Part shown: one piece after another, positions 1-64,000 of the stretch
Position numbering within the stretch: the stretch's first letter is position 1
How the letters are laid out: the number at the start of each line of letters is the position of its first letter
Assembly (NCBI GenBank): GCA_964346555.1
Contig: CAYFVJ010000001.1
Span: 4,779 to 68,778 of the forward strand
Origin: an uncultured Alteromonadaceae bacterium
GTDB taxonomy: Bacteria; Pseudomonadota; Gammaproteobacteria; Pseudomonadales; Halieaceae
Reading direction: 5' to 3'
Length of the DNA stretch: 64,000 bases
Position numbers and translations under genes: made by a program
Notes under the pieces: generated by a model
Databases searched by the model: none
Told to the model about the DNA's origin: nothing
The model's input: only the letters and a program-made list of their open reading frames with translations

Positions 1-288
1 ATTATGCTCACTGGCACGGCTTCTTCGAGCTGATGCAGGACATCTACAAATTGAAAGACATACACAGCCGACGTATGGAAAGCGGTGCAATTGACTAGCC
101 TCCCGCCCCGGAAATGTTTCGGATTAGCCATATGCGGCAGTTCAACAACCCTGTCTTCTGCGGAAGTGAACACGACACCCTGGTCGGTGATGGCGTGCCC
201 ACTGATCGGCGTCCAAGTGCGTCATGTCTGTGTGAACAGATAAACTGCGGTAGAAGGCAACGGCCGTGAAAACGGAGAGTACTGGCTG

Positions 289-1515
289 ATGCAGCAGACG
301 CGGCGGACGCGATGGCTTTACATGGCCAGCCTGATCCTTGCCGGTGACAGCATCTACCTGCTGGTCTATATGCGTCAAAGCTACCAGACCAGTATGCAGG
401 AGGTGTTTGATATCACCTTTACGCAACTGGGGGTGATGAACTCCATGTTCGGGCTGCTTGCCATTACGGCATACTTTGCCGGTGGCTGGCTGTCGGATAG
501 AGTCGCTACGCGCTCGCTGCTTGTCTTTTCATTGTTTGCCACCGGTCTCGCCGGCTACTACATGGCAACGATCCCCAGTTACCCAATGCTGCTCGTCCTG
601 CATGCTTTCTGGGGTATATCGACGATACTTACGTTCTGGTCGGCTCTTGTGAAGGCCGCACGTCTATGGGGTGCTCCAGCCGACCAGGGAAAGACTTTCG
701 GGATTCTCGATGCGGGTCGCGGACTTGTTGGCGCTGTCATGTTCTCTCTCGGCGCCTGGGTATATTCCCGCTATGTATCGGTAGCGGATGGCCTGGTCGC
801 GGTGATCGTGCTCTACGCCACTGCATCCATCGTCGCAGGACTGTTCGTCTTGGTATTTATACCCGAAGATTCTGCACATGGCTCATTGAGGAGTGAAAAA
901 TCAGAATCCGCGGCGATGGGGCAGATGAGAATTGTGGTCAGGCTGCCGGCGGTCTGGTTACAGGCGTTCATCATTCTGATTGCTTACTGGCTCTATCTGG
1001 GAACTTTCGAGTTCGCTACTTTCGCTGAAAAGTCCTTTGGGCAGGACAAAGTGTTCGGCGCGACGCTGAGCGCGTTCAGGGAGTGGCTGCGCCCTTTGTC
1101 TGCCATCGCGGCCGGTTTGCTGGCCGATCGTATCCGACCTACGCGTGCCGTCATGATCTGCTTCGTGGCCTCCACCCTCGGGTACGGCGCGCTGGCGACG
1201 GTCCCGGGCGAAGCAGACCTTCTCTGGGCTCTCTGGATACAGGTCGCGACGGTGGCAATTGCCGTATTCGCCCTGAGAGGCATTTACTTTGCTCTTATGG
1301 AAGAAAGCCGCGTGCCGCTCCTGCTGACCGGAACGGCGGTAGGTCTGGTGTCGACCATCGGTTTCACCGCGGATATCTTCGCCTATCCGCTGGTGGGCTG
1401 GCTGCTCGACAGCTTCGGTGTCACGCTTGGCTACAGGTATTATTTCACGCTGCTGACCGGCGCTGCCTTTACCGGTGTTTTCCTGACACTTGCGCTGGCG
1501 AGGTCCAACCGGTAG
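289..1515 (+). CDS. MFS-type transporter, substrate unknown
   Basis: 408-aa ORF that is hydrophobic throughout. It has an MFS-like loop GGWLSDRVATRSLL after the second hydrophobic segment. Start is ATG 289 (alternative ATG 322). Confidence 0.7.
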   Translation: MQQTRRTRWLYMASLILAGDSIYLLVYMRQSYQTSMQEVFDITFTQLGVMNSMFGLLAITAYFAGGWLSDRVATRSLLVFSLFATGLAGYYMATIPSYPMLLVLHAFWGISTILTFWSALVKAARLWGAPADQGKTFGILDAGRGLVGAVMFSLGAWVYSRYVSVADGLVAVIVLYATASIVAGLFVLVFIPEDSAHGSLRSEKSESAAMGQMRIVVRLPAVWLQAFIILIAYWLYLGTFEFATFAEKSFGQDKVFGATLSAFREWLRPLSAIAAGLLADRIRPTRAVMICFVASTLGYGALATVPGEADLLWALWIQVATVAIAVFALRGIYFALMEESRVPLLLTGTAVGLVSTIGFTADIFAYPLVGWLLDSFGVTLGYRYYFTLLTGAAFTGVFLTLALARSNR

Positions 1516-1591
1516 ATACTGCATTGTAGCGATCGGGTGGCTGAACCTTCATCGGCGACCGACTCCGCAGTGCTGGCAACAGGAGGGCTGC

Positions 1592-2134
1592 ATGACATAC
1601 CGCGTCCAGAAATATCCTGCGGGCTGGCGTTTACTGCACTGGCTGATAGCGCTGATGGTTTTTACGCTGATCCCCGTCGGACTGTGGATGGCGTCGCGCG
1701 CCGAGGCCGATATCTGGGGAGAGCTGACCAACACACTATACAGCTGGCACAAGCTGATCGGTTTCAGCGTTCTCTCACTGATGATTCTTCGGATCATTGT
1801 GAGAGTCCGCTTCAAGACCCCGAACTACCCGGATACGATGCCACGCAGTCTGCGATTGGCGGCAGGACTGGTGCACCGGCTGATGTACGCGCTGCTTTTG
1901 GTGACACCCCTGTTTGGTTGGGCGGGCGTCACAGCGTTTCCCGCCCTGGTTACGGTGGGTGGATACGAGCTGCCGGCAATGCCCTTCGTTCCGGAGGATG
2001 GGGACCTGGCGGAGCGCCTGTTCGACCTGCACGGTGTTTTTGCCATTACCCTGGCAGTGCTGATCGCCGTTCATGCTGCGGCAGCGGTCCGCCACGTGAT
2101 CCGCGGGGATGGGATTTTCAGGCGGATGCTATAG
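1592..2134 (+). CDS. cytochrome b561 family protein (CybB/YodB-like)
   Basis: ORF 1490-2134. The best start is ATG 1592, preceded by AGGAGGG at 1581-1587. It is a 4-TM protein with His in the first (LLHWLIALMV) and last (HAAAAVRHV) helices. Confidence 0.8.
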   Translation: MTYRVQKYPAGWRLLHWLIALMVFTLIPVGLWMASRAEADIWGELTNTLYSWHKLIGFSVLSLMILRIIVRVRFKTPNYPDTMPRSLRLAAGLVHRLMYALLLVTPLFGWAGVTAFPALVTVGGYELPAMPFVPEDGDLAERLFDLHGVFAITLAVLIAVHAAAAVRHVIRGDGIFRRML

Positions 2135-4040
2135 CAGTCTCTGCGTGGGACCGCCTGGCCCTGATAGTGGGCGACCAGGCGTCGTTAATTTCCTGACGGC
2201 GTTGTATGATCGCCGGTAAATCCCGCTCTTCGACGATATCCAGCAATCCGCGCCTGGCCAACCAATGCCCTACTGCCTTGCTGCCGCTCAAGGCTGAAAG
2301 TGGCAGGCCCATGATCAGGCCGGAGACTATCGGTAGCATCCAGTACAGCAGCGAGGAGGGCAACCACAACAACAGTGCCAGAATCAGCAGGCCGATGATC
2401 GTATGAGCGCCGTGACTTGCCAGCAACCGGTGCCACCGAGGCTCCATGCTCTGCCGCTGCTGGGCCGACCAGCCGGAGTCCTGTCCCCGCGCGATTTCCC
2501 ACAGATGCCCGCTGTGTATGAGCATAAATAGGGGGGCGAACAGCACAGAGAACAGTAATTCCAGCAGCGCACTTAAACAGAACGGGAGTCGCCCGCAACC
2601 GCCACGCAGTCCGGGATTCAGCAAAGCGAGAGCCAGCCCCAGGAGCTTGGGCAATAACAACAGGCTAACGGTAAAAATGAACAGCCCAATCATGCCTGCC
2701 GCGTCGAATACCGGCAATCCTGCTACGGATATATCCTGCTGCACGAGAGCAAACTGCGTGCTCAACACCAGACCTACCAACACCATTGCCAGCCAAAGCA
2801 ATGAAGTCAGGTAGTTCATGACACCCATCAGCATATGCACCCGGTTTGGCCAACGCAGGCCGCGGGCCGCCATGATCGCCAGGTGCTGTACGTTGCCCTG
2901 TGCCCAACGTCGGTCACGGATTGCCGCATCCAGCAGTGTCGGGGGGCACTGTTCCCAGGATGCGGTGAGCTCAGGCATCATTCTGACTGACCACCCTGCG
3001 CGGCGAATCAGCGCGGCTTCAACGAAGTCGTGCGAGCGTATCTCACCGCCGAACGGGCGCGGCCCCGGTAATGTAGGCAGGCCGGCAGCTTCGGCAAACG
3101 CGCGGGTGCGGATAATGGCGTTGTGACCCCAGTAGTTGCCATCATGACCCTGCCATGCCGCGAGGCCGCGCGAGAAGATGTGTCCGTAGGCGGCAGTCGA
3201 GAACTGCTGCAGCCGGGCGAACAGTGTTTTTCCGCCATAGAGCCGTGGCAGGGTCTGCAGAATACCGCTCGTCGGGTCGGTGTCCATGGCGCGTACCAGC
3301 GCAGCAAGTGACTCTGCCGCGATCAGGCTGTCGGCGTCCAGCACCACCATGTAGTCGTAGCTGCTGCCCCAGCGCTCGATGAAGTCGCGGATATTGCCGG
3401 CCTTGCGGTCCGTGTTCTGCTCGCGGCGTCGATACCAGACGGGCAGCGTTGCGAGCAGGTGGCGGCGCAGGTGCTCAACGGCTGTCGTTTCGATGGCTAC
3501 TATGTCCGGTCGGTTGCTGTCCGAGAGAACAAAAATTTCGAAGTGCTCCTGCAGCCCCAGGTTGGCAAGATCCTCGCCCATGGCGGCCAGGGATGCGCAG
3601 GCGCTGGCGGCATCCTCATTGTAGATAGGCATGACCAGAGCCGTCTTGCCACGCAGTGGCGTCCCGGGCGCGGGGGTGGCCTGGGTCGGATCACTCGGTG
3701 GAGCCTGACGGAAGCACACAAGACCTGTTACCGCGGCCGTCGCAGACAGCGATATCCACGCGAAGGTTGCGGCGAACAAACCCAGCAGTATCCATAGCAG
3801 CACACTCACCCAGGGCGCGAAAGAGGCGCTTGCATCTGCGGCGTTGTTGAGCGGCATTACAAGGTACATTTGACGACTGGCAGCGACTGTCAGCGTCAGG
3901 CCGCCACCAAAAGTAAGCCAGCGCGCCATCAACGTGGAGTGGTCGCGGCGGGCGTGGCGGGCCGTCGGGCATCGGGTAAGAATCTGGGTGGGCATTGCCA
4001 GTGGCGATGCCGGCGGCGTAGCGCGTGCGGCTGACTTCAT
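2118..4040 (-). CDS. opgH: glucans biosynthesis glucosyltransferase H (GT2, osmoregulated periplasmic glucan synthesis)
   Basis: 640-aa ORF with GT2 motifs (VMPIYNED, VVLDADS, RRWAQGNVQHL) flanked by TM segments. Its ATG overlaps the opgG stop (ATGA at 4037-4040). Confidence 0.9.
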   Translation of the reverse strand: MKSAARATPPASPLAMPTQILTRCPTARHARRDHSTLMARWLTFGGGLTLTVAASRQMYLVMPLNNAADASASFAPWVSVLLWILLGLFAATFAWISLSATAAVTGLVCFRQAPPSDPTQATPAPGTPLRGKTALVMPIYNEDAASACASLAAMGEDLANLGLQEHFEIFVLSDSNRPDIVAIETTAVEHLRRHLLATLPVWYRRREQNTDRKAGNIRDFIERWGSSYDYMVVLDADSLIAAESLAALVRAMDTDPTSGILQTLPRLYGGKTLFARLQQFSTAAYGHIFSRGLAAWQGHDGNYWGHNAIIRTRAFAEAAGLPTLPGPRPFGGEIRSHDFVEAALIRRAGWSVRMMPELTASWEQCPPTLLDAAIRDRRWAQGNVQHLAIMAARGLRWPNRVHMLMGVMNYLTSLLWLAMVLVGLVLSTQFALVQQDISVAGLPVFDAAGMIGLFIFTVSLLLLPKLLGLALALLNPGLRGGCGRLPFCLSALLELLFSVLFAPLFMLIHSGHLWEIARGQDSGWSAQQRQSMEPRWHRLLASHGAHTIIGLLILALLLWLPSSLLYWMLPIVSGLIMGLPLSALSGSKAVGHWLARRGLLDIVEERDLPAIIQRRQEINDAWSPTIRARRSHAETAIASA

Positions 4041-5614
4041 TCAGTCCACCGGTAAAGCCAGGTCTCCCCCCACTGGCGGCCGTTTATCTCCAGCGTCACA
4101 CGCAATTCCGACAGCTCCGCCTGTCCAGGTGCAAATCTGACATAGGCCCGATAGTGACCGGTGGCGTCTACCAGCGTGCCGCTCGCATGCACGATGTCAC
4201 CGGCGCTGGCGGTCGCTCTGACACGTAGCGCGGCATCGCCGGCTGCCGCAGGCTGGGTCTGCCTGCCATCGCTGTAATCGATGACAAACAGCCGTTCCTT
4301 TTCCCCCGGACCGGCGCCTGACGCCGTTTTGATCACGCGCCCGGGGGCTCGCGTAAAAGTGGCGTCGGCGCCCCAGTGCATACGGTAGCGGAAACGGTAT
4401 TCCCTGCCTGACCTCAGCCCGGTGTCCGGCCGCCAGTAGGCGACGATGTTGTCCTGGTATTCACTGGCGGTCGGTATCTCCAGCAATTCGATGCGGCCCT
4501 TTCCCCAGTCACTCAGCGGCTCTATCCACAGAGAAGGTCGTTTATCGTAACGGGCCTCGTTGTCGTTGAACTGGTCGAAGTCCTGTACGCGCTGCATGAG
4601 TCCGAATCCGCTGGGCACGGAAGAGACGGCGCCGAAGCTCGCTACCTGTACCCCTGAGGGGTTGGCGAGGGGCCGCCAGATCCGCTCGCCGTCGGCCCGA
4701 TGTATCTGTAGTCCGTTAGAGTCGTGCACCGCATGGCGAAAGTCATCGAAGCCCGGGCGATTGCTGCTGTCGAAAAGAAACATGGACGTCAGAGGGGCGA
4801 TACCGACGCGCAGGCAGTCGCGACGTGGATACAGGCTGGCGTCAACGTCGATTCGGGTCTGTTTACCGGGCGCCGCGGTGAATCGATACGCGCCGGTCAC
4901 GGAGCGGCTCTCCAGCAGCGCATGGATAACGATGTCGTCTGAGCCAGCAGTGGGCCGTTCAATGTAAAAATGGCTGAAACGAGGAAACTCCTCGGCGCCG
5001 GGACCGACGGTGTTGACGGCCAGTCCACGTGCCGATAAACCATAAACAGAATCTCTGCCAACGGCACGCAGGTAGCTCGCACCCAGGAAGACCAGAAATT
5101 CATCGTGAACATCCGGCGTGTTGATAGGGTAGTGAACCCGAAATCCGGCAAAACCCGCGGCATCGAGCAAGGCGGTGTCGACAGGACTGTCTCGGTAATC
5201 GAAAAGATCCACTGAAAAAGTCAGGCGTCGACTTTTCTCGCCCTCGATCAGGTATATGCCGACAGGCTTGCTGTGTATAAATCCCGGGTGGAACATCTGT
5301 AGGCGAAAAGGCTGGGCGTCCTCGCGCCAGATGGCAGAGTCGGCGGCAAAGTTGATGCGCCGGTACTCGTCGTAGCTCAGGGAGCGCAGGCCGCTGTCTG
5401 CGATTATCGGAGCTGGCCTGTGCGGGCGCTTGGACAGATCCAGGGCATGCGCCCGGAGTTGCCGATAGGTCACGGGCCCGCTGTCTGCATGGGATGCCGG
5501 CTGTGCTATGAGCTTTGGCGCGGTCAGCAGCGCAATCGACAGACATAATGTGAAGAAACATACTGGCAAGAAGAGTCTGGCAGACGGCACACGGGTTATC
5601 ATCACATGATGCAT
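4037..5614 (-). CDS. opgG: periplasmic glucans biosynthesis protein G
   Basis: 525-aa ORF with an N-terminal signal-like segment (FLPVCFFTLCLSIALLTAPKLIAQ). Its length and sequence are typical of MdoG/OpgG, and it lies directly upstream of opgH. Confidence 0.9.
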   Translation of the reverse strand: MHHVMITRVPSARLFLPVCFFTLCLSIALLTAPKLIAQPASHADSGPVTYRQLRAHALDLSKRPHRPAPIIADSGLRSLSYDEYRRINFAADSAIWREDAQPFRLQMFHPGFIHSKPVGIYLIEGEKSRRLTFSVDLFDYRDSPVDTALLDAAGFAGFRVHYPINTPDVHDEFLVFLGASYLRAVGRDSVYGLSARGLAVNTVGPGAEEFPRFSHFYIERPTAGSDDIVIHALLESRSVTGAYRFTAAPGKQTRIDVDASLYPRRDCLRVGIAPLTSMFLFDSSNRPGFDDFRHAVHDSNGLQIHRADGERIWRPLANPSGVQVASFGAVSSVPSGFGLMQRVQDFDQFNDNEARYDKRPSLWIEPLSDWGKGRIELLEIPTASEYQDNIVAYWRPDTGLRSGREYRFRYRMHWGADATFTRAPGRVIKTASGAGPGEKERLFVIDYSDGRQTQPAAAGDAALRVRATASAGDIVHASGTLVDATGHYRAYVRFAPGQAELSELRVTLEINGRQWGETWLYRWTE

Positions 5615-5769
5615 TTATGCGGAGGCTTTTACAGTGGCGTAGATGCGTATGGGTCACATGCCAAGCCGGATCAGCAACGATACGCTTCGCTGGTCCCATG
5701 TTGCATGCGGTTCGTACAATCACACGATACATTATTGTGGACAGATGACTATGGTAACCGATTACTTCA

Positions 5770-6609
5770 GTGACGTGGTGCGTCATATTCCCACCCGTTT
5801 TGCCTGACGTGCCACATGCATTACCGCGCAGCGGGGTCGCGACTCGACTGCAGCGTGAAGTGTTGTGGATCGCCATGCTGGGTGTCGGTTTCCTCGCGGC
5901 GGTGGCAAGCGGGTTGTCAGCGCCAGAAGGAACGACAATTGCCCTGATCTGGTTCTTTCTCGGCTTGTTATGCTGGTGCGTGGTGCTCTGGCAATGCTAC
6001 CGCCGCCTGCATTTGAACTGCAGTGTGCTTGAAGGCAAGCACTACCCTGCATTGGGTATCGGCAATCGCATTACGCTGCTGCGCGGTCTGCTGATCGCGG
6101 CGACGGCAGGCTTTCTGGTGACTGTCCCGGGCGCGAGCAATCCCTGGATTTTCTATATACCGGCTGCGTTCTACACAGCGGCAGTTGTGGGTGACTGGCT
6201 TGACGGCTATTTCGCGCGCTGGCAGCGACAGACGTCCCGCCTCGGTGCGGAACTCGATACGGTGCTGGATGCTTTAGGCCTGTTGGTCGCGCCGCTGCTC
6301 GCGGTGATGCTCGGGAAACTCCATGTCAGCTACCTGTTGGTAAGCGTGGCTTATTATCTCTTCGAGTGGGGAAAAGCGTGGCGCCGGCGGTATCGTCGGC
6401 CAGTCTATGCGCTGCCGGCGAGTCGACTGCGGCGATATCTGGCGGGGATGCAGATGGTTTTGGTAGCCCTCGCGCTGTGGCCGCCTATTGCGGGCAGCCT
6501 GACGCGTATCCTGGGGATTATCCTGATGCTGCCGCTATTGTTCGGTTTTTGTCGGGATTGGTTGGCCGTCAGCGGCCGTCGCCGTGTGACTCAGGAAGGC
6601 GGAGCATGA
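5770..6609 (+). CDS. CDP-alcohol phosphatidyltransferase family protein, alcohol acceptor unknown
   Basis: It carries the exact family signature DWLDGYFAR-x8-GAELDTVLD (DG-x2-AR-x8-G-x3-D-x3-D) in a polytopic protein. The start is uncertain (GTG 5770 or ATG 5875). Confidence 0.8.
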   Translation: MTWCVIFPPVLPDVPHALPRSGVATRLQREVLWIAMLGVGFLAAVASGLSAPEGTTIALIWFFLGLLCWCVVLWQCYRRLHLNCSVLEGKHYPALGIGNRITLLRGLLIAATAGFLVTVPGASNPWIFYIPAAFYTAAVVGDWLDGYFARWQRQTSRLGAELDTVLDALGLLVAPLLAVMLGKLHVSYLLVSVAYYLFEWGKAWRRRYRRPVYALPASRLRRYLAGMQMVLVALALWPPIAGSLTRILGIILMLPLLFGFCRDWLAVSGRRRVTQEGGA

Positions 6610-7679
6610 GCCCGACAGGGGGGCTGACTCGCAGGAAAGTCCTGACGCTGTGGCTCTGGTTGCTGGCTCTGGCGCTGTTCGCCTGGACTCTCGGGCAATT
6701 GCCGCTGAGTGATATCGGCGCACAGCTGCGCCTGCTGACAGGGTGGGACTGGTTGCTCTGGTCTGCGGTCAATATCAGCGTTCTATACTTCGCAGTCAGG
6801 CGCTGGCAGCTGCTGGGGCAGGCCCTGCAGGCGCGGCTGTCGCTGCGCGCACTGTTCCGTCTGCGCCAGGCGGGCGCTGCGGTGAGTTTTCTGACCCCCG
6901 GGCCGCATTTCGGCGGTGAACCGCTGCAGCTTTACTGGCTGTATCGTTATCACGGGACGCCCCTGCACCGGGCGGTGGCTATGCTGGGTGTTGACCGCTT
7001 CTTTGAAACGGGCATCAACCTTGTGGTGCTTCTGGCGGGTGTGATCGTACTGAGTGCCACCGCTGTGGTGCCGTTGCAGGAATGGCTTTCGATAACCGCG
7101 ATCCTGAGCGGCGTTCTTTGCGCGCTGCTGGTGGCAGTCGCGCTCATGCTCCGCTACCCGGACTGGCTCGCAAACTGCCTGAGCCTGCCACTGCGGCGTC
7201 TGTATGCCGGTCTGGCGGCATATGACCGTCAGGCAGGAAGGGACGGCGCATGGCAGCGGGACAGCGCGCATCTCAGTCGCGGCTGGCAGTCGCTGGTAAA
7301 TCTATTGAGAGGCGCGCTGATACAGCATCGGCCGACGCTCTGGCTGGCTCTGCTGCTGTCAATAGCGGGATGGGGGGCGTTGCTGGTCGAGCTGGCACTG
7401 CTGCTGGATTTCCTGGGCCTGACGCCGTCACCCAGGGCTATCGCGCTGATCATGGTGGGCATGAGACTGGCGATGCTACTGCCTGTGCCCGGCGGCATCG
7501 GGACGATCGAGGCGTCATTGCTCTGGTCTTTTCAGTACCTCGGCCTCAGCGTCGACGCTGCCGTCGGTCTGATCGCCCTGGTACGCCTGCGGGATGCGCT
7601 TGTGCTGATCATCGGCATGACTTGCCTGTATAGCTACCACCGACCCGGACGCCAACGCGAGACCGCGTTAGCTGAATGA
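6606..7679 (+). CDS. flippase-like / LPG_synthase_TM (UPF0104) family membrane protein
   Basis: ATG 6606 overlaps the upstream stop (ATGA). It is a 357-aa polytopic protein with a PVPGGIGTIEASLLW motif typical of UPF0104. The 6366 ORF start lies inside the upstream gene. Confidence 0.7.
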   Translation: MSPTGGLTRRKVLTLWLWLLALALFAWTLGQLPLSDIGAQLRLLTGWDWLLWSAVNISVLYFAVRRWQLLGQALQARLSLRALFRLRQAGAAVSFLTPGPHFGGEPLQLYWLYRYHGTPLHRAVAMLGVDRFFETGINLVVLLAGVIVLSATAVVPLQEWLSITAILSGVLCALLVAVALMLRYPDWLANCLSLPLRRLYAGLAAYDRQAGRDGAWQRDSAHLSRGWQSLVNLLRGALIQHRPTLWLALLLSIAGWGALLVELALLLDFLGLTPSPRAIALIMVGMRLAMLLPVPGGIGTIEASLLWSFQYLGLSVDAAVGLIALVRLRDALVLIIGMTCLYSYHRPGRQRETALAE

Positions 7680-8048
7680 CTGTTTGAATGCCGCCCAGCA
7701 GGTCGCGTTCTCCCACAGCTTGGTGGTCATGGCGCCAGTGCCGGGTGGCGTTATGCCGGCCAGCAATTTTTCGTTCAGGATGCGGCTGAAATGCTCGATG
7801 CTCGGGTTGAGGCCAGCGAATTCGGGTTTGTCGTTCAGCATGCTGTCGCGGAAATAGTCCACCGTGCTTTTCAGCGCCGCGTCGATTTCGACAATGTCCA
7901 CCAGGTACCCGTGTCGATCGAGCGTGTCACTCTCGATACTGACTTCCAGCGTATAGTGGTGGGCGTGAGGGCTGTTCTCGTCGCCCCAGTCACCGCCTAT
8001 GAGGTAGTGGTTGGCGATAAAATCCTGTGTAACGGCTACGGTATACAT
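7668..8048 (-). CDS. 6-pyruvoyl-tetrahydropterin synthase / QueD-fold (COG0720) protein, atypical active site
   Basis: 126 aa from ATG 8048 (MYTVAVTQDF...). It has PTPS-like segments ANHYL, SPHAHHYTLEV and DIVEIDAALKSTVDYFRDSMLND. It starts 7 nt after the stop of the upstream MDR gene. Confidence 0.75.
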   Translation of the reverse strand: MYTVAVTQDFIANHYLIGGDWGDENSPHAHHYTLEVSIESDTLDRHGYLVDIVEIDAALKSTVDYFRDSMLNDKPEFAGLNPSIEHFSRILNEKLLAGITPPGTGAMTTKLWENATCWAAFKQSFS

Positions 8049-8055
8049 ACGCGTC

Positions 8056-9093
8056 CTATGAGGTTGGATAGTGGAACAATGGCTGCACGATATCGGATTG
8101 CTGTTCGTGTAACCGACGGTACAGGTCGCCGGCATCCGCTAGCGGAACAGTGTGCGTGATGAGCCGCGACGGATCCAGGCGACGAATCATTTCCCAGGCT
8201 ACGTCAAAACGCCGCTGCTTATCCCAGCGTCCGCCCAGTGATGGCGCCAGGGTGCTGACCTGACTGGTGATCAACTGCAGCCGGTTGCGGTGCGCCGGAC
8301 CACCCAGATCAACAGAGACCGGCTTGTTGCCGTACCAGCTACCGATGACGATGCGACTGGTGTAGCCGGCGAGCGAGATGGCAAGGTTGAGTGCATCCGG
8401 GTGGCCGCTCACTTCATAGATAAGATCGGCGTCGATCTGGGCAGGCTGCCGTTGCTCGGGCAGTGCTGCCTCATCTGGCCCGCACACGGTTCCTGCGCCC
8501 ATCTTCAGTGCCAGGCGTTGACGCTGTTGCTGTGCCTCCACCGCACTCAGCGACGCCAGGGGGTACTGCGCGAGCACGCCCGATAGCAGCAGCCCCACCA
8601 CGCCCTGTCCCAGCACCACGACACGCTCGCCGAGCATGGGCTGGCCGTCCTGAACCAGGTTGACCGCGGTTTCCATGTTGGGCAGAAAAACGCCAGACTG
8701 CGCGGAGATATCCGTCGGCAGCGCAATAAGGTGCTGCGCCTGGGCAATAAAATGGCTGGCGTGGGGCTGGAATGAAAACACCTGCGTGCCGATCCAGGCC
8801 GGGTCTACGCCACTGCCGACCTTCTGCACCTCCCCGACACAGGCGTAACCGAAGGGCACAGGGTATTGCGGGGGGCGCTGCAAGGATTCCAGCGTGCTGT
8901 CCAGGGACATAGAGGGCGGGAGCTGCCCCCGGTAAAGCAGCAGCTCAGTGCCGGCGCTAACGGCGGAGAACAGTGTTTTTACTTCGACCTCGCCCGGTCC
9001 CGGTGCCGCCAGCGTGAACTCACGTACCTCTACCTCGAAAGGCGCGGTAAACCAGAGTTGTGATGCCGTCGTTGTGGCACTCGCGTTCGTCAT
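8056..9093 (-). CDS. medium-chain dehydrogenase/reductase (zinc-ADH superfamily, BchC-like, catalytic zinc ligands apparently absent)
   Basis: 345 aa with a GroES-like N-terminal part (GEVEVKTLFSAVSAGTELLLYRG, GYACVGEVQKVG) and a Rossmann motif VVVLGQGVVG. Its ATG overlaps the RibD_C gene stop (ATGA at 9090-9093). Confidence 0.75.
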   Translation of the reverse strand: MTNASATTTASQLWFTAPFEVEVREFTLAAPGPGEVEVKTLFSAVSAGTELLLYRGQLPPSMSLDSTLESLQRPPQYPVPFGYACVGEVQKVGSGVDPAWIGTQVFSFQPHASHFIAQAQHLIALPTDISAQSGVFLPNMETAVNLVQDGQPMLGERVVVLGQGVVGLLLSGVLAQYPLASLSAVEAQQQRQRLALKMGAGTVCGPDEAALPEQRQPAQIDADLIYEVSGHPDALNLAISLAGYTSRIVIGSWYGNKPVSVDLGGPAHRNRLQLITSQVSTLAPSLGGRWDKQRRFDVAWEMIRRLDPSRLITHTVPLADAGDLYRRLHEQQSDIVQPLFHYPTS

Positions 9094-9833
9094 GAAGTGA
9101 AGCCGCGCGGGTTTCTGTCACCGTAGCGAAGACTCCCCCAGATAATCAACTCATTGCCCACCTGTCGACTGTGCAGCGGCGCGATGCTCGGAAAATCGGC
9201 CGCGTCCGGGGTGCCGAGTTGTCCTATGGCGTTGTACCCCCCGACGAATAGCGGTGCCAAAGTCAGCACCGCGGCATCCGCCAATCGTTCCCGCAGGAAC
9301 GCGCTTATCACGGACGCGCCGCCCTCTATCATCAGGCTGCGAATGCCGAGCCGGTGCACGGTTTCCATGGCCTGGTGCAGGTCGATATGGCCGGCATCGT
9401 TGCCGGGGACCACGATCAGCTTGCAGCCACGGCGAGTGGCTTCGCCGACCTGCGTTGTCAGCACCCAGCAGCGCTGTTCATCGCTCTGGCAAAGTCGGCT
9501 TGCCGGGGGCATGCGCAACTGACTGTCCAGCACGATGGGCTGTGGGTCACTGCCGGGCCATTCGCGTACGGTGAGTCTCGGATCATCGGCGATAACCGTA
9601 CCAATGCCAACCAGAATGCCGTCGTGCAGGCTGCGCAGCTGATGCGTCATTCGCAGGCTGGAGTCGCTACTCAGTGCCAATGTCGTGCCGGGCGCAGTGG
9701 TAATGCTGCCGTCACAGCTCTGGGCATAACTCAGCGTGATGTGGGGGCGCGGGCGATGAATACTGGGAGGTGAAGAGTGAAAGCGGGTCTGCTCACTGAC
9801 CAGCCACTGTTCAATATCCTGATTTAGGGTCAT
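9090..9833 (-). CDS. stand-alone RibD C-terminal-domain reductase (dihydrofolate-reductase-like fold)
   Basis: 247 aa. It contains HITLSYAQSCDGSI, DGILVGIGTVIADDPRLTVR and SLMIEGGASVISAFL, as in the pyrimidine-reductase domain of RibD. There is no deaminase domain. Confidence 0.75.
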   Translation of the reverse strand: MTLNQDIEQWLVSEQTRFHSSPPSIHRPRPHITLSYAQSCDGSITTAPGTTLALSSDSSLRMTHQLRSLHDGILVGIGTVIADDPRLTVREWPGSDPQPIVLDSQLRMPPASRLCQSDEQRCWVLTTQVGEATRRGCKLIVVPGNDAGHIDLHQAMETVHRLGIRSLMIEGGASVISAFLRERLADAAVLTLAPLFVGGYNAIGQLGTPDAADFPSIAPLHSRQVGNELIIWGSLRYGDRNPRGFTS

Positions 9834-9884
9834 GCGCTGAGAGCTTTTTCAATAAGACACAGCTGAAGGTCGCTATATTGAGTG

Positions 9885-9890
9885 ATTATA
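9885..9890 (-). promoter_or_regulatory. possible -10 hexamer (TATAAT on minus strand) for the RibD_C/MDR/PTPS operon
   Basis: A perfect TATAAT lies 52 nt upstream of ATG 9833, in the AT-richer 208-bp divergent spacer. I found no convincing -35. Confidence 0.25.
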
Positions 9891-10041
9891 AAGGTATGGG
9901 CCTCACGGCTTGTTTCAGCTATCGACATACGTCACTCTGTGGCATTTCCGGTCTCATGATACTACGCCTGTAGCATCCCGTTAGTATGCATCTAAACACT
10001 ATTGAATTAGGACATGTTGCCGACAACGGATCAAGCGACCC

Positions 10042-11094
10042 GTGAGCCGCGACGTCGTGCATTTTGCGTTTCCCGGATCTCTGGATACGCTGACCGGCGG
10101 CACTATCTACGATCGTCAATTGATAGATAATCTGCGCTTACTCGGACTCGATGTCGCCACACTCGCCCTGTCGGGGCAATTTCCTTTCCCCGACGCCCGG
10201 GCCCTGCAAGAGACGCGTGAGGCGCTATCCGCCCTGCAGGACGATGCGGTCGTGATCATCGACGGTCTGGCTCTCGGTGCGTTTGACGAGCTGACAGCCG
10301 CACAAGCGCAGCGTCTGCGGATCATCGCGCTGTGCCATCATCCGCTGGAGCTGGAGTCGGGGCTCCAACCGCAGCAGCAAGAGCGTTTCCACGTATCTGA
10401 GCAGCGTGTACTGCAGGGCGCGCGCGCGGTCCTGGTGACCAGTGAGCATACCCGGCAGACCGTGATCGCCGCATTCGCCCTGTCCCCGGAGCGCGTGATT
10501 GTTGCACGACCCGGCACCGGCCGTATTCCATTTGCCGATTGCAATGGTCATCCGCCACGCCTATTGGCTCTGGGTTCATTGATCAGAAGGAAAGCGCACA
10601 ATGTATTGATCGATGCGCTGGCACCCTTGACACATCTGCCCTGGCAGGCGCGATTTGCAGGCAGCGCGGCGTTCGATCCGGCATGGAGCGACCAGCTGCA
10701 GCAGCAGGTCGATCGTCTGGGCCTGCAGTCGCGTATCTGCTTTGCAGGCACGGTGGACGATCCCGCGCTGGAATTTCGCGCTGCCGACCTGTTTGTTCTG
10801 CCATCGCGCTATGAGGGCTACGGTATGGTTTTCGCGGAGGCGCTGGCCGCGGGGCTGCCCGTCATCGCGGCGCGCGCTGGTGCGGTGCCCGACCTGGTAC
10901 CCGAATCTGCCGGCCTCCTGGTGCCACCTGATGATGCGCGGGCCTTGACAGTGGCCCTGCGCACGCTGCTGACGCAGGAGAATCTGCGCCGGCAATTGCA
11001 GGCCGGCGCCCGGCGTGCCGCTGCCGCGCTGCCGACCTGGAGCGATACCGCGGGACGTGTGGCCCACCTGATTGATGCTGTGCGATCAGCATGA
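10042..11094 (+). CDS. glycosyltransferase family 4 (GT-B fold)
   Basis: 350 aa with the EX7E motif PSRYEGYGMVFAEALAAGLPVIA. The start is GTG 10042 (alternative GTG 10057). Confidence 0.85.
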   Translation: MSRDVVHFAFPGSLDTLTGGTIYDRQLIDNLRLLGLDVATLALSGQFPFPDARALQETREALSALQDDAVVIIDGLALGAFDELTAAQAQRLRIIALCHHPLELESGLQPQQQERFHVSEQRVLQGARAVLVTSEHTRQTVIAAFALSPERVIVARPGTGRIPFADCNGHPPRLLALGSLIRRKAHNVLIDALAPLTHLPWQARFAGSAAFDPAWSDQLQQQVDRLGLQSRICFAGTVDDPALEFRAADLFVLPSRYEGYGMVFAEALAAGLPVIAARAGAVPDLVPESAGLLVPPDDARALTVALRTLLTQENLRRQLQAGARRAAAALPTWSDTAGRVAHLIDAVRSA

Positions 11095-11903
11095 GCGGAT
11101 TCTCTACCGACTGGCTTGACCTGCGGGAAGATGCCGACCGGCGCGCCCGTGACAGAGAGCTCATGGCGCGGGCGCGGCAGTGGCTGCACCCGGGTGGCCC
11201 CGCAACGCAGGCGCCGCTGGTGGTCGACCTGGGGGCTGGCACGGGCTCTACTCTGCGTGCATTTGACGATCCGATGCATCGGCCTGTGGCCTGGCGCCTT
11301 GTGGATCACGATTCCACGCTGCTCGCTGAGGCCCATCGGCGCCACGGCACTCAGCATCACCTGGAGACGGTTGTTGCGGATCTGGCGCAGATTTCTGCGC
11401 TGCCCCTGCGCGATGCCCGCCTGATCACCGCCTCGGCCCTGTTCGATCTGGTCTCTGCGGGATTTATCGACGCGCTCGCGCAAGTGTTGCGAAAGCAGTG
11501 TCGTCACAGCCCGGTCGGCCTCTATGCGGCACTGAACTACGATGGTTCGACCCGCTGGACACCCGCGCATCCGCTCGATGACGTCGTTCTGGAGCGGTTC
11601 AATCGAGATCAGCGTCGCGACAAGGGCTTTGGACCGGCCCTGGGGCCCGACGCCCGCGATGCAATAAAGCGAGCGTTCACCCAGGCTGGCTTTGAGGTCC
11701 GTTACGCCGCCAGTCCCTGGGTACTTGATGGCGCCGACGAGGCGCTGGTGGCGGCGTTGGCAGGCGGTATCGGTGATGCCGTGGCCGGCGGCTCGGGACT
11801 CGATGCCAGTGCGCTGGCGGACTGGCTTCGCTTTCGACTCGCCCAGGCGCCGTTCGGTACCTGCACGGTAGGACATGCGGACCTGCTGGCGTTGCCGCAC
11901 TGA
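11091..11903 (+). CDS. class I SAM-dependent methyltransferase
   Basis: 270 aa with SAM motif I, VVDLGAGTGS. Its ATG overlaps the GT4 stop (ATGA at 11091-11094). Confidence 0.7.
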   Translation: MSGFSTDWLDLREDADRRARDRELMARARQWLHPGGPATQAPLVVDLGAGTGSTLRAFDDPMHRPVAWRLVDHDSTLLAEAHRRHGTQHHLETVVADLAQISALPLRDARLITASALFDLVSAGFIDALAQVLRKQCRHSPVGLYAALNYDGSTRWTPAHPLDDVVLERFNRDQRRDKGFGPALGPDARDAIKRAFTQAGFEVRYAASPWVLDGADEALVAALAGGIGDAVAGGSGLDASALADWLRFRLAQAPFGTCTVGHADLLALPH

Positions 11904-11917
11904 TCGCCGGGCACCAA

Positions 11918-12664
11918 TCACACCAGGCGTCGGGCATAGACATCACCGCTGCCATTCAGCGTTGCCTCGAGTTCGCGACTTATTTCGCGCGGCGTGCGCC
12001 AGCGATCAAACTGCAGGCGATGTGTCTCACCGGGCGCCAGGTTGTATTCATACCGGCCAAGCGCTTCCAGCCGCTGGACGCACGCCAGCGCCATCGCGAC
12101 TGCTGCCGGAATGTATTCGAACGACAGCGCTGCCAGCGGTCTGGAAAGGCCCTGGAGAACCTGCAGCTCAAAGCCCTCTACATCGATCTTGCAGAAGCGC
12201 GGCTCGCCGTACGTCTCGATCAGGGCATCGAGGGTCGTCACCGGTACGGTCACCTGACGGTCCCAGTGCACAGACTCGAAAGACGGGTCCTGCCGCACGC
12301 GTGAGATCCACTCAGATGACATCGTGGTGACGGTAGGCGTCCGCGTGCTGATGAACAGGGTAGCCTCACCCGGCTCGGCGGCGACAGCCTTTGCCACCAA
12401 CGCAATGGCCGCATCCTTGCCATAGCGTTGTTGCAGAGTATGTCTCAGCAGCGGCTGGGGCTCCACCGCCACGACCCGTGCCCCCAGTGTCCGCCAGGCC
12501 TGCAGCCGGTTGCCCACGTGGGCGCCGATATCGAAACACAGATCATCGTGCCCGATAAACTGTGCATAACACCGCTGCATGCGGCGTTGGCGGCCGGGAA
12601 TGCCGTAATACATCAGTAGGGAGCGCCACAAACCGAGCCGTTCGCGCCAGCGGGTACCTGCCAT
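11918..12664 (-). CDS. FkbM-family methyltransferase
   Basis: The ORF extends to 12733, but ATG 12664 forms a TGATG junction with the upstream gene stop. It has the FkbM-like motif CFDIGAHVGNRLQAW. Confidence 0.75.
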   Translation of the reverse strand: MAGTRWRERLGLWRSLLMYYGIPGRQRRMQRCYAQFIGHDDLCFDIGAHVGNRLQAWRTLGARVVAVEPQPLLRHTLQQRYGKDAAIALVAKAVAAEPGEATLFISTRTPTVTTMSSEWISRVRQDPSFESVHWDRQVTVPVTTLDALIETYGEPRFCKIDVEGFELQVLQGLSRPLAALSFEYIPAAVAMALACVQRLEALGRYEYNLAPGETHRLQFDRWRTPREISRELEATLNGSGDVYARRLV

Positions 12665-14259
12665 CAGTTGCGTATCTCCAGCGACTCGGAAAAAGCCGAT
12701 ATAAAGCGGTTCCGCAGGCGATCCATACGCCATACCGGTGCGTTCTGATCCGGCAGCATGCCGGGCTGCCAGTGCCAGCTGTCGATGGCCTCTGTCATTG
12801 CCGGGTCCTTTGCAATCAGGTGCACCGGGACGTCCCAGTTAGCTTTGTCGCCCGAGATCATCGGCGCCGGTGGATGGTCGCCCAGCAACAGCAGCACCAG
12901 ATTCTCGTCACCGTATTCCTCAAGATAGGCAATCAGCGTTTCCAGCATGTATTCAATCGAGCGGCGGTAGTGGTCGCGTATTCTTTGCAGGTCGCTCCAC
13001 ACCTGTTCGGGCGTGGGCCCGGCCTGCGCCTGAGCGTTGAATATCCGGCCGTCGCGCACCTGGTCCCAGGGTACCAGTCGGGCTATCGGGGTCCAGGGTG
13101 CATGGGATGAAATCAGGGCGATCTCGGCCATCAGCGCCTGTCGATCTCCAGCCTCGCGTTCACGTGCCTGCAGAGCAGACCAGACGTACTGATCGGGCAT
13201 GGTCACCCAGTTGAACGGCAGACCCTCGTAGCCAAAATTGCCGGCGTTGTAGACCTGGTCATAGCCATAATAGGCGCCCTCCGGCCAGGCCATGCTGATA
13301 GCGGGCAGTGCGGCGACGCTGCGCCAGCCGGCTTCGCGAAACAGCTGGTTGAGCGCAACCCGGTCACTGACGAGCAGGCTGCGGTAGCGGGTTTCACTGT
13401 CAATCCATGCCCCGGACAGGAGCGTGGCATGTGCCAGCCAGCTCTGCCCACCGACGACTGGCGCGGTGAGAAAGGCGCTGCGCACATGAAAACCCGCCGA
13501 GTCGAGTGCCTCTTCAGCCCGCGACAGGCTGGCCGTTATCGACGCCGAAAAAGGTGGGTGTTCCAATAAAACCCGCCCGTAGGACTCCGCGAAAACGATA
13601 AAGACATCCTTGCCTTCAAGTCTGGAGAACAGTGAATCGGCGCGTTGCCCGGCCACGGGATCATCGCCGACCGTGTCGGCGAACGCGCGCATATCCTGTA
13701 GGCTGTCCACGGTGTCCTGCGCGTGCTGGATCAACTGCTGTGACGTGAAAGCATCGGCGCGTGGTGACCAACCTGTCGTTTTCAGTAGTCCCCAGGTGAG
13801 CAGCAGCATCAAAAGCGTCGCTGTGGACCGGCGTGGCGTCCGTTGCAGACGCCGCTGCAGGTGTCCCAGCGTCAGCGAGGCCAGCCAAACCAACAGCAGC
13901 GTCAGTAGCACCACAAACACGCCGGCCAGGATAGAGGTCAATGTGTTCGCCGCACCGCTCAGCAATCGACCGGCGTCCGCCAGCAGATGGCTGTCGAATA
14001 TCAGATTGAAGCGCCTGCCGAAAATCTCATGGGTAATCAGGTCGGCGATCCGCAGAATGACAGCAAATCCGAGTGACAATGCCAGAAGGATTTGAACCCC
14101 TTTGCCGAATCGACCGGGAATCAGAAGCAACAGGCCCATCACGACCAGCTCCAGGGGGAAAACACAAAACGCTTCGCCGGTGATCCAGTCCAGCCGGTTC
14201 GGCAGGACCAGAACAACAAAGACGACGACAACGGCGGTGGCAGTGATCAGGCCTTGCAC
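12664..14259 (-). CDS. membrane-anchored sulfatase-like (alkaline-phosphatase superfamily) hydrolase/transferase, LtaS/OpgB/EptA-like
   Basis: 531 aa with about 5 N-terminal TM helices followed by a soluble domain carrying DVFIVFAESYGR, ISSHAPW and LLLLGDHPP motifs. The GTG start overlaps the kef stop by 13 nt. Confidence 0.65.
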   Translation of the reverse strand: MQGLITATAVVVVFVVLVLPNRLDWITGEAFCVFPLELVVMGLLLLIPGRFGKGVQILLALSLGFAVILRIADLITHEIFGRRFNLIFDSHLLADAGRLLSGAANTLTSILAGVFVVLLTLLLVWLASLTLGHLQRRLQRTPRRSTATLLMLLLTWGLLKTTGWSPRADAFTSQQLIQHAQDTVDSLQDMRAFADTVGDDPVAGQRADSLFSRLEGKDVFIVFAESYGRVLLEHPPFSASITASLSRAEEALDSAGFHVRSAFLTAPVVGGQSWLAHATLLSGAWIDSETRYRSLLVSDRVALNQLFREAGWRSVAALPAISMAWPEGAYYGYDQVYNAGNFGYEGLPFNWVTMPDQYVWSALQAREREAGDRQALMAEIALISSHAPWTPIARLVPWDQVRDGRIFNAQAQAGPTPEQVWSDLQRIRDHYRRSIEYMLETLIAYLEEYGDENLVLLLLGDHPPAPMISGDKANWDVPVHLIAKDPAMTEAIDSWHWQPGMLPDQNAPVWRMDRLRNRFISAFSESLEIRN

Positions 14260-15815
14260 GAATTGCCCGTTGTGGCGACCTGCGTGAGTGTATGTTCCGC
14301 AAGCCCCACGCCCGCCTCGCTGAAGGTCAGGTAGGCGTGGTCCGCGCCGGCCTCCTGGATAGTATCCGCCTCATCCCGAAAGGCGGTATGGGCGACAATA
14401 AGACCGCTGTAGCCGCGCTTGCGCAGGTTCCGGGTGGCTAGAAGCTTGGCCTCGATGTCATTCATCGCCAGTATGACCCCTTTGACTTCCGGCATTGCCA
14501 GCCGCTCCCAGAATACCGGATCTTCGGCATCGGCATAGAATACACGGCGGTCTTTCTCGAGGTGGTCCTCCATCTTGGACGGATCCGAGTCCAGGCCGAC
14601 CAGGTGCGGCTCGACTGCCCGCAGATGCTCGTAGGCCGCAGTGCCGGTGCGTCCCATGCCCATGATCAGAATGTGCGCGTCCTGCAGCGATATGGGCTGT
14701 TCATCCGGGTGGCGCAGGTCGCGCTCGAAGGGGGACAGTCGATCTGCCAATGCCTCGTACATCGGGTGAGCAATTCGATTCAGTGGGGCGGAGATGACGA
14801 ATGACAGCGCCACCGTCAGCGCCAGCGGCACCAACCATTCGGGCAGCACCACGCTGGCGACAATGAGGCCGAATTCGCTGTAGTTGGTCAGACTCAGCCC
14901 GGCGAGAAACGCGCTGCGCGAGCGCAGGCGGAACAGGAGCAGAAGCAGGAAAAACAGCACGCCCTTGAGAGGCAGAACCAGCGACATAACCAGCGCCATG
15001 ATCAGGGCCTGACCATCGGGCAGACCGCCGATGCCGATCTGCAGGAAGAACCCTACCAGGAAAATTTCCTTGATGCCCCAGAGTGAATCCGACAGCTCCT
15101 TGGCGCGCGGATGGTTTGCCAGCAGGGCACCAAACAGCAGGGCGCCGAGCTCGGAGCTCAAACCGACGGACTCGAAGCCGTAGCCGCCGGCGGCCAGCGC
15201 CAGCAGCAGGCCAAACAACAGCATGAGTTCCTCGTGGCCGCTGGAGTCGAGCAGACGGTAGAGCACAGGTCGCAATACCGGCAGCAGGAATACCAGCAGC
15301 GCCCATGCGGACGGGGACGTGCCACCCGCGATACTCATGACCACCAGGGCGACCAGGTCCTGCACGATCAGAATACCGATGGCGACACGCCCATGGAAAG
15401 CGCGCAGCTCTTTCTTTGCCTCCAGAACCTTGGCCGCAAGTACCGTACTGGAGAACGACAGAGCGATGGCGAGCAAAAGGGAAGTGCGCAGGTCCAGGCC
15501 TGCCAGGAGCCAGAGAGCCGGGGCAAAAACGCCGACACTGACGGCAAAGTGAAGCAGCCCGCTGCCGATGACTTCGGGTCGCACCAGACTTTTCAGTTTC
15601 AGCTTCAATCCCACGGTGAAGAGCAGAAGGAGCACACCCAGATGCGCGATATGCTCAAGGATGACGCCATTTTCAAGCGGCAGGCCGAGTAGGTCGCTCG
15701 CTCCGCTCAGGGCAAATCCCGCGGCCAGGTAACCCACCAGGGGCGGCAGGCCAATGGCGCGCACCAGCATTCCCAGCGTGAATGCGAAAGTGAGCCAGAC
15801 GGCTTCAATGATCAT
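14247..15815 (-). CDS. Kef-type cation:proton antiporter (CPA2) with C-terminal TrkA-N/RCK domain
   Basis: The polytopic N-terminal part is followed by ILIMGMGRTGTAAYEHL (GxGxxG). ATG 15815 is preceded by GGGGAG. The ORF extends to GTG 15845. Confidence 0.85.
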   Translation of the reverse strand: MIIEAVWLTFAFTLGMLVRAIGLPPLVGYLAAGFALSGASDLLGLPLENGVILEHIAHLGVLLLLFTVGLKLKLKSLVRPEVIGSGLLHFAVSVGVFAPALWLLAGLDLRTSLLLAIALSFSSTVLAAKVLEAKKELRAFHGRVAIGILIVQDLVALVVMSIAGGTSPSAWALLVFLLPVLRPVLYRLLDSSGHEELMLLFGLLLALAAGGYGFESVGLSSELGALLFGALLANHPRAKELSDSLWGIKEIFLVGFFLQIGIGGLPDGQALIMALVMSLVLPLKGVLFFLLLLLFRLRSRSAFLAGLSLTNYSEFGLIVASVVLPEWLVPLALTVALSFVISAPLNRIAHPMYEALADRLSPFERDLRHPDEQPISLQDAHILIMGMGRTGTAAYEHLRAVEPHLVGLDSDPSKMEDHLEKDRRVFYADAEDPVFWERLAMPEVKGVILAMNDIEAKLLATRNLRKRGYSGLIVAHTAFRDEADTIQEAGADHAYLTFSEAGVGLAEHTLTQVATTGNSCKA

Positions 15816-16046
15816 CCGGTATTGCTCCCCGTGCTTCAGACGCACACAACATAGCTATTAAGGATACGAATATCACCTGCTAATTGCGCTATGCGCTAGG
15901 AGCCTGAGTCCGTCAGGTTCCTGGTGCAATTGACGGACCGCCCCGATGGACTCGCGCACGCGCAGTGCATGGCACTCCTCCTGCAGTAATTACGGCAAAC
16001 CCGCTATCATAAAACAATGCCTGGCCACCTCGCTGGAGAACACTGA

Positions 16047-16613
16047 ATGAGCAGAACGACAATGATCAGGCGACGCAGCCTGTTGCAGGCCATGGGCACG
16101 ACACTGCTCGCGGCGGCGCTGCCGTCCTGGGCGCGTACGACGAAGGAGGCTGTAGAGAATATGCAGGATAACTGGCACCAGTATCTGGCTGAGGCAGTGG
16201 ATCCCCCATCACCGACAGACAAGGTCACGCTTGAAGCGGCGGCCTGGCGCGAACGCCTTGACCGGCTAGCCTACGACGTTCTTCGCGACGAAGGTACGGA
16301 GCGTCCGTTCAGCAGCAGCCTCAATGATGAGAAGCGGGCCGGCGTGTACCTCTGTGCAGGTTGTGACCTGCCGCTGTTCACCTCGGAAATGAAATTTGAC
16401 AGCGGTACCGGCTGGCCGAGTTTTTTCACGTCGATTCCGGGCCATGTGGACACCAAGCGCGATTTCAAGCTGGTGTGGCCGCGCACGGAGTATCACTGCA
16501 CACGCTGTGGCGGGCACCAGGGGCACGTGTTCAATGACGGGCCGGCGCCAACGGGCGAGCGCTGGTGTAATAACGGTGTCGCACTGCGCTTTGTGCCCCG
16601 GGACAGCGACTGA
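16047..16613 (+). CDS. msrB: peptide-methionine (R)-S-oxide reductase with twin-arginine signal peptide
   Basis: The SelR domain has two CxxC zinc motifs (CAGC, CTRC), the active-site RWCNNG, and GTGWPSF. The N-terminus MIRRRSLLQAMGTTLLAAALPSWA looks like a Tat signal. Confidence 0.9.
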   Translation: MSRTTMIRRRSLLQAMGTTLLAAALPSWARTTKEAVENMQDNWHQYLAEAVDPPSPTDKVTLEAAAWRERLDRLAYDVLRDEGTERPFSSSLNDEKRAGVYLCAGCDLPLFTSEMKFDSGTGWPSFFTSIPGHVDTKRDFKLVWPRTEYHCTRCGGHQGHVFNDGPAPTGERWCNNGVALRFVPRDSD

Positions 16614-16679
16614 TTCGGACGTCGCTTTTGACCTGAGCCCGAGGGCGGCGGTACTCTGAAAACTGAACGTCCGGGGTTC

Positions 16680-17177
16680 GTGGAGCTTATGGCGACACAT
16701 TTGGTGGCTGCGCGCATCGTACTGCAGCGGGGGCTCTTGCTCAGTGGCCTATGGTGGGTACTTACCGGTGGCGCACCGGGATCGTGGAGCGTGGGCGCAC
16801 CGGCCATCCTGGCGGGGGCTTATGTCAGCGGGCGCCTGTTACCGCGCTCGCCCGTAAATATTCTGCAATTATTGCTTTTTGTGCCGCGCTTTCTGCTGAG
16901 ATCGCTGCTTGCCGCCTTCGACGTGGCAAGACGCACGCTGGCGCCCCGACAGGCTATCGATCCGGGACTGCTGACGTTTGAGACGCGTTTATCCGCGGGG
17001 ATCGCGCGAGTCGTTTTCATGGATACGGTGTCCCTCTTGCCCGGCACGCTATGTGCTGCACACGATGATCACACGCTCACGGTGCATGTCCTGGACTGCG
17101 GGCAGGATCATGCACCCAGGCTCGCGGCGCTGGAGGCTAATATAGCGCGTATCTTTCCGGGGTCGCTGCGTGGCTGA
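16680..17177 (+). CDS. mrpE: Mrp/Mnh-type cation:proton antiporter subunit E
   Basis: 165 aa (GTG 16680, alternative ATG 16689) with an MnhE-like N-terminus LLSGLWWVLTG. It is the first gene of a chain of overlapping genes. Confidence 0.75.
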   Translation: MELMATHLVAARIVLQRGLLLSGLWWVLTGGAPGSWSVGAPAILAGAYVSGRLLPRSPVNILQLLLFVPRFLLRSLLAAFDVARRTLAPRQAIDPGLLTFETRLSAGIARVVFMDTVSLLPGTLCAAHDDHTLTVHVLDCGQDHAPRLAALEANIARIFPGSLRG

Positions 17178-17439
17178 CGCCGTGATCCTGCCCCTGAGCC
17201 TGTTTCTCCTGGGTAATCTCCTGGCGGGTCTATGGCGCCTGCTGGTCGGACCAACCCCGGCGGATCGTCTGCTGACTTCGCAGTTGTTTGCCACCACCGC
17301 CGTCGCCATCCTGCTGCTTTATGCCGATTGGCAGTCCATGCCGGCCCTGCGTGATGTAGCCCTCGTTTTTGCCCTACTGGGTGCAGTTACTGCGGTTGCG
17401 TTTGTGCGGCGGGCGTCGCCGGCGCGCGAGGCGGAATAA
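17170..17439 (+). CDS. mrpF: Mrp/Mnh antiporter subunit F
   Basis: 89-aa 3-TM protein with LLVGPTPADRLL, as in MnhF/PhaF. Its GTG overlaps the mrpE stop by 8 nt. Confidence 0.75.
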   Translation: MADAVILPLSLFLLGNLLAGLWRLLVGPTPADRLLTSQLFATTAVAILLLYADWQSMPALRDVALVFALLGAVTAVAFVRRASPAREAE

Positions 17440-17732
17440 TGATGTGGTTGGCGACACTCTGTCTGGTGCTCGGCGGATTTTTCTTTTTCGCCGGCACCGT
17501 CGGCCTGCTGAGACTGCCGGATGTGTACTCGCGGCTGCACGCGCTGACCAAGGCAGACAATGTGGGCCTCGGACTCATTGTTGCCGGGCTCGCTCTGCGC
17601 GCTGGCTCTCCCACAGAGGCGGCGAAGATGGTTCTTGTCTGGGGGCTTGTGCTTATTGCCAGTGCCAGTGTCGCTCACCTGGTAGCAACGGACAGCCTGG
17701 CACGCGGTGAGAAACCGTGGCAGCGGCGGTGA
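17439..17732 (+). CDS. mrpG: Mrp/Mnh antiporter subunit G
   Basis: 97 aa with RLPDVYSRLHALTKADNVG, typical of MnhG. It is joined to mrpF by a TAATG junction. Confidence 0.8.
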   Translation: MMWLATLCLVLGGFFFFAGTVGLLRLPDVYSRLHALTKADNVGLGLIVAGLALRAGSPTEAAKMVLVWGLVLIASASVAHLVATDSLARGEKPWQRR

Positions 17733-17995
17733 TACTGCCCTGGCTGTTTGATCTCAGCCTGGCGGTGGGTCTGCTGTGGCTGGCGTGGCGCTGCCTGTTC
17801 AGTCGCGACCTGTTCGAGTCAGTGGTCCTGTTTGTCGCTTTTGGCCTGCTCATGGCGCTGGCCTGGATGCGTCTGCAGGCGCCGGATGTCGCAATGGCAG
17901 AAGCCGCCATCGGGGCAGGACTGACAGGGGCGCTGCTGATGTCCGCGCTGGCGCGGCTGCAGCGATTGCAGGCGACCGGAGAGAAAGATCAGTGA
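17717..17995 (+). CDS. DUF4040 / MbhD-like small membrane subunit (MrpA C-terminal-like)
   Basis: 92 aa with the motif LQAPDVAMAEAAIGAGLTGALL. It overlaps mrpG by 16 nt. Confidence 0.7.
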   Translation: MAAAVILPWLFDLSLAVGLLWLAWRCLFSRDLFESVVLFVAFGLLMALAWMRLQAPDVAMAEAAIGAGLTGALLMSALARLQRLQATGEKDQ

Positions 17996-18657
17996 ACGCT
18001 GGCTTGCGTGCATTGTATGCGCTGTCGCTGGGCTGTGTAGCGGCCGGGCTCGGCTTCACCGTACTGCGGATTCCGCCCCCCGACGGCGACCTGCCCGCTC
18101 TGGTCGTGCAGCACCTGGCGGCATCCGGCGTCGAGCACCCGGTGACGGCTGTGCTGCTCAACTACCGCAGTTACGATACGCTGTTGGAGATGGTCGTACT
18201 GTTGCTGGCATTGCTCGGTGCCTGGGGACTCAGCGACAGCGATGACAAGACGGCGCTTCCCGCTGCGCCCATAGTCCTCGATCAACTTGTACGCCTGCTG
18301 GTTCCGGTGCTGATCCTGGTTGCCGCTTATCTGCTCTGGGTCGGCGCCTACTCTCCGGGTGGCGCTTTCCAGGCGGGTGCCGTGCTCGCCGGGGCAGGCG
18401 TGTTGCTCAGTCTGCTTGATCCGACCTGGCGAGGGGCCGGCATGCTGCGCGCCATAGAGCTGATGCTGCTGCCCGGTGTCGTGGTCTTTGTTCTGACCGG
18501 TGCCCTTGGGATGGCAGTCAATGGCCGCTTTCTGGAGTACCCGACAGACATTGCCGGCACCTTGATCCTTTGCGTTGAGGGCTTCGCAGCGCTGTCGATT
18601 GCCGCAACGCTGCAGACGCTGTTCGCCGGTACGGCGCGTGTGGGCGGCATGTCATGA
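17992..18657 (+). CDS. mrpB: MnhB/MrpB-domain membrane subunit (MbhE/F-like)
   Basis: GTG 17992 overlaps the upstream stop (GTGA). It has the motifs HPVTAVLLNYRSYDTLLE and YSPGGAFQAG. The 17776 ORF start lies inside upstream genes. Confidence 0.75.
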   Translation: MNAGLRALYALSLGCVAAGLGFTVLRIPPPDGDLPALVVQHLAASGVEHPVTAVLLNYRSYDTLLEMVVLLLALLGAWGLSDSDDKTALPAAPIVLDQLVRLLVPVLILVAAYLLWVGAYSPGGAFQAGAVLAGAGVLLSLLDPTWRGAGMLRAIELMLLPGVVVFVLTGALGMAVNGRFLEYPTDIAGTLILCVEGFAALSIAATLQTLFAGTARVGGMS

Positions 18658-18956
18658 GCCACTGGCAACTGTACGCCATGCTCGGCGTGGCGCTGTTTTG
18701 TGTCGGTCTTTACGCACTGGCAACGCGACGTCATCTGTTGGCGCAGATTCTCGCCCTGAACATTATGGGCAGTGCCGTGTTTCTGTTGCTCGTTGCGCTG
18801 GCCCGGCGCGGCGCTGCAGTGGACCCGGTACCGCACGCGATGGTTATCACGGGTATCGTCGTAGCAGTATCGGCGACGGCGCTGGGATTGCGCCTGATGC
18901 TGCGCGTCGCGCAGTCTACGGGCGCTGCGCGGCTCCCGGAGGCGGGAGATGACTGA
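18654..18956 (+). CDS. mrpC: Mrp/Mnh antiporter subunit C (NuoK-like)
   Basis: 100-aa 3-TM protein joined to mrpB by an ATGA overlap. Confidence 0.8.
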   Translation: MSHWQLYAMLGVALFCVGLYALATRRHLLAQILALNIMGSAVFLLLVALARRGAAVDPVPHAMVITGIVVAVSATALGLRLMLRVAQSTGAARLPEAGDD

Positions 18957-20397
18957 TGCGGTGATGCCCGTATTTCTTATTCTGCTGCCGCTGCTGGGGA
19001 GCATTCTCATTTTTCTGCTGGTTCGCGGGCGCGCAGCCTGCGGGGTCGCCGTGACCCTGGCGAATCTGCTGCTGCTGGCGGTGGTAATCACGCATCGGGT
19101 GTCGTCGGGACCCTGGCGGCACGAAGTGGGTGGCTGGGGTGCGCCGCTGGGTATCGATCTGTACCTGGATGGGCTTTCAGCGCTGATGCTGGCTATGACG
19201 GGGCTGGTCGCGCTCGCTATCAGCGTGTATTCGGCGACGTATTTTTCGACCGCTGCTGCGCGCCATTTCTGGCCGCTCTGGCTGCTATTGCTGGCGGCGA
19301 TGAACGCGCTTTTTCTGTCGCGAGACCTGTTTAATCTGTACGTAACGCTTGAGCTCGTGGGGATTGCCGCAGTGGCCCTGACCGCCATGCGCGGTCAGCG
19401 CGACGCCCTGGTGGCCGCCATGCGTTACCTGTTGACCACAATGCTCGGGTCCCTGGCCTATCTCCTCGGCTTAGCGCTGCTCTATCACAGCGCGGGCAGT
19501 ATCGATATGCGCCTGATCGGGCAGGCGGAGCTGCCGGTGCCCGTCACCGCCACCGCATTTGCCGCCATGGCCATCGGTCTGTTGCTGAAAACGGCGCTAT
19601 TCCCGTTTCACTTCTGGCTGCCCGCGGCGCATGCCAGCGCGTCGGCGCCGGTCAGTGCGGCACTTTCCGCGCTGGTGGTCAAGGTGGGCTTTTACATCCT
19701 GCTGCGGCTGTGGATCGAGGTGTTCCCAGGCATCGGCGCCCCGGCAGTGAATCTGCTCGGCGCGCTCGGTGGTATTGCCGTCGTCTGGGGATCTCTGCAG
19801 GCTATTCTGCAGGAGCGTGCGAAAATGCTTGTCGCTTACTCCACCGTCGCGCAACTGGGCTATTTATTCCTTGCGCTGCCGCTGGTCGCCCGCGGCGGCG
19901 CGACGGCCTGGGGGGGTATCATCCTGCTGTTACTGGCCCACGGTCTGGCCAAGGCCGCCCTGTTCATGGGCGTCGGCAACCTGCTGTCGTTCGCCGGTCA
20001 CGATCGCATCCGCGATCTCGATCAGGTTGTGCAGCGCATGCCACTCACGGCCGCCGCGCTGGGCCTGGCCGGTGTCAGCATCATGGGGCTGCCGCCCAGT
20101 GGCGGATTCAGCGGCAAGTGGACACTGCTGCAGGTGGCGCTTGCGCAGGGGCACTGGCCCATTGCGCTGGTACTGCTGCTCGGCGGAGTACTCGCCGCAG
20201 TTTACATGTTCAAGCTGCTCGAGCACATTTTCACCAGCGGCACGCCCAGGGGAGAGCCTCGGGCCGTGTTGCGATCCATGGAGTGGGCGCCATTCGCGCT
20301 GGCGATGGGGGCCGTGCTGTTGGGGTTTCTGGGGGCCGCGACGCTGGAACTACTGACCATCGGTGAGCCGTTCAATCCTGGCGCCCGCAATGATTGA
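18949..20397 (+). CDS. mrpD: Mrp/Mnh antiporter subunit D (NuoN/NuoM-like proton-conducting subunit), copy 1
   Basis: 482 aa with FHFWLPAAHASASAPVSAALSALVVKVG, the complex-I antiporter-like signature. It overlaps mrpC by 8 nt. Confidence 0.85.
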   Translation: MTDAVMPVFLILLPLLGSILIFLLVRGRAACGVAVTLANLLLLAVVITHRVSSGPWRHEVGGWGAPLGIDLYLDGLSALMLAMTGLVALAISVYSATYFSTAAARHFWPLWLLLLAAMNALFLSRDLFNLYVTLELVGIAAVALTAMRGQRDALVAAMRYLLTTMLGSLAYLLGLALLYHSAGSIDMRLIGQAELPVPVTATAFAAMAIGLLLKTALFPFHFWLPAAHASASAPVSAALSALVVKVGFYILLRLWIEVFPGIGAPAVNLLGALGGIAVVWGSLQAILQERAKMLVAYSTVAQLGYLFLALPLVARGGATAWGGIILLLLAHGLAKAALFMGVGNLLSFAGHDRIRDLDQVVQRMPLTAAALGLAGVSIMGLPPSGGFSGKWTLLQVALAQGHWPIALVLLLGGVLAAVYMFKLLEHIFTSGTPRGEPRAVLRSMEWAPFALAMGAVLLGFLGAATLELLTIGEPFNPGARND

Positions 20398-21898
20398 TCC
20401 GGCACTGAGCGCGCTATTGCCCCCGGCGCTGGTGGCCAGTTCCCTGCTGCCGGGCCTGATTATCTTTACGCTGGCTGAAGAGAGTGTTCGCCTGCGTACG
20501 GCGCTGAATCTGGTCGGTGCACTGTCCAAGCTTCTGCTGGTCGGCTTGATGCTCTGGGGGGTGTATCGCGAGCTCGACTTTGAGGCCCGGTTCGAGTTGC
20601 TGCCCGGTCTCCCGCTGGTGCTGCGTGTAGACGCCCTGGCTCTGTTATTCATTACGCTGTCGGCGCAGCTGTGGTTCCTGACCACGATATATGCGGTCGG
20701 ATACCTCGAGGAGTCGCCCCACAGGAGCCGCTTTTTCGGTTTCTTCAGTCTCTGCGTTACCGCGACGGTCGGGGTCGCCATGGCCGGCAACCTGCTGACG
20801 TTCATTCTGTTTTACGAAATGCTGACGTTGTCTACTTATCCACTTGTCGTGCATCGGGGAACGCCGGTCGCGCGACGGGCCGGCGAGGTCTATCTGCTGT
20901 ACACGGTGTTCGGTGGCGTGCTGCTTCTGCTCGGCACCGTCTGGCTCTACACGCTGACGGGTACGCTGGAGTTTCAACCCCAGGGGGTTGTCAGTGGTCT
21001 GGGGCAGGAGTACCACGCCGCGCTTATTGCGATCTTCGTACTGCTGATCGGCGGGTTGGGGGTAAAAGCGGCACTGTTGCCGCTACACGGCTGGCTGCCA
21101 AAGGCGATGGTCGCGCCGGCACCGGTCAGCGCTTTGCTGCACGCGGTCGCCGTGGTCAAAGCGGGCGCGTTCGGTATTATTCGCGTCGTCTACGATATTT
21201 TCGGTATTCAGTTCGCCGCGGGACTCGGCGTGATGATGCCCTTGGCCTGGCTGGCGAGCGCAACGATTCTGTATGGGTCGGTGCGCGCGCTGTTTCAGGA
21301 TGACCTCAAGCGACGTCTTGCCTATTCGACGGTGAGCCAGGTTGCCTACATTGCTCTGGGTGTGGCACTGGTGGGCCCGATCGCGAGTATCGGCGGGCTG
21401 GTACACCTAGTTCACCAGGGGTTGATGAAGATCACCCTGTTTTTCTGTGCCGGCAATCTCGCGGAGACACTGGGTATCCACAAGATCAGTGAAATGAACG
21501 GCGTGGGCCGGCGCATGCCGTGGACCATGGCAGCTTTTACCGTGGCGGCGCTGGGCATGATCGGCGTACCGCCGATAGCCGGATTCATCAGCAAGTGGTA
21601 CCTGGGGCTGGGCGCCATGGAGGTGGGCGCCGACTGGGTGCTGCTGGTGCTCGCCGGGAGCAGTGCCCTGAACGCCATGTATTTCCTGCCCATCGTCTAT
21701 CGCGCCTGGTTTCTCGATGTCGCGGACGAGTGGCCGCAGGAACGTCACTACCCGCGCGCGGAGACCTCGCTTGCCCTGCTGCTGCCGCCGCTGGTGACAG
21801 CGGCACTGGCGCTGATGGTCGGGTTGCTCGCCTCGGTACCCTACAGTCCCCAGGAGTGGGCCAAGCTGGTAGTAATGAGGGAGTTTGCCGCGCCGTGA
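20390..21898 (+). CDS. Mrp/Mnh antiporter subunit D-like (NuoM/L-like), copy 2
   Basis: 502 aa from ATG 20390 (8-nt overlap with copy 1; the ORF opens at GTG 20363). It has the signature LHGWLPKAMVAPAPVSALLHAVAVVKAG. Confidence 0.85.
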   Translation: MIDPALSALLPPALVASSLLPGLIIFTLAEESVRLRTALNLVGALSKLLLVGLMLWGVYRELDFEARFELLPGLPLVLRVDALALLFITLSAQLWFLTTIYAVGYLEESPHRSRFFGFFSLCVTATVGVAMAGNLLTFILFYEMLTLSTYPLVVHRGTPVARRAGEVYLLYTVFGGVLLLLGTVWLYTLTGTLEFQPQGVVSGLGQEYHAALIAIFVLLIGGLGVKAALLPLHGWLPKAMVAPAPVSALLHAVAVVKAGAFGIIRVVYDIFGIQFAAGLGVMMPLAWLASATILYGSVRALFQDDLKRRLAYSTVSQVAYIALGVALVGPIASIGGLVHLVHQGLMKITLFFCAGNLAETLGIHKISEMNGVGRRMPWTMAAFTVAALGMIGVPPIAGFISKWYLGLGAMEVGADWVLLVLAGSSALNAMYFLPIVYRAWFLDVADEWPQERHYPRAETSLALLLPPLVTAALALMVGLLASVPYSPQEWAKLVVMREFAAP

Positions 21899-22821
21899 TA
21901 GTCGAGTTGCCGCTGGATATCGTTCTGCTCGGCAGCCGGCTGGGGGCGGGACCGCTGGAGGTTGCCGCACTGGCTGTCGTTACGCTCCTATGGCTCCTGT
22001 TCGGCGTGTGGTTATGGCGTAGTTCCGCCTCCGCCCGGCCGGGTCTGCTGGCGGTGTTCTACGTCCTGCCCGCAACCGGCCTGATTACGGCGTCGCTGGC
22101 GCAGGATGCAGCGCTCTTTTACGCGGGGCTTGCGGCCGCAGGCTACGGCAGCCTCGCGGCGCTGCTCCTAGCGCATGGCGCGGGTCACTCGCGCACCGCG
22201 GCAGCCCAGGCCACGCTACTCGTGCTCAGTGACCTCATCCTGTTCGAGCTGTTCGTCTACCTGTACGCCGAGGCGCAGACTGTGGCATTTGACGGTTTGC
22301 GCGCGGCCTATGCGGATCGGGGCAGTGGGCTGACCTTCGTCGCTGGATTGCTGATCTTCGCCGCGGGCAGCAGGATTGCCGCACTGTTTCTGCTTTTGCC
22401 GCTGTCAGCGGGGCTGCCCGCGTGGCGCATGGGCACCGCCTCGGCACTCGGCGCGACCGCTGTAGTCGCAGGCCCACTGCTTGTCGTGCGGATCGTCGAT
22501 CCTTCGTTTGCGACATCCGCTGCCCGATATACGCTGTCGGCAATGCTCGGTGCAGCGCTTGCGCTGTACTTGCTCGCTGTCATCTTGGTCCGGTCGAGGG
22601 CGGGCATCGATGCATTCAAGCGGCAGCTGTCAGACACCGGGCAGCGAGGGCTGTCACCGGGTGTGGCCGTGCTGGCGCTGGCCGGCAATCTGTCGCAACG
22701 GCTCGCCCCGCGTGCGCGTTTGGCGGAGCGGGCACTATTATCCTGGCCGGTTGCCGTGACGCTTGCCAGCGTGTTGTCGCTGCTTCTGGCCTTCGCTTTT
22801 GGCAGCGCGGGCTCGGGCTGA
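21895..22821 (+). CDS. Ala/Leu-rich polytopic membrane protein of unknown function, last gene of the mrp operon
   Basis: GTG 21895 overlaps the upstream stop (GTGA). It is 308 aa with about 8 hydrophobic segments, and I could not see an antiporter-subunit signature. The coding call rests on the translational coupling and the hydrophobicity pattern. Confidence 0.55.
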   Translation: MIVELPLDIVLLGSRLGAGPLEVAALAVVTLLWLLFGVWLWRSSASARPGLLAVFYVLPATGLITASLAQDAALFYAGLAAAGYGSLAALLLAHGAGHSRTAAAQATLLVLSDLILFELFVYLYAEAQTVAFDGLRAAYADRGSGLTFVAGLLIFAAGSRIAALFLLLPLSAGLPAWRMGTASALGATAVVAGPLLVVRIVDPSFATSAARYTLSAMLGAALALYLLAVILVRSRAGIDAFKRQLSDTGQRGLSPGVAVLALAGNLSQRLAPRARLAERALLSWPVAVTLASVLSLLLAFAFGSAGSG

Positions 22822-22921
22822 AAAGAGCCTGCCGCCTGTCAGTGCCCTGGCCTCGATCCCGGTGTCCAGCTCAGACAGCGCGAGGAGTGATTCGGCGTTG
22901 TGTATCCGCGGGCGGTATCTT

Positions 22922-24220
22922 TCAGTCAACCAGTGCCTGATAGACCAGCGACCTGAACTGGTCGGCGAGCTGCGTCTGGTGCGGAACACTCTGGGTCATG
23001 AAGATGGCGACCATCTCCTCGCTGGGGTCGACCCAGAAGCGTGTGCCCGCGGCGCCGCCCCAGCCGTAGCTGCCCGGTGAGCCGATTTCCCCGCTGACGC
23101 CGGGGTCGACGGTTACCGCGACGCCGAGGCCGAAGCCTTCAACCCCGGTCAGAACCTGCGCATCGATGCCGGCCAGGTGGTTGCGGCGCATGTGCTCCAC
23201 GGTGCGGGGCGACAGAAGACGCGCGCCATCCAGCTCGCCGCCGTTCAGCAGCATCTGACTGAAGCGCAGGTAGTCGTCGGTTGAGGAGACGAGTCCGGCG
23301 CCGCCACTGGCAAAATAGCCGCCGTCAACGAAGGGTTCGGTGAGGCGCGGATCGGCGACTTCCAGTACCTGTTTCTGGCTGCTCTGCCAGGGTTCGTTCC
23401 AGCTGATCTGCGTTCCTTCGGGGGAATAGAGCTGCGCCAGTCGCGACACGTCGCTCGCTGGCAGGACGAACGCGGTGTCCTGCATCCCCAGCGGCTCGAA
23501 AATACGTTTTCTGAGGAATTCCGCAAACGGCATGTCGGAAAGTACTTCCACCAGGCGGCCCTGGAGATCTACCGCGACGCTGTAATGCCAGCGCGTGCCG
23601 GGATCGTACTGCAGCGGCAGTCCGGACAGCCGTTTGCTGAAAGTCTCGAGGTCCGCTGATTGCAGCAGCCCCGCCTCGCGGTAGGCGCGATCGACCGCGG
23701 TATCGCCGAATACGCCGTAGGTCATCCCGGCGGTATGGCGCATCAGGTCGCGCACGGTCGGCGCACGCGCTGGTTCGCGCAGTATTGGCGTGCCGTCGCT
23801 ATCGAGATCATCCAGAACCTGGAGGCCGGCGAACGCCGGCAGGTATCGCGCCAGTGGATCATTGAGCTGGAAGCGTCCCTCCTCATACAGCATCATCATG
23901 GCGACCGCCGTGATCGGCTTGGTCATGGAATAGATGCGGTAGAGCGTATCCTGTGACATCGGCTCGCCGGCCTCGCGATCGCTCATGCCCCAGGTCTGGC
24001 GCCAGGCAATGCGGCCGCGCCGTGCGATCAGGGCTTCTCCGCCAACCATGATGCCGTCTTCCACGGCGCGCTGCATGTGGGCGTCGATCCGTGAGAGCCG
24101 CTGTGCTGAAAATCCGAGCGCTGAAGGCTCGCCGACCGGCAGGGCCTGGCCCGCGGCACCGGTAGTGATAGTCCAGAGGAGTACAGAAAAAATCCAGTAG
24201 CGTGCGTGGCTTTTTTGCAT
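22922..24220 (-). CDS. exported serine hydrolase, beta-lactamase/transpeptidase-like fold (class C / EstB-like)
   Basis: 432 aa with a signal-like N-terminus (YWIFSVLLWTITTGAAGQA), the S-x-x-K motif in IYSMTKPITAV, and a later HYSV and WGGAAG. It starts 3 nt after the GATase stop. Confidence 0.8.
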   Translation of the reverse strand: MQKSHARYWIFSVLLWTITTGAAGQALPVGEPSALGFSAQRLSRIDAHMQRAVEDGIMVGGEALIARRGRIAWRQTWGMSDREAGEPMSQDTLYRIYSMTKPITAVAMMMLYEEGRFQLNDPLARYLPAFAGLQVLDDLDSDGTPILREPARAPTVRDLMRHTAGMTYGVFGDTAVDRAYREAGLLQSADLETFSKRLSGLPLQYDPGTRWHYSVAVDLQGRLVEVLSDMPFAEFLRKRIFEPLGMQDTAFVLPASDVSRLAQLYSPEGTQISWNEPWQSSQKQVLEVADPRLTEPFVDGGYFASGGAGLVSSTDDYLRFSQMLLNGGELDGARLLSPRTVEHMRRNHLAGIDAQVLTGVEGFGLGVAVTVDPGVSGEIGSPGSYGWGGAAGTRFWVDPSEEMVAIFMTQSVPHQTQLADQFRSLVYQALVD

Positions 24221-24223
24221 TAC

Positions 24224-24964
24224 CTATGCCTTGTCTGTGCGGCGGTTGTCGAAAGCATCGAAGCCATCCCGCCTGCTTGCGGTGCTCTCGTGAGGCGTCG
24301 GTTGAGCTCCGCTCAAAAGGTAGCGGAACAGGGCGCGTTGCGACGGTAAATATAACAGGTACTCGGGATGCCATTGCACCCCGATGATACGCCTCTCATT
24401 GTCTGACTCGATGGCCTGTACCAGACTGTCCAGATCTCTGCCGACGACTTTCAAGCCCTGCGCCGATTCGTGAATTGCCTGGTGGTGCAGGCTGTTGACG
24501 CGCAGACGCTGGCGGCCACAGATACCCGAAATGCGTGAGTGCGGCAGCAGTGTCACGGTCTTGGTCGGCAGCAGGCCGGGCCGGTTGTGCGTCTTGTGGC
24601 GCATGCTGCGGATGTCCTGGTGCAGGTTGCCACCCAGTACGACGTTGATCAGTTGTGCGCCGCGACAGATGCCCAGTAGCGGCTTGTTATTGTCGAGAGC
24701 ATAGCGAATCCAGCGGATTTCGAGGGCGTCGCGGGCCTTGTCGGTTTTTACCGGTTCGCGGATGTCGCCCTGGTAGTGCTCCGGCCCGATATCGTTACCG
24801 CCGCCGATCACCAGCGCATCGAAATCAACTTCGTCAGTGCCGTGGCGAGTGCTGATACGCACGGCTCGCGCGCCCGCCATCCAGAGTGCCAGGCGGGTAC
24901 ACCACCAGGCCGGCGCCCAGCGACGGGCGGCTCCGGTTACGCCAACCCGCGGTCGCGCAGCCAT
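24224..24964 (-). CDS. class I glutamine amidotransferase-like / peptidase C26 gamma-glutamyl hydrolase (PuuD-like)
   Basis: 246 aa with the nucleophile elbow LLGICRGAQLINV and GVQWHPEYL (His-Glu). Its ATG lies 28 nt inside the amidoligase 3' end. Confidence 0.85.
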   Translation of the reverse strand: MAARPRVGVTGAARRWAPAWWCTRLALWMAGARAVRISTRHGTDEVDFDALVIGGGNDIGPEHYQGDIREPVKTDKARDALEIRWIRYALDNNKPLLGICRGAQLINVVLGGNLHQDIRSMRHKTHNRPGLLPTKTVTLLPHSRISGICGRQRLRVNSLHHQAIHESAQGLKVVGRDLDSLVQAIESDNERRIIGVQWHPEYLLYLPSQRALFRYLLSGAQPTPHESTASRRDGFDAFDNRRTDKA

Positions 24965-25920
24965 CCGTCCATGTACTCCACCCAGCTGTTGCGCTTGACG
25001 CCAAGCAATACGCGATGCTGGTCGAGGTAGCGGGCGGCGAGTTCGGACAGTTCTTCAGGTCGCTGCGCCAGCTCATCCACGGACCACCACACGTTCCAGC
25101 TGTCTGCCAGGGACCAGCCCACGCGATCGATGTGACAGTTGGGCAGTCGATAGTGAAAAGTCGGTCGCGCCTTGATGCGCCGGTCCGGAACGCTGTCCTG
25201 CACTGCGTGCTCATCCAGCTCACTGAGCAGCGGCAACATGTCGAGTGCCCGGTTGCGACTCGGGTTGTGCTGCAGGTAATCGGCGATCAACTGATCCAAC
25301 GGGGGCGCCTGCGCCGTCGAAAACAGATGACGCAGGTAGGCCTCGGGATACAGATCCACGTAAGTGCTGGCGCGCCGCGTCAGGTCGACCTCGTGCGACT
25401 GCACCAGCCACCACTGCAACAGGCCGAAGGCCCTCAGGTAATTCCACACAGTGGCACTGTCCAGAGCGGGGCTGCGAGGGTTAATGTGCACACCATAGGC
25501 GGCGATGACTGAACTGGCGGTGCCTACTGCGCCGGCTTCGCGCAGTGCGTCTGTCAGAGGTCGCAGTGAGTGCAGCCGGTCTACGGCAACGGGCGGACAG
25601 ACAATCTCTACCGGTACCACGAGCTCTGCTGCCTGGGAGAGCAGACCCACCCATTCGTCTGCGGGTGTGTCACCTGCTTCTTCCGCCTGCCGTTTCAGGA
25701 ATTCCCAGTCCAGTTCAATGCCGAAGCGGCCGAGGCCGTCGATATCCAGGTCGCAGGCTGCGGCTGTCTGGTTGTGCCGGGTGGTTGTATAGACGCTTTC
25801 CAGGGCAGTAATTGTGTCGGCCAGGGACACGCCCGCGAACTCGATTTCAAAACCAACCGTACGCACGCTTCCCGTTTCATCGCAGCGGGCGCTGGGTTGC
25901 CTGAATTCACTGACAGCCAC
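24937..25920 (-). CDS. amidoligase family protein (glutamine-synthetase-like fold, Amidoligase_2-type)
   Basis: It has the motifs VGFEIEFAG, VPVEIVCPP and YGVHINP. The ORF extends to ATG 26019, but that would overlap the small upstream gene, so GTG 25920 is the preferred start. The start is uncertain. Confidence 0.7.
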   Translation of the reverse strand: MAVSEFRQPSARCDETGSVRTVGFEIEFAGVSLADTITALESVYTTTRHNQTAAACDLDIDGLGRFGIELDWEFLKRQAEEAGDTPADEWVGLLSQAAELVVPVEIVCPPVAVDRLHSLRPLTDALREAGAVGTASSVIAAYGVHINPRSPALDSATVWNYLRAFGLLQWWLVQSHEVDLTRRASTYVDLYPEAYLRHLFSTAQAPPLDQLIADYLQHNPSRNRALDMLPLLSELDEHAVQDSVPDRRIKARPTFHYRLPNCHIDRVGWSLADSWNVWWSVDELAQRPEELSELAARYLDQHRVLLGVKRNSWVEYMDGWLRDRGLA

Positions 25921-25933
25921 GTATGAGCCCGGC

Positions 25934-26113
25934 TCAGCCCTTCGGACCGAAAAGGAACCACGCCAGCAGGCCGAACAGGGGCAGGACCAGGATAACCAGT
26001 GTCCAAATGACCTTGGCACCGGTTCCCGCAGAACTCTGTACCGTCTTGATAATCGCGTAGATAGCCAGGGCCAGCCAGATCAGTCCCAGCAGCCCACCTG
26101 TTTCAATGCCCAT
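25934..26113 (-). CDS. small 2-TM membrane protein, PLDc_N (phospholipase-D-like N-terminal) type
   Basis: This ORF is not in the supplied track (59 aa). My own translation is MGIETGGLLGLIWLALAIYAIIKTVQSSAGTGAKVIWTLVILVLPLFGLLAWFLFGPKG. The KxIWxLVILxxPxxGxLxWxLFG pattern is typical of this family. Confidence 0.6.
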   Translation of the reverse strand: MGIETGGLLGLIWLALAIYAIIKTVQSSAGTGAKVIWTLVILVLPLFGLLAWFLFGPKG

Positions 26114-26283
26114 AATTTTTGCCTGTGATATTCCCGCCGAGTTTCAGGATACCAGAAGTCGCTAGCATTGGGGCTGCGCACGTTCTTGCTCGTGCCGGAA
26201 CAATGTGTGTAACAACGCGGTTTCTGGCATCACCAGGCGGCCTTGGGTAGACTGACGGTTGAGTCAAGCACGCGAGATTCAAC

Positions 26284-26781
26284 ATGTCTGGACTGACCCA
26301 TCTCGATGAATCCGGCGCCGCCCACATGGTGGATGTGGGTGAAAAGGCCGTCACCCGCCGCAGCGCGAGGGCACGGAGCAGCGTGCGCATGCAACCCGCA
26401 ACGCTGGCTATGCTGCGCGAAGGCAGCGTAAGCAAGGGGGATGTGCTGGCGACCGCACGCATTGCGGGAATTCAGGGCGCCAAACGCTGCGCCGAGTTGA
26501 TCCCCCTGTGTCATCCGCTGATGCTGGAGGCGGTGGATGTAGAGCTGACCCTGTGCGACACACACCCCGGTGTCATCATCGAGGCGGAATGTCGCCTGAG
26601 TGCGCGCACTGGCGTGGAAATGGAGGCGTTGACCGCGGCATCCGTGGCAGCGCTCACGGTTTACGATATGTGCAAGGCGGTCGACCGGGGAATGTCGATC
26701 AGTGAAACGTTGCTCCTGAGCAAGCGTGGTGGCCGCTCCGGTGACTGGGAAAACACCGGGGCCAGGGGTTTACCGGCGTGA
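26284..26781 (+). CDS. moaC: cyclic pyranopterin monophosphate synthase accessory protein
   Basis: 165 aa, with [23 protein letters not shown] and LIPLCHPL motifs. Confidence 0.92.
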
Positions 26782-27029
26782 AGGTTCTGTTTTTCGCCAG
26801 TGTCCGCGAACAGCTGGGTTGCGATGTGCTTGATGTAGCCTGTGCCGAGGGCTGCAGTAGCACGGAGCGCCTCCGGCAGCAGCTTATAGTCCGCGGTGGT
26901 GAGGTCTGGCGCGAGGTACTCACGCAGCCCAATCTCATCTGCGCGGTAAATCAATCCGTGGTGCACGGGGATCAGGACCTCGCCGAGGGTGACGAGGTGG
27001 CGTTCTTTCCGCCCGTGACCGGGGGCTGA
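26778..27029 (+). CDS. moaD: molybdopterin synthase sulfur-carrier subunit
   Basis: 83 aa ending in the C-terminal Gly-Gly (PPVTGG). Its GTG overlaps the moaC stop (GTGA). Confidence 0.85.
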
Positions 27030-27035
27030 ACGCCG

Positions 27036-27500
27036 GTGTTCACGATTTCCGTGCAGGCGCAGGACTTTGACCCGGGGGCACTGGAGAGCGAGCTGGTGGC
27101 GGACGGCGGCGATATCGGCGCCACCGTCTGCTTCACCGGCTACGTCCGGCGTGACCCGACGCGCCCCACGCTGTCCGGGTTATCCATCGAGCACTACCCG
27201 GGGATGACCGAGAAGCGCATGCGGGCAACCCTGGATGAAGCAGCGGAGCGCTGGCCGGTGCAGCGCGCGGGAGTGGTTCACCGCATTGGTCCACTGGCTA
27301 TCGGCGAGCGTATCGTGTGGGTGGGCGTCGCGTCCGCGCATCGCGCTGCAGCATTCGCTGCCTGCGACTACATCATGGACGCCCTGAAAACGACGGTACC
27401 CCTGTGGAAGCGTGAACTCGGCCTCCCCGGCAAGCCCTGGGTAGAGGCGCGCGACAATGACAAGGCCCGCGCAGCGCGCTGGAAAAAAGGTATGCTATGA
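27036..27500 (+). CDS. moaE: molybdopterin synthase catalytic subunit
   Basis: 154 aa from a GTG start, with MoaE-like CFTGYVRR, HYPGMTEK and PLWKRE motifs. Confidence 0.88.
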   Translation: MFTISVQAQDFDPGALESELVADGGDIGATVCFTGYVRRDPTRPTLSGLSIEHYPGMTEKRMRATLDEAAERWPVQRAGVVHRIGPLAIGERIVWVGVASAHRAAAFAACDYIMDALKTTVPLWKRELGLPGKPWVEARDNDKARAARWKKGML

Positions 27501-27988
27501 CAACAGAGACCCGCGAGCTGCGGGATGCACTTGGCCAATTTGCAACCGGTGTATGCCTGGTAACTGCCGCAACCGACGACGGCCGTGCGCTCGCACTGAC
27601 CGTGAATTCCTTTGCCTCTGTGTCCCTTGACCCGCCTCTGGTGCTCTGGAGTCTGCAATGTGACTCGGACATTTACGAGGAGTTTGCCACTGCCCAGCGC
27701 TATGCCATCAATGTACTGGCGAGTGATCACGAAACCTGGGCCAATCGCTACGCTATGAAGGATGGACACGCGCTCGACACGCGGCATTACGCGCCGGGCC
27801 AGAACGGCGCACCGCTTGTCGACGGCGCGCTAGCGGTGTTTGAGTGCAGTCTCGAGGCGACACATCCGGGCGGCGATCACGTCATCCTCGTCGGCCGGGT
27901 AACACGCTTCGCGCGCTCCGGGCCTGCGGCGCCGCTGGTGTTTTTTGGCGGCGCCTACCGTCGGCTGGCGGCGAATGAGGCAGCCTGA
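27497..27988 (+). CDS. flavin reductase family protein (HpaC/RutF-like)
   Basis: 163 aa with FATGVCLVTA and LTVNSFASVSLDPPLVLWSL motifs. It is joined to moaE by an ATGA overlap. Confidence 0.8.
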   Translation: MTTETRELRDALGQFATGVCLVTAATDDGRALALTVNSFASVSLDPPLVLWSLQCDSDIYEEFATAQRYAINVLASDHETWANRYAMKDGHALDTRHYAPGQNGAPLVDGALAVFECSLEATHPGGDHVILVGRVTRFARSGPAAPLVFFGGAYRRLAANEAA

Positions 27989-28539
27989 TGAAGTTCTGCA
28001 GCCAGTGCGGCGACACGGTCACTTATCGCATTCCGACGGGGGACGATCGCGAGCGCGCAGTCTGTGATAGCTGCGACACGATTCACTATATCAATCCGCG
28101 AATCATCGTCGGTTGCCTGCCCGAGTATCAGGGGCGCCTGTTGCTTTGCCGAAGAGCGATCGAGCCGCGCCGGAACTACTGGACACTGCCGGCAGGCTTC
28201 ATGGAAAACGGTGAAACCACCGAACAGGGCGCGGCGCGGGAAACCTGGGAAGAGGCGATGGCTCGCGCGGACGAAATGGCCCTGTATCGGGTTTACGATG
28301 TGCCCTACATCAATCAGGTCTACATGTTTTATCGCTGCCGCATAGCCGACGGACAGTATGGTGTCGGTCCCGAAAGCCTGGACACCCGCTTGTTTGCCCC
28401 GGCGGATATTCCCTGGGATGAACTCTCGTTTCCATCGGTGTATCGGGCATTGGCTTCTTACCTGCGCGACCGCGAGGCGGGCAATGCGTTTCCTGTCCAG
28501 GTCGAGACGATACTGAGGCGCCGCGACGCGGGGGGCTGA
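27988..28539 (+). CDS. Nudix hydrolase with N-terminal zinc ribbon
   Basis: It has CSQC...CDSC cysteine pairs and the Nudix box GFMENGETTEQGAARETWEEAMA. It is joined to the flavin reductase gene by a TGATG junction. Confidence 0.85.
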   Translation: MKFCSQCGDTVTYRIPTGDDRERAVCDSCDTIHYINPRIIVGCLPEYQGRLLLCRRAIEPRRNYWTLPAGFMENGETTEQGAARETWEEAMARADEMALYRVYDVPYINQVYMFYRCRIADGQYGVGPESLDTRLFAPADIPWDELSFPSVYRALASYLRDREAGNAFPVQVETILRRRDAGG

Positions 28540-28596
28540 GCATTACTGAACTTGCCGTATGTCTCACCAGCTATTCTACGAAAACAGGAGTATCCC

Positions 28597-29079
28597 ATGG
28601 CATTTCCCAAGGTAGGCAACCTGGCTCCGGCATTCACGCTGACCAATCAGGACGGTAACAAGGTGAGTCTCAAGCAGTTCCGAGACAGCCAGAATGTGGT
28701 GCTGTATTTCTACCCGAAAGCAATGACGCCTGGCTGTACCGCGCAGGCCTGTGGTCTGCGCGATAGCCAGGAAGAACTCGAGCAACTGGACACAACGGTT
28801 CTCGGTGTCAGTCCGGACCCGGTCGCACGGCTGGGCAAGTTTATCGAAAAGCAGGATCTCAACTTCACGCTGCTATCCGATGAAGACCATGCCGTTGCGG
28901 AAAAATATGGCGCCTGGGGCCTGAAGAAGTTCATGGGGCGTGAATTCATGGGTATTCTTCGCACAACGTTTATCATCGGCAAGGATGGTCGGCTCAAGCA
29001 CATCATGGACAAGGTCAAGACCAAGAGCCATCACGACGACGTCATCGCCATCATCCGGGAGCTTGATCTCGCCGGCTGA
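28597..29079 (+). CDS. bcp: thioredoxin-dependent peroxiredoxin
   Basis: ATG 28597 is preceded by AGGAG. It has YFYPKAMTPGCT with the peroxidatic Cys and is 160 aa long. Confidence 0.88.
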   Translation: MAFPKVGNLAPAFTLTNQDGNKVSLKQFRDSQNVVLYFYPKAMTPGCTAQACGLRDSQEELEQLDTTVLGVSPDPVARLGKFIEKQDLNFTLLSDEDHAVAEKYGAWGLKKFMGREFMGILRTTFIIGKDGRLKHIMDKVKTKSHHDDVIAIIRELDLAG

Positions 29080-29267
29080 CGCGGGTCGCTGCCTCGATTA
29101 TCAGAGTCAACGTCAACCGTATCCTCGCCGCAGCTTATGCAGGTTGATCCTGAGCTGACCGCCCGATGCTCACCGTGAATGCACCCGTCGTAAATTGCCC
29201 CGATGCGGTAAACCGGTTACATTGCGCGCCGTCATTCGAAAACCACAGCAACCCCGGAGAGTCACCC

Positions 29268-29603
29268 ATGAGCTTTTTTGCCCAGGCACACGCGCAGTCA
29301 GGTCCACCATCGGGTGGCGGCGAACTTTTCCAGATCGTGTTCCTTGTGGGTTTGTTCGTATTGTTCTACTTCATTGCCATACGCCCCCAGCGCAAGCGCC
29401 AGAAAGAACACGCGGAGATGGTCGCCGCTCTGTCCAAGGGAGATGAGGTTGTGACCAGCTCCGGAATACTTGGCCGCATCAATGACCTCGATGACAATTA
29501 TATGGTGCTGAACGTCGCCAACAATGTTGATCTGAAGTTCCAGCGCGTGCACGTGCATGCGGTTCTGCCCAAGGGCACGTTGAAGTCTATCGGATCCACA
29601 TGA
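29268..29603 (+). CDS. yajC: preprotein translocase subunit YajC
   Basis: ATG 29268 is preceded by GGAGA. It has FLVGLFVLFYFIAIRPQRKRQKEH and GDEVVTSSGILGRI motifs and is 111 aa long. Confidence 0.88.
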   Translation: MSFFAQAHAQSGPPSGGGELFQIVFLVGLFVLFYFIAIRPQRKRQKEHAEMVAALSKGDEVVTSSGILGRINDLDDNYMVLNVANNVDLKFQRVHVHAVLPKGTLKSIGST

Positions 29604-29625
29604 GCCCCGCCCTGAGGGCAGCAAG

Positions 29626-30972
29626 GTGAGCGACCTGATCGCCACCATCAACGCCTGGGCATGGGGGCCCGTTATGCTGGTGCTGCTCCTCGGCACTGGC
29701 ATCTACCTGACGTTCGGCCTGCGATTGTTGACCCTCCGCCACATTCCCCGGGCGTTCGGTCTACTCGTGGGCGGTCGCACTGGCGACGGCGGCGGCGATA
29801 TCTCGCCGTTCGGTGCCCTGATGACATCGCTCTCAGCGACCATCGGCACCGGCAATATTGCCGGCGTTGCGACTGCCCTGGCACTGGGCGGCAGTGGCGC
29901 GCTGTTCTGGATGTGGCTGACTGCGCTGTTCGGCATGGCCACGAAGTACGCCGAGGCCGTCTGCGCGGTGCGTTTTCGCGAGCAGGACGCCACCGGCATC
30001 TTCAGCGGTGGTCCGATGTACTACATCCGCAATGGACTGCACAAGCGCTGGCACTGGCTCGCCTATGCGTTTGCACTTTTCGGCGGGTTGGCGGGGTTTG
30101 GACTCGCCAATACAGTGCAATCCAACTCCATCTCCCAGGTGCTCAACGATACATACAGCGTGCCGCCGTTGCTGACCGGGCTTGTCCTGATGCTGCTGGT
30201 GGGTGCCGTAGTGCTCGGCGGCATCCGCCGCATTGCCACGGTCGCCAGCTACCTGGTCCCACTGATGGCCACTGCCTACATCCTTATGAGCGTGATCGTT
30301 ATCCTCTTAAACCTCGGCGAGGTTCCCGCAGCGGTGGGTGAGATAATCCGGTCTGCTTTTACCGGCTCTGCCGCTGTCGGGGGCTTCGCCGGCGCCACGG
30401 TGTGGGCCGCGATTCGCTTCGGTGTCGCGCGCGGTATATTTTCCAATGAGGCCGGTCTCGGCAGCGCACCGATCGCCCATGCCGCGGCCCGCACCGACCA
30501 GCCGGTACACCAGGGCATGATTGCCATGCTCGGCACTTTTATGGACACACTGGTGGTGTGCTCGATGACCGGGCTGGTCATCGTTATCATGGACGTCCTG
30601 CCCAGCGGCATCAGCGGTGCGAGCCTGACCTCCATGGCTTTTGCCGAGGCTTTTCCGGGCGGGGAAATCATCGTCAATCTGGGCCTGTGTCTTTTCGGAT
30701 TCACCACGATGATCGGCTGGTCGTTCTATGGCGAGCGTTGTCTGGTGTTTCTGTTCGGCACACGTGCCATCCTGCCGTTCCGGCTACTCTGGGTTTTGGC
30801 GATTCCCGTGGGTACTGTTGTTCAGCTGGAGCTGGTCTGGCTGGTCGCCGATACCCTGAATGCTTTCATGGCTGTCCCCAACCTGATTGCCCTGTTGCTG
30901 CTGGGGCCGCTGGTCTTCCGCATCTCTCGCGAGTACTTCGCCGCTGCTGGCGCGACCGCGTCCGGCGTCTGA
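29626..30972 (+). CDS. alanine/glycine:cation symporter (AGCS family)
   Basis: 448-aa polytopic protein with an N-terminal INAWAWGPVMLVLLLGTGIYLT and a FSNEAGLGSAPIAHAAA motif. Confidence 0.85.
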   Translation: MSDLIATINAWAWGPVMLVLLLGTGIYLTFGLRLLTLRHIPRAFGLLVGGRTGDGGGDISPFGALMTSLSATIGTGNIAGVATALALGGSGALFWMWLTALFGMATKYAEAVCAVRFREQDATGIFSGGPMYYIRNGLHKRWHWLAYAFALFGGLAGFGLANTVQSNSISQVLNDTYSVPPLLTGLVLMLLVGAVVLGGIRRIATVASYLVPLMATAYILMSVIVILLNLGEVPAAVGEIIRSAFTGSAAVGGFAGATVWAAIRFGVARGIFSNEAGLGSAPIAHAAARTDQPVHQGMIAMLGTFMDTLVVCSMTGLVIVIMDVLPSGISGASLTSMAFAEAFPGGEIIVNLGLCLFGFTTMIGWSFYGERCLVFLFGTRAILPFRLLWVLAIPVGTVVQLELVWLVADTLNAFMAVPNLIALLLLGPLVFRISREYFAAAGATASGV

Positions 30973-31006
30973 GCAAACTGCCTTCCTTGCTACGGATCAG
31001 CGCGCT

Positions 31007-34469
<3,463 letters not shown>

Positions 34470-34674
34470 TGTTTAGATTGACTTTGACGGGTTGGGCCGC
34501 TACTTTATCGCGGCGAATGAGCAGCAGTCCCGGCGCCAGGTAACAACAAAGGCAGCAATACAGGTAACGACACATGCAAAAACAAAAGCCTGCCGGCGTG
34601 TTCCAGCCCGCTAACCCGCCCTGCGCAACAACCCGCTACCTACCGACGCTCGCGTCTTAACGGTGAATTAATTT

Positions 34675-36405
34675 ATGGCAGATAACAAGCGCCCGACCTT
34701 TGCTACGCTGGAAAATCCCTTTGCAAGCCCGAAGATATCTCGCCTGGGTGCGCCGGGGCAGGTCGCCACTGAGCCCGGGCGCTATGAGGAAACGCTGCAG
34801 GCAGGGGTGGCACTGCAGCGCCGGCCCTTCGAGGCCGCCGGTGTTCACAATACCCAGCGCCAGCATCTGAAGAACCGCATGACTGTGTGGGAGCGCATCC
34901 GCTACCTTGCCGACGGCGAGCCCACGGTGTACTACCAGAACTGGGGACCGAATCTCGATGGCGCCTCGCTGGTCACCGCCCTGATTCAGGTGGGTGGTCG
35001 CGATGTTGCGATCTATGGGCATGACTTCACCGTGCGCGCCGGCTCAATGGATGCAACTAACGGCAAGAAACTGGCGCGCCTGTTTGAGCTCGCTGGCAAG
35101 CGGCGGATTCCACTGGTTGGCCTCAACGATTCTGCCGGCGCCTACATCCCCGCCGGCGTCGGTGGCCTGGATGGTTACGCAGACGCGTTCACGGCCCTAC
35201 GCAAGATCAGCGGCGTCGTGCCTAGCATTATGTGCATGTTCGGGTTCAACGCCGGTGGCGGCTCCTATCTGCCGCGCCAGGGCAGTTTCCTGGTACAACC
35301 GAATGATACATTCTTCGGTCTGACTGGCCCGGGTGTCGTCAAGTCCGTGCTTGGAGAGGATGTCACGCCGGATGAACTCGGCGGCCCGGGCGTGCACAGC
35401 CAGAGCGGTGTCACGGATTTTGTGGTCCCCGATGAGGTGGCGGCGCTACAGCGGGTGCGGCAGCTACTGAACTACCTGCCGAATAACAACGCCGAGCTGG
35501 CGCCACAGCAACCTTCATCGGATCCGGTAACACGTAAAACCTGGGATCTTGATATCCTGCTGAAGAAGGCGTTCAACTCCCCGACCGGGTTCAACACGCC
35601 TTTCGATATCAGCGTATTCATCCAGCAGCTCTGCGACCACGGGGACTTTCTCGAGGTGCAGGCGGAAAGAGCGCGCAATACAGTCTGCGCGCTCGGTCGC
35701 ATGGGTGGCCATGTGATCGGTTTTGTCGCCAACAACTCGGCGGTTGCCTCCGGTCAGATCGATATAGACGCTGCCTACAAGAACGCGCGCTTCATCAGGT
35801 TCTGTAACCTTTACAACATTCCGGTTGTTTTTCTCGAGGATACAACCGGTTTCCTCCCCGGTCGTGAGCAGGAGGGACGCGGCATCGTGCAGGCGGGGCG
35901 CGCCATGCTGGATGCCATTGTCGACCTGCGCACGCCGCGATTCCTGGTTCTGGTACGCAATGCTTTCGGCGGCGCCTACGCGTCTTATAACAACTATCCG
36001 ACGGGCGCCGATTTCGTTGTAGCCCTGCCGACGACGCGGGTCGCGGTCATGGGTCCGGCGGGTGTCGAGTACGTTTACAAGGACGAGCTACGCAAGCTGC
36101 GCGGATCTGTCGCAGAGCGTATCGCCGCCGAGACGGCCTCGCAGGAAAAGGCCGGATTGCCGAGCGAGGAAGCGATGCGCGCGGCACAGACCCTGGTTGG
36201 CGACTGGGTAAAGCGCGAGGAGCAGGAACTCGCCCGTCGTTACGAGCGCGAGCTGATGAATCCGAACGAAGCCCTGAGTCTCGGGTCGATCTCGCAGATC
36301 GTCATGCCCTGGGATCTGCGCCAGGTGCTGGCGGAGCAGATGGACTTCTGTCTGCGGCATTACACCGCCGAGCCGCTGCAATCCGTGCAGCGTGAGTTCC
36401 ACTGA
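34675..36405 (+). CDS. acyl-CoA carboxylase carboxyltransferase (beta) subunit, probably propionyl-CoA carboxylase
   Basis: 576 aa with carboxyltransferase motifs [26 protein letters not shown] and FNAGGGSY. It lies in an operon with the methylmalonyl-CoA epimerase, mutase and MeaB genes. Confidence 0.85.
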
Positions 36406-36445
36406 GGACCCCGCGCCGCAACCCCAACACGCCAAGGATGAACCC

Positions 36446-39259
36446 GTGTCAAACGAGCATTACCTTTACAACCCATTGATTCACGCCGAGCGCAGGCTGG
36501 GTGACTCCCGCTCGCGCTGGGTACAGCAGTTTGATTGTAGTGACATCGCACCGCTGATCATCTGCCGCGGTCCGATCCGCAAGGAAGCCATGGATGTATT
36601 TGCTGAAATGGGCATCACCCATTACGGCATACTGCTTTCCGAGAAGGACTCTATTGTCTATCAGAATGCGCTGGCGCCAGAACTGCGCAGTATGCTTCCC
36701 CAGGAGCGCATCCATCGCGTACCGGATTACACGGGTGCCAACAAGGAGGAGCGCGAACAGCGCATAACGCAGATCATTCAAATCGCCCATGACAACGGCT
36801 ACAACGCGGTGTTTGCCGGCTATGGCTTCATGGCTGAGGACGAGACCATGGTGGCGGCCATGGAGTCCGCGGGACTGAACTTCATCGGGCCGTGCTCGCG
36901 CACAGTGCACGATGCAGGCCTCAAGGACGAAGCCAAGCGCACCGCGTTGCGCACCGGTGTCTCGGTCACCCCGGGCGTGGATAATGCGACGGCCCTGACC
37001 CTGCTCAAGCGCTACCCGGACGCCGAAGCGCTGCAGTCACTCGCCAGCGAACATGGCCTCGAGGTTGACCCGGGTGTATTTACGTCTGACATGCAGGTCG
37101 AGGACATTGCCGACCACGTTCTTGCCGCGTCCTATACCAAGGGCATTGATCTCTACACGGTGGACGAACTCTGCGAGACAGTGACTGACGTGGTGGCCGG
37201 GATGGCCGAGCAATACCCCGAGAACCGGGTGCGGCTCAAGGCCATCAGCGGTGGCGGCGGCAAGGGCCAGCGCATCCTCGGTAGCGGTGAATCCGCGCGC
37301 ACACCAGAGCTGGTGCGCGAGATACTCAACGAGGTAAAGACGACGGGCGTCGGTGATAACAAGAATGTCCTGGTAGAGCTGAATATCGAGACGACCCGGC
37401 ATCAGGAGATACAGGTCATCGGCAATGGCGACTGGTGCGTCAGCCTCGGTGGTCGCGACTGTTCCCTGCAGATGCATGAGCAGAAGCTGCTGGAGGTCTC
37501 GGTGACCGACGAGAGCCTGCGCGCCGCCGTGACACGCGCTCGGGACGAGGGGCGTCAGGAGGAAGCCCGGGTCCTCGAGCAGGATGTACGCATTCTGTCG
37601 GAGATGGAGGACGAGGCGGCGCGCTTTGGTGCCGCGGTCGGGCTCGACTCTGTCTCGACATTCGAGTGTATCGTCGATCGCGAGCGGCATTTTTTCATGG
37701 AGATGAACACGCGTATCCAGGTGGAACACCGCGTCACTGAGCTCTGCTATGCCCTGCGCTTCAGTAACCCGGATGACCCGGACGACGGGTTTACTGTGAA
37801 TTCGCTGGTCGAGGCCATGGTGCTGCTCGCCACCCACGGCAAGCGCCTGCCGAAGCCCGAACGAATTCTGCGCCACAACGACAGCGTCGAAGCGCGGCTG
37901 AACGCCACCAACCAGGCCCTGCAGCCGAGCGCGGGTGGTGTGGTCGAGTTCTGGTCTGACGCTTCACCCGGTGAAATACGCGATGACCAGGGCATCAGCC
38001 TGCACAATCCGGATACCGACGTATTCATGAAGTACACGCTGGCCGGTGCCTACGATTCCAATATCGCCTTGCTGCTGACGGTAGGTGACACGCGACTCGA
38101 CACCTATGAGCGCCTCGCGGAAACACTGCGCCGCACGCAAATGTCCGGCAGGGATCTGGCCACCAATCTCGAGTTCCACTACGGACTGGTCAACTGGTTT
38201 ATCGGCAAGAACATCAATGCACGCCCGACGACGCGCTTTATCGTGCCCTATCTGACGGCCGTTGGTGAGCTGCGACAGCGCGCCCTCAACCTGGATCTTA
38301 CGTATGCCTGGCGTCGTCTTGTCGAACGGGACTGTGCCGGGCTGGATACAGACACTGCAAAGGAACTCGCCGCGGTCATGCAGCGCAAGCAGACGCTGCT
38401 CCTGCGTCCACTGGAACTGATGCTGGATCAGCCCCATATTTTAAGCGGCTGGTTGAGCCGCAACCGCGATAGCTATACGGTGGAGGATGGCCGCATCCGC
38501 TGGAACGCCAACCCTGTCGCTCTGCTGCGGAAGCTGTACCACTACCTGAATATGGATGCCGGCGTTAAGGCGCCTGCCTCCCGGGTCATCTGGGACCATG
38601 ACGATGAGGTCCTGCAGGCCGCCGGGGATTTCTACGCTACCCTGCACGATCGCCTCGGCGAGGACGATTGGCTGGCGCTGCGCAGCGTCCTCGGGGAGGA
38701 ATCGCCGCCGCCGTCGTTCGGGGCGGCGCAGTGGCAGAACGTCAGAGCGGCACATCGGGGCTATCAGGCGGGTGCGCAGGTACTGGCGCTACTGCCGGCA
38801 ATCGCCGAGGACACCGGCTTCTTTGAATTGTCGGTGAATCCCGACCTGAGCATGGCGATTCCCGAGCGTCTGCTGGACCCGGTGCATCAGGCGGAGATGG
38901 CCAAGGTGCTCGTGCCACCCCCGATCGCCAGCGCCGACGAGATCCTCGCCCAGAGCGGCGGCATGTTCTACGCCCGGGAAACACCCGACAGCGAGCCCTA
39001 CATGCGCGTCGGCGATCATTTTGAGGCGGGGGATCCGCTTTATATCGTCGAGGTGATGAAAATGTTCAACAAGGTGTACGCGCCGTTTGCGGGCACTATT
39101 GAGGAAGTGCTGGTAGAGAATGACGGTGTGATCATCAGCAAGGGTCAGCCCCTGTTCCGCATCACGCCGGACGAGCGTATCGTCACCGAATCGGCGGATG
39201 ACATTGCCACGCGGCGCCGTCGCGTTACCGACGCCTTCCTCGATCGGATAACGCAGTAA
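36446..39259 (+). CDS. biotin carboxylase + biotin carboxyl carrier fusion (alpha subunit), atypically long
   Basis: It has ATP-grasp/BC motifs (KAISGGGGKGQRIL, RDCSLQMHEQKLLE, EMNTRIQVEHRVTE) and the C-terminal biotinylation motif VEVMKMFNKV. GTG 36446 is preceded by AAGGA. The ORF opens at GTG 36392. Confidence 0.85.
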   Translation: MSNEHYLYNPLIHAERRLGDSRSRWVQQFDCSDIAPLIICRGPIRKEAMDVFAEMGITHYGILLSEKDSIVYQNALAPELRSMLPQERIHRVPDYTGANKEEREQRITQIIQIAHDNGYNAVFAGYGFMAEDETMVAAMESAGLNFIGPCSRTVHDAGLKDEAKRTALRTGVSVTPGVDNATALTLLKRYPDAEALQSLASEHGLEVDPGVFTSDMQVEDIADHVLAASYTKGIDLYTVDELCETVTDVVAGMAEQYPENRVRLKAISGGGGKGQRILGSGESARTPELVREILNEVKTTGVGDNKNVLVELNIETTRHQEIQVIGNGDWCVSLGGRDCSLQMHEQKLLEVSVTDESLRAAVTRARDEGRQEEARVLEQDVRILSEMEDEAARFGAAVGLDSVSTFECIVDRERHFFMEMNTRIQVEHRVTELCYALRFSNPDDPDDGFTVNSLVEAMVLLATHGKRLPKPERILRHNDSVEARLNATNQALQPSAGGVVEFWSDASPGEIRDDQGISLHNPDTDVFMKYTLAGAYDSNIALLLTVGDTRLDTYERLAETLRRTQMSGRDLATNLEFHYGLVNWFIGKNINARPTTRFIVPYLTAVGELRQRALNLDLTYAWRRLVERDCAGLDTDTAKELAAVMQRKQTLLLRPLELMLDQPHILSGWLSRNRDSYTVEDGRIRWNANPVALLRKLYHYLNMDAGVKAPASRVIWDHDDEVLQAAGDFYATLHDRLGEDDWLALRSVLGEESPPPSFGAAQWQNVRAAHRGYQAGAQVLALLPAIAEDTGFFELSVNPDLSMAIPERLLDPVHQAEMAKVLVPPPIASADEILAQSGGMFYARETPDSEPYMRVGDHFEAGDPLYIVEVMKMFNKVYAPFAGTIEEVLVENDGVIISKGQPLFRITPDERIVTESADDIATRRRRVTDAFLDRITQ

Positions 39260-39272
39260 CTGGAGAGAAGAC

Positions 39273-39683
39273 ATGCTTACCGCACTTGACCATATCGCTA
39301 TTGCCGTGCCTGATTTCAACCGCGCCATCCAGCGTTTCATGGATGATTTCGGGCTGCCGTTCGACGGCACCGAGGATGTCGCGGATGCGCAGACATCCAC
39401 GGCCTTCTTTCCGCTGCCGCCCACGCAGATTGAGCTGGTGCACCCGTTGAATGGCGAGGGTCCGATCGCCGCTTATCTCGAGAAGCGCGGTGGCGGTCTG
39501 CATCACTTGTGCTTCCGTTCCGACAATATCGTCGAAGACGTGGAGAGACTGCGGCAAAAGGGCTATGAGTTTCTCAGCGACGCGCCGTCGCCTGGCGCCC
39601 ACGGATCACAGGTCATCTTCATCCACCCGAAAAGCTGTGATGGGGTTCTCATCGAGATCAACCAGCCCGGCGACGAACACTGA
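39273..39683 (+). CDS. mce: methylmalonyl-CoA epimerase (VOC/glyoxalase fold)
   Basis: 136 aa with LDHIAIAVPD and GGGLHHLCF motifs. The genomic context supports the call. Confidence 0.85.
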   Translation: MLTALDHIAIAVPDFNRAIQRFMDDFGLPFDGTEDVADAQTSTAFFPLPPTQIELVHPLNGEGPIAAYLEKRGGGLHHLCFRSDNIVEDVERLRQKGYEFLSDAPSPGAHGSQVIFIHPKSCDGVLIEINQPGDEH

Positions 39684-39698
39684 GGCGGGAGACAGACC

Positions 39699-41863
<2,165 letters not shown>

Positions 41864-41867
<4 letters not shown>

Positions 41868-42823
41868 GCGCGGTCGATCTCGACGCCCTTCAGCGCGGTG
41901 AGCGTCGGGCGCTGGCCAAGGCGATCACACTGGTTGAGAGTCGTCTGCCGCAGCATCGCGATGAGGCACAGTCCGTGCTCGAATCAGTGCTGCCGGCTAC
42001 AGGGAACAGTGTGCGCCTGGGCATCACCGGCGTGCCCGGGGTCGGCAAGTCCACTTTTATCGAGGCATTCGGGCTGCATCTCATCGAACAGGGGAAGCGG
42101 GTGGCGGTGCTTGCCGTAGATCCGAGCTCGCCGCTTGCGGGGGGCTCAATACTCGGGGACAAGACCCGCATGGAGCAACTGTCGCGACGCGACGAGGCGT
42201 TTATCCGGCCGTCGCCCGCCGAGGGAGCACTGGGTGGCGTCGCCCAGAAGACACGTGAGACGCTGCTTTTGTGCGAGGCGGCGGGCTACGATGTGATACT
42301 GGTAGAGACCGTCGGCGTCGGCCAGTCCGAGTACCAGGTCGCGGCAATGGTGGATTTCTTCATGGTGCTCATGCTGCCCGGCGGCGGCGATGAACTGCAG
42401 GGCATCAAGAAAGGTATCCTCGAACTCGCCGATGCCCTGGTCATCAACAAGGCGGATGGACCGAGTGAGGAGCTGGCGGCGCTGGCGCGCCAGCATTACG
42501 ACAGCGCCATGAGCCTGCTGCGGCACCCCGGTTTCTGGACGCCGCGGGTCATTACCTGTTCCGCCCTGCACCGCCGCAATATTGACTCGCTCTGGGAGAT
42601 GGTGATCGCCTACTATCTCGAGGCCAAAGAGCGCGGTGATTTCGATCGCAAACGCGCGCGTCAGAATCGCGACTGGATGCATCAGCTGGTGCGTGAGCTG
42701 CTGATGCAGCGACTGGCATCGCAGCCGGAAATTCGCGCTATGCTCCCCGGACTCGAGGCGGATGTCGAGGCTGCCCGCATTACGCCCTACACGGCGGCGC
42801 GCCGGATTCTGGAACATTTCTGA
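41864..42823 (+). CDS. meaB: methylmalonyl-CoA mutase-associated G-protein chaperone
   Basis: ATG 41864 overlaps the mutase stop (ATGA). It has the P-loop GVPGVGKST and the NKAD motif. Confidence 0.9.
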
Positions 42824-42893
42824 AATACAGATGACGCCGCCCCCTCTTTAATCTTTGCCGCTCAGCGCAGCGCAGGCACGCCTGAGACTGACG

Positions 42894-43832
42894 CTACAGG
42901 TGCAGGCTGCGGAATCCCGGGTCGACCACGGAGTGCCGCCAGAGCTCCGCGAAGGCGTCGCTCTCGCGGGCACCGTCAGCACGGTCGTCCGCCCGGAAGA
43001 AGCCGTCGCTCTGGAGGTCCTCGGCGGGTGCGTACAGCACGCCGTCCCGGTCGCGGATAACGCAACAATGGCCGCGCCAGTCCGGGTGTTCCGGCAGATG
43101 GCGCAGGTGCACGCTGCTCGGCAGGCGTCGCGCCAGCGCCAGCAGACGATGACCGCGAGAGGTAATGGCTCGCGCATCGCTGACGAGGATCCTCACTCGC
43201 GCCTCGCGACCGCGTCGCACCAGTGCACTGATGGCGCTGACCAGTTCGCTGCGGTCAAATACCAGCGGCTCCAGGGCGGGGCTTAGAATATCGAGGTGGC
43301 GACGCGCGGTGTGCGCAAGAGCCAGGGTGAGATCCGCGAAAGGTTGTGGGTACTGTGCCGGGACGACATCGACTCGGCAGCCTGTGTAGTCCAGCTCGCG
43401 GCGCATGCTGACGTGTTCCAGGCCCGCCTCGAGAAACGTACCACCCTCCGGCACGAATCCCTGTCGCCGATAAAATTCTGCCGCCCGGGTCTGCGCGTGC
43501 AGATACACGGCGCGGAGGCCGCGGCGCATCGCCATATCGATCAGGACCGACATGACACGGGCACCGATGCCCGTGCCGCGGGCGTCTGCAAGCACAGCCA
43601 TCCTGCCGATCTTGCCATCCGGCAGGAGCCTGCCGCAGGCGATGGCAATGGCCGGGCGGCCGGTTGGTTCGCGCTCCGCAAGCACGTGCTCCGCATCTGC
43701 ATCCCTGCCGTCCCATTCGATGGCGGGCGGCACGCCCTGTTCCTCGACAAATACGCTTTCGCGTAGTTGTTGCAGCCTGTGCCGATCCCTGGCCCAGTCG
43801 GCGCGCCGCAAGGTGACAGGACCCGTACTCAT
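42894..43832 (-). CDS. GNAT-family N-acetyltransferase with uncharacterised C-terminal domain
   Basis: 312 aa from ATG 43832, 7 nt after the purB stop. It has a GNAT core (RMAVLADARGTGIGARVM). The ORF extends to 43985, inside purB. Confidence 0.7.
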   Translation of the reverse strand: MSTGPVTLRRADWARDRHRLQQLRESVFVEEQGVPPAIEWDGRDADAEHVLAEREPTGRPAIAIACGRLLPDGKIGRMAVLADARGTGIGARVMSVLIDMAMRRGLRAVYLHAQTRAAEFYRRQGFVPEGGTFLEAGLEHVSMRRELDYTGCRVDVVPAQYPQPFADLTLALAHTARRHLDILSPALEPLVFDRSELVSAISALVRRGREARVRILVSDARAITSRGHRLLALARRLPSSVHLRHLPEHPDWRGHCCVIRDRDGVLYAPAEDLQSDGFFRADDRADGARESDAFAELWRHSVVDPGFRSLHL

Positions 43833-43839
43833 CACCCGG

Positions 43840-45860
<2,021 letters not shown>

Positions 45861-45868
<8 letters not shown>

Positions 45869-46964
45869 CGCTGGAGCCGTGCGCGTTTTCTATGACGGCG
45901 CCGCCCAGGCACTCGTCGTCGCAGTAGAAAACGATGGACTGTCCCGGTGTCACTGCGCGCTGGGGCCGGTCGAAATCGACGCGCAGTCCGTCGCCCGACG
46001 CGAAGACTCTGCAGGTCTGGTCTGCCTGGCGATAGCGTATGCGAGCGTGGCAGGTGAGAGGCAGCGGCGGCGGTTCGCCCGCGACCCAGCATGGCCGACC
46101 ACTAAACAGGGTGCGCTTGAGTAACGCCGGGTGTTCGTTGCCCTGAACCACAAGCAGCTCGTTGCGATCGAGGTCTTTGTCGGCGACATACCAGGGCGCA
46201 TCGCCCGCATCGGCGCGACCGCCAATGCCCAGGCCCTGGCGCTGTCCGATTGTGTGATACATGAGTCCCTGGTGGGTGCCCAGGTGCTCACCGTCGAGGT
46301 TGACGATGCGCCCTGGCTGCGCCGGCAGATACTGCTGCAGAAAATCCCGAAAGCGCCGCTCACCGATGAAGCAGATCCCGGTGGAGTCCTTCTTGTCGTG
46401 CGTGACCAGTCCCTCGGCAGCGGCGATCCTGCGAACTTCGGGCTTGCACAGGTTGCCGAGCGGGAACAGGGTGCGTTCAAGGGCTTCGCTGTCGACGGCA
46501 TGCAGGAAATAAGTCTGGTCCTTGTTGCTGTCGCGGCCTTTCAACAGCGTAGCCCTGGCATCGCGCTCGCCGCGGCGCGCATAGTGGCCGGTGGCGATAC
46601 GATCGGCACCGAGCATCAGGGCATAGTCCAGAAAGGCGCGGAACTTGATCTCGCGGTTACACAGAATATCCGGGTTTGGCGTGCGCCCGGCGCGATATTC
46701 GGACAGGAAGTGCTCGAATACGTTGTCCCAGTACTCCGCCGCAAAATTGGCGCCGTGGAGCGGGATGCCGATACGCTCCGCCACAGCCTGTGCGTCGGCG
46801 TAATCCGCCTTTGCCGTGCAGTACTCGGTACCGTCGTCCTCGTCCCAGTTTTTCATGAACAGCCCTTCCACGGCATAGCCTGCACGCTTCAGCAGCAGGG
46901 CGCTGACGGAGGAATCGACGCCGCCCGACATGCCGACGATGACTTTGCTGCTGGCGTTGGTCAT
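45861..46964 (-). CDS. mnmA: tRNA 2-thiouridine(34) synthase
   Basis: 367 aa with the PP-loop [13 protein letters not shown]. Confidence 0.92.
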
Positions 46965-47193
46965 GGCGAGTCCAGGAGCTATCCGGTGCCGCCGCGGGAA
47001 AGCGGCAGGCGTTGCTTATACTGCGTAGTGTATTCTATCAGAAAGCCCGTCGAGGTCGGCGTCAGTGACTCTGCTTGCGGGCCGGTGCCCAGGGGGATGC
47101 CCGCGGGCGAATCTGGTACACTCGAACGGCTTCTGGGGAGTGTTTGCCACTTCGCGATTAAACAACTGAACAACACTGTATTGGAGTAGATCG

Positions 47194-48447
47194 ATGGGCT
47201 ATAAGCACATACAGGTGCCCGGCACGGGTGAACGTATCGCGGTGAACGAAGATTTCAGCCTGACCGTTCCGGATAATCCAGTTATTCCCTACATCGAAGG
47301 CGACGGCATTGGTGTGGACATTAGCCCGGTCATGATGCGCGTCGTCGATGCGGCAGTCGAAAAGGCCTATGCCGGCAAGAAAAAGATCTCCTGGATGGAG
47401 ATCTACACCGGTGAAAAGGCCGCAGAGCTGTACGAGGGTGACTGGTTTCCGGAAGAGACCCTGGAGGCAATCAAGGAATACTCCGTCGCCATCAAGGGTC
47501 CACTGACGACGCCCGTGGGCGGCGGTTTTCGGTCGTTGAATGTGGCGCTGCGCCAGGAGCTTGATCTTTACACCTGTCTACGCCCGGTGCGCTGGTTCGA
47601 GGGAGTACCTTCGCCCGTGAAGCGGCCGGCAGATTGTAATATGGTCATCTTCCGCGAGAATTCCGAGGACATCTATGCCGGGATCGAATATAAGGCCGGC
47701 ACTGAAGAAGCCCAGAAGGTGGTTGATTTCCTGATCAACGAGATGGGCGTTACCAAGATCCGCTTCCCCAGCGAGGTCGGTATCGGCGTCAAGCCGGTCT
47801 CGGAGGAGGGCAGCAAGCGACTCGTGCGCAAGGCGATACAGTACGCCATCGATCAGGATCTGCCCTCGGTTACGCTGGTACACAAGGGCAACATCATGAA
47901 GTTTACCGAGGGTGCCTTCCGCGACTGGGGCTATCAGCTGGCTGAGCAGGAATTCGGTGCGCAACTGCTTGATGGCGGTCCCTGGATGCGTATGGAGAAC
48001 CCGCAGACCGGCAAGGAGATTGTTATCAAGGACGTTATTGCCGATGCCATGTTACAGCAGATCCTGACGCGGCCGGGGGATTACAGTGTGGTCGCGACCC
48101 TCAACCTGAACGGTGATTACCTGTCGGATGCCCTGGCGGCACAGGTGGGCGGCATCGGGATCGCGCCTGGCGCCAATCTGTCCGATACTGTCGCGCTGTT
48201 CGAGGCGACTCACGGCACTGCGCCTAAATACGCCGGCCAGGACAAGGTCAACCCGGGTTCCCTGATTCTGTCGGCGGAAATGATGCTGCGTCACATAGGC
48301 TGGGGGGAAGCGGCAGACCTGATCATCAAAGGCATGGATGGTGCGATTCAGAATGGCACCGTCACTTACGATTTTGAACGCCAGATGGAAGGCGCTGAAC
48401 TGGTCAGTAGCTCCGGTTTCGGCGAGAAAATGATCGAGCAGATGTAG
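47194..48447 (+). CDS. icd: NADP-dependent isocitrate dehydrogenase (dimeric type)
   Basis: 417 aa with [20 protein letters not shown] and [10 protein letters not shown] motifs. Confidence 0.93.
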
Positions 48448-48464
48448 CGCCCGACGCCAGCGGG

Positions 48465-48486
48465 GGCCCGTCCTGGCGGGCCTTTT
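48465..48486 (+). terminator. rho-independent terminator after icd
   Basis: The stem GGCCCG(48465-70)/CGGGCC(48477-82) has a 6-nt loop and is followed by TTTT (48483-86). It lies 18 nt after the TAG stop. Confidence 0.7.
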
Positions 48487-48586
48487 AGTGTTTGAAAATG
48501 ATACGATCGATGGCGCTATGGAAGAGTTCCGGCACGCTCGCACCGCTGGGATTCGTTCTTAAAAGCCTTATAATAGAATTAATGCC

Positions 48587-48982
48587 ATGATTTCAGCGGA
48601 TGTCAGGACCTATTCTGTGTCAATCAATGATCACTTACCGGCTACTGTGCGGATAACTGCTTCCAAGCAGCAGTCGGACTCCGATAGCGGTACCGTCGCA
48701 GAAGATGTCAGCCCTGCCGTAAAAAAGCCCCCCTTGTTCAAGGTGGTGCTATTGAATGATGATTACACGCCAATGGAGTTCGTCGTCGAGGTGTTGGAAA
48801 CCTTTTTCTGCATGAATCGCGAGCAGGCCACCCAGGTCATGTTGACGGTGCATACGCGCGGCAAGGGCGTCTGCGGTATTTTTACCCGTGACATTGCGGA
48901 AACAAAGGCGGCGCAGGTCAATCAGTACGCCCGGGAGCATCAGCATCCGCTCCTGTGTGAAATAGAAGCAGCAGAGGGGTGA
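48587..48982 (+). CDS. clpS: ATP-dependent Clp protease adaptor
   Basis: It has a [23 protein letters not shown] core. The N-terminal extension makes the exact start uncertain. Confidence 0.85.
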
Positions 48983-49001
48983 GAGCCCCGGGAGCATCAG
49001 C

Positions 49002-51284
49002 ATGCTGAGCAAGGAACTGGAACAAACCCTGAACGACGCGTTCCGCGCTGCTCGGGCCCGCAGGCATGAGTTCATGACCGTCGAGCACCTGTTGCTTGCC
49101 CTGCTCGACAATAACGATGCGATTCGCGTTCTCAAGGCCTGCGGAGCCGAGATAAGCGCACTGCGCGGGGACCTGGTCGAGTTCATCGACTCCACGACCC
49201 CGCTGATCCCGGAGACGGACGAGGAGCGCGAAACCCAGCCGACTCTGGGTTTTCAGCGCGTGCTACAGCGCGCAGTTTTTCACGTGCAATCCTCGGGTAA
49301 GAGTGAAGTTACCGGGGCGAATGTCCTGGTGGCGCTGTTCAGCGAGCAGGAGAGCCAGGCAGTTTATTTTCTCAAGACCCAGAGCGTGACACGGCTGGAC
49401 GTTGTCAACTACATCACCCACGGAATTTCAAAGGTCGGCGACGAAGATATGGATGAAGAGCGCGGCGGAGCAACAGCGCCGGAGCAGGGCAGTGAAGAAG
49501 GTGAGGCCAATCCGCTGGACTCGTATTCCACCAACCTGAATGCGGAAGCCGAGGCGGGTCGCATCGATCCATTGATCGGGCGTATTCACGAGGTGGAGCG
49601 CGTGGTTCAGGTACTGGCGCGTCGGCGCAAAAATAACCCACTGTTGGTGGGTGAGTCGGGCGTCGGCAAGACGGCGATCGCCGAAGGGCTTGCCAAGATG
49701 ATTGTCGACGGTGAGGTGCCGAGCATGCTCAAAGATTCCTGCGTGTATGCACTGGATCTTGGCGCGTTGCTGGCGGGCACTAAGTACCGCGGAGATTTCG
49801 AGAAGCGTTTCAAAGGCCTGCTCGCGGAGCTCAAGCGTCGCGAGGGTGCCATACTGTTCATCGATGAGATACATACCATCATCGGTGCGGGCGCGGCCTC
49901 GGGCGGCGTCATGGATGCCAGCAATCTGCTCAAGCCTCTGCTCACCTCGGGCAGGTTGAAGTGCATCGGCTCGACAACGTTCCAGGAATACCGCGGCATA
50001 TTCGACAAGGACAAGGCGCTTAGTCGACGTTTCCAGAAAGTCGATGTAATGGAGCCGAGCCCGGAAGATGCCTACAAGATTCTCAAGGGCCTGAAGTCGC
50101 GCTTCGAGGAGCATCACGCGCTGCGCTACACCGACAATGCACTGCGCACGGCAACAGATCTGTCGGCCCGCTATATCACCGACAGGTTCCTGCCGGACAA
50201 GGCAATCGACGTAATAGATGAGGCGGGAGCCTACCAGCAGCTGCAGGCGCCATCAAAGCGCAAGAAAGTGATCGGCAAGGGTGATATCGAGGCAGTGGTG
50301 GCAAAAATTGCGCGTATTCCACCGAAAACGGTCAGCAGCAACGACAAGGAAATCCTGCAGAAGCTCGAGAGCAACCTGCGCATGGTGGTGTTCGGGCAGG
50401 ACGAAGCAGTATCCAGTCTCGCGACTTCGATCAAGATGGCGCGCGCGGGTCTGCGTGGCGGTGATAAGCCGATCGGCTCTTTCCTGCTTGCCGGACCTAC
50501 CGGTGTCGGCAAGACAGAAGTCACACGCCAGCTCGCGCGTATCCTCGGGCTGGAACTGATTCGCTTCGATATGTCGGAGTACATGGAGCGGCACACGGTC
50601 TCGCGTCTGATCGGTGCGCCGCCCGGCTATGTCGGATTTGATCAGGGTGGGTTGCTCACAGAGCAGGTGACCAAGAACCCGCATGCTGTCATTCTCCTGG
50701 ACGAGATTGAAAAAGCGCACCCGGAGGTCTACAACCTGCTGCTGCAGGTAATGGATCACGGGACGCTGACCGACAACAATGGGCGCAAGGCGGATTTCCG
50801 CAACGTGATTCTGGTCATGACCACCAATGCGGGGGCCGAGAGTATGAGCCGGCGCAGCATCGGCTTCACATCTCAGGATCACAGCACGGATGCCATGGAG
50901 GCCATCACGCGTATGTTCACGCCGGAATTCCGCAACCGTCTCGACAGCATCGTCCAGTTTGAGCCCCTCGGCGAAGACGTGATACTCACTGTCGTCGACA
51001 AGTTTATCGCGGAGCTGCAGGGTCAACTGGATGAGAAACGCGTCACGCTGGATGTGGATGAGGACGCCAGGCTCTGGCTTGTAGAAAAAGGCTACGATGA
51101 ACGCATGGGTGCGCGTCCTATGGAACGGGTCATTCAGGAAAACATCAAGAAGCCCCTGGCGGAACTGGTGCTGTTCGGCGCGCTGGCCCAGTCGGGTGGA
51201 ACAGCACTGGTGCGCCTGAATGCAGCGGGAGATGGACTGGATGTGCGCGTCGAAGAGGAGGAGGCGGCTCTGGAAAGCAGCTGA
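49002..51284 (+). CDS. clpA: ATP-dependent Clp protease ATP-binding subunit ClpA
   Basis: 760 aa with two AAA+ modules (GESGVGKT, GPTGVGKTE). Confidence 0.95.
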   Translation: MLSKELEQTLNDAFRAARARRHEFMTVEHLLLALLDNNDAIRVLKACGAEISALRGDLVEFIDSTTPLIPETDEERETQPTLGFQRVLQRAVFHVQSSGKSEVTGANVLVALFSEQESQAVYFLKTQSVTRLDVVNYITHGISKVGDEDMDEERGGATAPEQGSEEGEANPLDSYSTNLNAEAEAGRIDPLIGRIHEVERVVQVLARRRKNNPLLVGESGVGKTAIAEGLAKMIVDGEVPSMLKDSCVYALDLGALLAGTKYRGDFEKRFKGLLAELKRREGAILFIDEIHTIIGAGAASGGVMDASNLLKPLLTSGRLKCIGSTTFQEYRGIFDKDKALSRRFQKVDVMEPSPEDAYKILKGLKSRFEEHHALRYTDNALRTATDLSARYITDRFLPDKAIDVIDEAGAYQQLQAPSKRKKVIGKGDIEAVVAKIARIPPKTVSSNDKEILQKLESNLRMVVFGQDEAVSSLATSIKMARAGLRGGDKPIGSFLLAGPTGVGKTEVTRQLARILGLELIRFDMSEYMERHTVSRLIGAPPGYVGFDQGGLLTEQVTKNPHAVILLDEIEKAHPEVYNLLLQVMDHGTLTDNNGRKADFRNVILVMTTNAGAESMSRRSIGFTSQDHSTDAMEAITRMFTPEFRNRLDSIVQFEPLGEDVILTVVDKFIAELQGQLDEKRVTLDVDEDARLWLVEKGYDERMGARPMERVIQENIKKPLAELVLFGALAQSGGTALVRLNAAGDGLDVRVEEEEAALESS

Positions 51285-51311
51285 CTTGCAGCTGGGCAAT
51301 CTACCGGTGCT

Positions 51312-51334
51312 TGAACACTCGTGAAGAGTGTTCA
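51312..51334. terminator. hairpin between convergent clpA and infA (possible bidirectional terminator)
   Basis: A perfect 9-bp stem TGAACACTC/GAGTGTTCA with loop GTGAA overlaps the infA stop. A second hairpin, CAGCTG-ACTTG-CAGCTG (51278-51294), overlaps the clpA stop. Neither has a U-tract. Confidence 0.45.
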
Positions 51335-51550
51335 GCGTTCCCGGTAGGTTATCCGTCCCTTGGTCAAATCATACGGGGTCAGCTCGACACGAACCTTGTC
51401 ACCCGTCAGAATACGAATATAGTTTTTGCGCATTTTCCCGGAGATATGCGCCGTGACAATGTGGCCGTTCTGCAACTGTACACGGAATGTAGTGTTGGGA
51501 AGGGTATCGACGACCTCGCCTTCCATCTCAATCTGATCTTCTTTTGCCAT
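51332..51550 (-). CDS. infA: translation initiation factor IF-1
   Basis: 72 aa: [30 protein letters not shown]... Confidence 0.97.
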
Positions 51551-51635
51551 GTGGCCTCGACGTAGTCAAAAACGAAGCGCGTATTCTGCCGCAAATGGTG
51601 CGTAAGTTCCACTGTTTCAAGGGTGCGTGTCGCGC

Positions 51636-52370
51636 TCAGGAATCACTCGCCAGAATATCGTCGTCTGCTTTTTGCCAGCGATTGTCGAGCAATAGTTCCA
51701 GTGGCCGGTAGTCCGACTTATAGGCCATCTTGCCGCAGTTCCTGATCCAGTAGCCCAGATACAGGTAGGGCAGGTCTACCTCCCGGGCAGTTTCGATTTG
51801 CCACAGAATGGCGTAGCGCCCGAGGCTGCGAGAACTTTCATCCGGGTCGTAGAATGTATAGATGGCGGACAGGCCATCCAACATGACATCGACCACCGCG
51901 ATGGCGACGAGCTGTTCCCCGGCGTGGAAACGATAGTAGCGGGTACAATCCCAGGCATTGCTGAGAAATGACTGGTACTGATCGCGGTCTGGCGGGAACA
52001 TATCGCCGTCGGAATGCCGTTCCACGATATAGCGATGGTATAGATTATAGGCCGCGTCGTCGTCGATATTGTCCGTGCGCGTGACGGTCAAATCGCTATT
52101 CTGACGCCACGTGCGACGCTGCGTACGGTTTGGGCGGAACGACTTGACGGGAATTCTGGCGGAAATGCAGGCGTTGCATTGTCTGCAATTGGGCCGGTAG
52201 ACATGCCCGCCACTACGCCGGAAACCCAGCAGCGACAGACGCGTATACAGCGCCTGGTCGATGGGCTGTCGCGGATCGATAAACACAGTAGTCGCCTCTT
52301 GATCTTCAAGATAGCTGCAGCGGTGGGGATAGGTGGTGTAGACCTTCAGGTCTCGCAGTGACGATGTCAC
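51636..52370 (-). CDS. bpt: arginyl-tRNA--protein transferase (bacterial Bpt)
   Basis: GTG 52370 overlaps the aat stop (GTGA). It has CSYLEDQEA and CRQCNAC motifs. The ORF opens further upstream, inside aat. Confidence 0.85.
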   Translation of the reverse strand: MTSSLRDLKVYTTYPHRCSYLEDQEATTVFIDPRQPIDQALYTRLSLLGFRRSGGHVYRPNCRQCNACISARIPVKSFRPNRTQRRTWRQNSDLTVTRTDNIDDDAAYNLYHRYIVERHSDGDMFPPDRDQYQSFLSNAWDCTRYYRFHAGEQLVAIAVVDVMLDGLSAIYTFYDPDESSRSLGRYAILWQIETAREVDLPYLYLGYWIRNCGKMAYKSDYRPLELLLDNRWQKADDDILASDS

Positions 52371-53080
52371 AAGAGATCTCCGCAACGATCCGGCAAATGC
52401 CAGGCGTCTGATGATATGTCGTTGGCTTGGCTGCGCGCAAGCCATTGCTCAAAATCTGTCCGAGAGATGTTGCGAGCGCCCAGGCTGTTCATGTGATCGC
52501 TTTCTACCTGACAGTCGATCAGGTCGCCGCCTGCTCTCTCGAGCAATCGTACCAGAGCCACCAGCGCCACCTTGGATGCGTCAGTGCGGTGGCTGAACAT
52601 GCTCTCACCAAAGAACGTTCTGCCCAGACAGACGCCGTACAGGCCACCCACCAGGTCACCGCCCGGGTCGCTGACTTCGATGCTGTGCGCGATGCCCTGC
52701 CGGTGCAGGTGGGTATAGGCACGCAGCATGCGTCGGTTTATCCAGGTGCCGCTCTGTCCGCGGCGGGCGCCGGCGCAGGATCGCATGACGTCGCCGAACG
52801 CACGGTCCACGCCAAGGCGAAACGCGTTGCGCCGCAGCGTTTTGCGCAGTGATCGGGAGATATGCAGACCGGAAAGAGGCAGTACCGATCGCGGGTCCGG
52901 GCTCCACCAGAGTACCGGTTGCGGCTCCTCGAACCACGGAAAGATGCCACGGCGATACGCCTCGACCAACCGGGGGATTTCCAGCTCTCTGGTGACCGCG
53001 AGCAGGCCGTTGGGATTCTCCAGCGCCGTCATGCTCGGCGGCAGGGGATCTTCCGGTTCAAGGAGCTGCAGCAGCGACAC
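52367..53080 (-). CDS. aat: leucyl/phenylalanyl-tRNA--protein transferase
   Basis: 237 aa with a GIFPWFEEPQPVLWWSPDPR motif. Confidence 0.9.
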   Translation of the reverse strand: MSLLQLLEPEDPLPPSMTALENPNGLLAVTRELEIPRLVEAYRRGIFPWFEEPQPVLWWSPDPRSVLPLSGLHISRSLRKTLRRNAFRLGVDRAFGDVMRSCAGARRGQSGTWINRRMLRAYTHLHRQGIAHSIEVSDPGGDLVGGLYGVCLGRTFFGESMFSHRTDASKVALVALVRLLERAGGDLIDCQVESDHMNSLGARNISRTDFEQWLARSQANDISSDAWHLPDRCGDLL

Positions 53081-53098
53081 GCGTTCCTACCGCGTGGC

Positions 53099-54076
<978 letters not shown>

Positions 54077-54289
54077 TCATGCTCTATCGGGTTGCCTGCG
54101 CAGCCAAGCGGATGGCTGCGGTGCGCGTCGCTATCGATCGTGTGCCGGACGCTACGCAAGACCTTAATGGTAAAGTAAAGCGACGACGTCGGCAAAGACG
54201 CTAGAATCATTTTAAAATATCTCTTTAAATTTTTGAAAAGAATGGAAAATTAGTGAAAACTATACAGGTGATCCAGATGGGGCATTGCT

Positions 54290-56611
<2,322 letters not shown>

Positions 56612-56613
56612 CA

Positions 56614-57279
56614 GTGATACAACGGTACACACAGCATGCAAACGACTGGCGGAATATGCTGCTGGCGGTTCTGCTGGCGATAGCACCCGCCGCCGCGGCA
56701 GAGCCCGGGCCCGCAAACGGCGCCGCAGATCGATCGGCCGAGCGCGCCCTCGGTGCCAGGCTCGACGAGATTGCGCAGCTCTCGGGACGCTTTCGCCAGA
56801 CCGTCTATCCGCAGGCCGGCGGCCGCGCGACCGTCTCGACGGGTGAGTTCAGGTTGCAGTCGCCCGGGCGTTTCCTGTGGCGTATCGACGCGCCGGACAA
56901 CCAGCTGGTGGTGACCCGGGGCGAGTATCTGTGGCACTACGATGCGGATCTGCAGACGGCGACACGACGGCCGATCGATGCAGTGGCGAGTGCGCCCCTG
57001 CAGGTGCTGGCTGGAGACCGGGAAAGTCTGGCGCGGGATTTTGCCGTAACCCGTAGCGGTGAAGCATCCTATACCCTGATCCCGCGCAATGCGGACGCGG
57101 GTTTTCAGTCCCTGGAACTGACTCTCGATGCCGGGATACCCAGGGAACTGGCGATTGTCGATAACCTTTCACAGCGCATCGAGATCAGCCTGGACGCTGT
57201 GTCCACCGACGCAATCGACGCCGATGTCTTCGACTTTACGCCACCCGATGGCGTCGATGTGTTTATCCACGATGCCTGA
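56614..57279 (+). CDS. lolA: outer-membrane lipoprotein chaperone LolA
   Basis: 221 aa with a signal peptide and GEFRLQSPGRFLWRIDAPDNQLVVTRGEYLWHYDADLQ. The start is GTG 56614 or ATG 56656. Confidence 0.88.
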   Translation: MIQRYTQHANDWRNMLLAVLLAIAPAAAAEPGPANGAADRSAERALGARLDEIAQLSGRFRQTVYPQAGGRATVSTGEFRLQSPGRFLWRIDAPDNQLVVTRGEYLWHYDADLQTATRRPIDAVASAPLQVLAGDRESLARDFAVTRSGEASYTLIPRNADAGFQSLELTLDAGIPRELAIVDNLSQRIEISLDAVSTDAIDADVFDFTPPDGVDVFIHDA

Positions 57280-58612
57280 GGCGGGCGATCTGTTCGACAG
57301 CGGTCAGGACAACAGTGTCTATGAGCCGCTGGCGGCCCTGCTCAGGCCCACCAGCCTGGATACCTTTGTCGGCCAGGCTCACCTGTTGGGCCCGCACAAA
57401 CCCCTGGCGCACGCGATCGCATGCGGTCAGCTGCACTCCATGCTGCTGTGGGGCCCACCGGGCGTTGGCAAGACGACCCTCGCACGTATCGCGGCAGACG
57501 CGGCGGACGCGGTTTTTTTGCAGTTATCCGCGGTGTTGTCGGGGGTCCGTGATATCCGCGCCGCGGTGGAGACGGCGCAGCAGAACCGCCAGCGCGGTCG
57601 CAACACCGTACTGTTCGTGGACGAGGTGCACCGTTTCAATAAATCACAGCAGGATGCCTTCCTGCCTTTTGTCGAGAACGGCACACTGATTTTTATCGGC
57701 GCGACCACCGAGAATCCGGCGTTTGAGGTCAACAGCGCGCTTCTGTCCCGTGCCCGTGTATATAAGCTGCGCGCGCTGCAGGTGACGGAGATGATCGAAC
57801 TGCTGACGCATGCAGTCGATCATCTCGGCAGCGGGCTGTGTGCCGAGCGTGCCGTGCTGGAGATGCTGGCCGAGCTGGCGGACGGTGACGCCCGGCGCGG
57901 GCTCAACCTGCTCGAGCTGGCCTCGGACCTGGCCCACGCGGACGGGAACGGTGCGCGGCATCTCACGCGCGAGCTGGTAGAAGAAGTCGGGCAGCAATCC
58001 CTGCGCCGTTTCGACAAGGGTGGTGATCAGTTCTACGACCTTATCAGTGCGCTGCACAAGTCCGTGCGTGGCAGCGCGCCCGATGCCTCACTGTACTGGT
58101 TGTGCCGTATGCTGGACGGCGGCTGTGATCCGCTGTACGTGGCCCGGCGCGTTGTGCGTATCGCCAGTGAGGATATCGGCAACGCGGATCCGCGCGCGCT
58201 GACACTGTGCCTGGACGCCTGGCAGGTGCTGGAGCGCCTTGGCAGCCCCGAGGGAGAGCTGGCGCTGGCGCAGGCAGTGCTGTACCTGTCCTGCGCGCCG
58301 AAGAGCAACGCGGTGTACCGTGCGTTCAACGCAGCGACCGCCGAGGTCGCCGCCGGACAGACCGCAGAGGTCCCGCTGCACCTGCGCAATGCGCCGACGC
58401 AGCTGGCGCAAAAGATGGAGCATGGCGCCGGTTATCGCTACGCACACGACGAGGAGGAGGCCTATGCAGCGGGCGAGCGCTACCTGCCGCCCGAGCTGGG
58501 TGACCCACAGTACTACCAGCCCGTGCCGCGGGGCCTCGAGCAGCGGATACGCGACAAGCTCGCCCACCTGCGCGAGCGGGACAGGGCCAGCGACAGGCGC
58601 CGTGACGGCTGA
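57272..58612 (+). CDS. rarA: replication-associated recombination protein A (AAA+ ATPase)
   Basis: ATG 57272 overlaps the lolA 3' end by 8 nt. It has Walker A GPPGVGKTT and Walker B VLFVDEVHRFNK. Confidence 0.92.
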   Translation: MPEAGDLFDSGQDNSVYEPLAALLRPTSLDTFVGQAHLLGPHKPLAHAIACGQLHSMLLWGPPGVGKTTLARIAADAADAVFLQLSAVLSGVRDIRAAVETAQQNRQRGRNTVLFVDEVHRFNKSQQDAFLPFVENGTLIFIGATTENPAFEVNSALLSRARVYKLRALQVTEMIELLTHAVDHLGSGLCAERAVLEMLAELADGDARRGLNLLELASDLAHADGNGARHLTRELVEEVGQQSLRRFDKGGDQFYDLISALHKSVRGSAPDASLYWLCRMLDGGCDPLYVARRVVRIASEDIGNADPRALTLCLDAWQVLERLGSPEGELALAQAVLYLSCAPKSNAVYRAFNAATAEVAAGQTAEVPLHLRNAPTQLAQKMEHGAGYRYAHDEEEAYAAGERYLPPELGDPQYYQPVPRGLEQRIRDKLAHLRERDRASDRRRDG

Positions 58613-58695
58613 TAGGTGGCTGTCAGCCTACCGGCAAAGCGCGTACAATTTAATTAATTGATCCCGGTGCGTGGGCCCGGACGGAATACCGCAGC

Positions 58696-59070
58696 ATGCA
58701 ATACCTTGTATTTGTTGCCCTGGGCGGCGCGGCCGGTGCCGTGGCGCGCTACAGTCTCGCACGCTGGGTGCACGCCCTCTGGCAGGGCAGCTGGCCGCTG
58801 GGTACGCTGCTGGTCAACCTCAGTGGCTGTGCGTTGATGGGTGTGCTGTTTGTCCTGATCGAGCGTTATGCGCTGCACCCGGACTGGCGTGGCGTGCTCA
58901 TGGTGGGCTTTCTCGGTGCCTTTACGACCTATTCAACCTTCTCCCTGGAGGCGCTGGAACTGTGGCAGTCGGGACAGTCAGTCTACGCGATCGGCTACAT
59001 GCTGGGTACAACCCTGGGTTGTGTGCTGGCGGCGGCGGGCGGCATGCAGCTCGCCCGAGCGCTTCTATGA
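58696..59070 (+). CDS. crcB: fluoride channel CrcB/FluC
   Basis: 124-aa 4-TM protein with GGAAGAVARY and GFLGAFTTYSTF motifs. Confidence 0.9.
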   Translation: MQYLVFVALGGAAGAVARYSLARWVHALWQGSWPLGTLLVNLSGCALMGVLFVLIERYALHPDWRGVLMVGFLGAFTTYSTFSLEALELWQSGQSVYAIGYMLGTTLGCVLAAAGGMQLARALL

Positions 59071-59091
59071 ACAGATGAAAGGAAAGACCCG

Positions 59092-60393
59092 ATGCTGGAT
59101 ATCAAGGAAGTCCGGCGCGACCCGATGGCGGTCGCGGCGGCACTGGCCAGGCGAGGTGTCGCGTTCGATGTCGCGGCATTCGAGTCACTCGATGCCCGGC
59201 GCAAGGCCGCAGATGTTGCGAGCCAGGATCTCCAGGCCGAGCGCAAGGCGGCGAGCCGGAAAATAGGCCAGCTGGTGGGGCAGGGTATGAGCGTCGATGA
59301 TGCCAAGGCCGAGGTCAATGCGACACTCGACGCCATTGCCGCGCGCATCGACAGCGCGACACAGGAAGCGCGGGATGTACAGCGCGCGATGGACGACTGG
59401 CTCGGCGGCCTGCCGAACCTGCCGCACGCCGACGTTCCCGCCGGCGACAGCGAGACGGACAATGTCGAGGTCCTGCGCTGGGGCTCCCCGCCGGTCTTTG
59501 ATTTCCCGGTGCGCGATCACGTGGACGTCGGCGAGGGACTGGGGTTGCTCGACAGCGAACTGGCGGGCAGGATCACCGGTTCGCGTTTCAGCGTCATGCA
59601 CGGCGCCCTGGCGCGGCTGCATCGAGCATTAGTGCAGTTCATGCTCGACATGCACATCACAGAGCACGGGTACCGGGAAGTCTACGTACCTTACATCGTC
59701 AACAGCGAATCGCTTTACGGTACCGGCCAGTTGCCGAAGTTCGCCGAGGATCTGTTCAGGCTAGAAGGCGAGCAGGACTATTATCTTATTCCCACTGCCG
59801 AGGTTCCGGTGACGAATATCGCCCGCGAGCGCATCTTCGAGAACGAGGAGCTCGGCGAATCTGGGTTGCGCCTGACCTGCCACACACCGTGTTTTCGCAG
59901 CGAGGCGGGCAGCTACGGGCGCGACACGCGCGGCATGATACGCCAGCACCAGTTCGAGAAGGTCGAGCTGGTGAGCCTGGTGCGACCCGAGCAGGGTGAG
60001 CCGGCGCTGGAGGCACTTACCGGGCATGCGGAAGCGGTGCTGCAGCGACTGGAGCTGCCCTATCGCAAGGTGGTTCTGTGCGCGGGGGATCTCGGTTTTT
60101 CTGCCTGCAAGACCTACGACCTGGAGGTCTGGCTGCCCGGGCAGGACGCTTATCGGGAAATCTCCTCCTGCAGCCACTTCGGCGCATTCCAGGCGCGACG
60201 CATGCAGGCGCGCTGGCGCAATCCGGCAACCGGCAGGCCTGAGCTTCTGCATACGCTGAACGGCTCCGGGCTCGCCGTGGGACGCACGTTGGTGGCGATT
60301 CTCGAGAACTTCCAGCGCGCCGATGGTTCTGTAGAGGTACCCCCGGCTCTGCGTCCCTACGCCGGTGGCCTGGCGTTGCTTGAGGCTGGCTGA
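59092..60393 (+). CDS. serS: seryl-tRNA synthetase
   Basis: 433 aa with an N-terminal coiled-coil arm and class II motifs ([25 protein letters not shown]). Confidence 0.95.
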
Positions 60394-60402
60394 GATTTCA
60401 CC

Positions 60403-61776
60403 GTGGATGCCCTGCCGGTCTTTCTCAAGTTGCAGGACGAGCCCGTTACGCTGGTGGGCGGTGGCACGGTTGCCTCACGCAAGGCCCTTTTTCTCTGTCG
60501 GGCGGGTGCCAGGCTGACGGTAGTGGCTCCGGATGTTGACGCCGGGCTGCGGACATTACTGGATGAGCATCAGGGCAGTTGGCAGCCTCGGCCCTATGCG
60601 CGGGGTGACCTGGCCGGTCAGGTGCTGGCTATCGCGGCAACGCCGGACAACGCGGTGAACCGCTCGGTCCACGCGGAGGCGCGCGAGCGCAATATTCCGG
60701 TCAATGTGGTCGACACGCCGGAACTGTGCAGCTTTACATTTCCCTCGATCGTCGATCGCAATCCGCTGCTGGTCGCTATCGGCACCAATGGCGCCAGCCC
60801 GGTGCTGGGGCGTGCAGTGCGGCGGCGGCTCGAGGCGATGTTGCCGGCGCAGCTCGGCGCGGTAGCGCGCTTTGCCGGTTCACTGCGTGCTCGTGTGAAG
60901 ACGGCGATACCGGATGAGTCAACGCGTCGGCGCTTCTGGGAGGACCTTGTCGAGGGGCCGGTGGCGGAACTGGTCATGTCCGGTCGCACGGAGGACGCGG
61001 CGACCGCCGTGGACCAGCGACTGGCGGGTGATTCCCGCCCATGTGGCGAGGTATTCCTGATCGGCGCGGGTCCGGGCGATCCCGACCTGATGACTTTCAA
61101 AGCCCTGAGGCTTCTGCAGCGGGCGGATGTAATCCTGCACGACCGCCTGGTGCCGCGGGCGATCGTCGACCTGGGACGACGCGATGCACAGCGCATTTAT
61201 GTCGGCAAGCGGCGATCCGAGCACGCGGTGCCCCAGGAGGAAATCAACCAGGCGCTGGTGGACCTCGCTCTGCAAGGCAAGTGCGTGGTGCGCCTGAAGG
61301 GCGGGGACCCGTTCGTTTTCGGCCGCGGCGGCGAAGAGATCACTCTTCTGGCGCAGCAGGCGATCCCGTTTCAGATTGTTCCGGGCATTACGGCCGCCAA
61401 CGCCGCCGCGTGCTATGCCGGCATTCCGCTGACGCACAGAGACCATGCCCAGTCCGTGCGTTTTCTCACGGGCCACACGCGTGACGGCGAATTGCCACAT
61501 CGCTGGGAAGAGTTTCAGTCGGCGCAGGAGACCCTGGTTTTCTATATGGGCCTGGTGGGGCTGCCCATCATCTGCCGCCAGCTACAGGCGCACGGGCGCA
61601 ATCCGCGAACCCCGATCGCTCTGGTCGAGAAGGCGACGACACCCGAGCAGCGGGTCATTATCGGGACATTGGATACCATGTGCGCGGTTGTGGAAAGGGA
61701 GCAGCCCGAACCACCGACGCTGATCATTGTCGGCGATGTGGTGCGCCTGGCCGGGGATCTGGCGTGGCGCACCTGA
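60403..61776 (+). CDS. cysG: siroheme synthase (precorrin-2 dehydrogenase/ferrochelatase + uroporphyrinogen-III methyltransferase)
   Basis: 457 aa. It has an N-terminal Rossmann motif LVGGGTVASRK and the C-terminal SUMT motif VFLIGAGPGDPDLMT. It starts at GTG. Confidence 0.9.
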   Translation: MDALPVFLKLQDEPVTLVGGGTVASRKALFLCRAGARLTVVAPDVDAGLRTLLDEHQGSWQPRPYARGDLAGQVLAIAATPDNAVNRSVHAEARERNIPVNVVDTPELCSFTFPSIVDRNPLLVAIGTNGASPVLGRAVRRRLEAMLPAQLGAVARFAGSLRARVKTAIPDESTRRRFWEDLVEGPVAELVMSGRTEDAATAVDQRLAGDSRPCGEVFLIGAGPGDPDLMTFKALRLLQRADVILHDRLVPRAIVDLGRRDAQRIYVGKRRSEHAVPQEEINQALVDLALQGKCVVRLKGGDPFVFGRGGEEITLLAQQAIPFQIVPGITAANAAACYAGIPLTHRDHAQSVRFLTGHTRDGELPHRWEEFQSAQETLVFYMGLVGLPIICRQLQAHGRNPRTPIALVEKATTPEQRVIIGTLDTMCAVVEREQPEPPTLIIVGDVVRLAGDLAWRT

Positions 61777-61789
61777 CCACCGGGCTTTC

Positions 61790-63919
61790 TCAGTCGTCTT
61801 TCTCGGCGTTCGCTGCGTAGGCCTGCTCGCGCATCAACAGGGTATCGACCAGTATATTGCCGGCCTCGGTGAGGAGCACATCGTCACGATCGAAGTCGCT
61901 ATCCCCGCTGGTGTGCATGGCGGTCTCTTCATCGCCTTCCGCCGGGTCAGTATCGGCACTTTCGGCCTGCTCGCCTTTTTCGTCCAGTGAAGCCAGCGGC
62001 TCTTTGCCCAGGGCGCGGCGACGACGGTTCTCGATTGCCAGCGCCGCTTCCGAGCGCGCCTCGCGGCGGGCGCGACGTCTATCTTCATTCAGCGATACGA
62101 TCTCGACGTCGTTGTCGTCATTTGCGAGAGCAACCTGCTCCACAAGGTAGTTGAGCTCGGCGTTACCTTTTTTGCGTTCGCCGGACAGTGATGCGAGCTC
62201 CGGTATGATGGCGTCCAGGTCGCCGTAGCGCCGGTGGCGTACCGGGTTGATCTGATCCCATGCGAGTGCGTGCTCCAGGGCACTTTCACCGATCTCGTCG
62301 GCATCGAACATGGAGGGGAAGGTGATATCCGGCACGACACCGCGATGTTGCGTGCTGTCGCCGGATATGCGATAGAACTTGCTCTCGGTAACCTTGAGCT
62401 GGCCCTCTTCCAGAGGCACCATAGTCTGCACCGTTCCCTTGCCGAATGAGCGATCGCCGACGATGACACCGCGCTCGTAATCCTGGATGGCGCCGGCAAA
62501 GATTTCCGAGGCGGAGGCGCTCAGGCGATTGATCATGACCACCAGTGGACCTTCGTAATACGAACTGCGCAGGCGCTTGCCGTCGCGCCACACGCGGCGC
62601 GACGAGTGCCTTATCTGTACGGTCGGGCCATATTCGATAAACAGTCCGGTAAGTTCATTAGCTTCCTGCAGTGAGCCGCCACCATTGTTGCGCAGGTCGA
62701 CGATGATACCTTCCACGCCCTCATCCTGAAGTTCCTGCAGGAGCTGTGCGACGTCACGCGTGGTGCTTTTGTAGTCATCATCGCCACGCCGCATAGCTTC
62801 GAAATCAATATAGAAGGCGGGGATGTCGATAACGCCGACCTTGACGGTATCGTCACCTGCCGGCAGCTCAAGAATGCGTTTCTGTGCGGACTGCTCTTCC
62901 AGCTTGACGGTATTGCGCACAATCTGAACGGTCTTGCGGTCCTCGATCGAGGCACCGGCGGTGCCGGGCACAACGCTGAGCCTTACCGTACTGTCCTTGG
63001 GTCCGCGAATCAGATCCACGACTTCGTCGAGGCGCCAGCCGATGACATCTTCCATAGGACCTTCCGTGCCCTGTCCGACAGCGACAATGCGGTCCGACGG
63101 CTTGAGTTCCCCCTGCTTGTCCGCGGGGCCTGCAGCGACCAGCCGCGCCACTTTCGTGTAATCGTCATCGGATTGCAGAACTGCGCCGATTCCCTCCAGG
63201 GAAAGGCTCATGTTGATGTTGAAATTTTCAGTGCGTCTGGGCGAGAGGTAATTCGTATGCGGGTCGTACAGCTCTGTAAGCGCGTTGGCATATACCTGGA
63301 AGACATCCTGGGAATTGTACTGGACGACCCGCTTGAGCTGGCGCTCATAGCGCTTGACCAGGACGCCGGCGATATCTTCCTCGTCCTTGTCGGCCAGGCG
63401 CAATCTGAGTGCCTGGTTCTTCAAATGCTTGCGCCAGCGCTCGTCGAGTTCGTCGGCGTCGCGCGCCCAGGCCCTCTTGCTGCCGTCCAGTAAAAACTCC
63501 TCGTCCAGGCTGAAATCCATTTCTGCATAGCGCGTGGGCAGGGTTTCCACGACACGGGTGAGACGTGATTCCAGGCGTTGTGCAAAGCGGTTGAAGATGA
63601 GGAAGCCGACATCCAGATTGCCGTTGGAGAAGTCGTTATCCAGGTTGTCCCTGTGCTGACTGAACTCGGCGATGTCAGCCGCGGTAAAGAACATTTTGCC
63701 AGCGTCCAGACTGTCGATGTAATTCTCAAGGTGCGCCGACGACAGCTTGTCGTCGTATTGCAACTTCGCGTAATGACGCTTCTCCAGCTTTTCCACGAGC
63801 CCACGCGCCGTCTCGGCCTGTGCAGCGCTGTAATCAAGCGCAGTGACTGCCTGTAGCGCCGACGAGAAGATCCACAGCGGCAGGGTCAGAGCGAGTACTG
63901 TCAGTTTGCGTTGTATCAT
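61790..63919 (-). CDS. prc: carboxy-terminal processing (tail-specific) protease
   Basis: It contains PDZ and S41 peptidase regions (DLRNNGGGSL, FGKGTVQ). ATG 63919 gives the signal peptide MIQRKLTVLALTLPLWIFSSALQA. The ORF opens at 63985. Confidence 0.88.
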   Translation of the reverse strand: MIQRKLTVLALTLPLWIFSSALQAVTALDYSAAQAETARGLVEKLEKRHYAKLQYDDKLSSAHLENYIDSLDAGKMFFTAADIAEFSQHRDNLDNDFSNGNLDVGFLIFNRFAQRLESRLTRVVETLPTRYAEMDFSLDEEFLLDGSKRAWARDADELDERWRKHLKNQALRLRLADKDEEDIAGVLVKRYERQLKRVVQYNSQDVFQVYANALTELYDPHTNYLSPRRTENFNINMSLSLEGIGAVLQSDDDYTKVARLVAAGPADKQGELKPSDRIVAVGQGTEGPMEDVIGWRLDEVVDLIRGPKDSTVRLSVVPGTAGASIEDRKTVQIVRNTVKLEEQSAQKRILELPAGDDTVKVGVIDIPAFYIDFEAMRRGDDDYKSTTRDVAQLLQELQDEGVEGIIVDLRNNGGGSLQEANELTGLFIEYGPTVQIRHSSRRVWRDGKRLRSSYYEGPLVVMINRLSASASEIFAGAIQDYERGVIVGDRSFGKGTVQTMVPLEEGQLKVTESKFYRISGDSTQHRGVVPDITFPSMFDADEIGESALEHALAWDQINPVRHRRYGDLDAIIPELASLSGERKKGNAELNYLVEQVALANDDNDVEIVSLNEDRRRARREARSEAALAIENRRRRALGKEPLASLDEKGEQAESADTDPAEGDEETAMHTSGDSDFDRDDVLLTEAGNILVDTLLMREQAYAANAEKDD

Positions 63920-64000
63920 CAAGGTCAGGTACCCGGTTGCTTTAGTGACTTTTTCTGACAATAAAGTGTAGCGATCTCTGGACATCGGTCAAAGACTGTC

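Follow-up and report, generated by a model that had tools for sequence, protein, structure and literature searches.

A conserved gene cluster for an uncharacterised pathway predicted to start from GTP, probably yielding an envelope-linked pterin- or pyrimidine-type glycoside

Five genes in the 64,000-nucleotide stretch of DNA analysed here (the window), encoding a stand-alone RibD_C reductase, a zinc-less medium-chain dehydrogenase (MDR), a PTPS-fold protein, a GT4 glycosyltransferase and a class I methyltransferase, form the core, conserved across both prokaryotic domains, of an uncharacterised pathway that occurs in hundreds of species of bacteria and archaea. A sixth core gene, for GTP cyclohydrolase II (GCH II), is missing from this window. 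In this bacterium the product is probably an envelope-linked glycoside of pterin or pyrimidine type. Searches of databases and literature did not link orthologues of the cluster to any characterised pathway, curated NCBIfam equivalog or paper.

The genes for RibD_C (247 aa, 9090–9833), the MDR (345 aa, 8056–9093) and the PTPS-fold protein (126 aa, 7668–8048) lie on the minus strand and diverge, across a 208-bp spacer (9834–10041), from those for the GT4 enzyme (350 aa, 10042–11094) and the methyltransferase (270 aa, 11091–11903) on the plus strand. The coordinates and junctions given in the initial annotation were correct base for base: RibD_C and MDR share an ATGA overlap (9093–9090, minus strand), the MDR stop codon TAG (8058–8056, minus strand) is separated by a 7-base gap (8055–8049) from the PTPS-fold ATG at 8048, and GT4 and methyltransferase share a second ATGA (11091–11094, plus strand). 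The longest PTPS-fold open reading frame extends to 8135; all orthologues begin with MYTVAV, which places the start at 8048. GC content falls around the spacer (0.548 in 9501–10000 versus 0.60–0.68 in the surrounding sequence). The spacer contains no sigma-70-like site above chance level and gave zero matches in an Rfam search. Pfam and TIGRFAM profile searches uphold the assigned families, with the MDR and methyltransferase domains recognisable below the Pfam cutoffs, and the non-housekeeping context is borne out by the absence of que, rib and fol genes from the window.

The five genes had been read as one unit, and co-occurrence outside the source genome, on which that reading depended, was looked for and found. 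We fetched 80 loci with PTPS-fold orthologues, each from a different GTDB species, and the same families adjoin the orthologue in nearly all of them. Linkage was counted in the 45 related loci that had 7 kb or more of flanking sequence on each side: RibD_C and MDR each lie beside the PTPS-fold gene in all 45, GT4 does so in no fewer than 43 and the methyltransferase in no fewer than 39, a grouping far beyond chance. The five genes travel together in Gammaproteobacteria, Desulfuromonadales/Geobacteraceae and Anaerolineales; archaeal loci (Methanocella, Methanotrichaceae, Bathyarchaeia and one Halobacteriota metagenome-assembled genome (MAG)) are without RibD_C. Independent rearrangements have altered the gene order: in the window GT4 and methyltransferase are divergent from the other core genes, in loci L070, L075, L077, L080 and L083 they are co-linear, and in MAG locus L094 all nine genes form one co-directional operon. 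Comparative evidence thus shows one gene unit. The proposed linkage stands, but the unit was drawn too small: in the window it also takes in genes for a CDP-alcohol phosphatidyltransferase, an LPG_synthase_TM protein and a 531-aa LtaS-like protein.

The entry to the pathway is indicated by a gene lying directly upstream of RibD_C in 32 of the 45 full-flank loci, the other 13 having no GCH II in the cluster. Where present, this gene encodes a bona fide GCH II (PF00925 at 8e-68; TIGR00505 at 242 bits, cutoff 206). In Anaerolineales GCH II forms a single fusion protein with RibD_C (443 aa), and in the Halobacteriota MAG and Methanocella with the MDR (570–593 aa). Because GCH II heads most orthologous operons and is joined to RibD_C or the MDR in some lineages, the earlier suggestion of a GTP-derived heterocycle is strengthened, and an origin from GTP, via the riboflavin-type branch, is well supported. 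Comparison across loci shows the predicted pathway to begin with GCH II, by a riboflavin-type route, rather than with GTP cyclohydrolase I (GCH I).

The window itself had been noted to contain no GTP cyclohydrolase, and indeed a tblastn search with GCH II gave nothing significant, and Pfam scans of 40 further open reading frames in the window found neither PF00925 nor PF01227. A 32-codon open reading frame in the spacer (9830–9928, minus strand) is probably a relic of the lost GCH II gene. Its first ~24 residues resemble the GCH II N terminus, a match that is statistically weak taken alone (tblastn E of 0.04–0.3 against the whole window); its stop codon overlaps the RibD_C ATG (ATGA), and its position and strand are exactly those of GCH II in the 32 loci. 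A similar decayed frame occurs at the Chromatocurvus MAG locus L013. This lineage has lost the first enzyme dedicated to the pathway.

RibD_C (PF01872 at 2e-42; TIGR00227 at 151.1 bits, cutoff 150.15) is of the type that reduces 2,5-diamino-6-ribosylamino-4(3H)-pyrimidinone 5′-phosphate (DARPP), a 2-amino substrate, and its closest relatives in the PDB are the archaeal and fungal DARPP reductases 6P8C, 2AZN and 4HA7. Catalytic residues G76, T79, D83, E170, G171 and G172 do not vary, and position 35, which determines specificity, holds S, C, A or T but in no sequence Lys. Lys at this position selects the deaminated substrate, and T35K switches the preference of yeast Rib7 (PMC3631187). Comparative evidence shows that the enzyme bears the signature of a reductase acting on the 2-amino substrate in its non-deaminated form. 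With no deaminase in the cluster, position 35 never Lys, DARPP reductases as relatives and the ring-anchoring Glu of the PTPS-fold protein kept, the 2-amino group is predicted to be retained. Archaea reduce DARPP first and deaminate it afterwards (PMC3631187), which by phyletic logic would explain why bacterial clusters carry RibD_C and none of the archaeal clusters examined does.

The MDR and PTPS-fold active sites had been called non-canonical; the departures are real and conserved family-wide, as comparative evidence shows. The MDR, of polyol/threonine-dehydrogenase type, has BchC, GatD and Tdh as its best relatives and scores against polyol-phosphate, iditol, idonate and threonine dehydrogenases. 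In place of zinc ligands it has S46 and Y83-A84 (at least 95% conserved) and P/A138. Position 186, after beta-2, is D or E in 100% of 83 sequences; an acidic residue there predicts NAD, and the enzyme looks NAD-dependent. H111, K257, H268, R269, R271, R289 and R295 are conserved basic residues, and identity to archaeal orthologues is 46–48%.

In the PTPS-fold protein (PF01242 at 1e-22), the zinc-binding His triad H14/H28/H30 is kept and is 91–98% conserved among 98 diverse relatives. Glu113, which anchors the 2-amino-4-oxo ring, is kept too. By contrast, Glu24 (92% conserved among the same relatives) stands in place of the QueD catalytic Cys27, and the Asp-His pair of QueD is not conserved among them. 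The signature motifs of QueD, PTPS-II, PTPS-III and PTPS-IV are all absent, and the protein scores 45.7 bits against the QueD profile (cutoff 89.25). An AF2 model (pLDDT 94.4) and its Foldseek matches, led by SCO6650 (TM-score 0.83) and followed by QueD and PTPS, confirm the predicted T-fold. SCO6650 offers no clue to function, as its deposited entry is that of an uncharacterized protein; the matches also include Plasmodium vivax PTPS entries titled with Glu37 as the catalytic residue. Identity is 62–97% across the 80 loci and 50–60% to the archaeal, Anaerolineales and L094 orthologues.

The glycosyltransferase is a retaining GT-B enzyme (PF00534/PF13692 at 1e-29) with SPS-like proteins, MshA and PimA/B as PDB relatives; the pteridine glucosyltransferase BGluT is only a distant relative (E of 1e-7, donor domain only). 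An orthologue lies directly downstream of the PTPS-fold gene in archaeal, Anaerolineales, L094 and Methylomonas/Desulfuromonadales-type loci, at 25–32% identity. The SAM-dependent methyltransferase (SAM motif VVDLGAGTGS; Methyltransf_25 at 1.6e-5, below cutoff) forms one orthologous family with those of Desulfuromonadales, L094, Anaerolineales and Methanocella. A neighbouring FkbM-family methyltransferase gene (11918–12733, minus strand; PF05050 at 6e-15, TIGR01444) is found in only 9 loci of the Chromatocurvus/Saccharospirillum group and is a lineage-specific accessory.

Three membrane-lipid genes flank the core. The CDP-alcohol phosphatidyltransferase (5860–6609, plus strand; 249 aa in the gene call of the identical contig L001, the mechanical reading frame starting at 5770; PF01066 at 2.9e-17) carries the motif D-x2-D-G-x2-A-R-x8-G-x3-D-x3-D, in its translation DWLDGYFARWQRQTSRLGAELDTVLD, and is adjacent in at least 41 of the 45 loci and present in the L094 operon. 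The LPG_synthase_TM gene, for an MprF-like ‘flippase-like’ membrane protein (357 aa, 6606–7679, plus strand; PF03706 at 1.5e-30, TIGR00374 at 9e-21), overlaps it by 4 nt and the convergent PTPS-fold 3′ end by 12 nt, and occurs in at least 39 of the 45. The 531-aa membrane protein (12664–14259, minus strand) has predicted N-terminal membrane helices followed by an alkaline-phosphatase superfamily domain of the LtaS, GacH and EptA/MCR-1 type. Single-sequence Pfam and PDB searches gave no match for it; the family profile matches LtaP (E of 0.035), where the ES, SSHxP and GDH motifs line up, and its homologues include some with PF00884 or with the name ‘alkaline phosphatase family protein’. Its AF2 model (pLDDT 76.7, with predicted active-site loops 268–298 below 50) has LtaP (4e-8), LtaS, full-length MCR-1 (TM-score 0.48), GacH, PbgA and EptC as top Foldseek matches, at TM-scores of only 0.34–0.48. 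This gene is present in 32 of the 45 loci and absent from 13, and in 9 loci a YceI-like gene is inserted into the cluster. With these three proteins in the unit, a link of the product to the envelope or to lipid is probable. No lipid genes lie within 8–10 kb of the archaeal and Anaerolineales loci, so the lipid link is lineage-specific and could be looser than adjacency suggests.

We propose an orphan pathway with GCH II entry and a pterin-type product that is glycosylated, methylated and, in Proteobacteria, handed to a lipid; taken whole, this has in our judgement an even chance of being right. GTP would be opened to DARPP by GCH II, from the operon in most relatives and from housekeeping RibA in this bacterium. 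RibD_C would use NADPH to reduce DARPP that has not been deaminated, giving DARIPP, a ribityl compound which to our knowledge bacteria do not normally make. The MDR would then re-oxidise a ribityl hydroxyl, most likely C2′ beside the amine, so that reduction followed by oxidation would turn an aldose-type into a ketose-type amine, much as glucose becomes fructose in the sorbitol pathway. The aminoketone could close onto the 5-amino group to give a pterin resembling 7,8-dihydroneopterin phosphate, whose phosphorylated side chain may be remodelled or cleaved by the PTPS-fold enzyme, which has a zinc site, a Glu that anchors the ring and, in place of Cys, a Glu as base. GT4 would add an alpha-linked sugar and the methyltransferase a methyl group, the acceptors of both, like all of the product chemistry, being inferred. 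In Proteobacteria the CDP-alcohol phosphatidyltransferase would link the product to phosphatidate, the MprF-like flippase domain would bring it into the leaflet facing the periplasm, and an acceptor in the envelope would receive the phospho-head group through the LtaS/EptA-like enzyme.

GCH I needs no cofactors for what reducing and re-oxidising the side chain would achieve here, and the proposed closure to a pterin ring may therefore be wrong. The heterocycle might instead stay a ribityl- or deoxypentulosyl-aminopyrimidine, or close to a non-pterin ring, with the MDR oxidising C3′ or C4′ and the PTPS-fold enzyme eliminating the 5′-phosphate through chemistry of the PTPS or methylglyoxal-synthase type; this would leave a deoxy-diketo side chain, and the product would then be glycosylated and methylated. 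Such a route avoids the apparent redundancy with GCH I and keeps to the safest inference, a ribityl intermediate from a clearly riboflavin-type reductase. The hallmark PTPS reaction is phosphate elimination from a vicinal diol phosphate; it needs a carbonyl, which the MDR could supply, and the many conserved basic MDR residues could suit a phosphorylated substrate. Nevertheless, GatD, iditol 2-dehydrogenase and threonine 3-dehydrogenase oxidise the hydroxyl beside the chain end or amine, which favours C2′; the characterised PTPS-family substrates we know of are all bicyclic pterins, and we know of no natural product of this kind. We regard this alternative as unlikely, if a serious one. Somewhat less probable still is the narrower proposal of the initial annotation, a soluble pterin or pyrimidine glycoside, with the membrane genes an independent envelope module merely adjacent in Proteobacteria. 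All three are missing from archaeal and Anaerolineales clusters, several of which have MFS transporters beside them that would suit export of a soluble product, and the pterin glycosides known to us are soluble; yet the CDP-alcohol phosphatidyltransferase and LPG_synthase_TM genes have stayed adjacent in at least 39–41 of the 45 proteobacterial loci despite rearrangement, and in L094 both belong to the co-directional operon of the core.

We give very little credence to an aminopentanetetrol-type (ribitylamine) phospholipid head group, in which ribitylamine phosphate from DARIPP would be attached by the CDP-alcohol transferase and N-methylated. The compound is formally a 1-amino-1-deoxypentitol, RibD_C makes a ribitylamine linkage, the PTPS-fold family reaches Euryarchaeota, and the literature mentioning the compound yielded no description of its biosynthesis. 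N-methylated aminopentanetetrol lipids do exist, but the head group is described in Methanomicrobiales and not in Methanosarcinales (PMC6423904), and the archaeal clusters lie in Methanocella, Methanotrichaceae and Bathyarchaeia with no CDP-alcohol transferase nearby. Moreover, GT4 is universal in the cluster, yet these lipids are sugar-free, and no cluster enzyme is an obvious C–N hydrolase. Equally improbable are housekeeping paralogues of riboflavin, folate or queuosine synthesis (a second RibD reductase, QueD) lying by chance near envelope polysaccharide genes: public annotation does name the PTPS-fold protein ‘6-carboxytetrahydropterin synthase’, but the missing catalytic Cys and signature motifs, the score far under the QueD cutoff and the lack of que, rib and fol neighbours speak against it, and conserved linkage and gene fusions argue for a dedicated pathway. 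Our best guess for the product is a methylated pterin-type glycoside, which in diderm bacteria would be attached to a lipid.

Re-reading the window base by base recovered five open reading frames (ORFs) and all of their junctions as the initial annotation had given them. The minus strand carries genes for a PTPS-fold protein (7668–8048), an MDR dehydrogenase (8056–9093) and a RibD_C reductase (9090–9833); a GT4 glycosyltransferase (10042–11094) and a methyltransferase (11091–11903) follow on the plus strand. RibD_C and MDR share an ATGA (9093–9090, minus strand), the MDR stop codon (TAG, 8058–8056, minus strand) is separated by 7 bases from the PTPS-fold ATG at 8048, and a second ATGA (11091–11094) is common to GT4 and methyltransferase. 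The divergent spacer between the two groups is 208 bp long (9834–10041) and falls in a dip in GC content (0.548 at 9501–10000, compared with 0.60–0.68 in flanking sequence). Antisense ORFs of up to 367 aa run across the GT4 and methyltransferase genes (for example, 10818–11921 and 10576–11067, both minus strand); being without conserved counterparts, they look like high-GC artefacts. Rfam searches returned nothing for window positions 5000–15000 at E ≤ 1 and, apart from one tRNA, nothing for seven orthologous loci, so that no riboswitch or leader points to the end product, and a promoter and terminator scan of the locus found nothing over shuffled expectation.

Pfam and NCBIfam profiles agree with the families originally named for the five proteins. 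The PTPS-fold protein matches PF01242 (1e-22; 80.9 bits, cutoff 22.4), RibD_C matches PF01872 (2e-42) and, slightly over its cutoff of 150.15, TIGR00227 (151.1 bits), and GT4 matches PF00534 (103.9 bits) and PF13692 (104.1 bits), both over cutoff (1e-29). In the MDR protein, ADH_N and ADH_zinc_N are discernible under the Pfam cutoff. The methyltransferase reaches 25.9 bits against a cutoff of 27 for Methyltransf_25, with SAM motif I readable as VVDLGAGTGS, and has no match in a sequence search of the PDB; its orthologues in other phyla match Methyltransf_23/25/31 in precomputed tables. No que, rib or fol genes that would give these five a housekeeping setting were found in the window, as had been remarked. 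Names carried by near-identical proteins place the organism close to Chromatocurvus (Halieaceae, Gammaproteobacteria). Some 12 kb away lie moaC and moaE (26284–27500, plus strand), genes for molybdopterin, also a GTP-derived pterin, for which no linkage to the cluster was seen elsewhere; flavin reductase-like and Nudix genes (27497–28539) come after them. Amidoligase_2 (PF12224) and Peptidase_C26/GATase genes (24224–26019, minus strand), beside a beta-lactamase-family gene (22922–24220), are unrelated to the cluster.

A scan of GTDB with one genome per species matched at least 600 stretches and placed relatives of the PTPS-fold protein in at least 587 species, and from these we fetched 80 loci. 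Two independent analyses of the 80, by tblastn with the window proteins and by clustering of all ORFs, agree. The counts cover the 45 loci flanked by 7 kb or more on both sides, where lower bounds reflect crude ORF calling and tblastn recovers several misses. MDR and RibD_C are present in all 45, GT4 in at least 43 and the methyltransferase in at least 39. Four further families recur: a CDP-alcohol phosphatidyltransferase (5860–6609 in the window, plus strand) in at least 41, an LPG_synthase_TM membrane protein (6606–7679, plus strand) in at least 39, a 531-aa membrane protein (12664–14259, minus strand) in 32, and GTP cyclohydrolase II (GCH II) in 32. Gene content stays constant despite independent reshuffling. 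The PTPS–MDR–RibD_C triad and the GT4–methyltransferase pair are divergent in the group of the window; five loci (L070, L075, L077, L080 and L083) have the co-linear order GCH II–RibD_C–MDR–PTPS–GT4–methyltransferase, and in another (L094) nine genes form one co-directional operon, reading CDP-alcohol phosphatidyltransferase, LPG_synthase_TM, a small membrane protein, GCH II, RibD_C, MDR, PTPS, GT4 and methyltransferase. The families thus co-occur across the 45 full-flank loci, contrary to the possibility that they come together only in this genome. We regard it as nearly certain that the five genes are one functional unit, as first proposed; what changes is its extent, since GCH II also belongs to the core and membrane genes are added in Proteobacteria.

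Neither tblastn nor Pfam scans of ORFs found a GTP cyclohydrolase of any kind, or an intact GCH II gene, in the window, in keeping with the absence noted at the outset. A family without a copy in the window immediately precedes RibD_C, in the same orientation, in 45 of the 80 loci; this family is GCH II (PF00925, 8e-68), its archaeal version exceeding the trusted cutoffs for RibA. Gene fusions tie both RibD_C and MDR to the GCH II product: Anaerolineales (L089/L090) encode a GCH II–RibD_C fusion of 443 aa, and a Halobacteriota MAG and Methanocella (archaeal loci L085/L086/L087) encode a GCH II–MDR fusion of 570–593 aa. Bathyarchaeia have GCH II as a stand-alone gene of the operon. For riboflavin, archaea normally rely on GTP cyclohydrolase III, so the bacterial-type GCH II of the archaeal clusters suggests that the cassette was acquired horizontally there.

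The sole notable tblastn match to GCH II in the window falls within the spacer of 208 bp and shares the strand of RibD_C (E = 0.04). It corresponds to a 32-codon ORF (9928–9830, minus strand), MSIAETSREAHTFIITQYSDLQLC, of which the first ~24 residues resemble GCH II (orthologue, MSIPAVTRMTRTRIPTEYGDFHLC) and whose stop codon forms an ATGA with the start of RibD_C. A decayed counterpart occupies the same place in the Chromatocurvus MAG locus (L013). Weak as the E value is, the position is that expected of GCH II, and the ORF is probably what is left of a GCH II gene since deleted. With no GCH II in the cluster, as in 13 of the 45 full-flank loci, the housekeeping RibA must supply the activity.

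The RibD_C protein resembles most closely, among solved structures, the archaeal and fungal reductases of 2,5-diamino-6-ribosylamino-4(3H)-pyrimidinone 5′-phosphate (DARPP), the GCH II product (6P8C, 2AZN and Rib7 4HA7), with bacterial RibG behind. In yeast Rib7, the catalytic and NADPH-binding residues are G76-x-G78, T79, D83, E180 and G181-G182 (PMC3631187); all of 70 sequences of the RibD_C family have G76, T79, D83 and E170-G171-G172. Substrate selection depends on a residue that is Lys in bacterial enzymes acting on the deaminated substrate (AROPP) and Thr in the DARPP enzyme Rib7, where T35K switches the preference (PMC3631187). At this position (B. subtilis RibG K151, E. coli RibD K152) the window protein has Ser35, and the 70 sequences have Ser (52), Cys (11), Ala (4) or Thr (3) and never Lys. 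Judged by this residue, RibD_C is in the archaeal/fungal DARPP-type state. The cluster has no deaminase, so the 2-amino group should stay, and we consider it highly probable that the intermediate is GCH II-derived and retains this group.

Reducing without deaminating departs from the native riboflavin order of bacteria, which deaminate first and therefore have no DARIPP, the ribityl form of DARPP; the cluster thus needs a RibD_C reductase of its own. Archaea reduce first, which explains why RibD_C is missing from the archaeal clusters examined. The first two enzymes of cluster orthologues are the same as those of archaeal and fungal riboflavin entry (GCH II plus Rib7/ArfC), whereas deaminase, lumazine synthase and riboflavin synthase are lacking and the reductase is followed instead by MDR, the PTPS-fold protein, GT4 and the methyltransferase. 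The toxoflavin cluster, with ToxB (GCH II), ToxE (RibD-like, including a deaminase) and the methyltransferase ToxA, likewise diverts riboflavin intermediates into another heterocycle. It is alike in having dedicated GCH II, RibD-type and SAM methyltransferase genes, but is not known to contain a PTPS-fold protein, MDR, GT4 or lipid genes.

The MDR protein belongs to the polyol/threonine-dehydrogenase group, matching galactitol-1-phosphate 5-dehydrogenase GatD (4A2C) at E = 1.5e-13. Its GxGxxG Rossmann motif is invariant (G162, G164 and G167), and an acidic residue after beta-2, found in 83 of 83 sequences, predicts NAD rather than NADP as cofactor. The active site is non-canonical, as the initial annotation had it: S46, Y83, A84 and P/A138 occupy the positions of the catalytic zinc ligands, which are usually Cys, His, Glu and Glu/Cys, and the first three are at least 95% conserved. 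In the sorbitol (polyol) pathway, an NADPH-dependent aldose reductase acts first and sorbitol dehydrogenase, an NAD-dependent MDR, second. By analogy, the cluster may follow the same logic, with NADPH reduction of an aldose-type carbon by RibD_C and then a polyol-group MDR bearing an NAD signature; it differs in its presumed substrate, a ribosylaminopyrimidine phosphate, and in the loss of the catalytic zinc from the MDR.

The active site of the PTPS-fold protein is equally non-canonical, as claimed from the start. Its AlphaFold model (pLDDT 94.4) is a T-fold, closest in Foldseek to SCO6650 (PDB 3D7J, of PTPS-IV type and deposited as uncharacterized; TM 0.83), followed by QueD (0.71) and then PTPS. 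We assessed conservation by aligning 98 diverse relatives to E. coli QueD, in a sequence consistent with the PDB alignment. All three zinc His are kept (H14/H28/H30, for QueD H16/H31/H33; 91–98%), as is the ring-anchoring Glu at the QueD E110 position (89%). The position of QueD C27 holds Glu24 (92%), and in place of the Asp-His pair D70-H71 stand R67 and D68, conserved to only 40% and 54%.

The recognized signatures of the fold are CxxxHGH (QueD), CxxxxxHGH (PTPS-II), ExxHGH (PTPS-III) and FGPAQ (PTPS-IV) (PMC5041015, PMC5445326). The window sequence, GGDWGDENSPHAHHY, has none of these motifs and scores 45.7 bits against the QueD equivalog (cutoff 89.25). PTPS-III also has a Glu base, and Plasmodium entries of this type are listed with a catalytic Glu; there it stands at −3, here at the QueD Cys position (−4). 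Compared with PTPS-IV, the protein has WGDEN in place of FGPAQ and, unlike SCO6650, keeps the second zinc His. Signature and gene context together define a putative separate subfamily, set against QueD, PTPS-II, PTPS-III and PTPS-IV. Public names for the proteins of the cluster are generic or wrong (‘6-carboxytetrahydropterin synthase’, ‘hypothetical protein’).

GT4 is a generic retaining GT-B enzyme, whose nearest PDB relatives are SPS-like proteins, MshA and PimA/B. Behind these comes BGluT (5ZE7; E = 1.2e-7, 34.7 bits), aligned over residues 190–330 in the donor domain, a distant relationship that leaves room for a pterin acceptor. Pteridine glycosides such as biopterin glucoside, tepidopterin and cyanopterin are made by PTPS together with BGluT, PgtA or CtPGT, and cyanopterin is both glycosylated and O-methylated. 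The cluster is like these systems in pairing a PTPS-fold enzyme with a subsequent GT-B glycosyltransferase. It differs in entering through GCH II and a ribityl intermediate instead of GCH I, in having no sepiapterin reductase, in a PTPS-fold protein without the catalytic Cys and, in Proteobacteria, in the attached lipid module. We think it likely that the product is glycosylated and methylated. A second methyltransferase gene, of the FkbM family (11918–12733, minus strand), lies between the 531-aa gene and the core methyltransferase; a 70-nt overlap between its longest ORF and the end of the 531-aa gene makes a start codon further downstream probable, and its restriction to 9 loci (Chromatocurvus/Saccharospirillum group) makes it a lineage-specific tailoring extra.

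Beyond Proteobacteria, a search of representatives of 50%-identity clusters gave 234 with PTPS-fold relatives at E < 1e-10, sharing the signature GGDWGxENxxHxH, with named members in Euryarchaeota and Halobacteriota MAGs, Natronorubrum and Syntrophales. Seeding the search with an archaeal member added Bathyarchaeia, Methanotrichaceae, Methanocella and Anaerolineae. The core in these contexts consists of GCH II, MDR, PTPS and GT4, to which bacteria add RibD_C; some loci (for example, L092 and L093) are also without GCH II. The methyltransferase, one orthologous family throughout, is present in Anaerolineales and in loci L093 and L094 and lies a few genes off in Methanocella. Identity to the window proteins is 46–48% for archaeal MDRs and 50–60% for PTPS-fold orthologues outside Proteobacteria. 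Because the GCH II–MDR–PTPS–GT4 contexts and this high identity extend beyond Proteobacteria, the ancient core comprises GCH II in addition to the five genes of the initial annotation. No lipid genes were found within 8–10 kb in the archaeal or Anaerolineales loci examined.

The proteobacterial additions are membrane proteins. The CDP-alcohol phosphatidyltransferase (PF01066, 63.9 bits, cutoff 22) has the motif D-x2-D-G-x2-A-R-x8-G-x3-D-x3-D intact in translation and attains the cutoff of none of the head-group equivalogs (PgsA, PssA, PIP synthase and others). Its neighbour, the LPG_synthase_TM protein, is an MprF/HpnL-type ‘flippase-like’ membrane protein according to Pfam and NCBIfam. The 531-aa protein has no match in single-sequence Pfam and PDB searches; some homologues carry PF00884, and a profile of the family matches the lipoteichoic acid primase LtaP at E = 0.035 with the metal-site motifs aligned. 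Its AlphaFold model (pLDDT 76.7) retrieves LtaP (4e-8), LtaS, GacH, full-length MCR-1, PbgA and EptC in Foldseek with probability 1.00. As modelled, the protein would comprise N-terminal transmembrane helices and an extracytoplasmic sulfatase-fold domain. E225-S226, H386 and D461-H462 show no variation and line up with motifs of LtaS; the region of the candidate nucleophile, G270-G271-x-S273, is modelled at pLDDT < 50. LtaS, GacH and EptA/MCR-1 take a phospho-alcohol head group off a membrane phospholipid and pass it to an acceptor outside the cytoplasm; OpgB is a further transferase of this kind. An intact-motif CDP-alcohol phosphatidyltransferase beside a GT4 recalls PgsA/PIP synthase with PimA, the system of phosphatidylinositol mannosides (PIM), the transmembrane domain is of MprF type, and the predicted fold of the 531-aa protein is like that of LtaS and MCR-1; unlike in known head-group systems, the presumed alcohol substrate is GTP-derived and no member attains a curated head-group cutoff.

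The periplasmic glucan genes opgH (MdoH, 640 aa) and opgG (MdoG, 525 aa) adjoin the cluster in the window (2118–5614, minus strand). This adjacency was ruled out as a conserved part of the unit: it recurs in just 11–12 of the 80 loci, with orientation sometimes differing, and so is a lineage-specific hint rather than membership. As such, it could point to periplasmic glucans as the acceptor for the LtaS-like enzyme. Past opgH, at 9472–13405 of the locus on the window's own contig (L001), which takes in the start of the window and continues past it, lie genes for a cytochrome b561-like protein, an MFS transporter and two multi-haem cytochromes c (Multi-haem_cyto and Cytochrom_NNT), which are not conserved beside the cluster elsewhere. 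A gene for a YceI-like periplasmic protein (PF04264, 1e-33) occurs within the cluster in 9 loci (among them L053, L056, L058, L066, L080, L081 and L082), lying in L080 between the methyltransferase and LPG_synthase_TM genes.

The route that we propose would begin with conversion of GTP to DARPP by GCH II and its reduction to DARIPP by RibD_C with NADPH. MDR with NAD+ would then oxidize DARIPP, most likely at C2′, a position favoured because related dehydrogenases act beside the chain end or beside an amine. As in the sorbitol pathway, an aldose-type amine would become a ketose-type one, and ring closure of the resulting aminoketone on the 5-amino group could yield a dihydroneopterin-phosphate-like pterin. 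The main rival is that a ribityl or deoxypentulosyl pyrimidine is kept, or that another ring is closed; we hold C2′ oxidation with pterin ring closure only tentatively, judging it somewhat less than even. From such a pterin, the PTPS-fold enzyme would use zinc and its Glu base to remodel or cleave the side chain, GT4 would form an alpha-glycoside and the methyltransferase would add a methyl group. Proteobacteria would go on to join this product to phosphatidate, flip it and, in the periplasm, transfer its head group. We give the whole mechanism an even chance of being right, and lean moderately towards lipid or envelope coupling in this organism.

A different idea, suggested by the ribitylamine that RibD_C would form, is that the cluster makes an aminopentanetetrol lipid head group. 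We downgraded it, as the archaeal contexts are of the wrong taxa (PMC6423904); GT4 is moreover universal, and the archaeal contexts are without a CDP-alcohol transferase. None of the PTPS-fold, MDR, GT4, methyltransferase, CDP-alcohol phosphatidyltransferase and 531-aa proteins, in the window or in distant orthologues, scores over the cutoff of an NCBIfam equivalog. A search of full-text literature, which covered few subscription papers, returned nothing on the gene combination; within that literature, the orthologues have no assignment to a characterized pathway. The cluster combines elements of riboflavin entry, pteridine glycoside, toxoflavin-type and PIM/LtaS-type systems in an arrangement that we did not find described. 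The boldest form of the proposal, which we consider rather less likely than not, is a new class of envelope molecule: a methylated glycoside of a GTP-derived pterin or pyrimidine that the CDP-alcohol phosphatidyltransferase would join to phosphatidate, to be flipped to the periplasmic leaflet and handed over by the LtaS/MCR-1-like enzyme to an envelope acceptor, for example the periplasmic glucans of the adjoining genes. Its heterocycle would come from a pterin route that bypasses GTP cyclohydrolase I, with GCH II, a DARPP reductase and then an NAD-dependent MDR acting as in the sorbitol pathway. We see a real, though less than even, chance that the lipid-linked version is categorically new.

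As we read it, the cluster marks an unrecognized branch point off the riboflavin pathway at DARPP/DARIPP, and the gene fusions and phyletic logic make its first steps directly testable, with cultivable hosts at hand in Chromatocurvus halotolerans, Saccharospirillum impatiens, Cellvibrio fontiphilus, Methylomonas fluvii and Pseudohongiella spirulinae. Members of the PTPS-fold family at its centre, which at least 587 GTDB species encode, are routinely given the name QueD or PTPS in error. If the lipid module truly acts on the product, this would be, to our knowledge, the first GTP-derived head group on a phospholipid or in the envelope, and would give functions to three poorly understood families of membrane proteins.

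Follow-up and report, generated by a model that had tools for sequence, protein, structure and literature searches.

The minus strand of this Halieaceae contig carries an Amidoligase_2 carboxylate-amine ligase gene that overlaps a Peptidase_C26 amidohydrolase gene. On comparative sequence evidence, the best reading is that these two genes form a functional unit of their own and are not parts of a four-gene operon. We propose, with moderate confidence, that they encode a translationally coupled, probably membrane-associated gamma-glutamyl-type ligase/hydrolase module.

Gene layout

The window, meaning the whole stretch of 64,000 nucleotides that was analysed, has four genes on the minus strand at 22922-26113. 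They are present in its open reading frame list as a first-pass annotation of the same DNA had described them. Their neighbours in the window are moaC and mrp. The features are as follows.

26114..26283, no strand: divergent intergenic region between the PLDc_N gene and moaC, 170 nt
25934..26113, minus strand: PLDc_N small two-TM membrane protein, 59 aa (PF13396, E 1.7e-11), upstream of the conserved pair
24937..25920, minus strand: Amidoligase_2 carboxylate-amine ligase, 327 aa, most likely with a GTG start (PF12224, 210 bits), core gene 1
24937..24964, minus strand: 28-nt out-of-frame overlap of the amidoligase 3' end and the C26 5' end, read from the sequence
24224..24964, minus strand: Peptidase_C26/class I GATase-like Cys-His-Glu amidohydrolase, 246 aa (PF07722, PF00117), core gene 2
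22922..24220, minus strand: predicted exported beta-lactamase-fold serine hydrolase, family VIII esterase-like, 432 aa (PF00144, E 3.3e-73)

The listed open reading frame of the amidoligase (24937-26019, 360 aa) begins at 26019, which would place its first 86 nt within the PLDc_N gene. Because homologues are 326-330 aa long and their alignment begins at the GTG at 25920, the gene most likely starts there, 13 nt after the PLDc_N stop. The C26 ATG (24964) lies 28 nt within the amidoligase 3' end, whose stop ends at 24937, and this overlap implies translational coupling. The hydrolase ATG (24220) comes 3 nt after the C26 stop (24224). Both the overlap and the 3-nt gap had been described correctly in the first-pass annotation. 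Its domain calls (PLDc_N, Amidoligase_2, C26/GATase and SxxK hydrolase) all score above the Pfam profile thresholds, and the motifs that it quoted are all found in the translations. A sequence scan found no terminator-like site on the minus strand inside the cluster. The cluster promoter presumably lies in the region 26114..26283, where neither a sigma-70 consensus nor an Rfam match was found. The PLDc_N and hydrolase genes are co-oriented with the amidoligase-C26 pair and are probably co-transcribed with it in this genome.

The amidoligase and the C26 amidohydrolase

The amidoligase matches PF12224 over profile positions 3-245 of 245 (E 5.7e-62, 210.2 bits against a cut-off of 22) and contains the motifs GFEIEF, VEIVCPP and GVHINP. 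By this match it is a member of the carboxylate-amine ligase superfamily, and it is predicted to make amide bonds in an ATP-dependent manner. Residues E25, E27, E69, D71, E105, H145, R222, R224 and R258 are invariant among 25 sequences of 52-95% identity. By analogy only, these acidic, His and Arg residues (ExE, E, H, RxR, R) may bind metal and ATP. The AF2 model of the protein (pLDDT 87.5) has its best PDB fold matches in type III glutamine synthetase (GS), YbdK, plant GCL and GS, all of them weak (E 0.01-0.15, TM ~0.3). No PDB chain matched it in sequence, and profile searches returned no NCBIfam match at all and no match to a GS family. The best viral fold matches are phage 'amidoligases' (E 5e-5, 10-14% identity).

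The C26 protein matches Peptidase_C26 (PF07722) with E 5.3e-46 and 157.6 bits (cut-off 20.5), as against 57 bits (E 2.7e-15) for the generic GATase model PF00117, a difference that marks it as a C26-type hydrolase. It scores 17.1 bits with the CobB/CobQ-type GATase_3 model (PF07685), below the cut-off of 27. The motifs GICRG and WHPE are present and the Cys-His-Glu triad is intact. Across 84 sequences C100, H199, E201 and the motif GGxDIxPxxY are near-invariant, and at least 95% of the sequences keep the triad. Among solved structures its best relatives are 3fij, 7d4r and PuuD (6vtv), and the family matches include the NCBIfam models for PuuD and for gamma-glutamyl-CDP-amidate hydrolase. At 246 aa the protein is longer than typical homologues (220-228 aa); it has a C-terminal extension of ~22 aa relative to most of them, which is shared only with a 95%-identical relative (L097).

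Conservation of the pair

The conservation sample comprised 80 genomes or species-level loci with an amidoligase homologue of 37-57% identity, and it covers Gamma-, Beta- and Deltaproteobacteria and Thermodesulfobacteria. A C26 gene lies immediately downstream of the amidoligase gene in 78 of the 80 loci. The two genes overlap in 76 of these 78, and in 58 the overlap is exactly 28 nt long. The same order occurs on Rhodobacterales plasmids, and single-polypeptide amidoligase-C26 fusions exist (P0330, P0351). No other pathway gene was found to be conserved beside the pair at the homologous loci; an aldehyde dehydrogenase gene adjoins it at one distant plasmid locus, in a Puu-pathway-like arrangement. 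Given this co-conserved, overlapping pair and its natural fusions, it is reasonable to read the two as a ligase and a hydrolase that share a gamma-glutamyl-type amide. That part of the earlier interpretation holds up, and its extension to a four-gene unit is not supported.

Much of this evidence also fits a two-subunit glutamine-dependent amidotransferase, an alternative that we regard as unlikely. Here the C26/GATase protein would hydrolyse glutamine and channel ammonia to the amidoligase, which with ATP would turn a carboxylate into a carboxamide. The arrangement would resemble MurT/GatD or CTP synthase, except that the synthetase would have a GS fold. A membrane- or lipid-linked compound presented by a VTT protein could be the target. 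The conserved 28-nt overlap implies that the two proteins are made in equimolar amounts, natural fusions of them exist, the intact triad comes with a match to the generic GATase model, and the lack of other conserved pathway genes nearby is as expected of a self-contained two-subunit enzyme. Moreover, ammonia is the native nucleophile of GS-superfamily enzymes. Against this stand the low GATase and GATase_3 scores relative to C26. To our knowledge, characterised C26 members are hydrolases of N5-substituted glutamines and none is an ammonia-channelling subunit. Fusion does not discriminate, as glutathionylspermidine synthetase/amidase joins a synthetase and an amidase for the same bond. Finally, the partner of the Firmicutes ligase is an Aig2 gamma-glutamyl cyclotransferase, which cleaves gamma-glutamyl amides and cannot donate ammonia (Iyer, Burroughs and Aravind, 2008, Biol Direct 3:45). 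For the ligase/hydrolase couple, it counts as a point against that tight coupling and fusion are also a hallmark of glutaminase-synthetase amidotransferases.

Modification of cell-envelope peptides was weighed as well and appears very unlikely. The ligase would add an amino acid to, or amidate, a peptidoglycan or envelope precursor, and associated hydrolases would remodel it, in line with what has been proposed for a phage amidoligase/GATase/cyclotransferase cassette. The phage amidoligases of this cassette, which is hypothesised to modify peptidoglycan peptides, are the closest viral structural relatives. However, their structural similarity is distant, and tblastn against 50,697 phage records gave no sequence-level match. 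Two Pseudomonadales loci without C26 have a gene for a VanY-like M15 D,D-carboxypeptidase that overlaps the start of the amidoligase gene, and downstream they encode a beta-lactamase-fold protein; in Qingshengfaniella a CHAP-domain gene precedes MFS-amidoligase-C26, but these contexts are single lineages. Some DedA-family proteins have been proposed to recycle the undecaprenyl-phosphate lipid carrier, which would suit an envelope role. Beside the pair, genes for murein or envelope biosynthesis are not conserved.

The outer genes

The PLDc_N protein (44.3 bits, cut-off 23.3) has two hydrophobic segments that form a predicted two-TM hairpin. It is 86-100% identical across relatives of the Chromatocurvus clade and is the best-conserved product of the cluster. 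The hydrolase (247 bits with PF00144) carries the SxxK motif SMTK, a GWGG motif and an N-terminal hydrophobic, signal-like segment. These segments bear out the two-TM protein and the signal peptide of the first-pass annotation. The closest PDB matches of the hydrolase are family VIII carboxylesterases (7uda, 7pp3, 4ivi and 1ci8), not peptidases, with 300-314 bits over residues ~22-430 for the first three. It matches EstB, EstU1 and Est-Y29 over its full length (E 1e-88 to 1e-92), and differs from these enzymes in its signal-like N-terminus and in its tie to the amidoligase pair, found in one syntenic lineage only. It is thus predicted to be family VIII carboxylesterase-like. As a class C beta-lactamase it scores 52.5 bits against a bla_class_C cut-off of 415, with other named families also far below their cut-offs, and the NCBIfam score for AcmB is under its cut-off.

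The first-pass annotation had joined all four genes into one system, in which the exported hydrolase acts in the periplasm to free or process the substrate and PLDc_N serves as a membrane component. We consider this model highly improbable. In its favour, the genes are co-oriented and tightly spaced with no terminator-like site between them, and genomes of the Chromatocurvus clade retain the arrangement even where amidoligase identity drops to 72%. In Pseudohaliea and two MAGs the hydrolase gene is retained after amidoligase-C26-VTT. The PLDc_N protein is very strongly constrained and occurs beside the pair only in the Chromatocurvus-like clade, which is exactly the clade that lost the VTT gene, and this could mean that one membrane partner replaced another. 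The wider sample argues otherwise: PLDc_N is near the amidoligase in 0 of the 80 other loci and a beta-lactamase-fold gene in 2, both from one syntenic Halieaceae lineage. The genomes that retain the arrangement share their flanks, moaCDE on one side and in several cases mrp on the other, so the co-occurrence amounts to one evolutionary event. In NOR5-3 the hydrolase orthologue occupies the same position beside moaCDE without the pair, which is on another scaffold, and the amidoligase loci of Congregibacter and NOR5-3 have no hydrolase gene. Most relatives have ~35-60 nt between the C26 and hydrolase genes. Given the NOR5-3 position and the 2/80 occurrence, the hydrolase is most simply a positional neighbour of the pair and not a conserved partner. 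The coupled periplasmic hydrolase of the first-pass annotation finds no support in this position, nor in relatives that are esterases. At the position equivalent to 26114..26283, Chromatocurvus relatives (L081-L087, L090, L098 and L010) carry an MFS gene of 436 aa, which is absent there in the window, in L097 and in L024.

Relation to known systems

Pfam Amidoligase_2 (PF12224) is the present name of the 'second family' of carboxylate-amine ligases, and in the proteobacterial neighbourhood of this family a gene for a GATase-like thiol peptidase is adjacent to the ligase gene (Iyer et al., 2008). The window genes 24937-25920 and 24224-24964 match this neighbourhood; the locus belongs to the same family and differs from it in nothing essential. 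Chemistry on glutathione-like peptides or metabolites, not protein tagging, was predicted for it (Iyer et al., 2008). The earlier remark that such pairs are known only from comparative genomics fits the published record that we found, and a literature search found no biochemical characterisation of any family member. As far as checked, by comparison with Iyer et al. (2008), what is apparently new is the conservation of the 28-nt overlap, the YqaA/VTT partner with the VTT-amidoligase and amidoligase-C26 fusions, and the clade-specific PLDc_N, MFS and esterase neighbours.

The likeness to PuuA/PuuD, drawn in the first-pass annotation, survives as a functional analogy. In both cases an ATP-dependent ligase of the GS superfamily, here by prediction, is combined with a C26 Cys-His-Glu hydrolase that removes gamma-glutamyl, likewise by prediction here, as also in the Pau/Spu, aniline and naphthylamine gamma-glutamylation systems. 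The window ligase, however, is not a PuuA-type glutamine synthetase and has only distant GS fold similarity, and the C26 protein falls far below the cut-off of the PuuD equivalog NF008471 (60.9 vs 266 bits). The window genes overlap, whereas puuA and puuD are separately transcribed. A Puu-type catabolic pathway was rejected for this locus: there is no PuuA-type ligase, oxidase and aldehyde dehydrogenase genes are absent from the window, and the neighbours are moaC and mrp.

The lipid II amidotransferase MurT/GatD, an analogue for the amidotransferase alternative, pairs a ligase-type subunit that depends on ATP with one of the class I GATase type. One operon encodes both, and their complex acts on a membrane-bound substrate. 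MurT has a Mur ligase fold, in contrast to the predicted GS-like fold here, and GatD is a CobB/CobQ-type GATase. A MurT/GatD-type identity was rejected on the sub-threshold GATase_3 score and on the partner, which is Amidoligase_2 and not a Mur ligase. The cassette of LUZ24-like, PA11-like and Pseudoalteromonas podoviruses shares with the window an Amidoligase_2-type ligase and a GATase-like enzyme. It differs in its cyclotransferase and ATP-grasp genes; the cellular module has neither and has a VTT membrane partner instead.

The VTT partner and the proposed mechanism

A YqaA/DedA (VTT) membrane protein is, judged from gene neighbourhoods, the recurrent third partner of the amidoligase-C26 family, one that the first-pass annotation had missed. 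Its gene directly follows the C26 gene in 35 of the 80 loci, and at least nine clusters of Myxococcota encode VTT-amidoligase fusions, each followed by C26. The VTT gene is absent from this window, which is a point against the module as we propose it.

In the ligase/hydrolase module that we favour, the ligase would form an acyl-phosphate from a carboxylate, for which the gamma-carboxyl of glutamate is the likeliest candidate, and would join the activated group to an amine or a small peptide. The C26 enzyme would cleave the same kind of gamma-glutamyl amide, and the pair would thereby add a gamma-glutamyl handle and take it off again, or else proof-read and recycle it. The sequences show the domain identities, the catalytic residues, the overlap, the co-conservation and the fusions; we infer the gamma-glutamyl chemistry and the membrane association. 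Glutamate as carboxylate donor is only an analogy, because the GS/GCL fold match is weak (E 0.01-0.07, TM ~0.3) and no solved structure matches in sequence. PuuA/PuuD, FPGS/GGH and glutathionylspermidine synthetase/amidase install and remove gamma-glutamyl-type handles with unrelated ligases. Since the module would commonly work with a VTT inner-membrane protein across bacteria, its chemistry is probably located at the membrane and directed at a substrate that is transported or associated with lipid. Here VTT is missing, and the upstream PLDc_N and the downstream secreted esterase-like hydrolase are clade-specific additions or neighbours. Making and breaking one bond with two enzymes produced at fixed stoichiometry looks futile unless other steps intervene, and genes for such steps are not conserved nearby; this too counts against the module.

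A bolder proposal, which we think distinctly unlikely, is that the amidoligase, C26 and VTT/DedA-type proteins make up one membrane-bound machine. Its target, modified by glutamylation or glutamine-dependent amidation, would be the head group of a lipid, an envelope precursor linked to lipid, or a solute in transit. The VTT domain would present or flip the substrate, and PLDc_N would have replaced the VTT protein in this genome. If this were true, a YqaA-type DedA protein would for the first time have a catalytic partner assigned to it, and free-standing PLDc_N proteins would gain their first function.

Gene content of the cluster

Four ORFs of one orientation, all on the minus strand, occupy 22922-26113 of the window, and in a Pfam search all four domain calls lie far over the curated thresholds.

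Genes of the cluster in the window
minus strand: PLDc_N protein, 59 aa; Pfam E 1.7e-11
24937-25920, minus strand: amidoligase, 327 aa, GTG start at 25920; Amidoligase_2, 210 bits, E 5.7e-62
ATG at 24964, minus strand: C26 protein; Peptidase_C26, 157.6 bits (generic GATase weaker, 57 bits)
ATG at 24220, minus strand: hydrolase; beta-lactamase fold, 247 bits

The first-pass annotation had described this arrangement from the sequence. Its gene order and domain assignments hold, every motif that it quoted is found in the window's translations, and its amidoligase call stands in the profile search at 210 bits. The tight junctions that it reported were likewise read from the sequence: 28 nt of the amidoligase 3' end (the stop ends at 24937) are shared with the C26 start, and 3 nt separate the C26 stop from the hydrolase ATG. 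The mechanical ORF start of the amidoligase is at 26019 and would run into the PLDc_N gene. Because homologues of 326-330 aa align from the GTG at 25920, the gene is placed at 24937-25920. Upstream of the module, Rfam matched neither a riboswitch nor a leader, be it in the window region (E <= 1) or in eight diverse homologous loci (gathering thresholds). Scans for sigma-70 promoters and intrinsic terminators found none on the minus strand, and hits were fewer than in shuffles.

Conservation of the amidoligase-C26 pair

The pair is widespread. An amidoligase profile built from 25 homologues matched at least 588 loci in species-representative genomes, and 425 clusters at 50% identity were obtained at E <= 1e-30. 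Carriers of the pair include marine Gammaproteobacteria, Betaproteobacteria, sulfate reducers, Rhodobacterales plasmids and Myxococcota. Among those that can be cultured are Chromatocurvus halotolerans, Microbulbifer, Marinobacterium, Hahella and Dinoroseobacter shibae (plasmid pDSHI02). Neighbourhoods were counted in the best 80 of the at least 588 loci (amidoligase identity 37-57%), drawn from Gamma-, Beta- and Deltaproteobacteria and Thermodesulfobacteria. In this sample, C26 lies directly downstream of the amidoligase on the same strand in 78/80 loci; the amidoligase stop and C26 start overlap in 76 of these 78, by exactly 28 nt in 58. A beta-lactamase-fold gene of over 60% identity is near the amidoligase in 2/80 and PLDc_N, searched by tblastn or a dedicated HMM, in 0/80. 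Both hydrolase-bearing loci (L010 and L024) have the same flanking synteny as the window and thus belong to the same lineage. The proposal of a conserved four-gene unit therefore finds no support outside one syntenic lineage.

Other neighbours in the 80 loci (acyl-CoA synthetase, GNAT, MCP, M28 peptidase and regulators) were rejected as partners, each being limited to one lineage's synteny. A search for a recurrent small membrane ORF 5' of the amidoligase in other lineages gave spurious ORFs only, besides one gene in a Geopsychrobacteraceae MAG (L025, about 2693-2875). This gene, just upstream of the amidoligase, encodes a two-TM YqaE/Pmp3-type protein of 60 aa that is unrelated to PLDc_N.

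The hydrolase and the flanking genes

The window hydrolase shares 76% identity with its Chromatocurvus halotolerans counterpart and 57-60% with those from Congregibacter, Pseudohaliea and NOR5-3. Family VIII carboxylesterases are its best solved relatives, and it scores under the cut-off of every beta-lactamase equivalog model. The cluster is flanked by alanine symporter-yajC-bcp-nudix-flavin reductase-moaEDC on one side and by an mrp-type antiporter on the other, in synteny with these four genomes. The window comes from a gammaproteobacterium of the Halieaceae that is near to Chromatocurvus. Close relatives (72-76% amidoligase identity, including C. halotolerans) carry MFS-PLDc_N-amidoligase-C26-hydrolase between moaC and mrp, and the order in Pseudohaliea rubra is MFS-amidoligase-C26-VTT-hydrolase. 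In NOR5-3, the hydrolase orthologue (59%) adjoins the same moaCDE block next to an amine oxidase with no amidoligase-C26 pair beside it; the pair is on another scaffold (L037). Most simply, the hydrolase gene was already in place and the amidoligase module entered between it and moaC. The hydrolase is then a positional neighbour of the pair, and the suggested coupling of the pair to a periplasmic hydrolase finds no support outside this lineage.

The C26 protein has 246-247 aa in the window and in its 95%-identical relative L097, and reaches or overlaps the hydrolase start. In other relatives it stops at 222-224 aa, which leaves a gap of about 35-60 nt to the hydrolase gene. The longer form reflects a recent stop-codon loss that tightened the C26/hydrolase junction.

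Longer C26 form
24224-24290, window: C-terminus of C26
3653-4396, L097

A 436-aa MFS transporter gene lies 5' of the module in Chromatocurvus, Pseudohaliea and related MAGs. It is absent from the window, from L097 and from L024.

MFS gene (436 aa) in homologous loci
4429-5739, L081
2750-4060, L086
2547-3857, L090
26114-26283, window: the corresponding site

As a general partner the MFS transporter was rejected: it is confined to the Halieaceae lineage, plus one MFS of unrelated length on a Rhodobacterales plasmid. On the other side of the module, a hydrophobic ORF at 21520-22821 (plus strand) ends the mrp-type antiporter operon, convergent with the hydrolase gene. It gave no match in a Pfam search, nor did its homologues of 304-315 aa, found at the same position in all Chromatocurvus-clade relatives. 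It probably begins near 21895.

A probable membrane partner and gene fusions

ORF clustering around the best 80 of the at least 588 loci found a single further recurrent gene, which encodes a membrane protein of ~143 aa directly 3' of C26. It is present in 35/80 loci (HMM) from many lineages, and Pfam assigns it to the VTT domain of the DedA/YqaA family. No YqaA/VTT homologue was found anywhere in the 64-kb window. The amidoligase profile, run against 1.84 billion representative proteins, gave 890 clusters at E <= 1e-3. Among the long hits were two amidoligase-C26 fusions (cluster representatives P0330 and P0351) and two VTT-amidoligase fusions (P0300 and P0367). At least nine 90%-identity clusters from Sandaracinus, Polyangiaceae and Myxococcales have the VTT-amidoligase architecture; they are 42-84% identical among themselves, and each is found on up to 24 contigs. 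The C26 gene is always 3' of this fusion with a 4-nt overlap. Since the domain order is unlike the usual gene order, the fusion is not a frameshift artefact. The existence of these fusions argues for joint action of the ligase, C26 and VTT proteins, probably at the membrane.

Within the Halieaceae, PLDc_N is found upstream in the very clade that has no VTT gene. PLDc_N is the best conserved protein of the cluster (86-100% identity, compared with 72-95% for the ligase). It is conceivable that PLDc_N replaced VTT as the membrane partner, though the pattern goes back to one evolutionary event. A further, improbable reading is that amidoligase, C26 and VTT form a membrane-bound machine that works on a lipid or on a substrate in transport, and that PLDc_N stands in for VTT.

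Predicted enzymology

Both the domain pair and the gene neighbourhood in which it occurs had already been published by Iyer et al. (2008, Biol Direct 3:45), who predicted a peptide chemistry like that of glutathione for the ligase family, with either a GATase-like thiol peptidase or a gamma-glutamyl cyclotransferase as alternative partner. The searchable literature gave no experimental characterisation of the pair. The Klebsiella 'amidoligase' is an ATP-grasp enzyme and is not relevant to Amidoligase_2, and the vesicle and thymidine-hypermodification literature names amidoligases in generic terms only.

The Cys100-His199-Glu201 triad of the C26 protein and a GGxDIxPxxY motif are kept in at least 95% of 84 homologues. 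Among solved structures, the protein is closest to Listeria Lin1909, a Pseudomonas 'probable glutamine amidotransferase' and PuuD; it scores far under the PuuD equivalog threshold. Invariant residues in the amidoligase alignment are ExE, ExD, E, H, RxR and R. The AF2 model of the amidoligase is confident (pLDDT 87.5), and its best PDB matches, all weak, are GS type III, YbdK and plant GCL. The amidoligase profile had no match among PDB sequences at E <= 1. Among viral proteins, the amidoligase is matched best by phage 'amidoligases'; a tblastn search of 50,697 phage records gave no match.

A gamma-glutamyl ligase/hydrolase couple is the best reading of the pair and, by analogy, a reasonably probable one. 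The amidoligase would form a gamma-glutamyl amide and C26 would cleave it. The main rival, rather unlikely in our judgement, is a glutamine-dependent amidotransferase complex, with which the gene overlap and the fusions are equally consistent. What favours the gamma-glutamyl couple is that gamma-glutamyl amides are cleaved by either alternative partner and that the cyclotransferase is unable to supply ammonia.

Other genomic contexts

Rhodobacterales plasmids bear the pair with a 4-nt overlap, next to folB (D. shibae), aldehyde dehydrogenase (strain SC52) or CHAP and MFS genes (Qingshengfaniella, L096); the MFS before the latter pair is longer than, and unrelated to, the 436-aa protein. On D. 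shibae pDSHI02 (L091, 2207-4801; the pair is DSHI_RS19780 and DSHI_RS19775 in strain DFL12), the dihydroneopterin aldolase gene folB is directly upstream of amidoligase-C26. Two small single-TM ORFs follow downstream, and the gene for a homocysteine S-methyltransferase is divergent. The strain is genetically tractable, and its locus may offer a lead towards pterin or folate-polyglutamate chemistry. Two Pseudomonadales MAGs (L078, 7276-11418; L080, 6401-10278) carry a divergent amidoligase (VVFPPID instead of VVCPPI) without a C26 partner. In both, a VanY-like M15 D,D-carboxypeptidase gene is 5' of the amidoligase, overlapping the ligase start in L078, and a cytoplasmic beta-lactamase-fold gene is downstream, with a flavin monooxygenase in between in L078. 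Sandaracinus-type loci (L100 and L101, 1667-9365; L104, 3019-8776) carry the VTT-amidoligase fusion and C26, with MscS, a DAGK_cat/YegS-like lipid kinase and LysR upstream and a CDP-alcohol phosphatidyltransferase downstream. In this one lineage, these neighbours could hint at phospholipid chemistry. These contexts are leads only, because none recurs across lineages.

Significance

The window locus is an ordinary member of a known pair type with clade-specific neighbours. Added here are three points: the close translational coupling, the VTT/YqaA partner and its fusions, and an experimental target narrowed from four genes to two. A YqaA/DedA-type membrane protein is the likely third component, which directs assays to membrane-associated or transported substrates. 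A membrane-bound amidoligase-C26-VTT machine, if true, would be considerably more interesting. If the function of the pair were solved, hundreds of genomes would be annotated, and the YqaA branch of the DedA superfamily, which is poorly understood, could become accessible to biochemistry.
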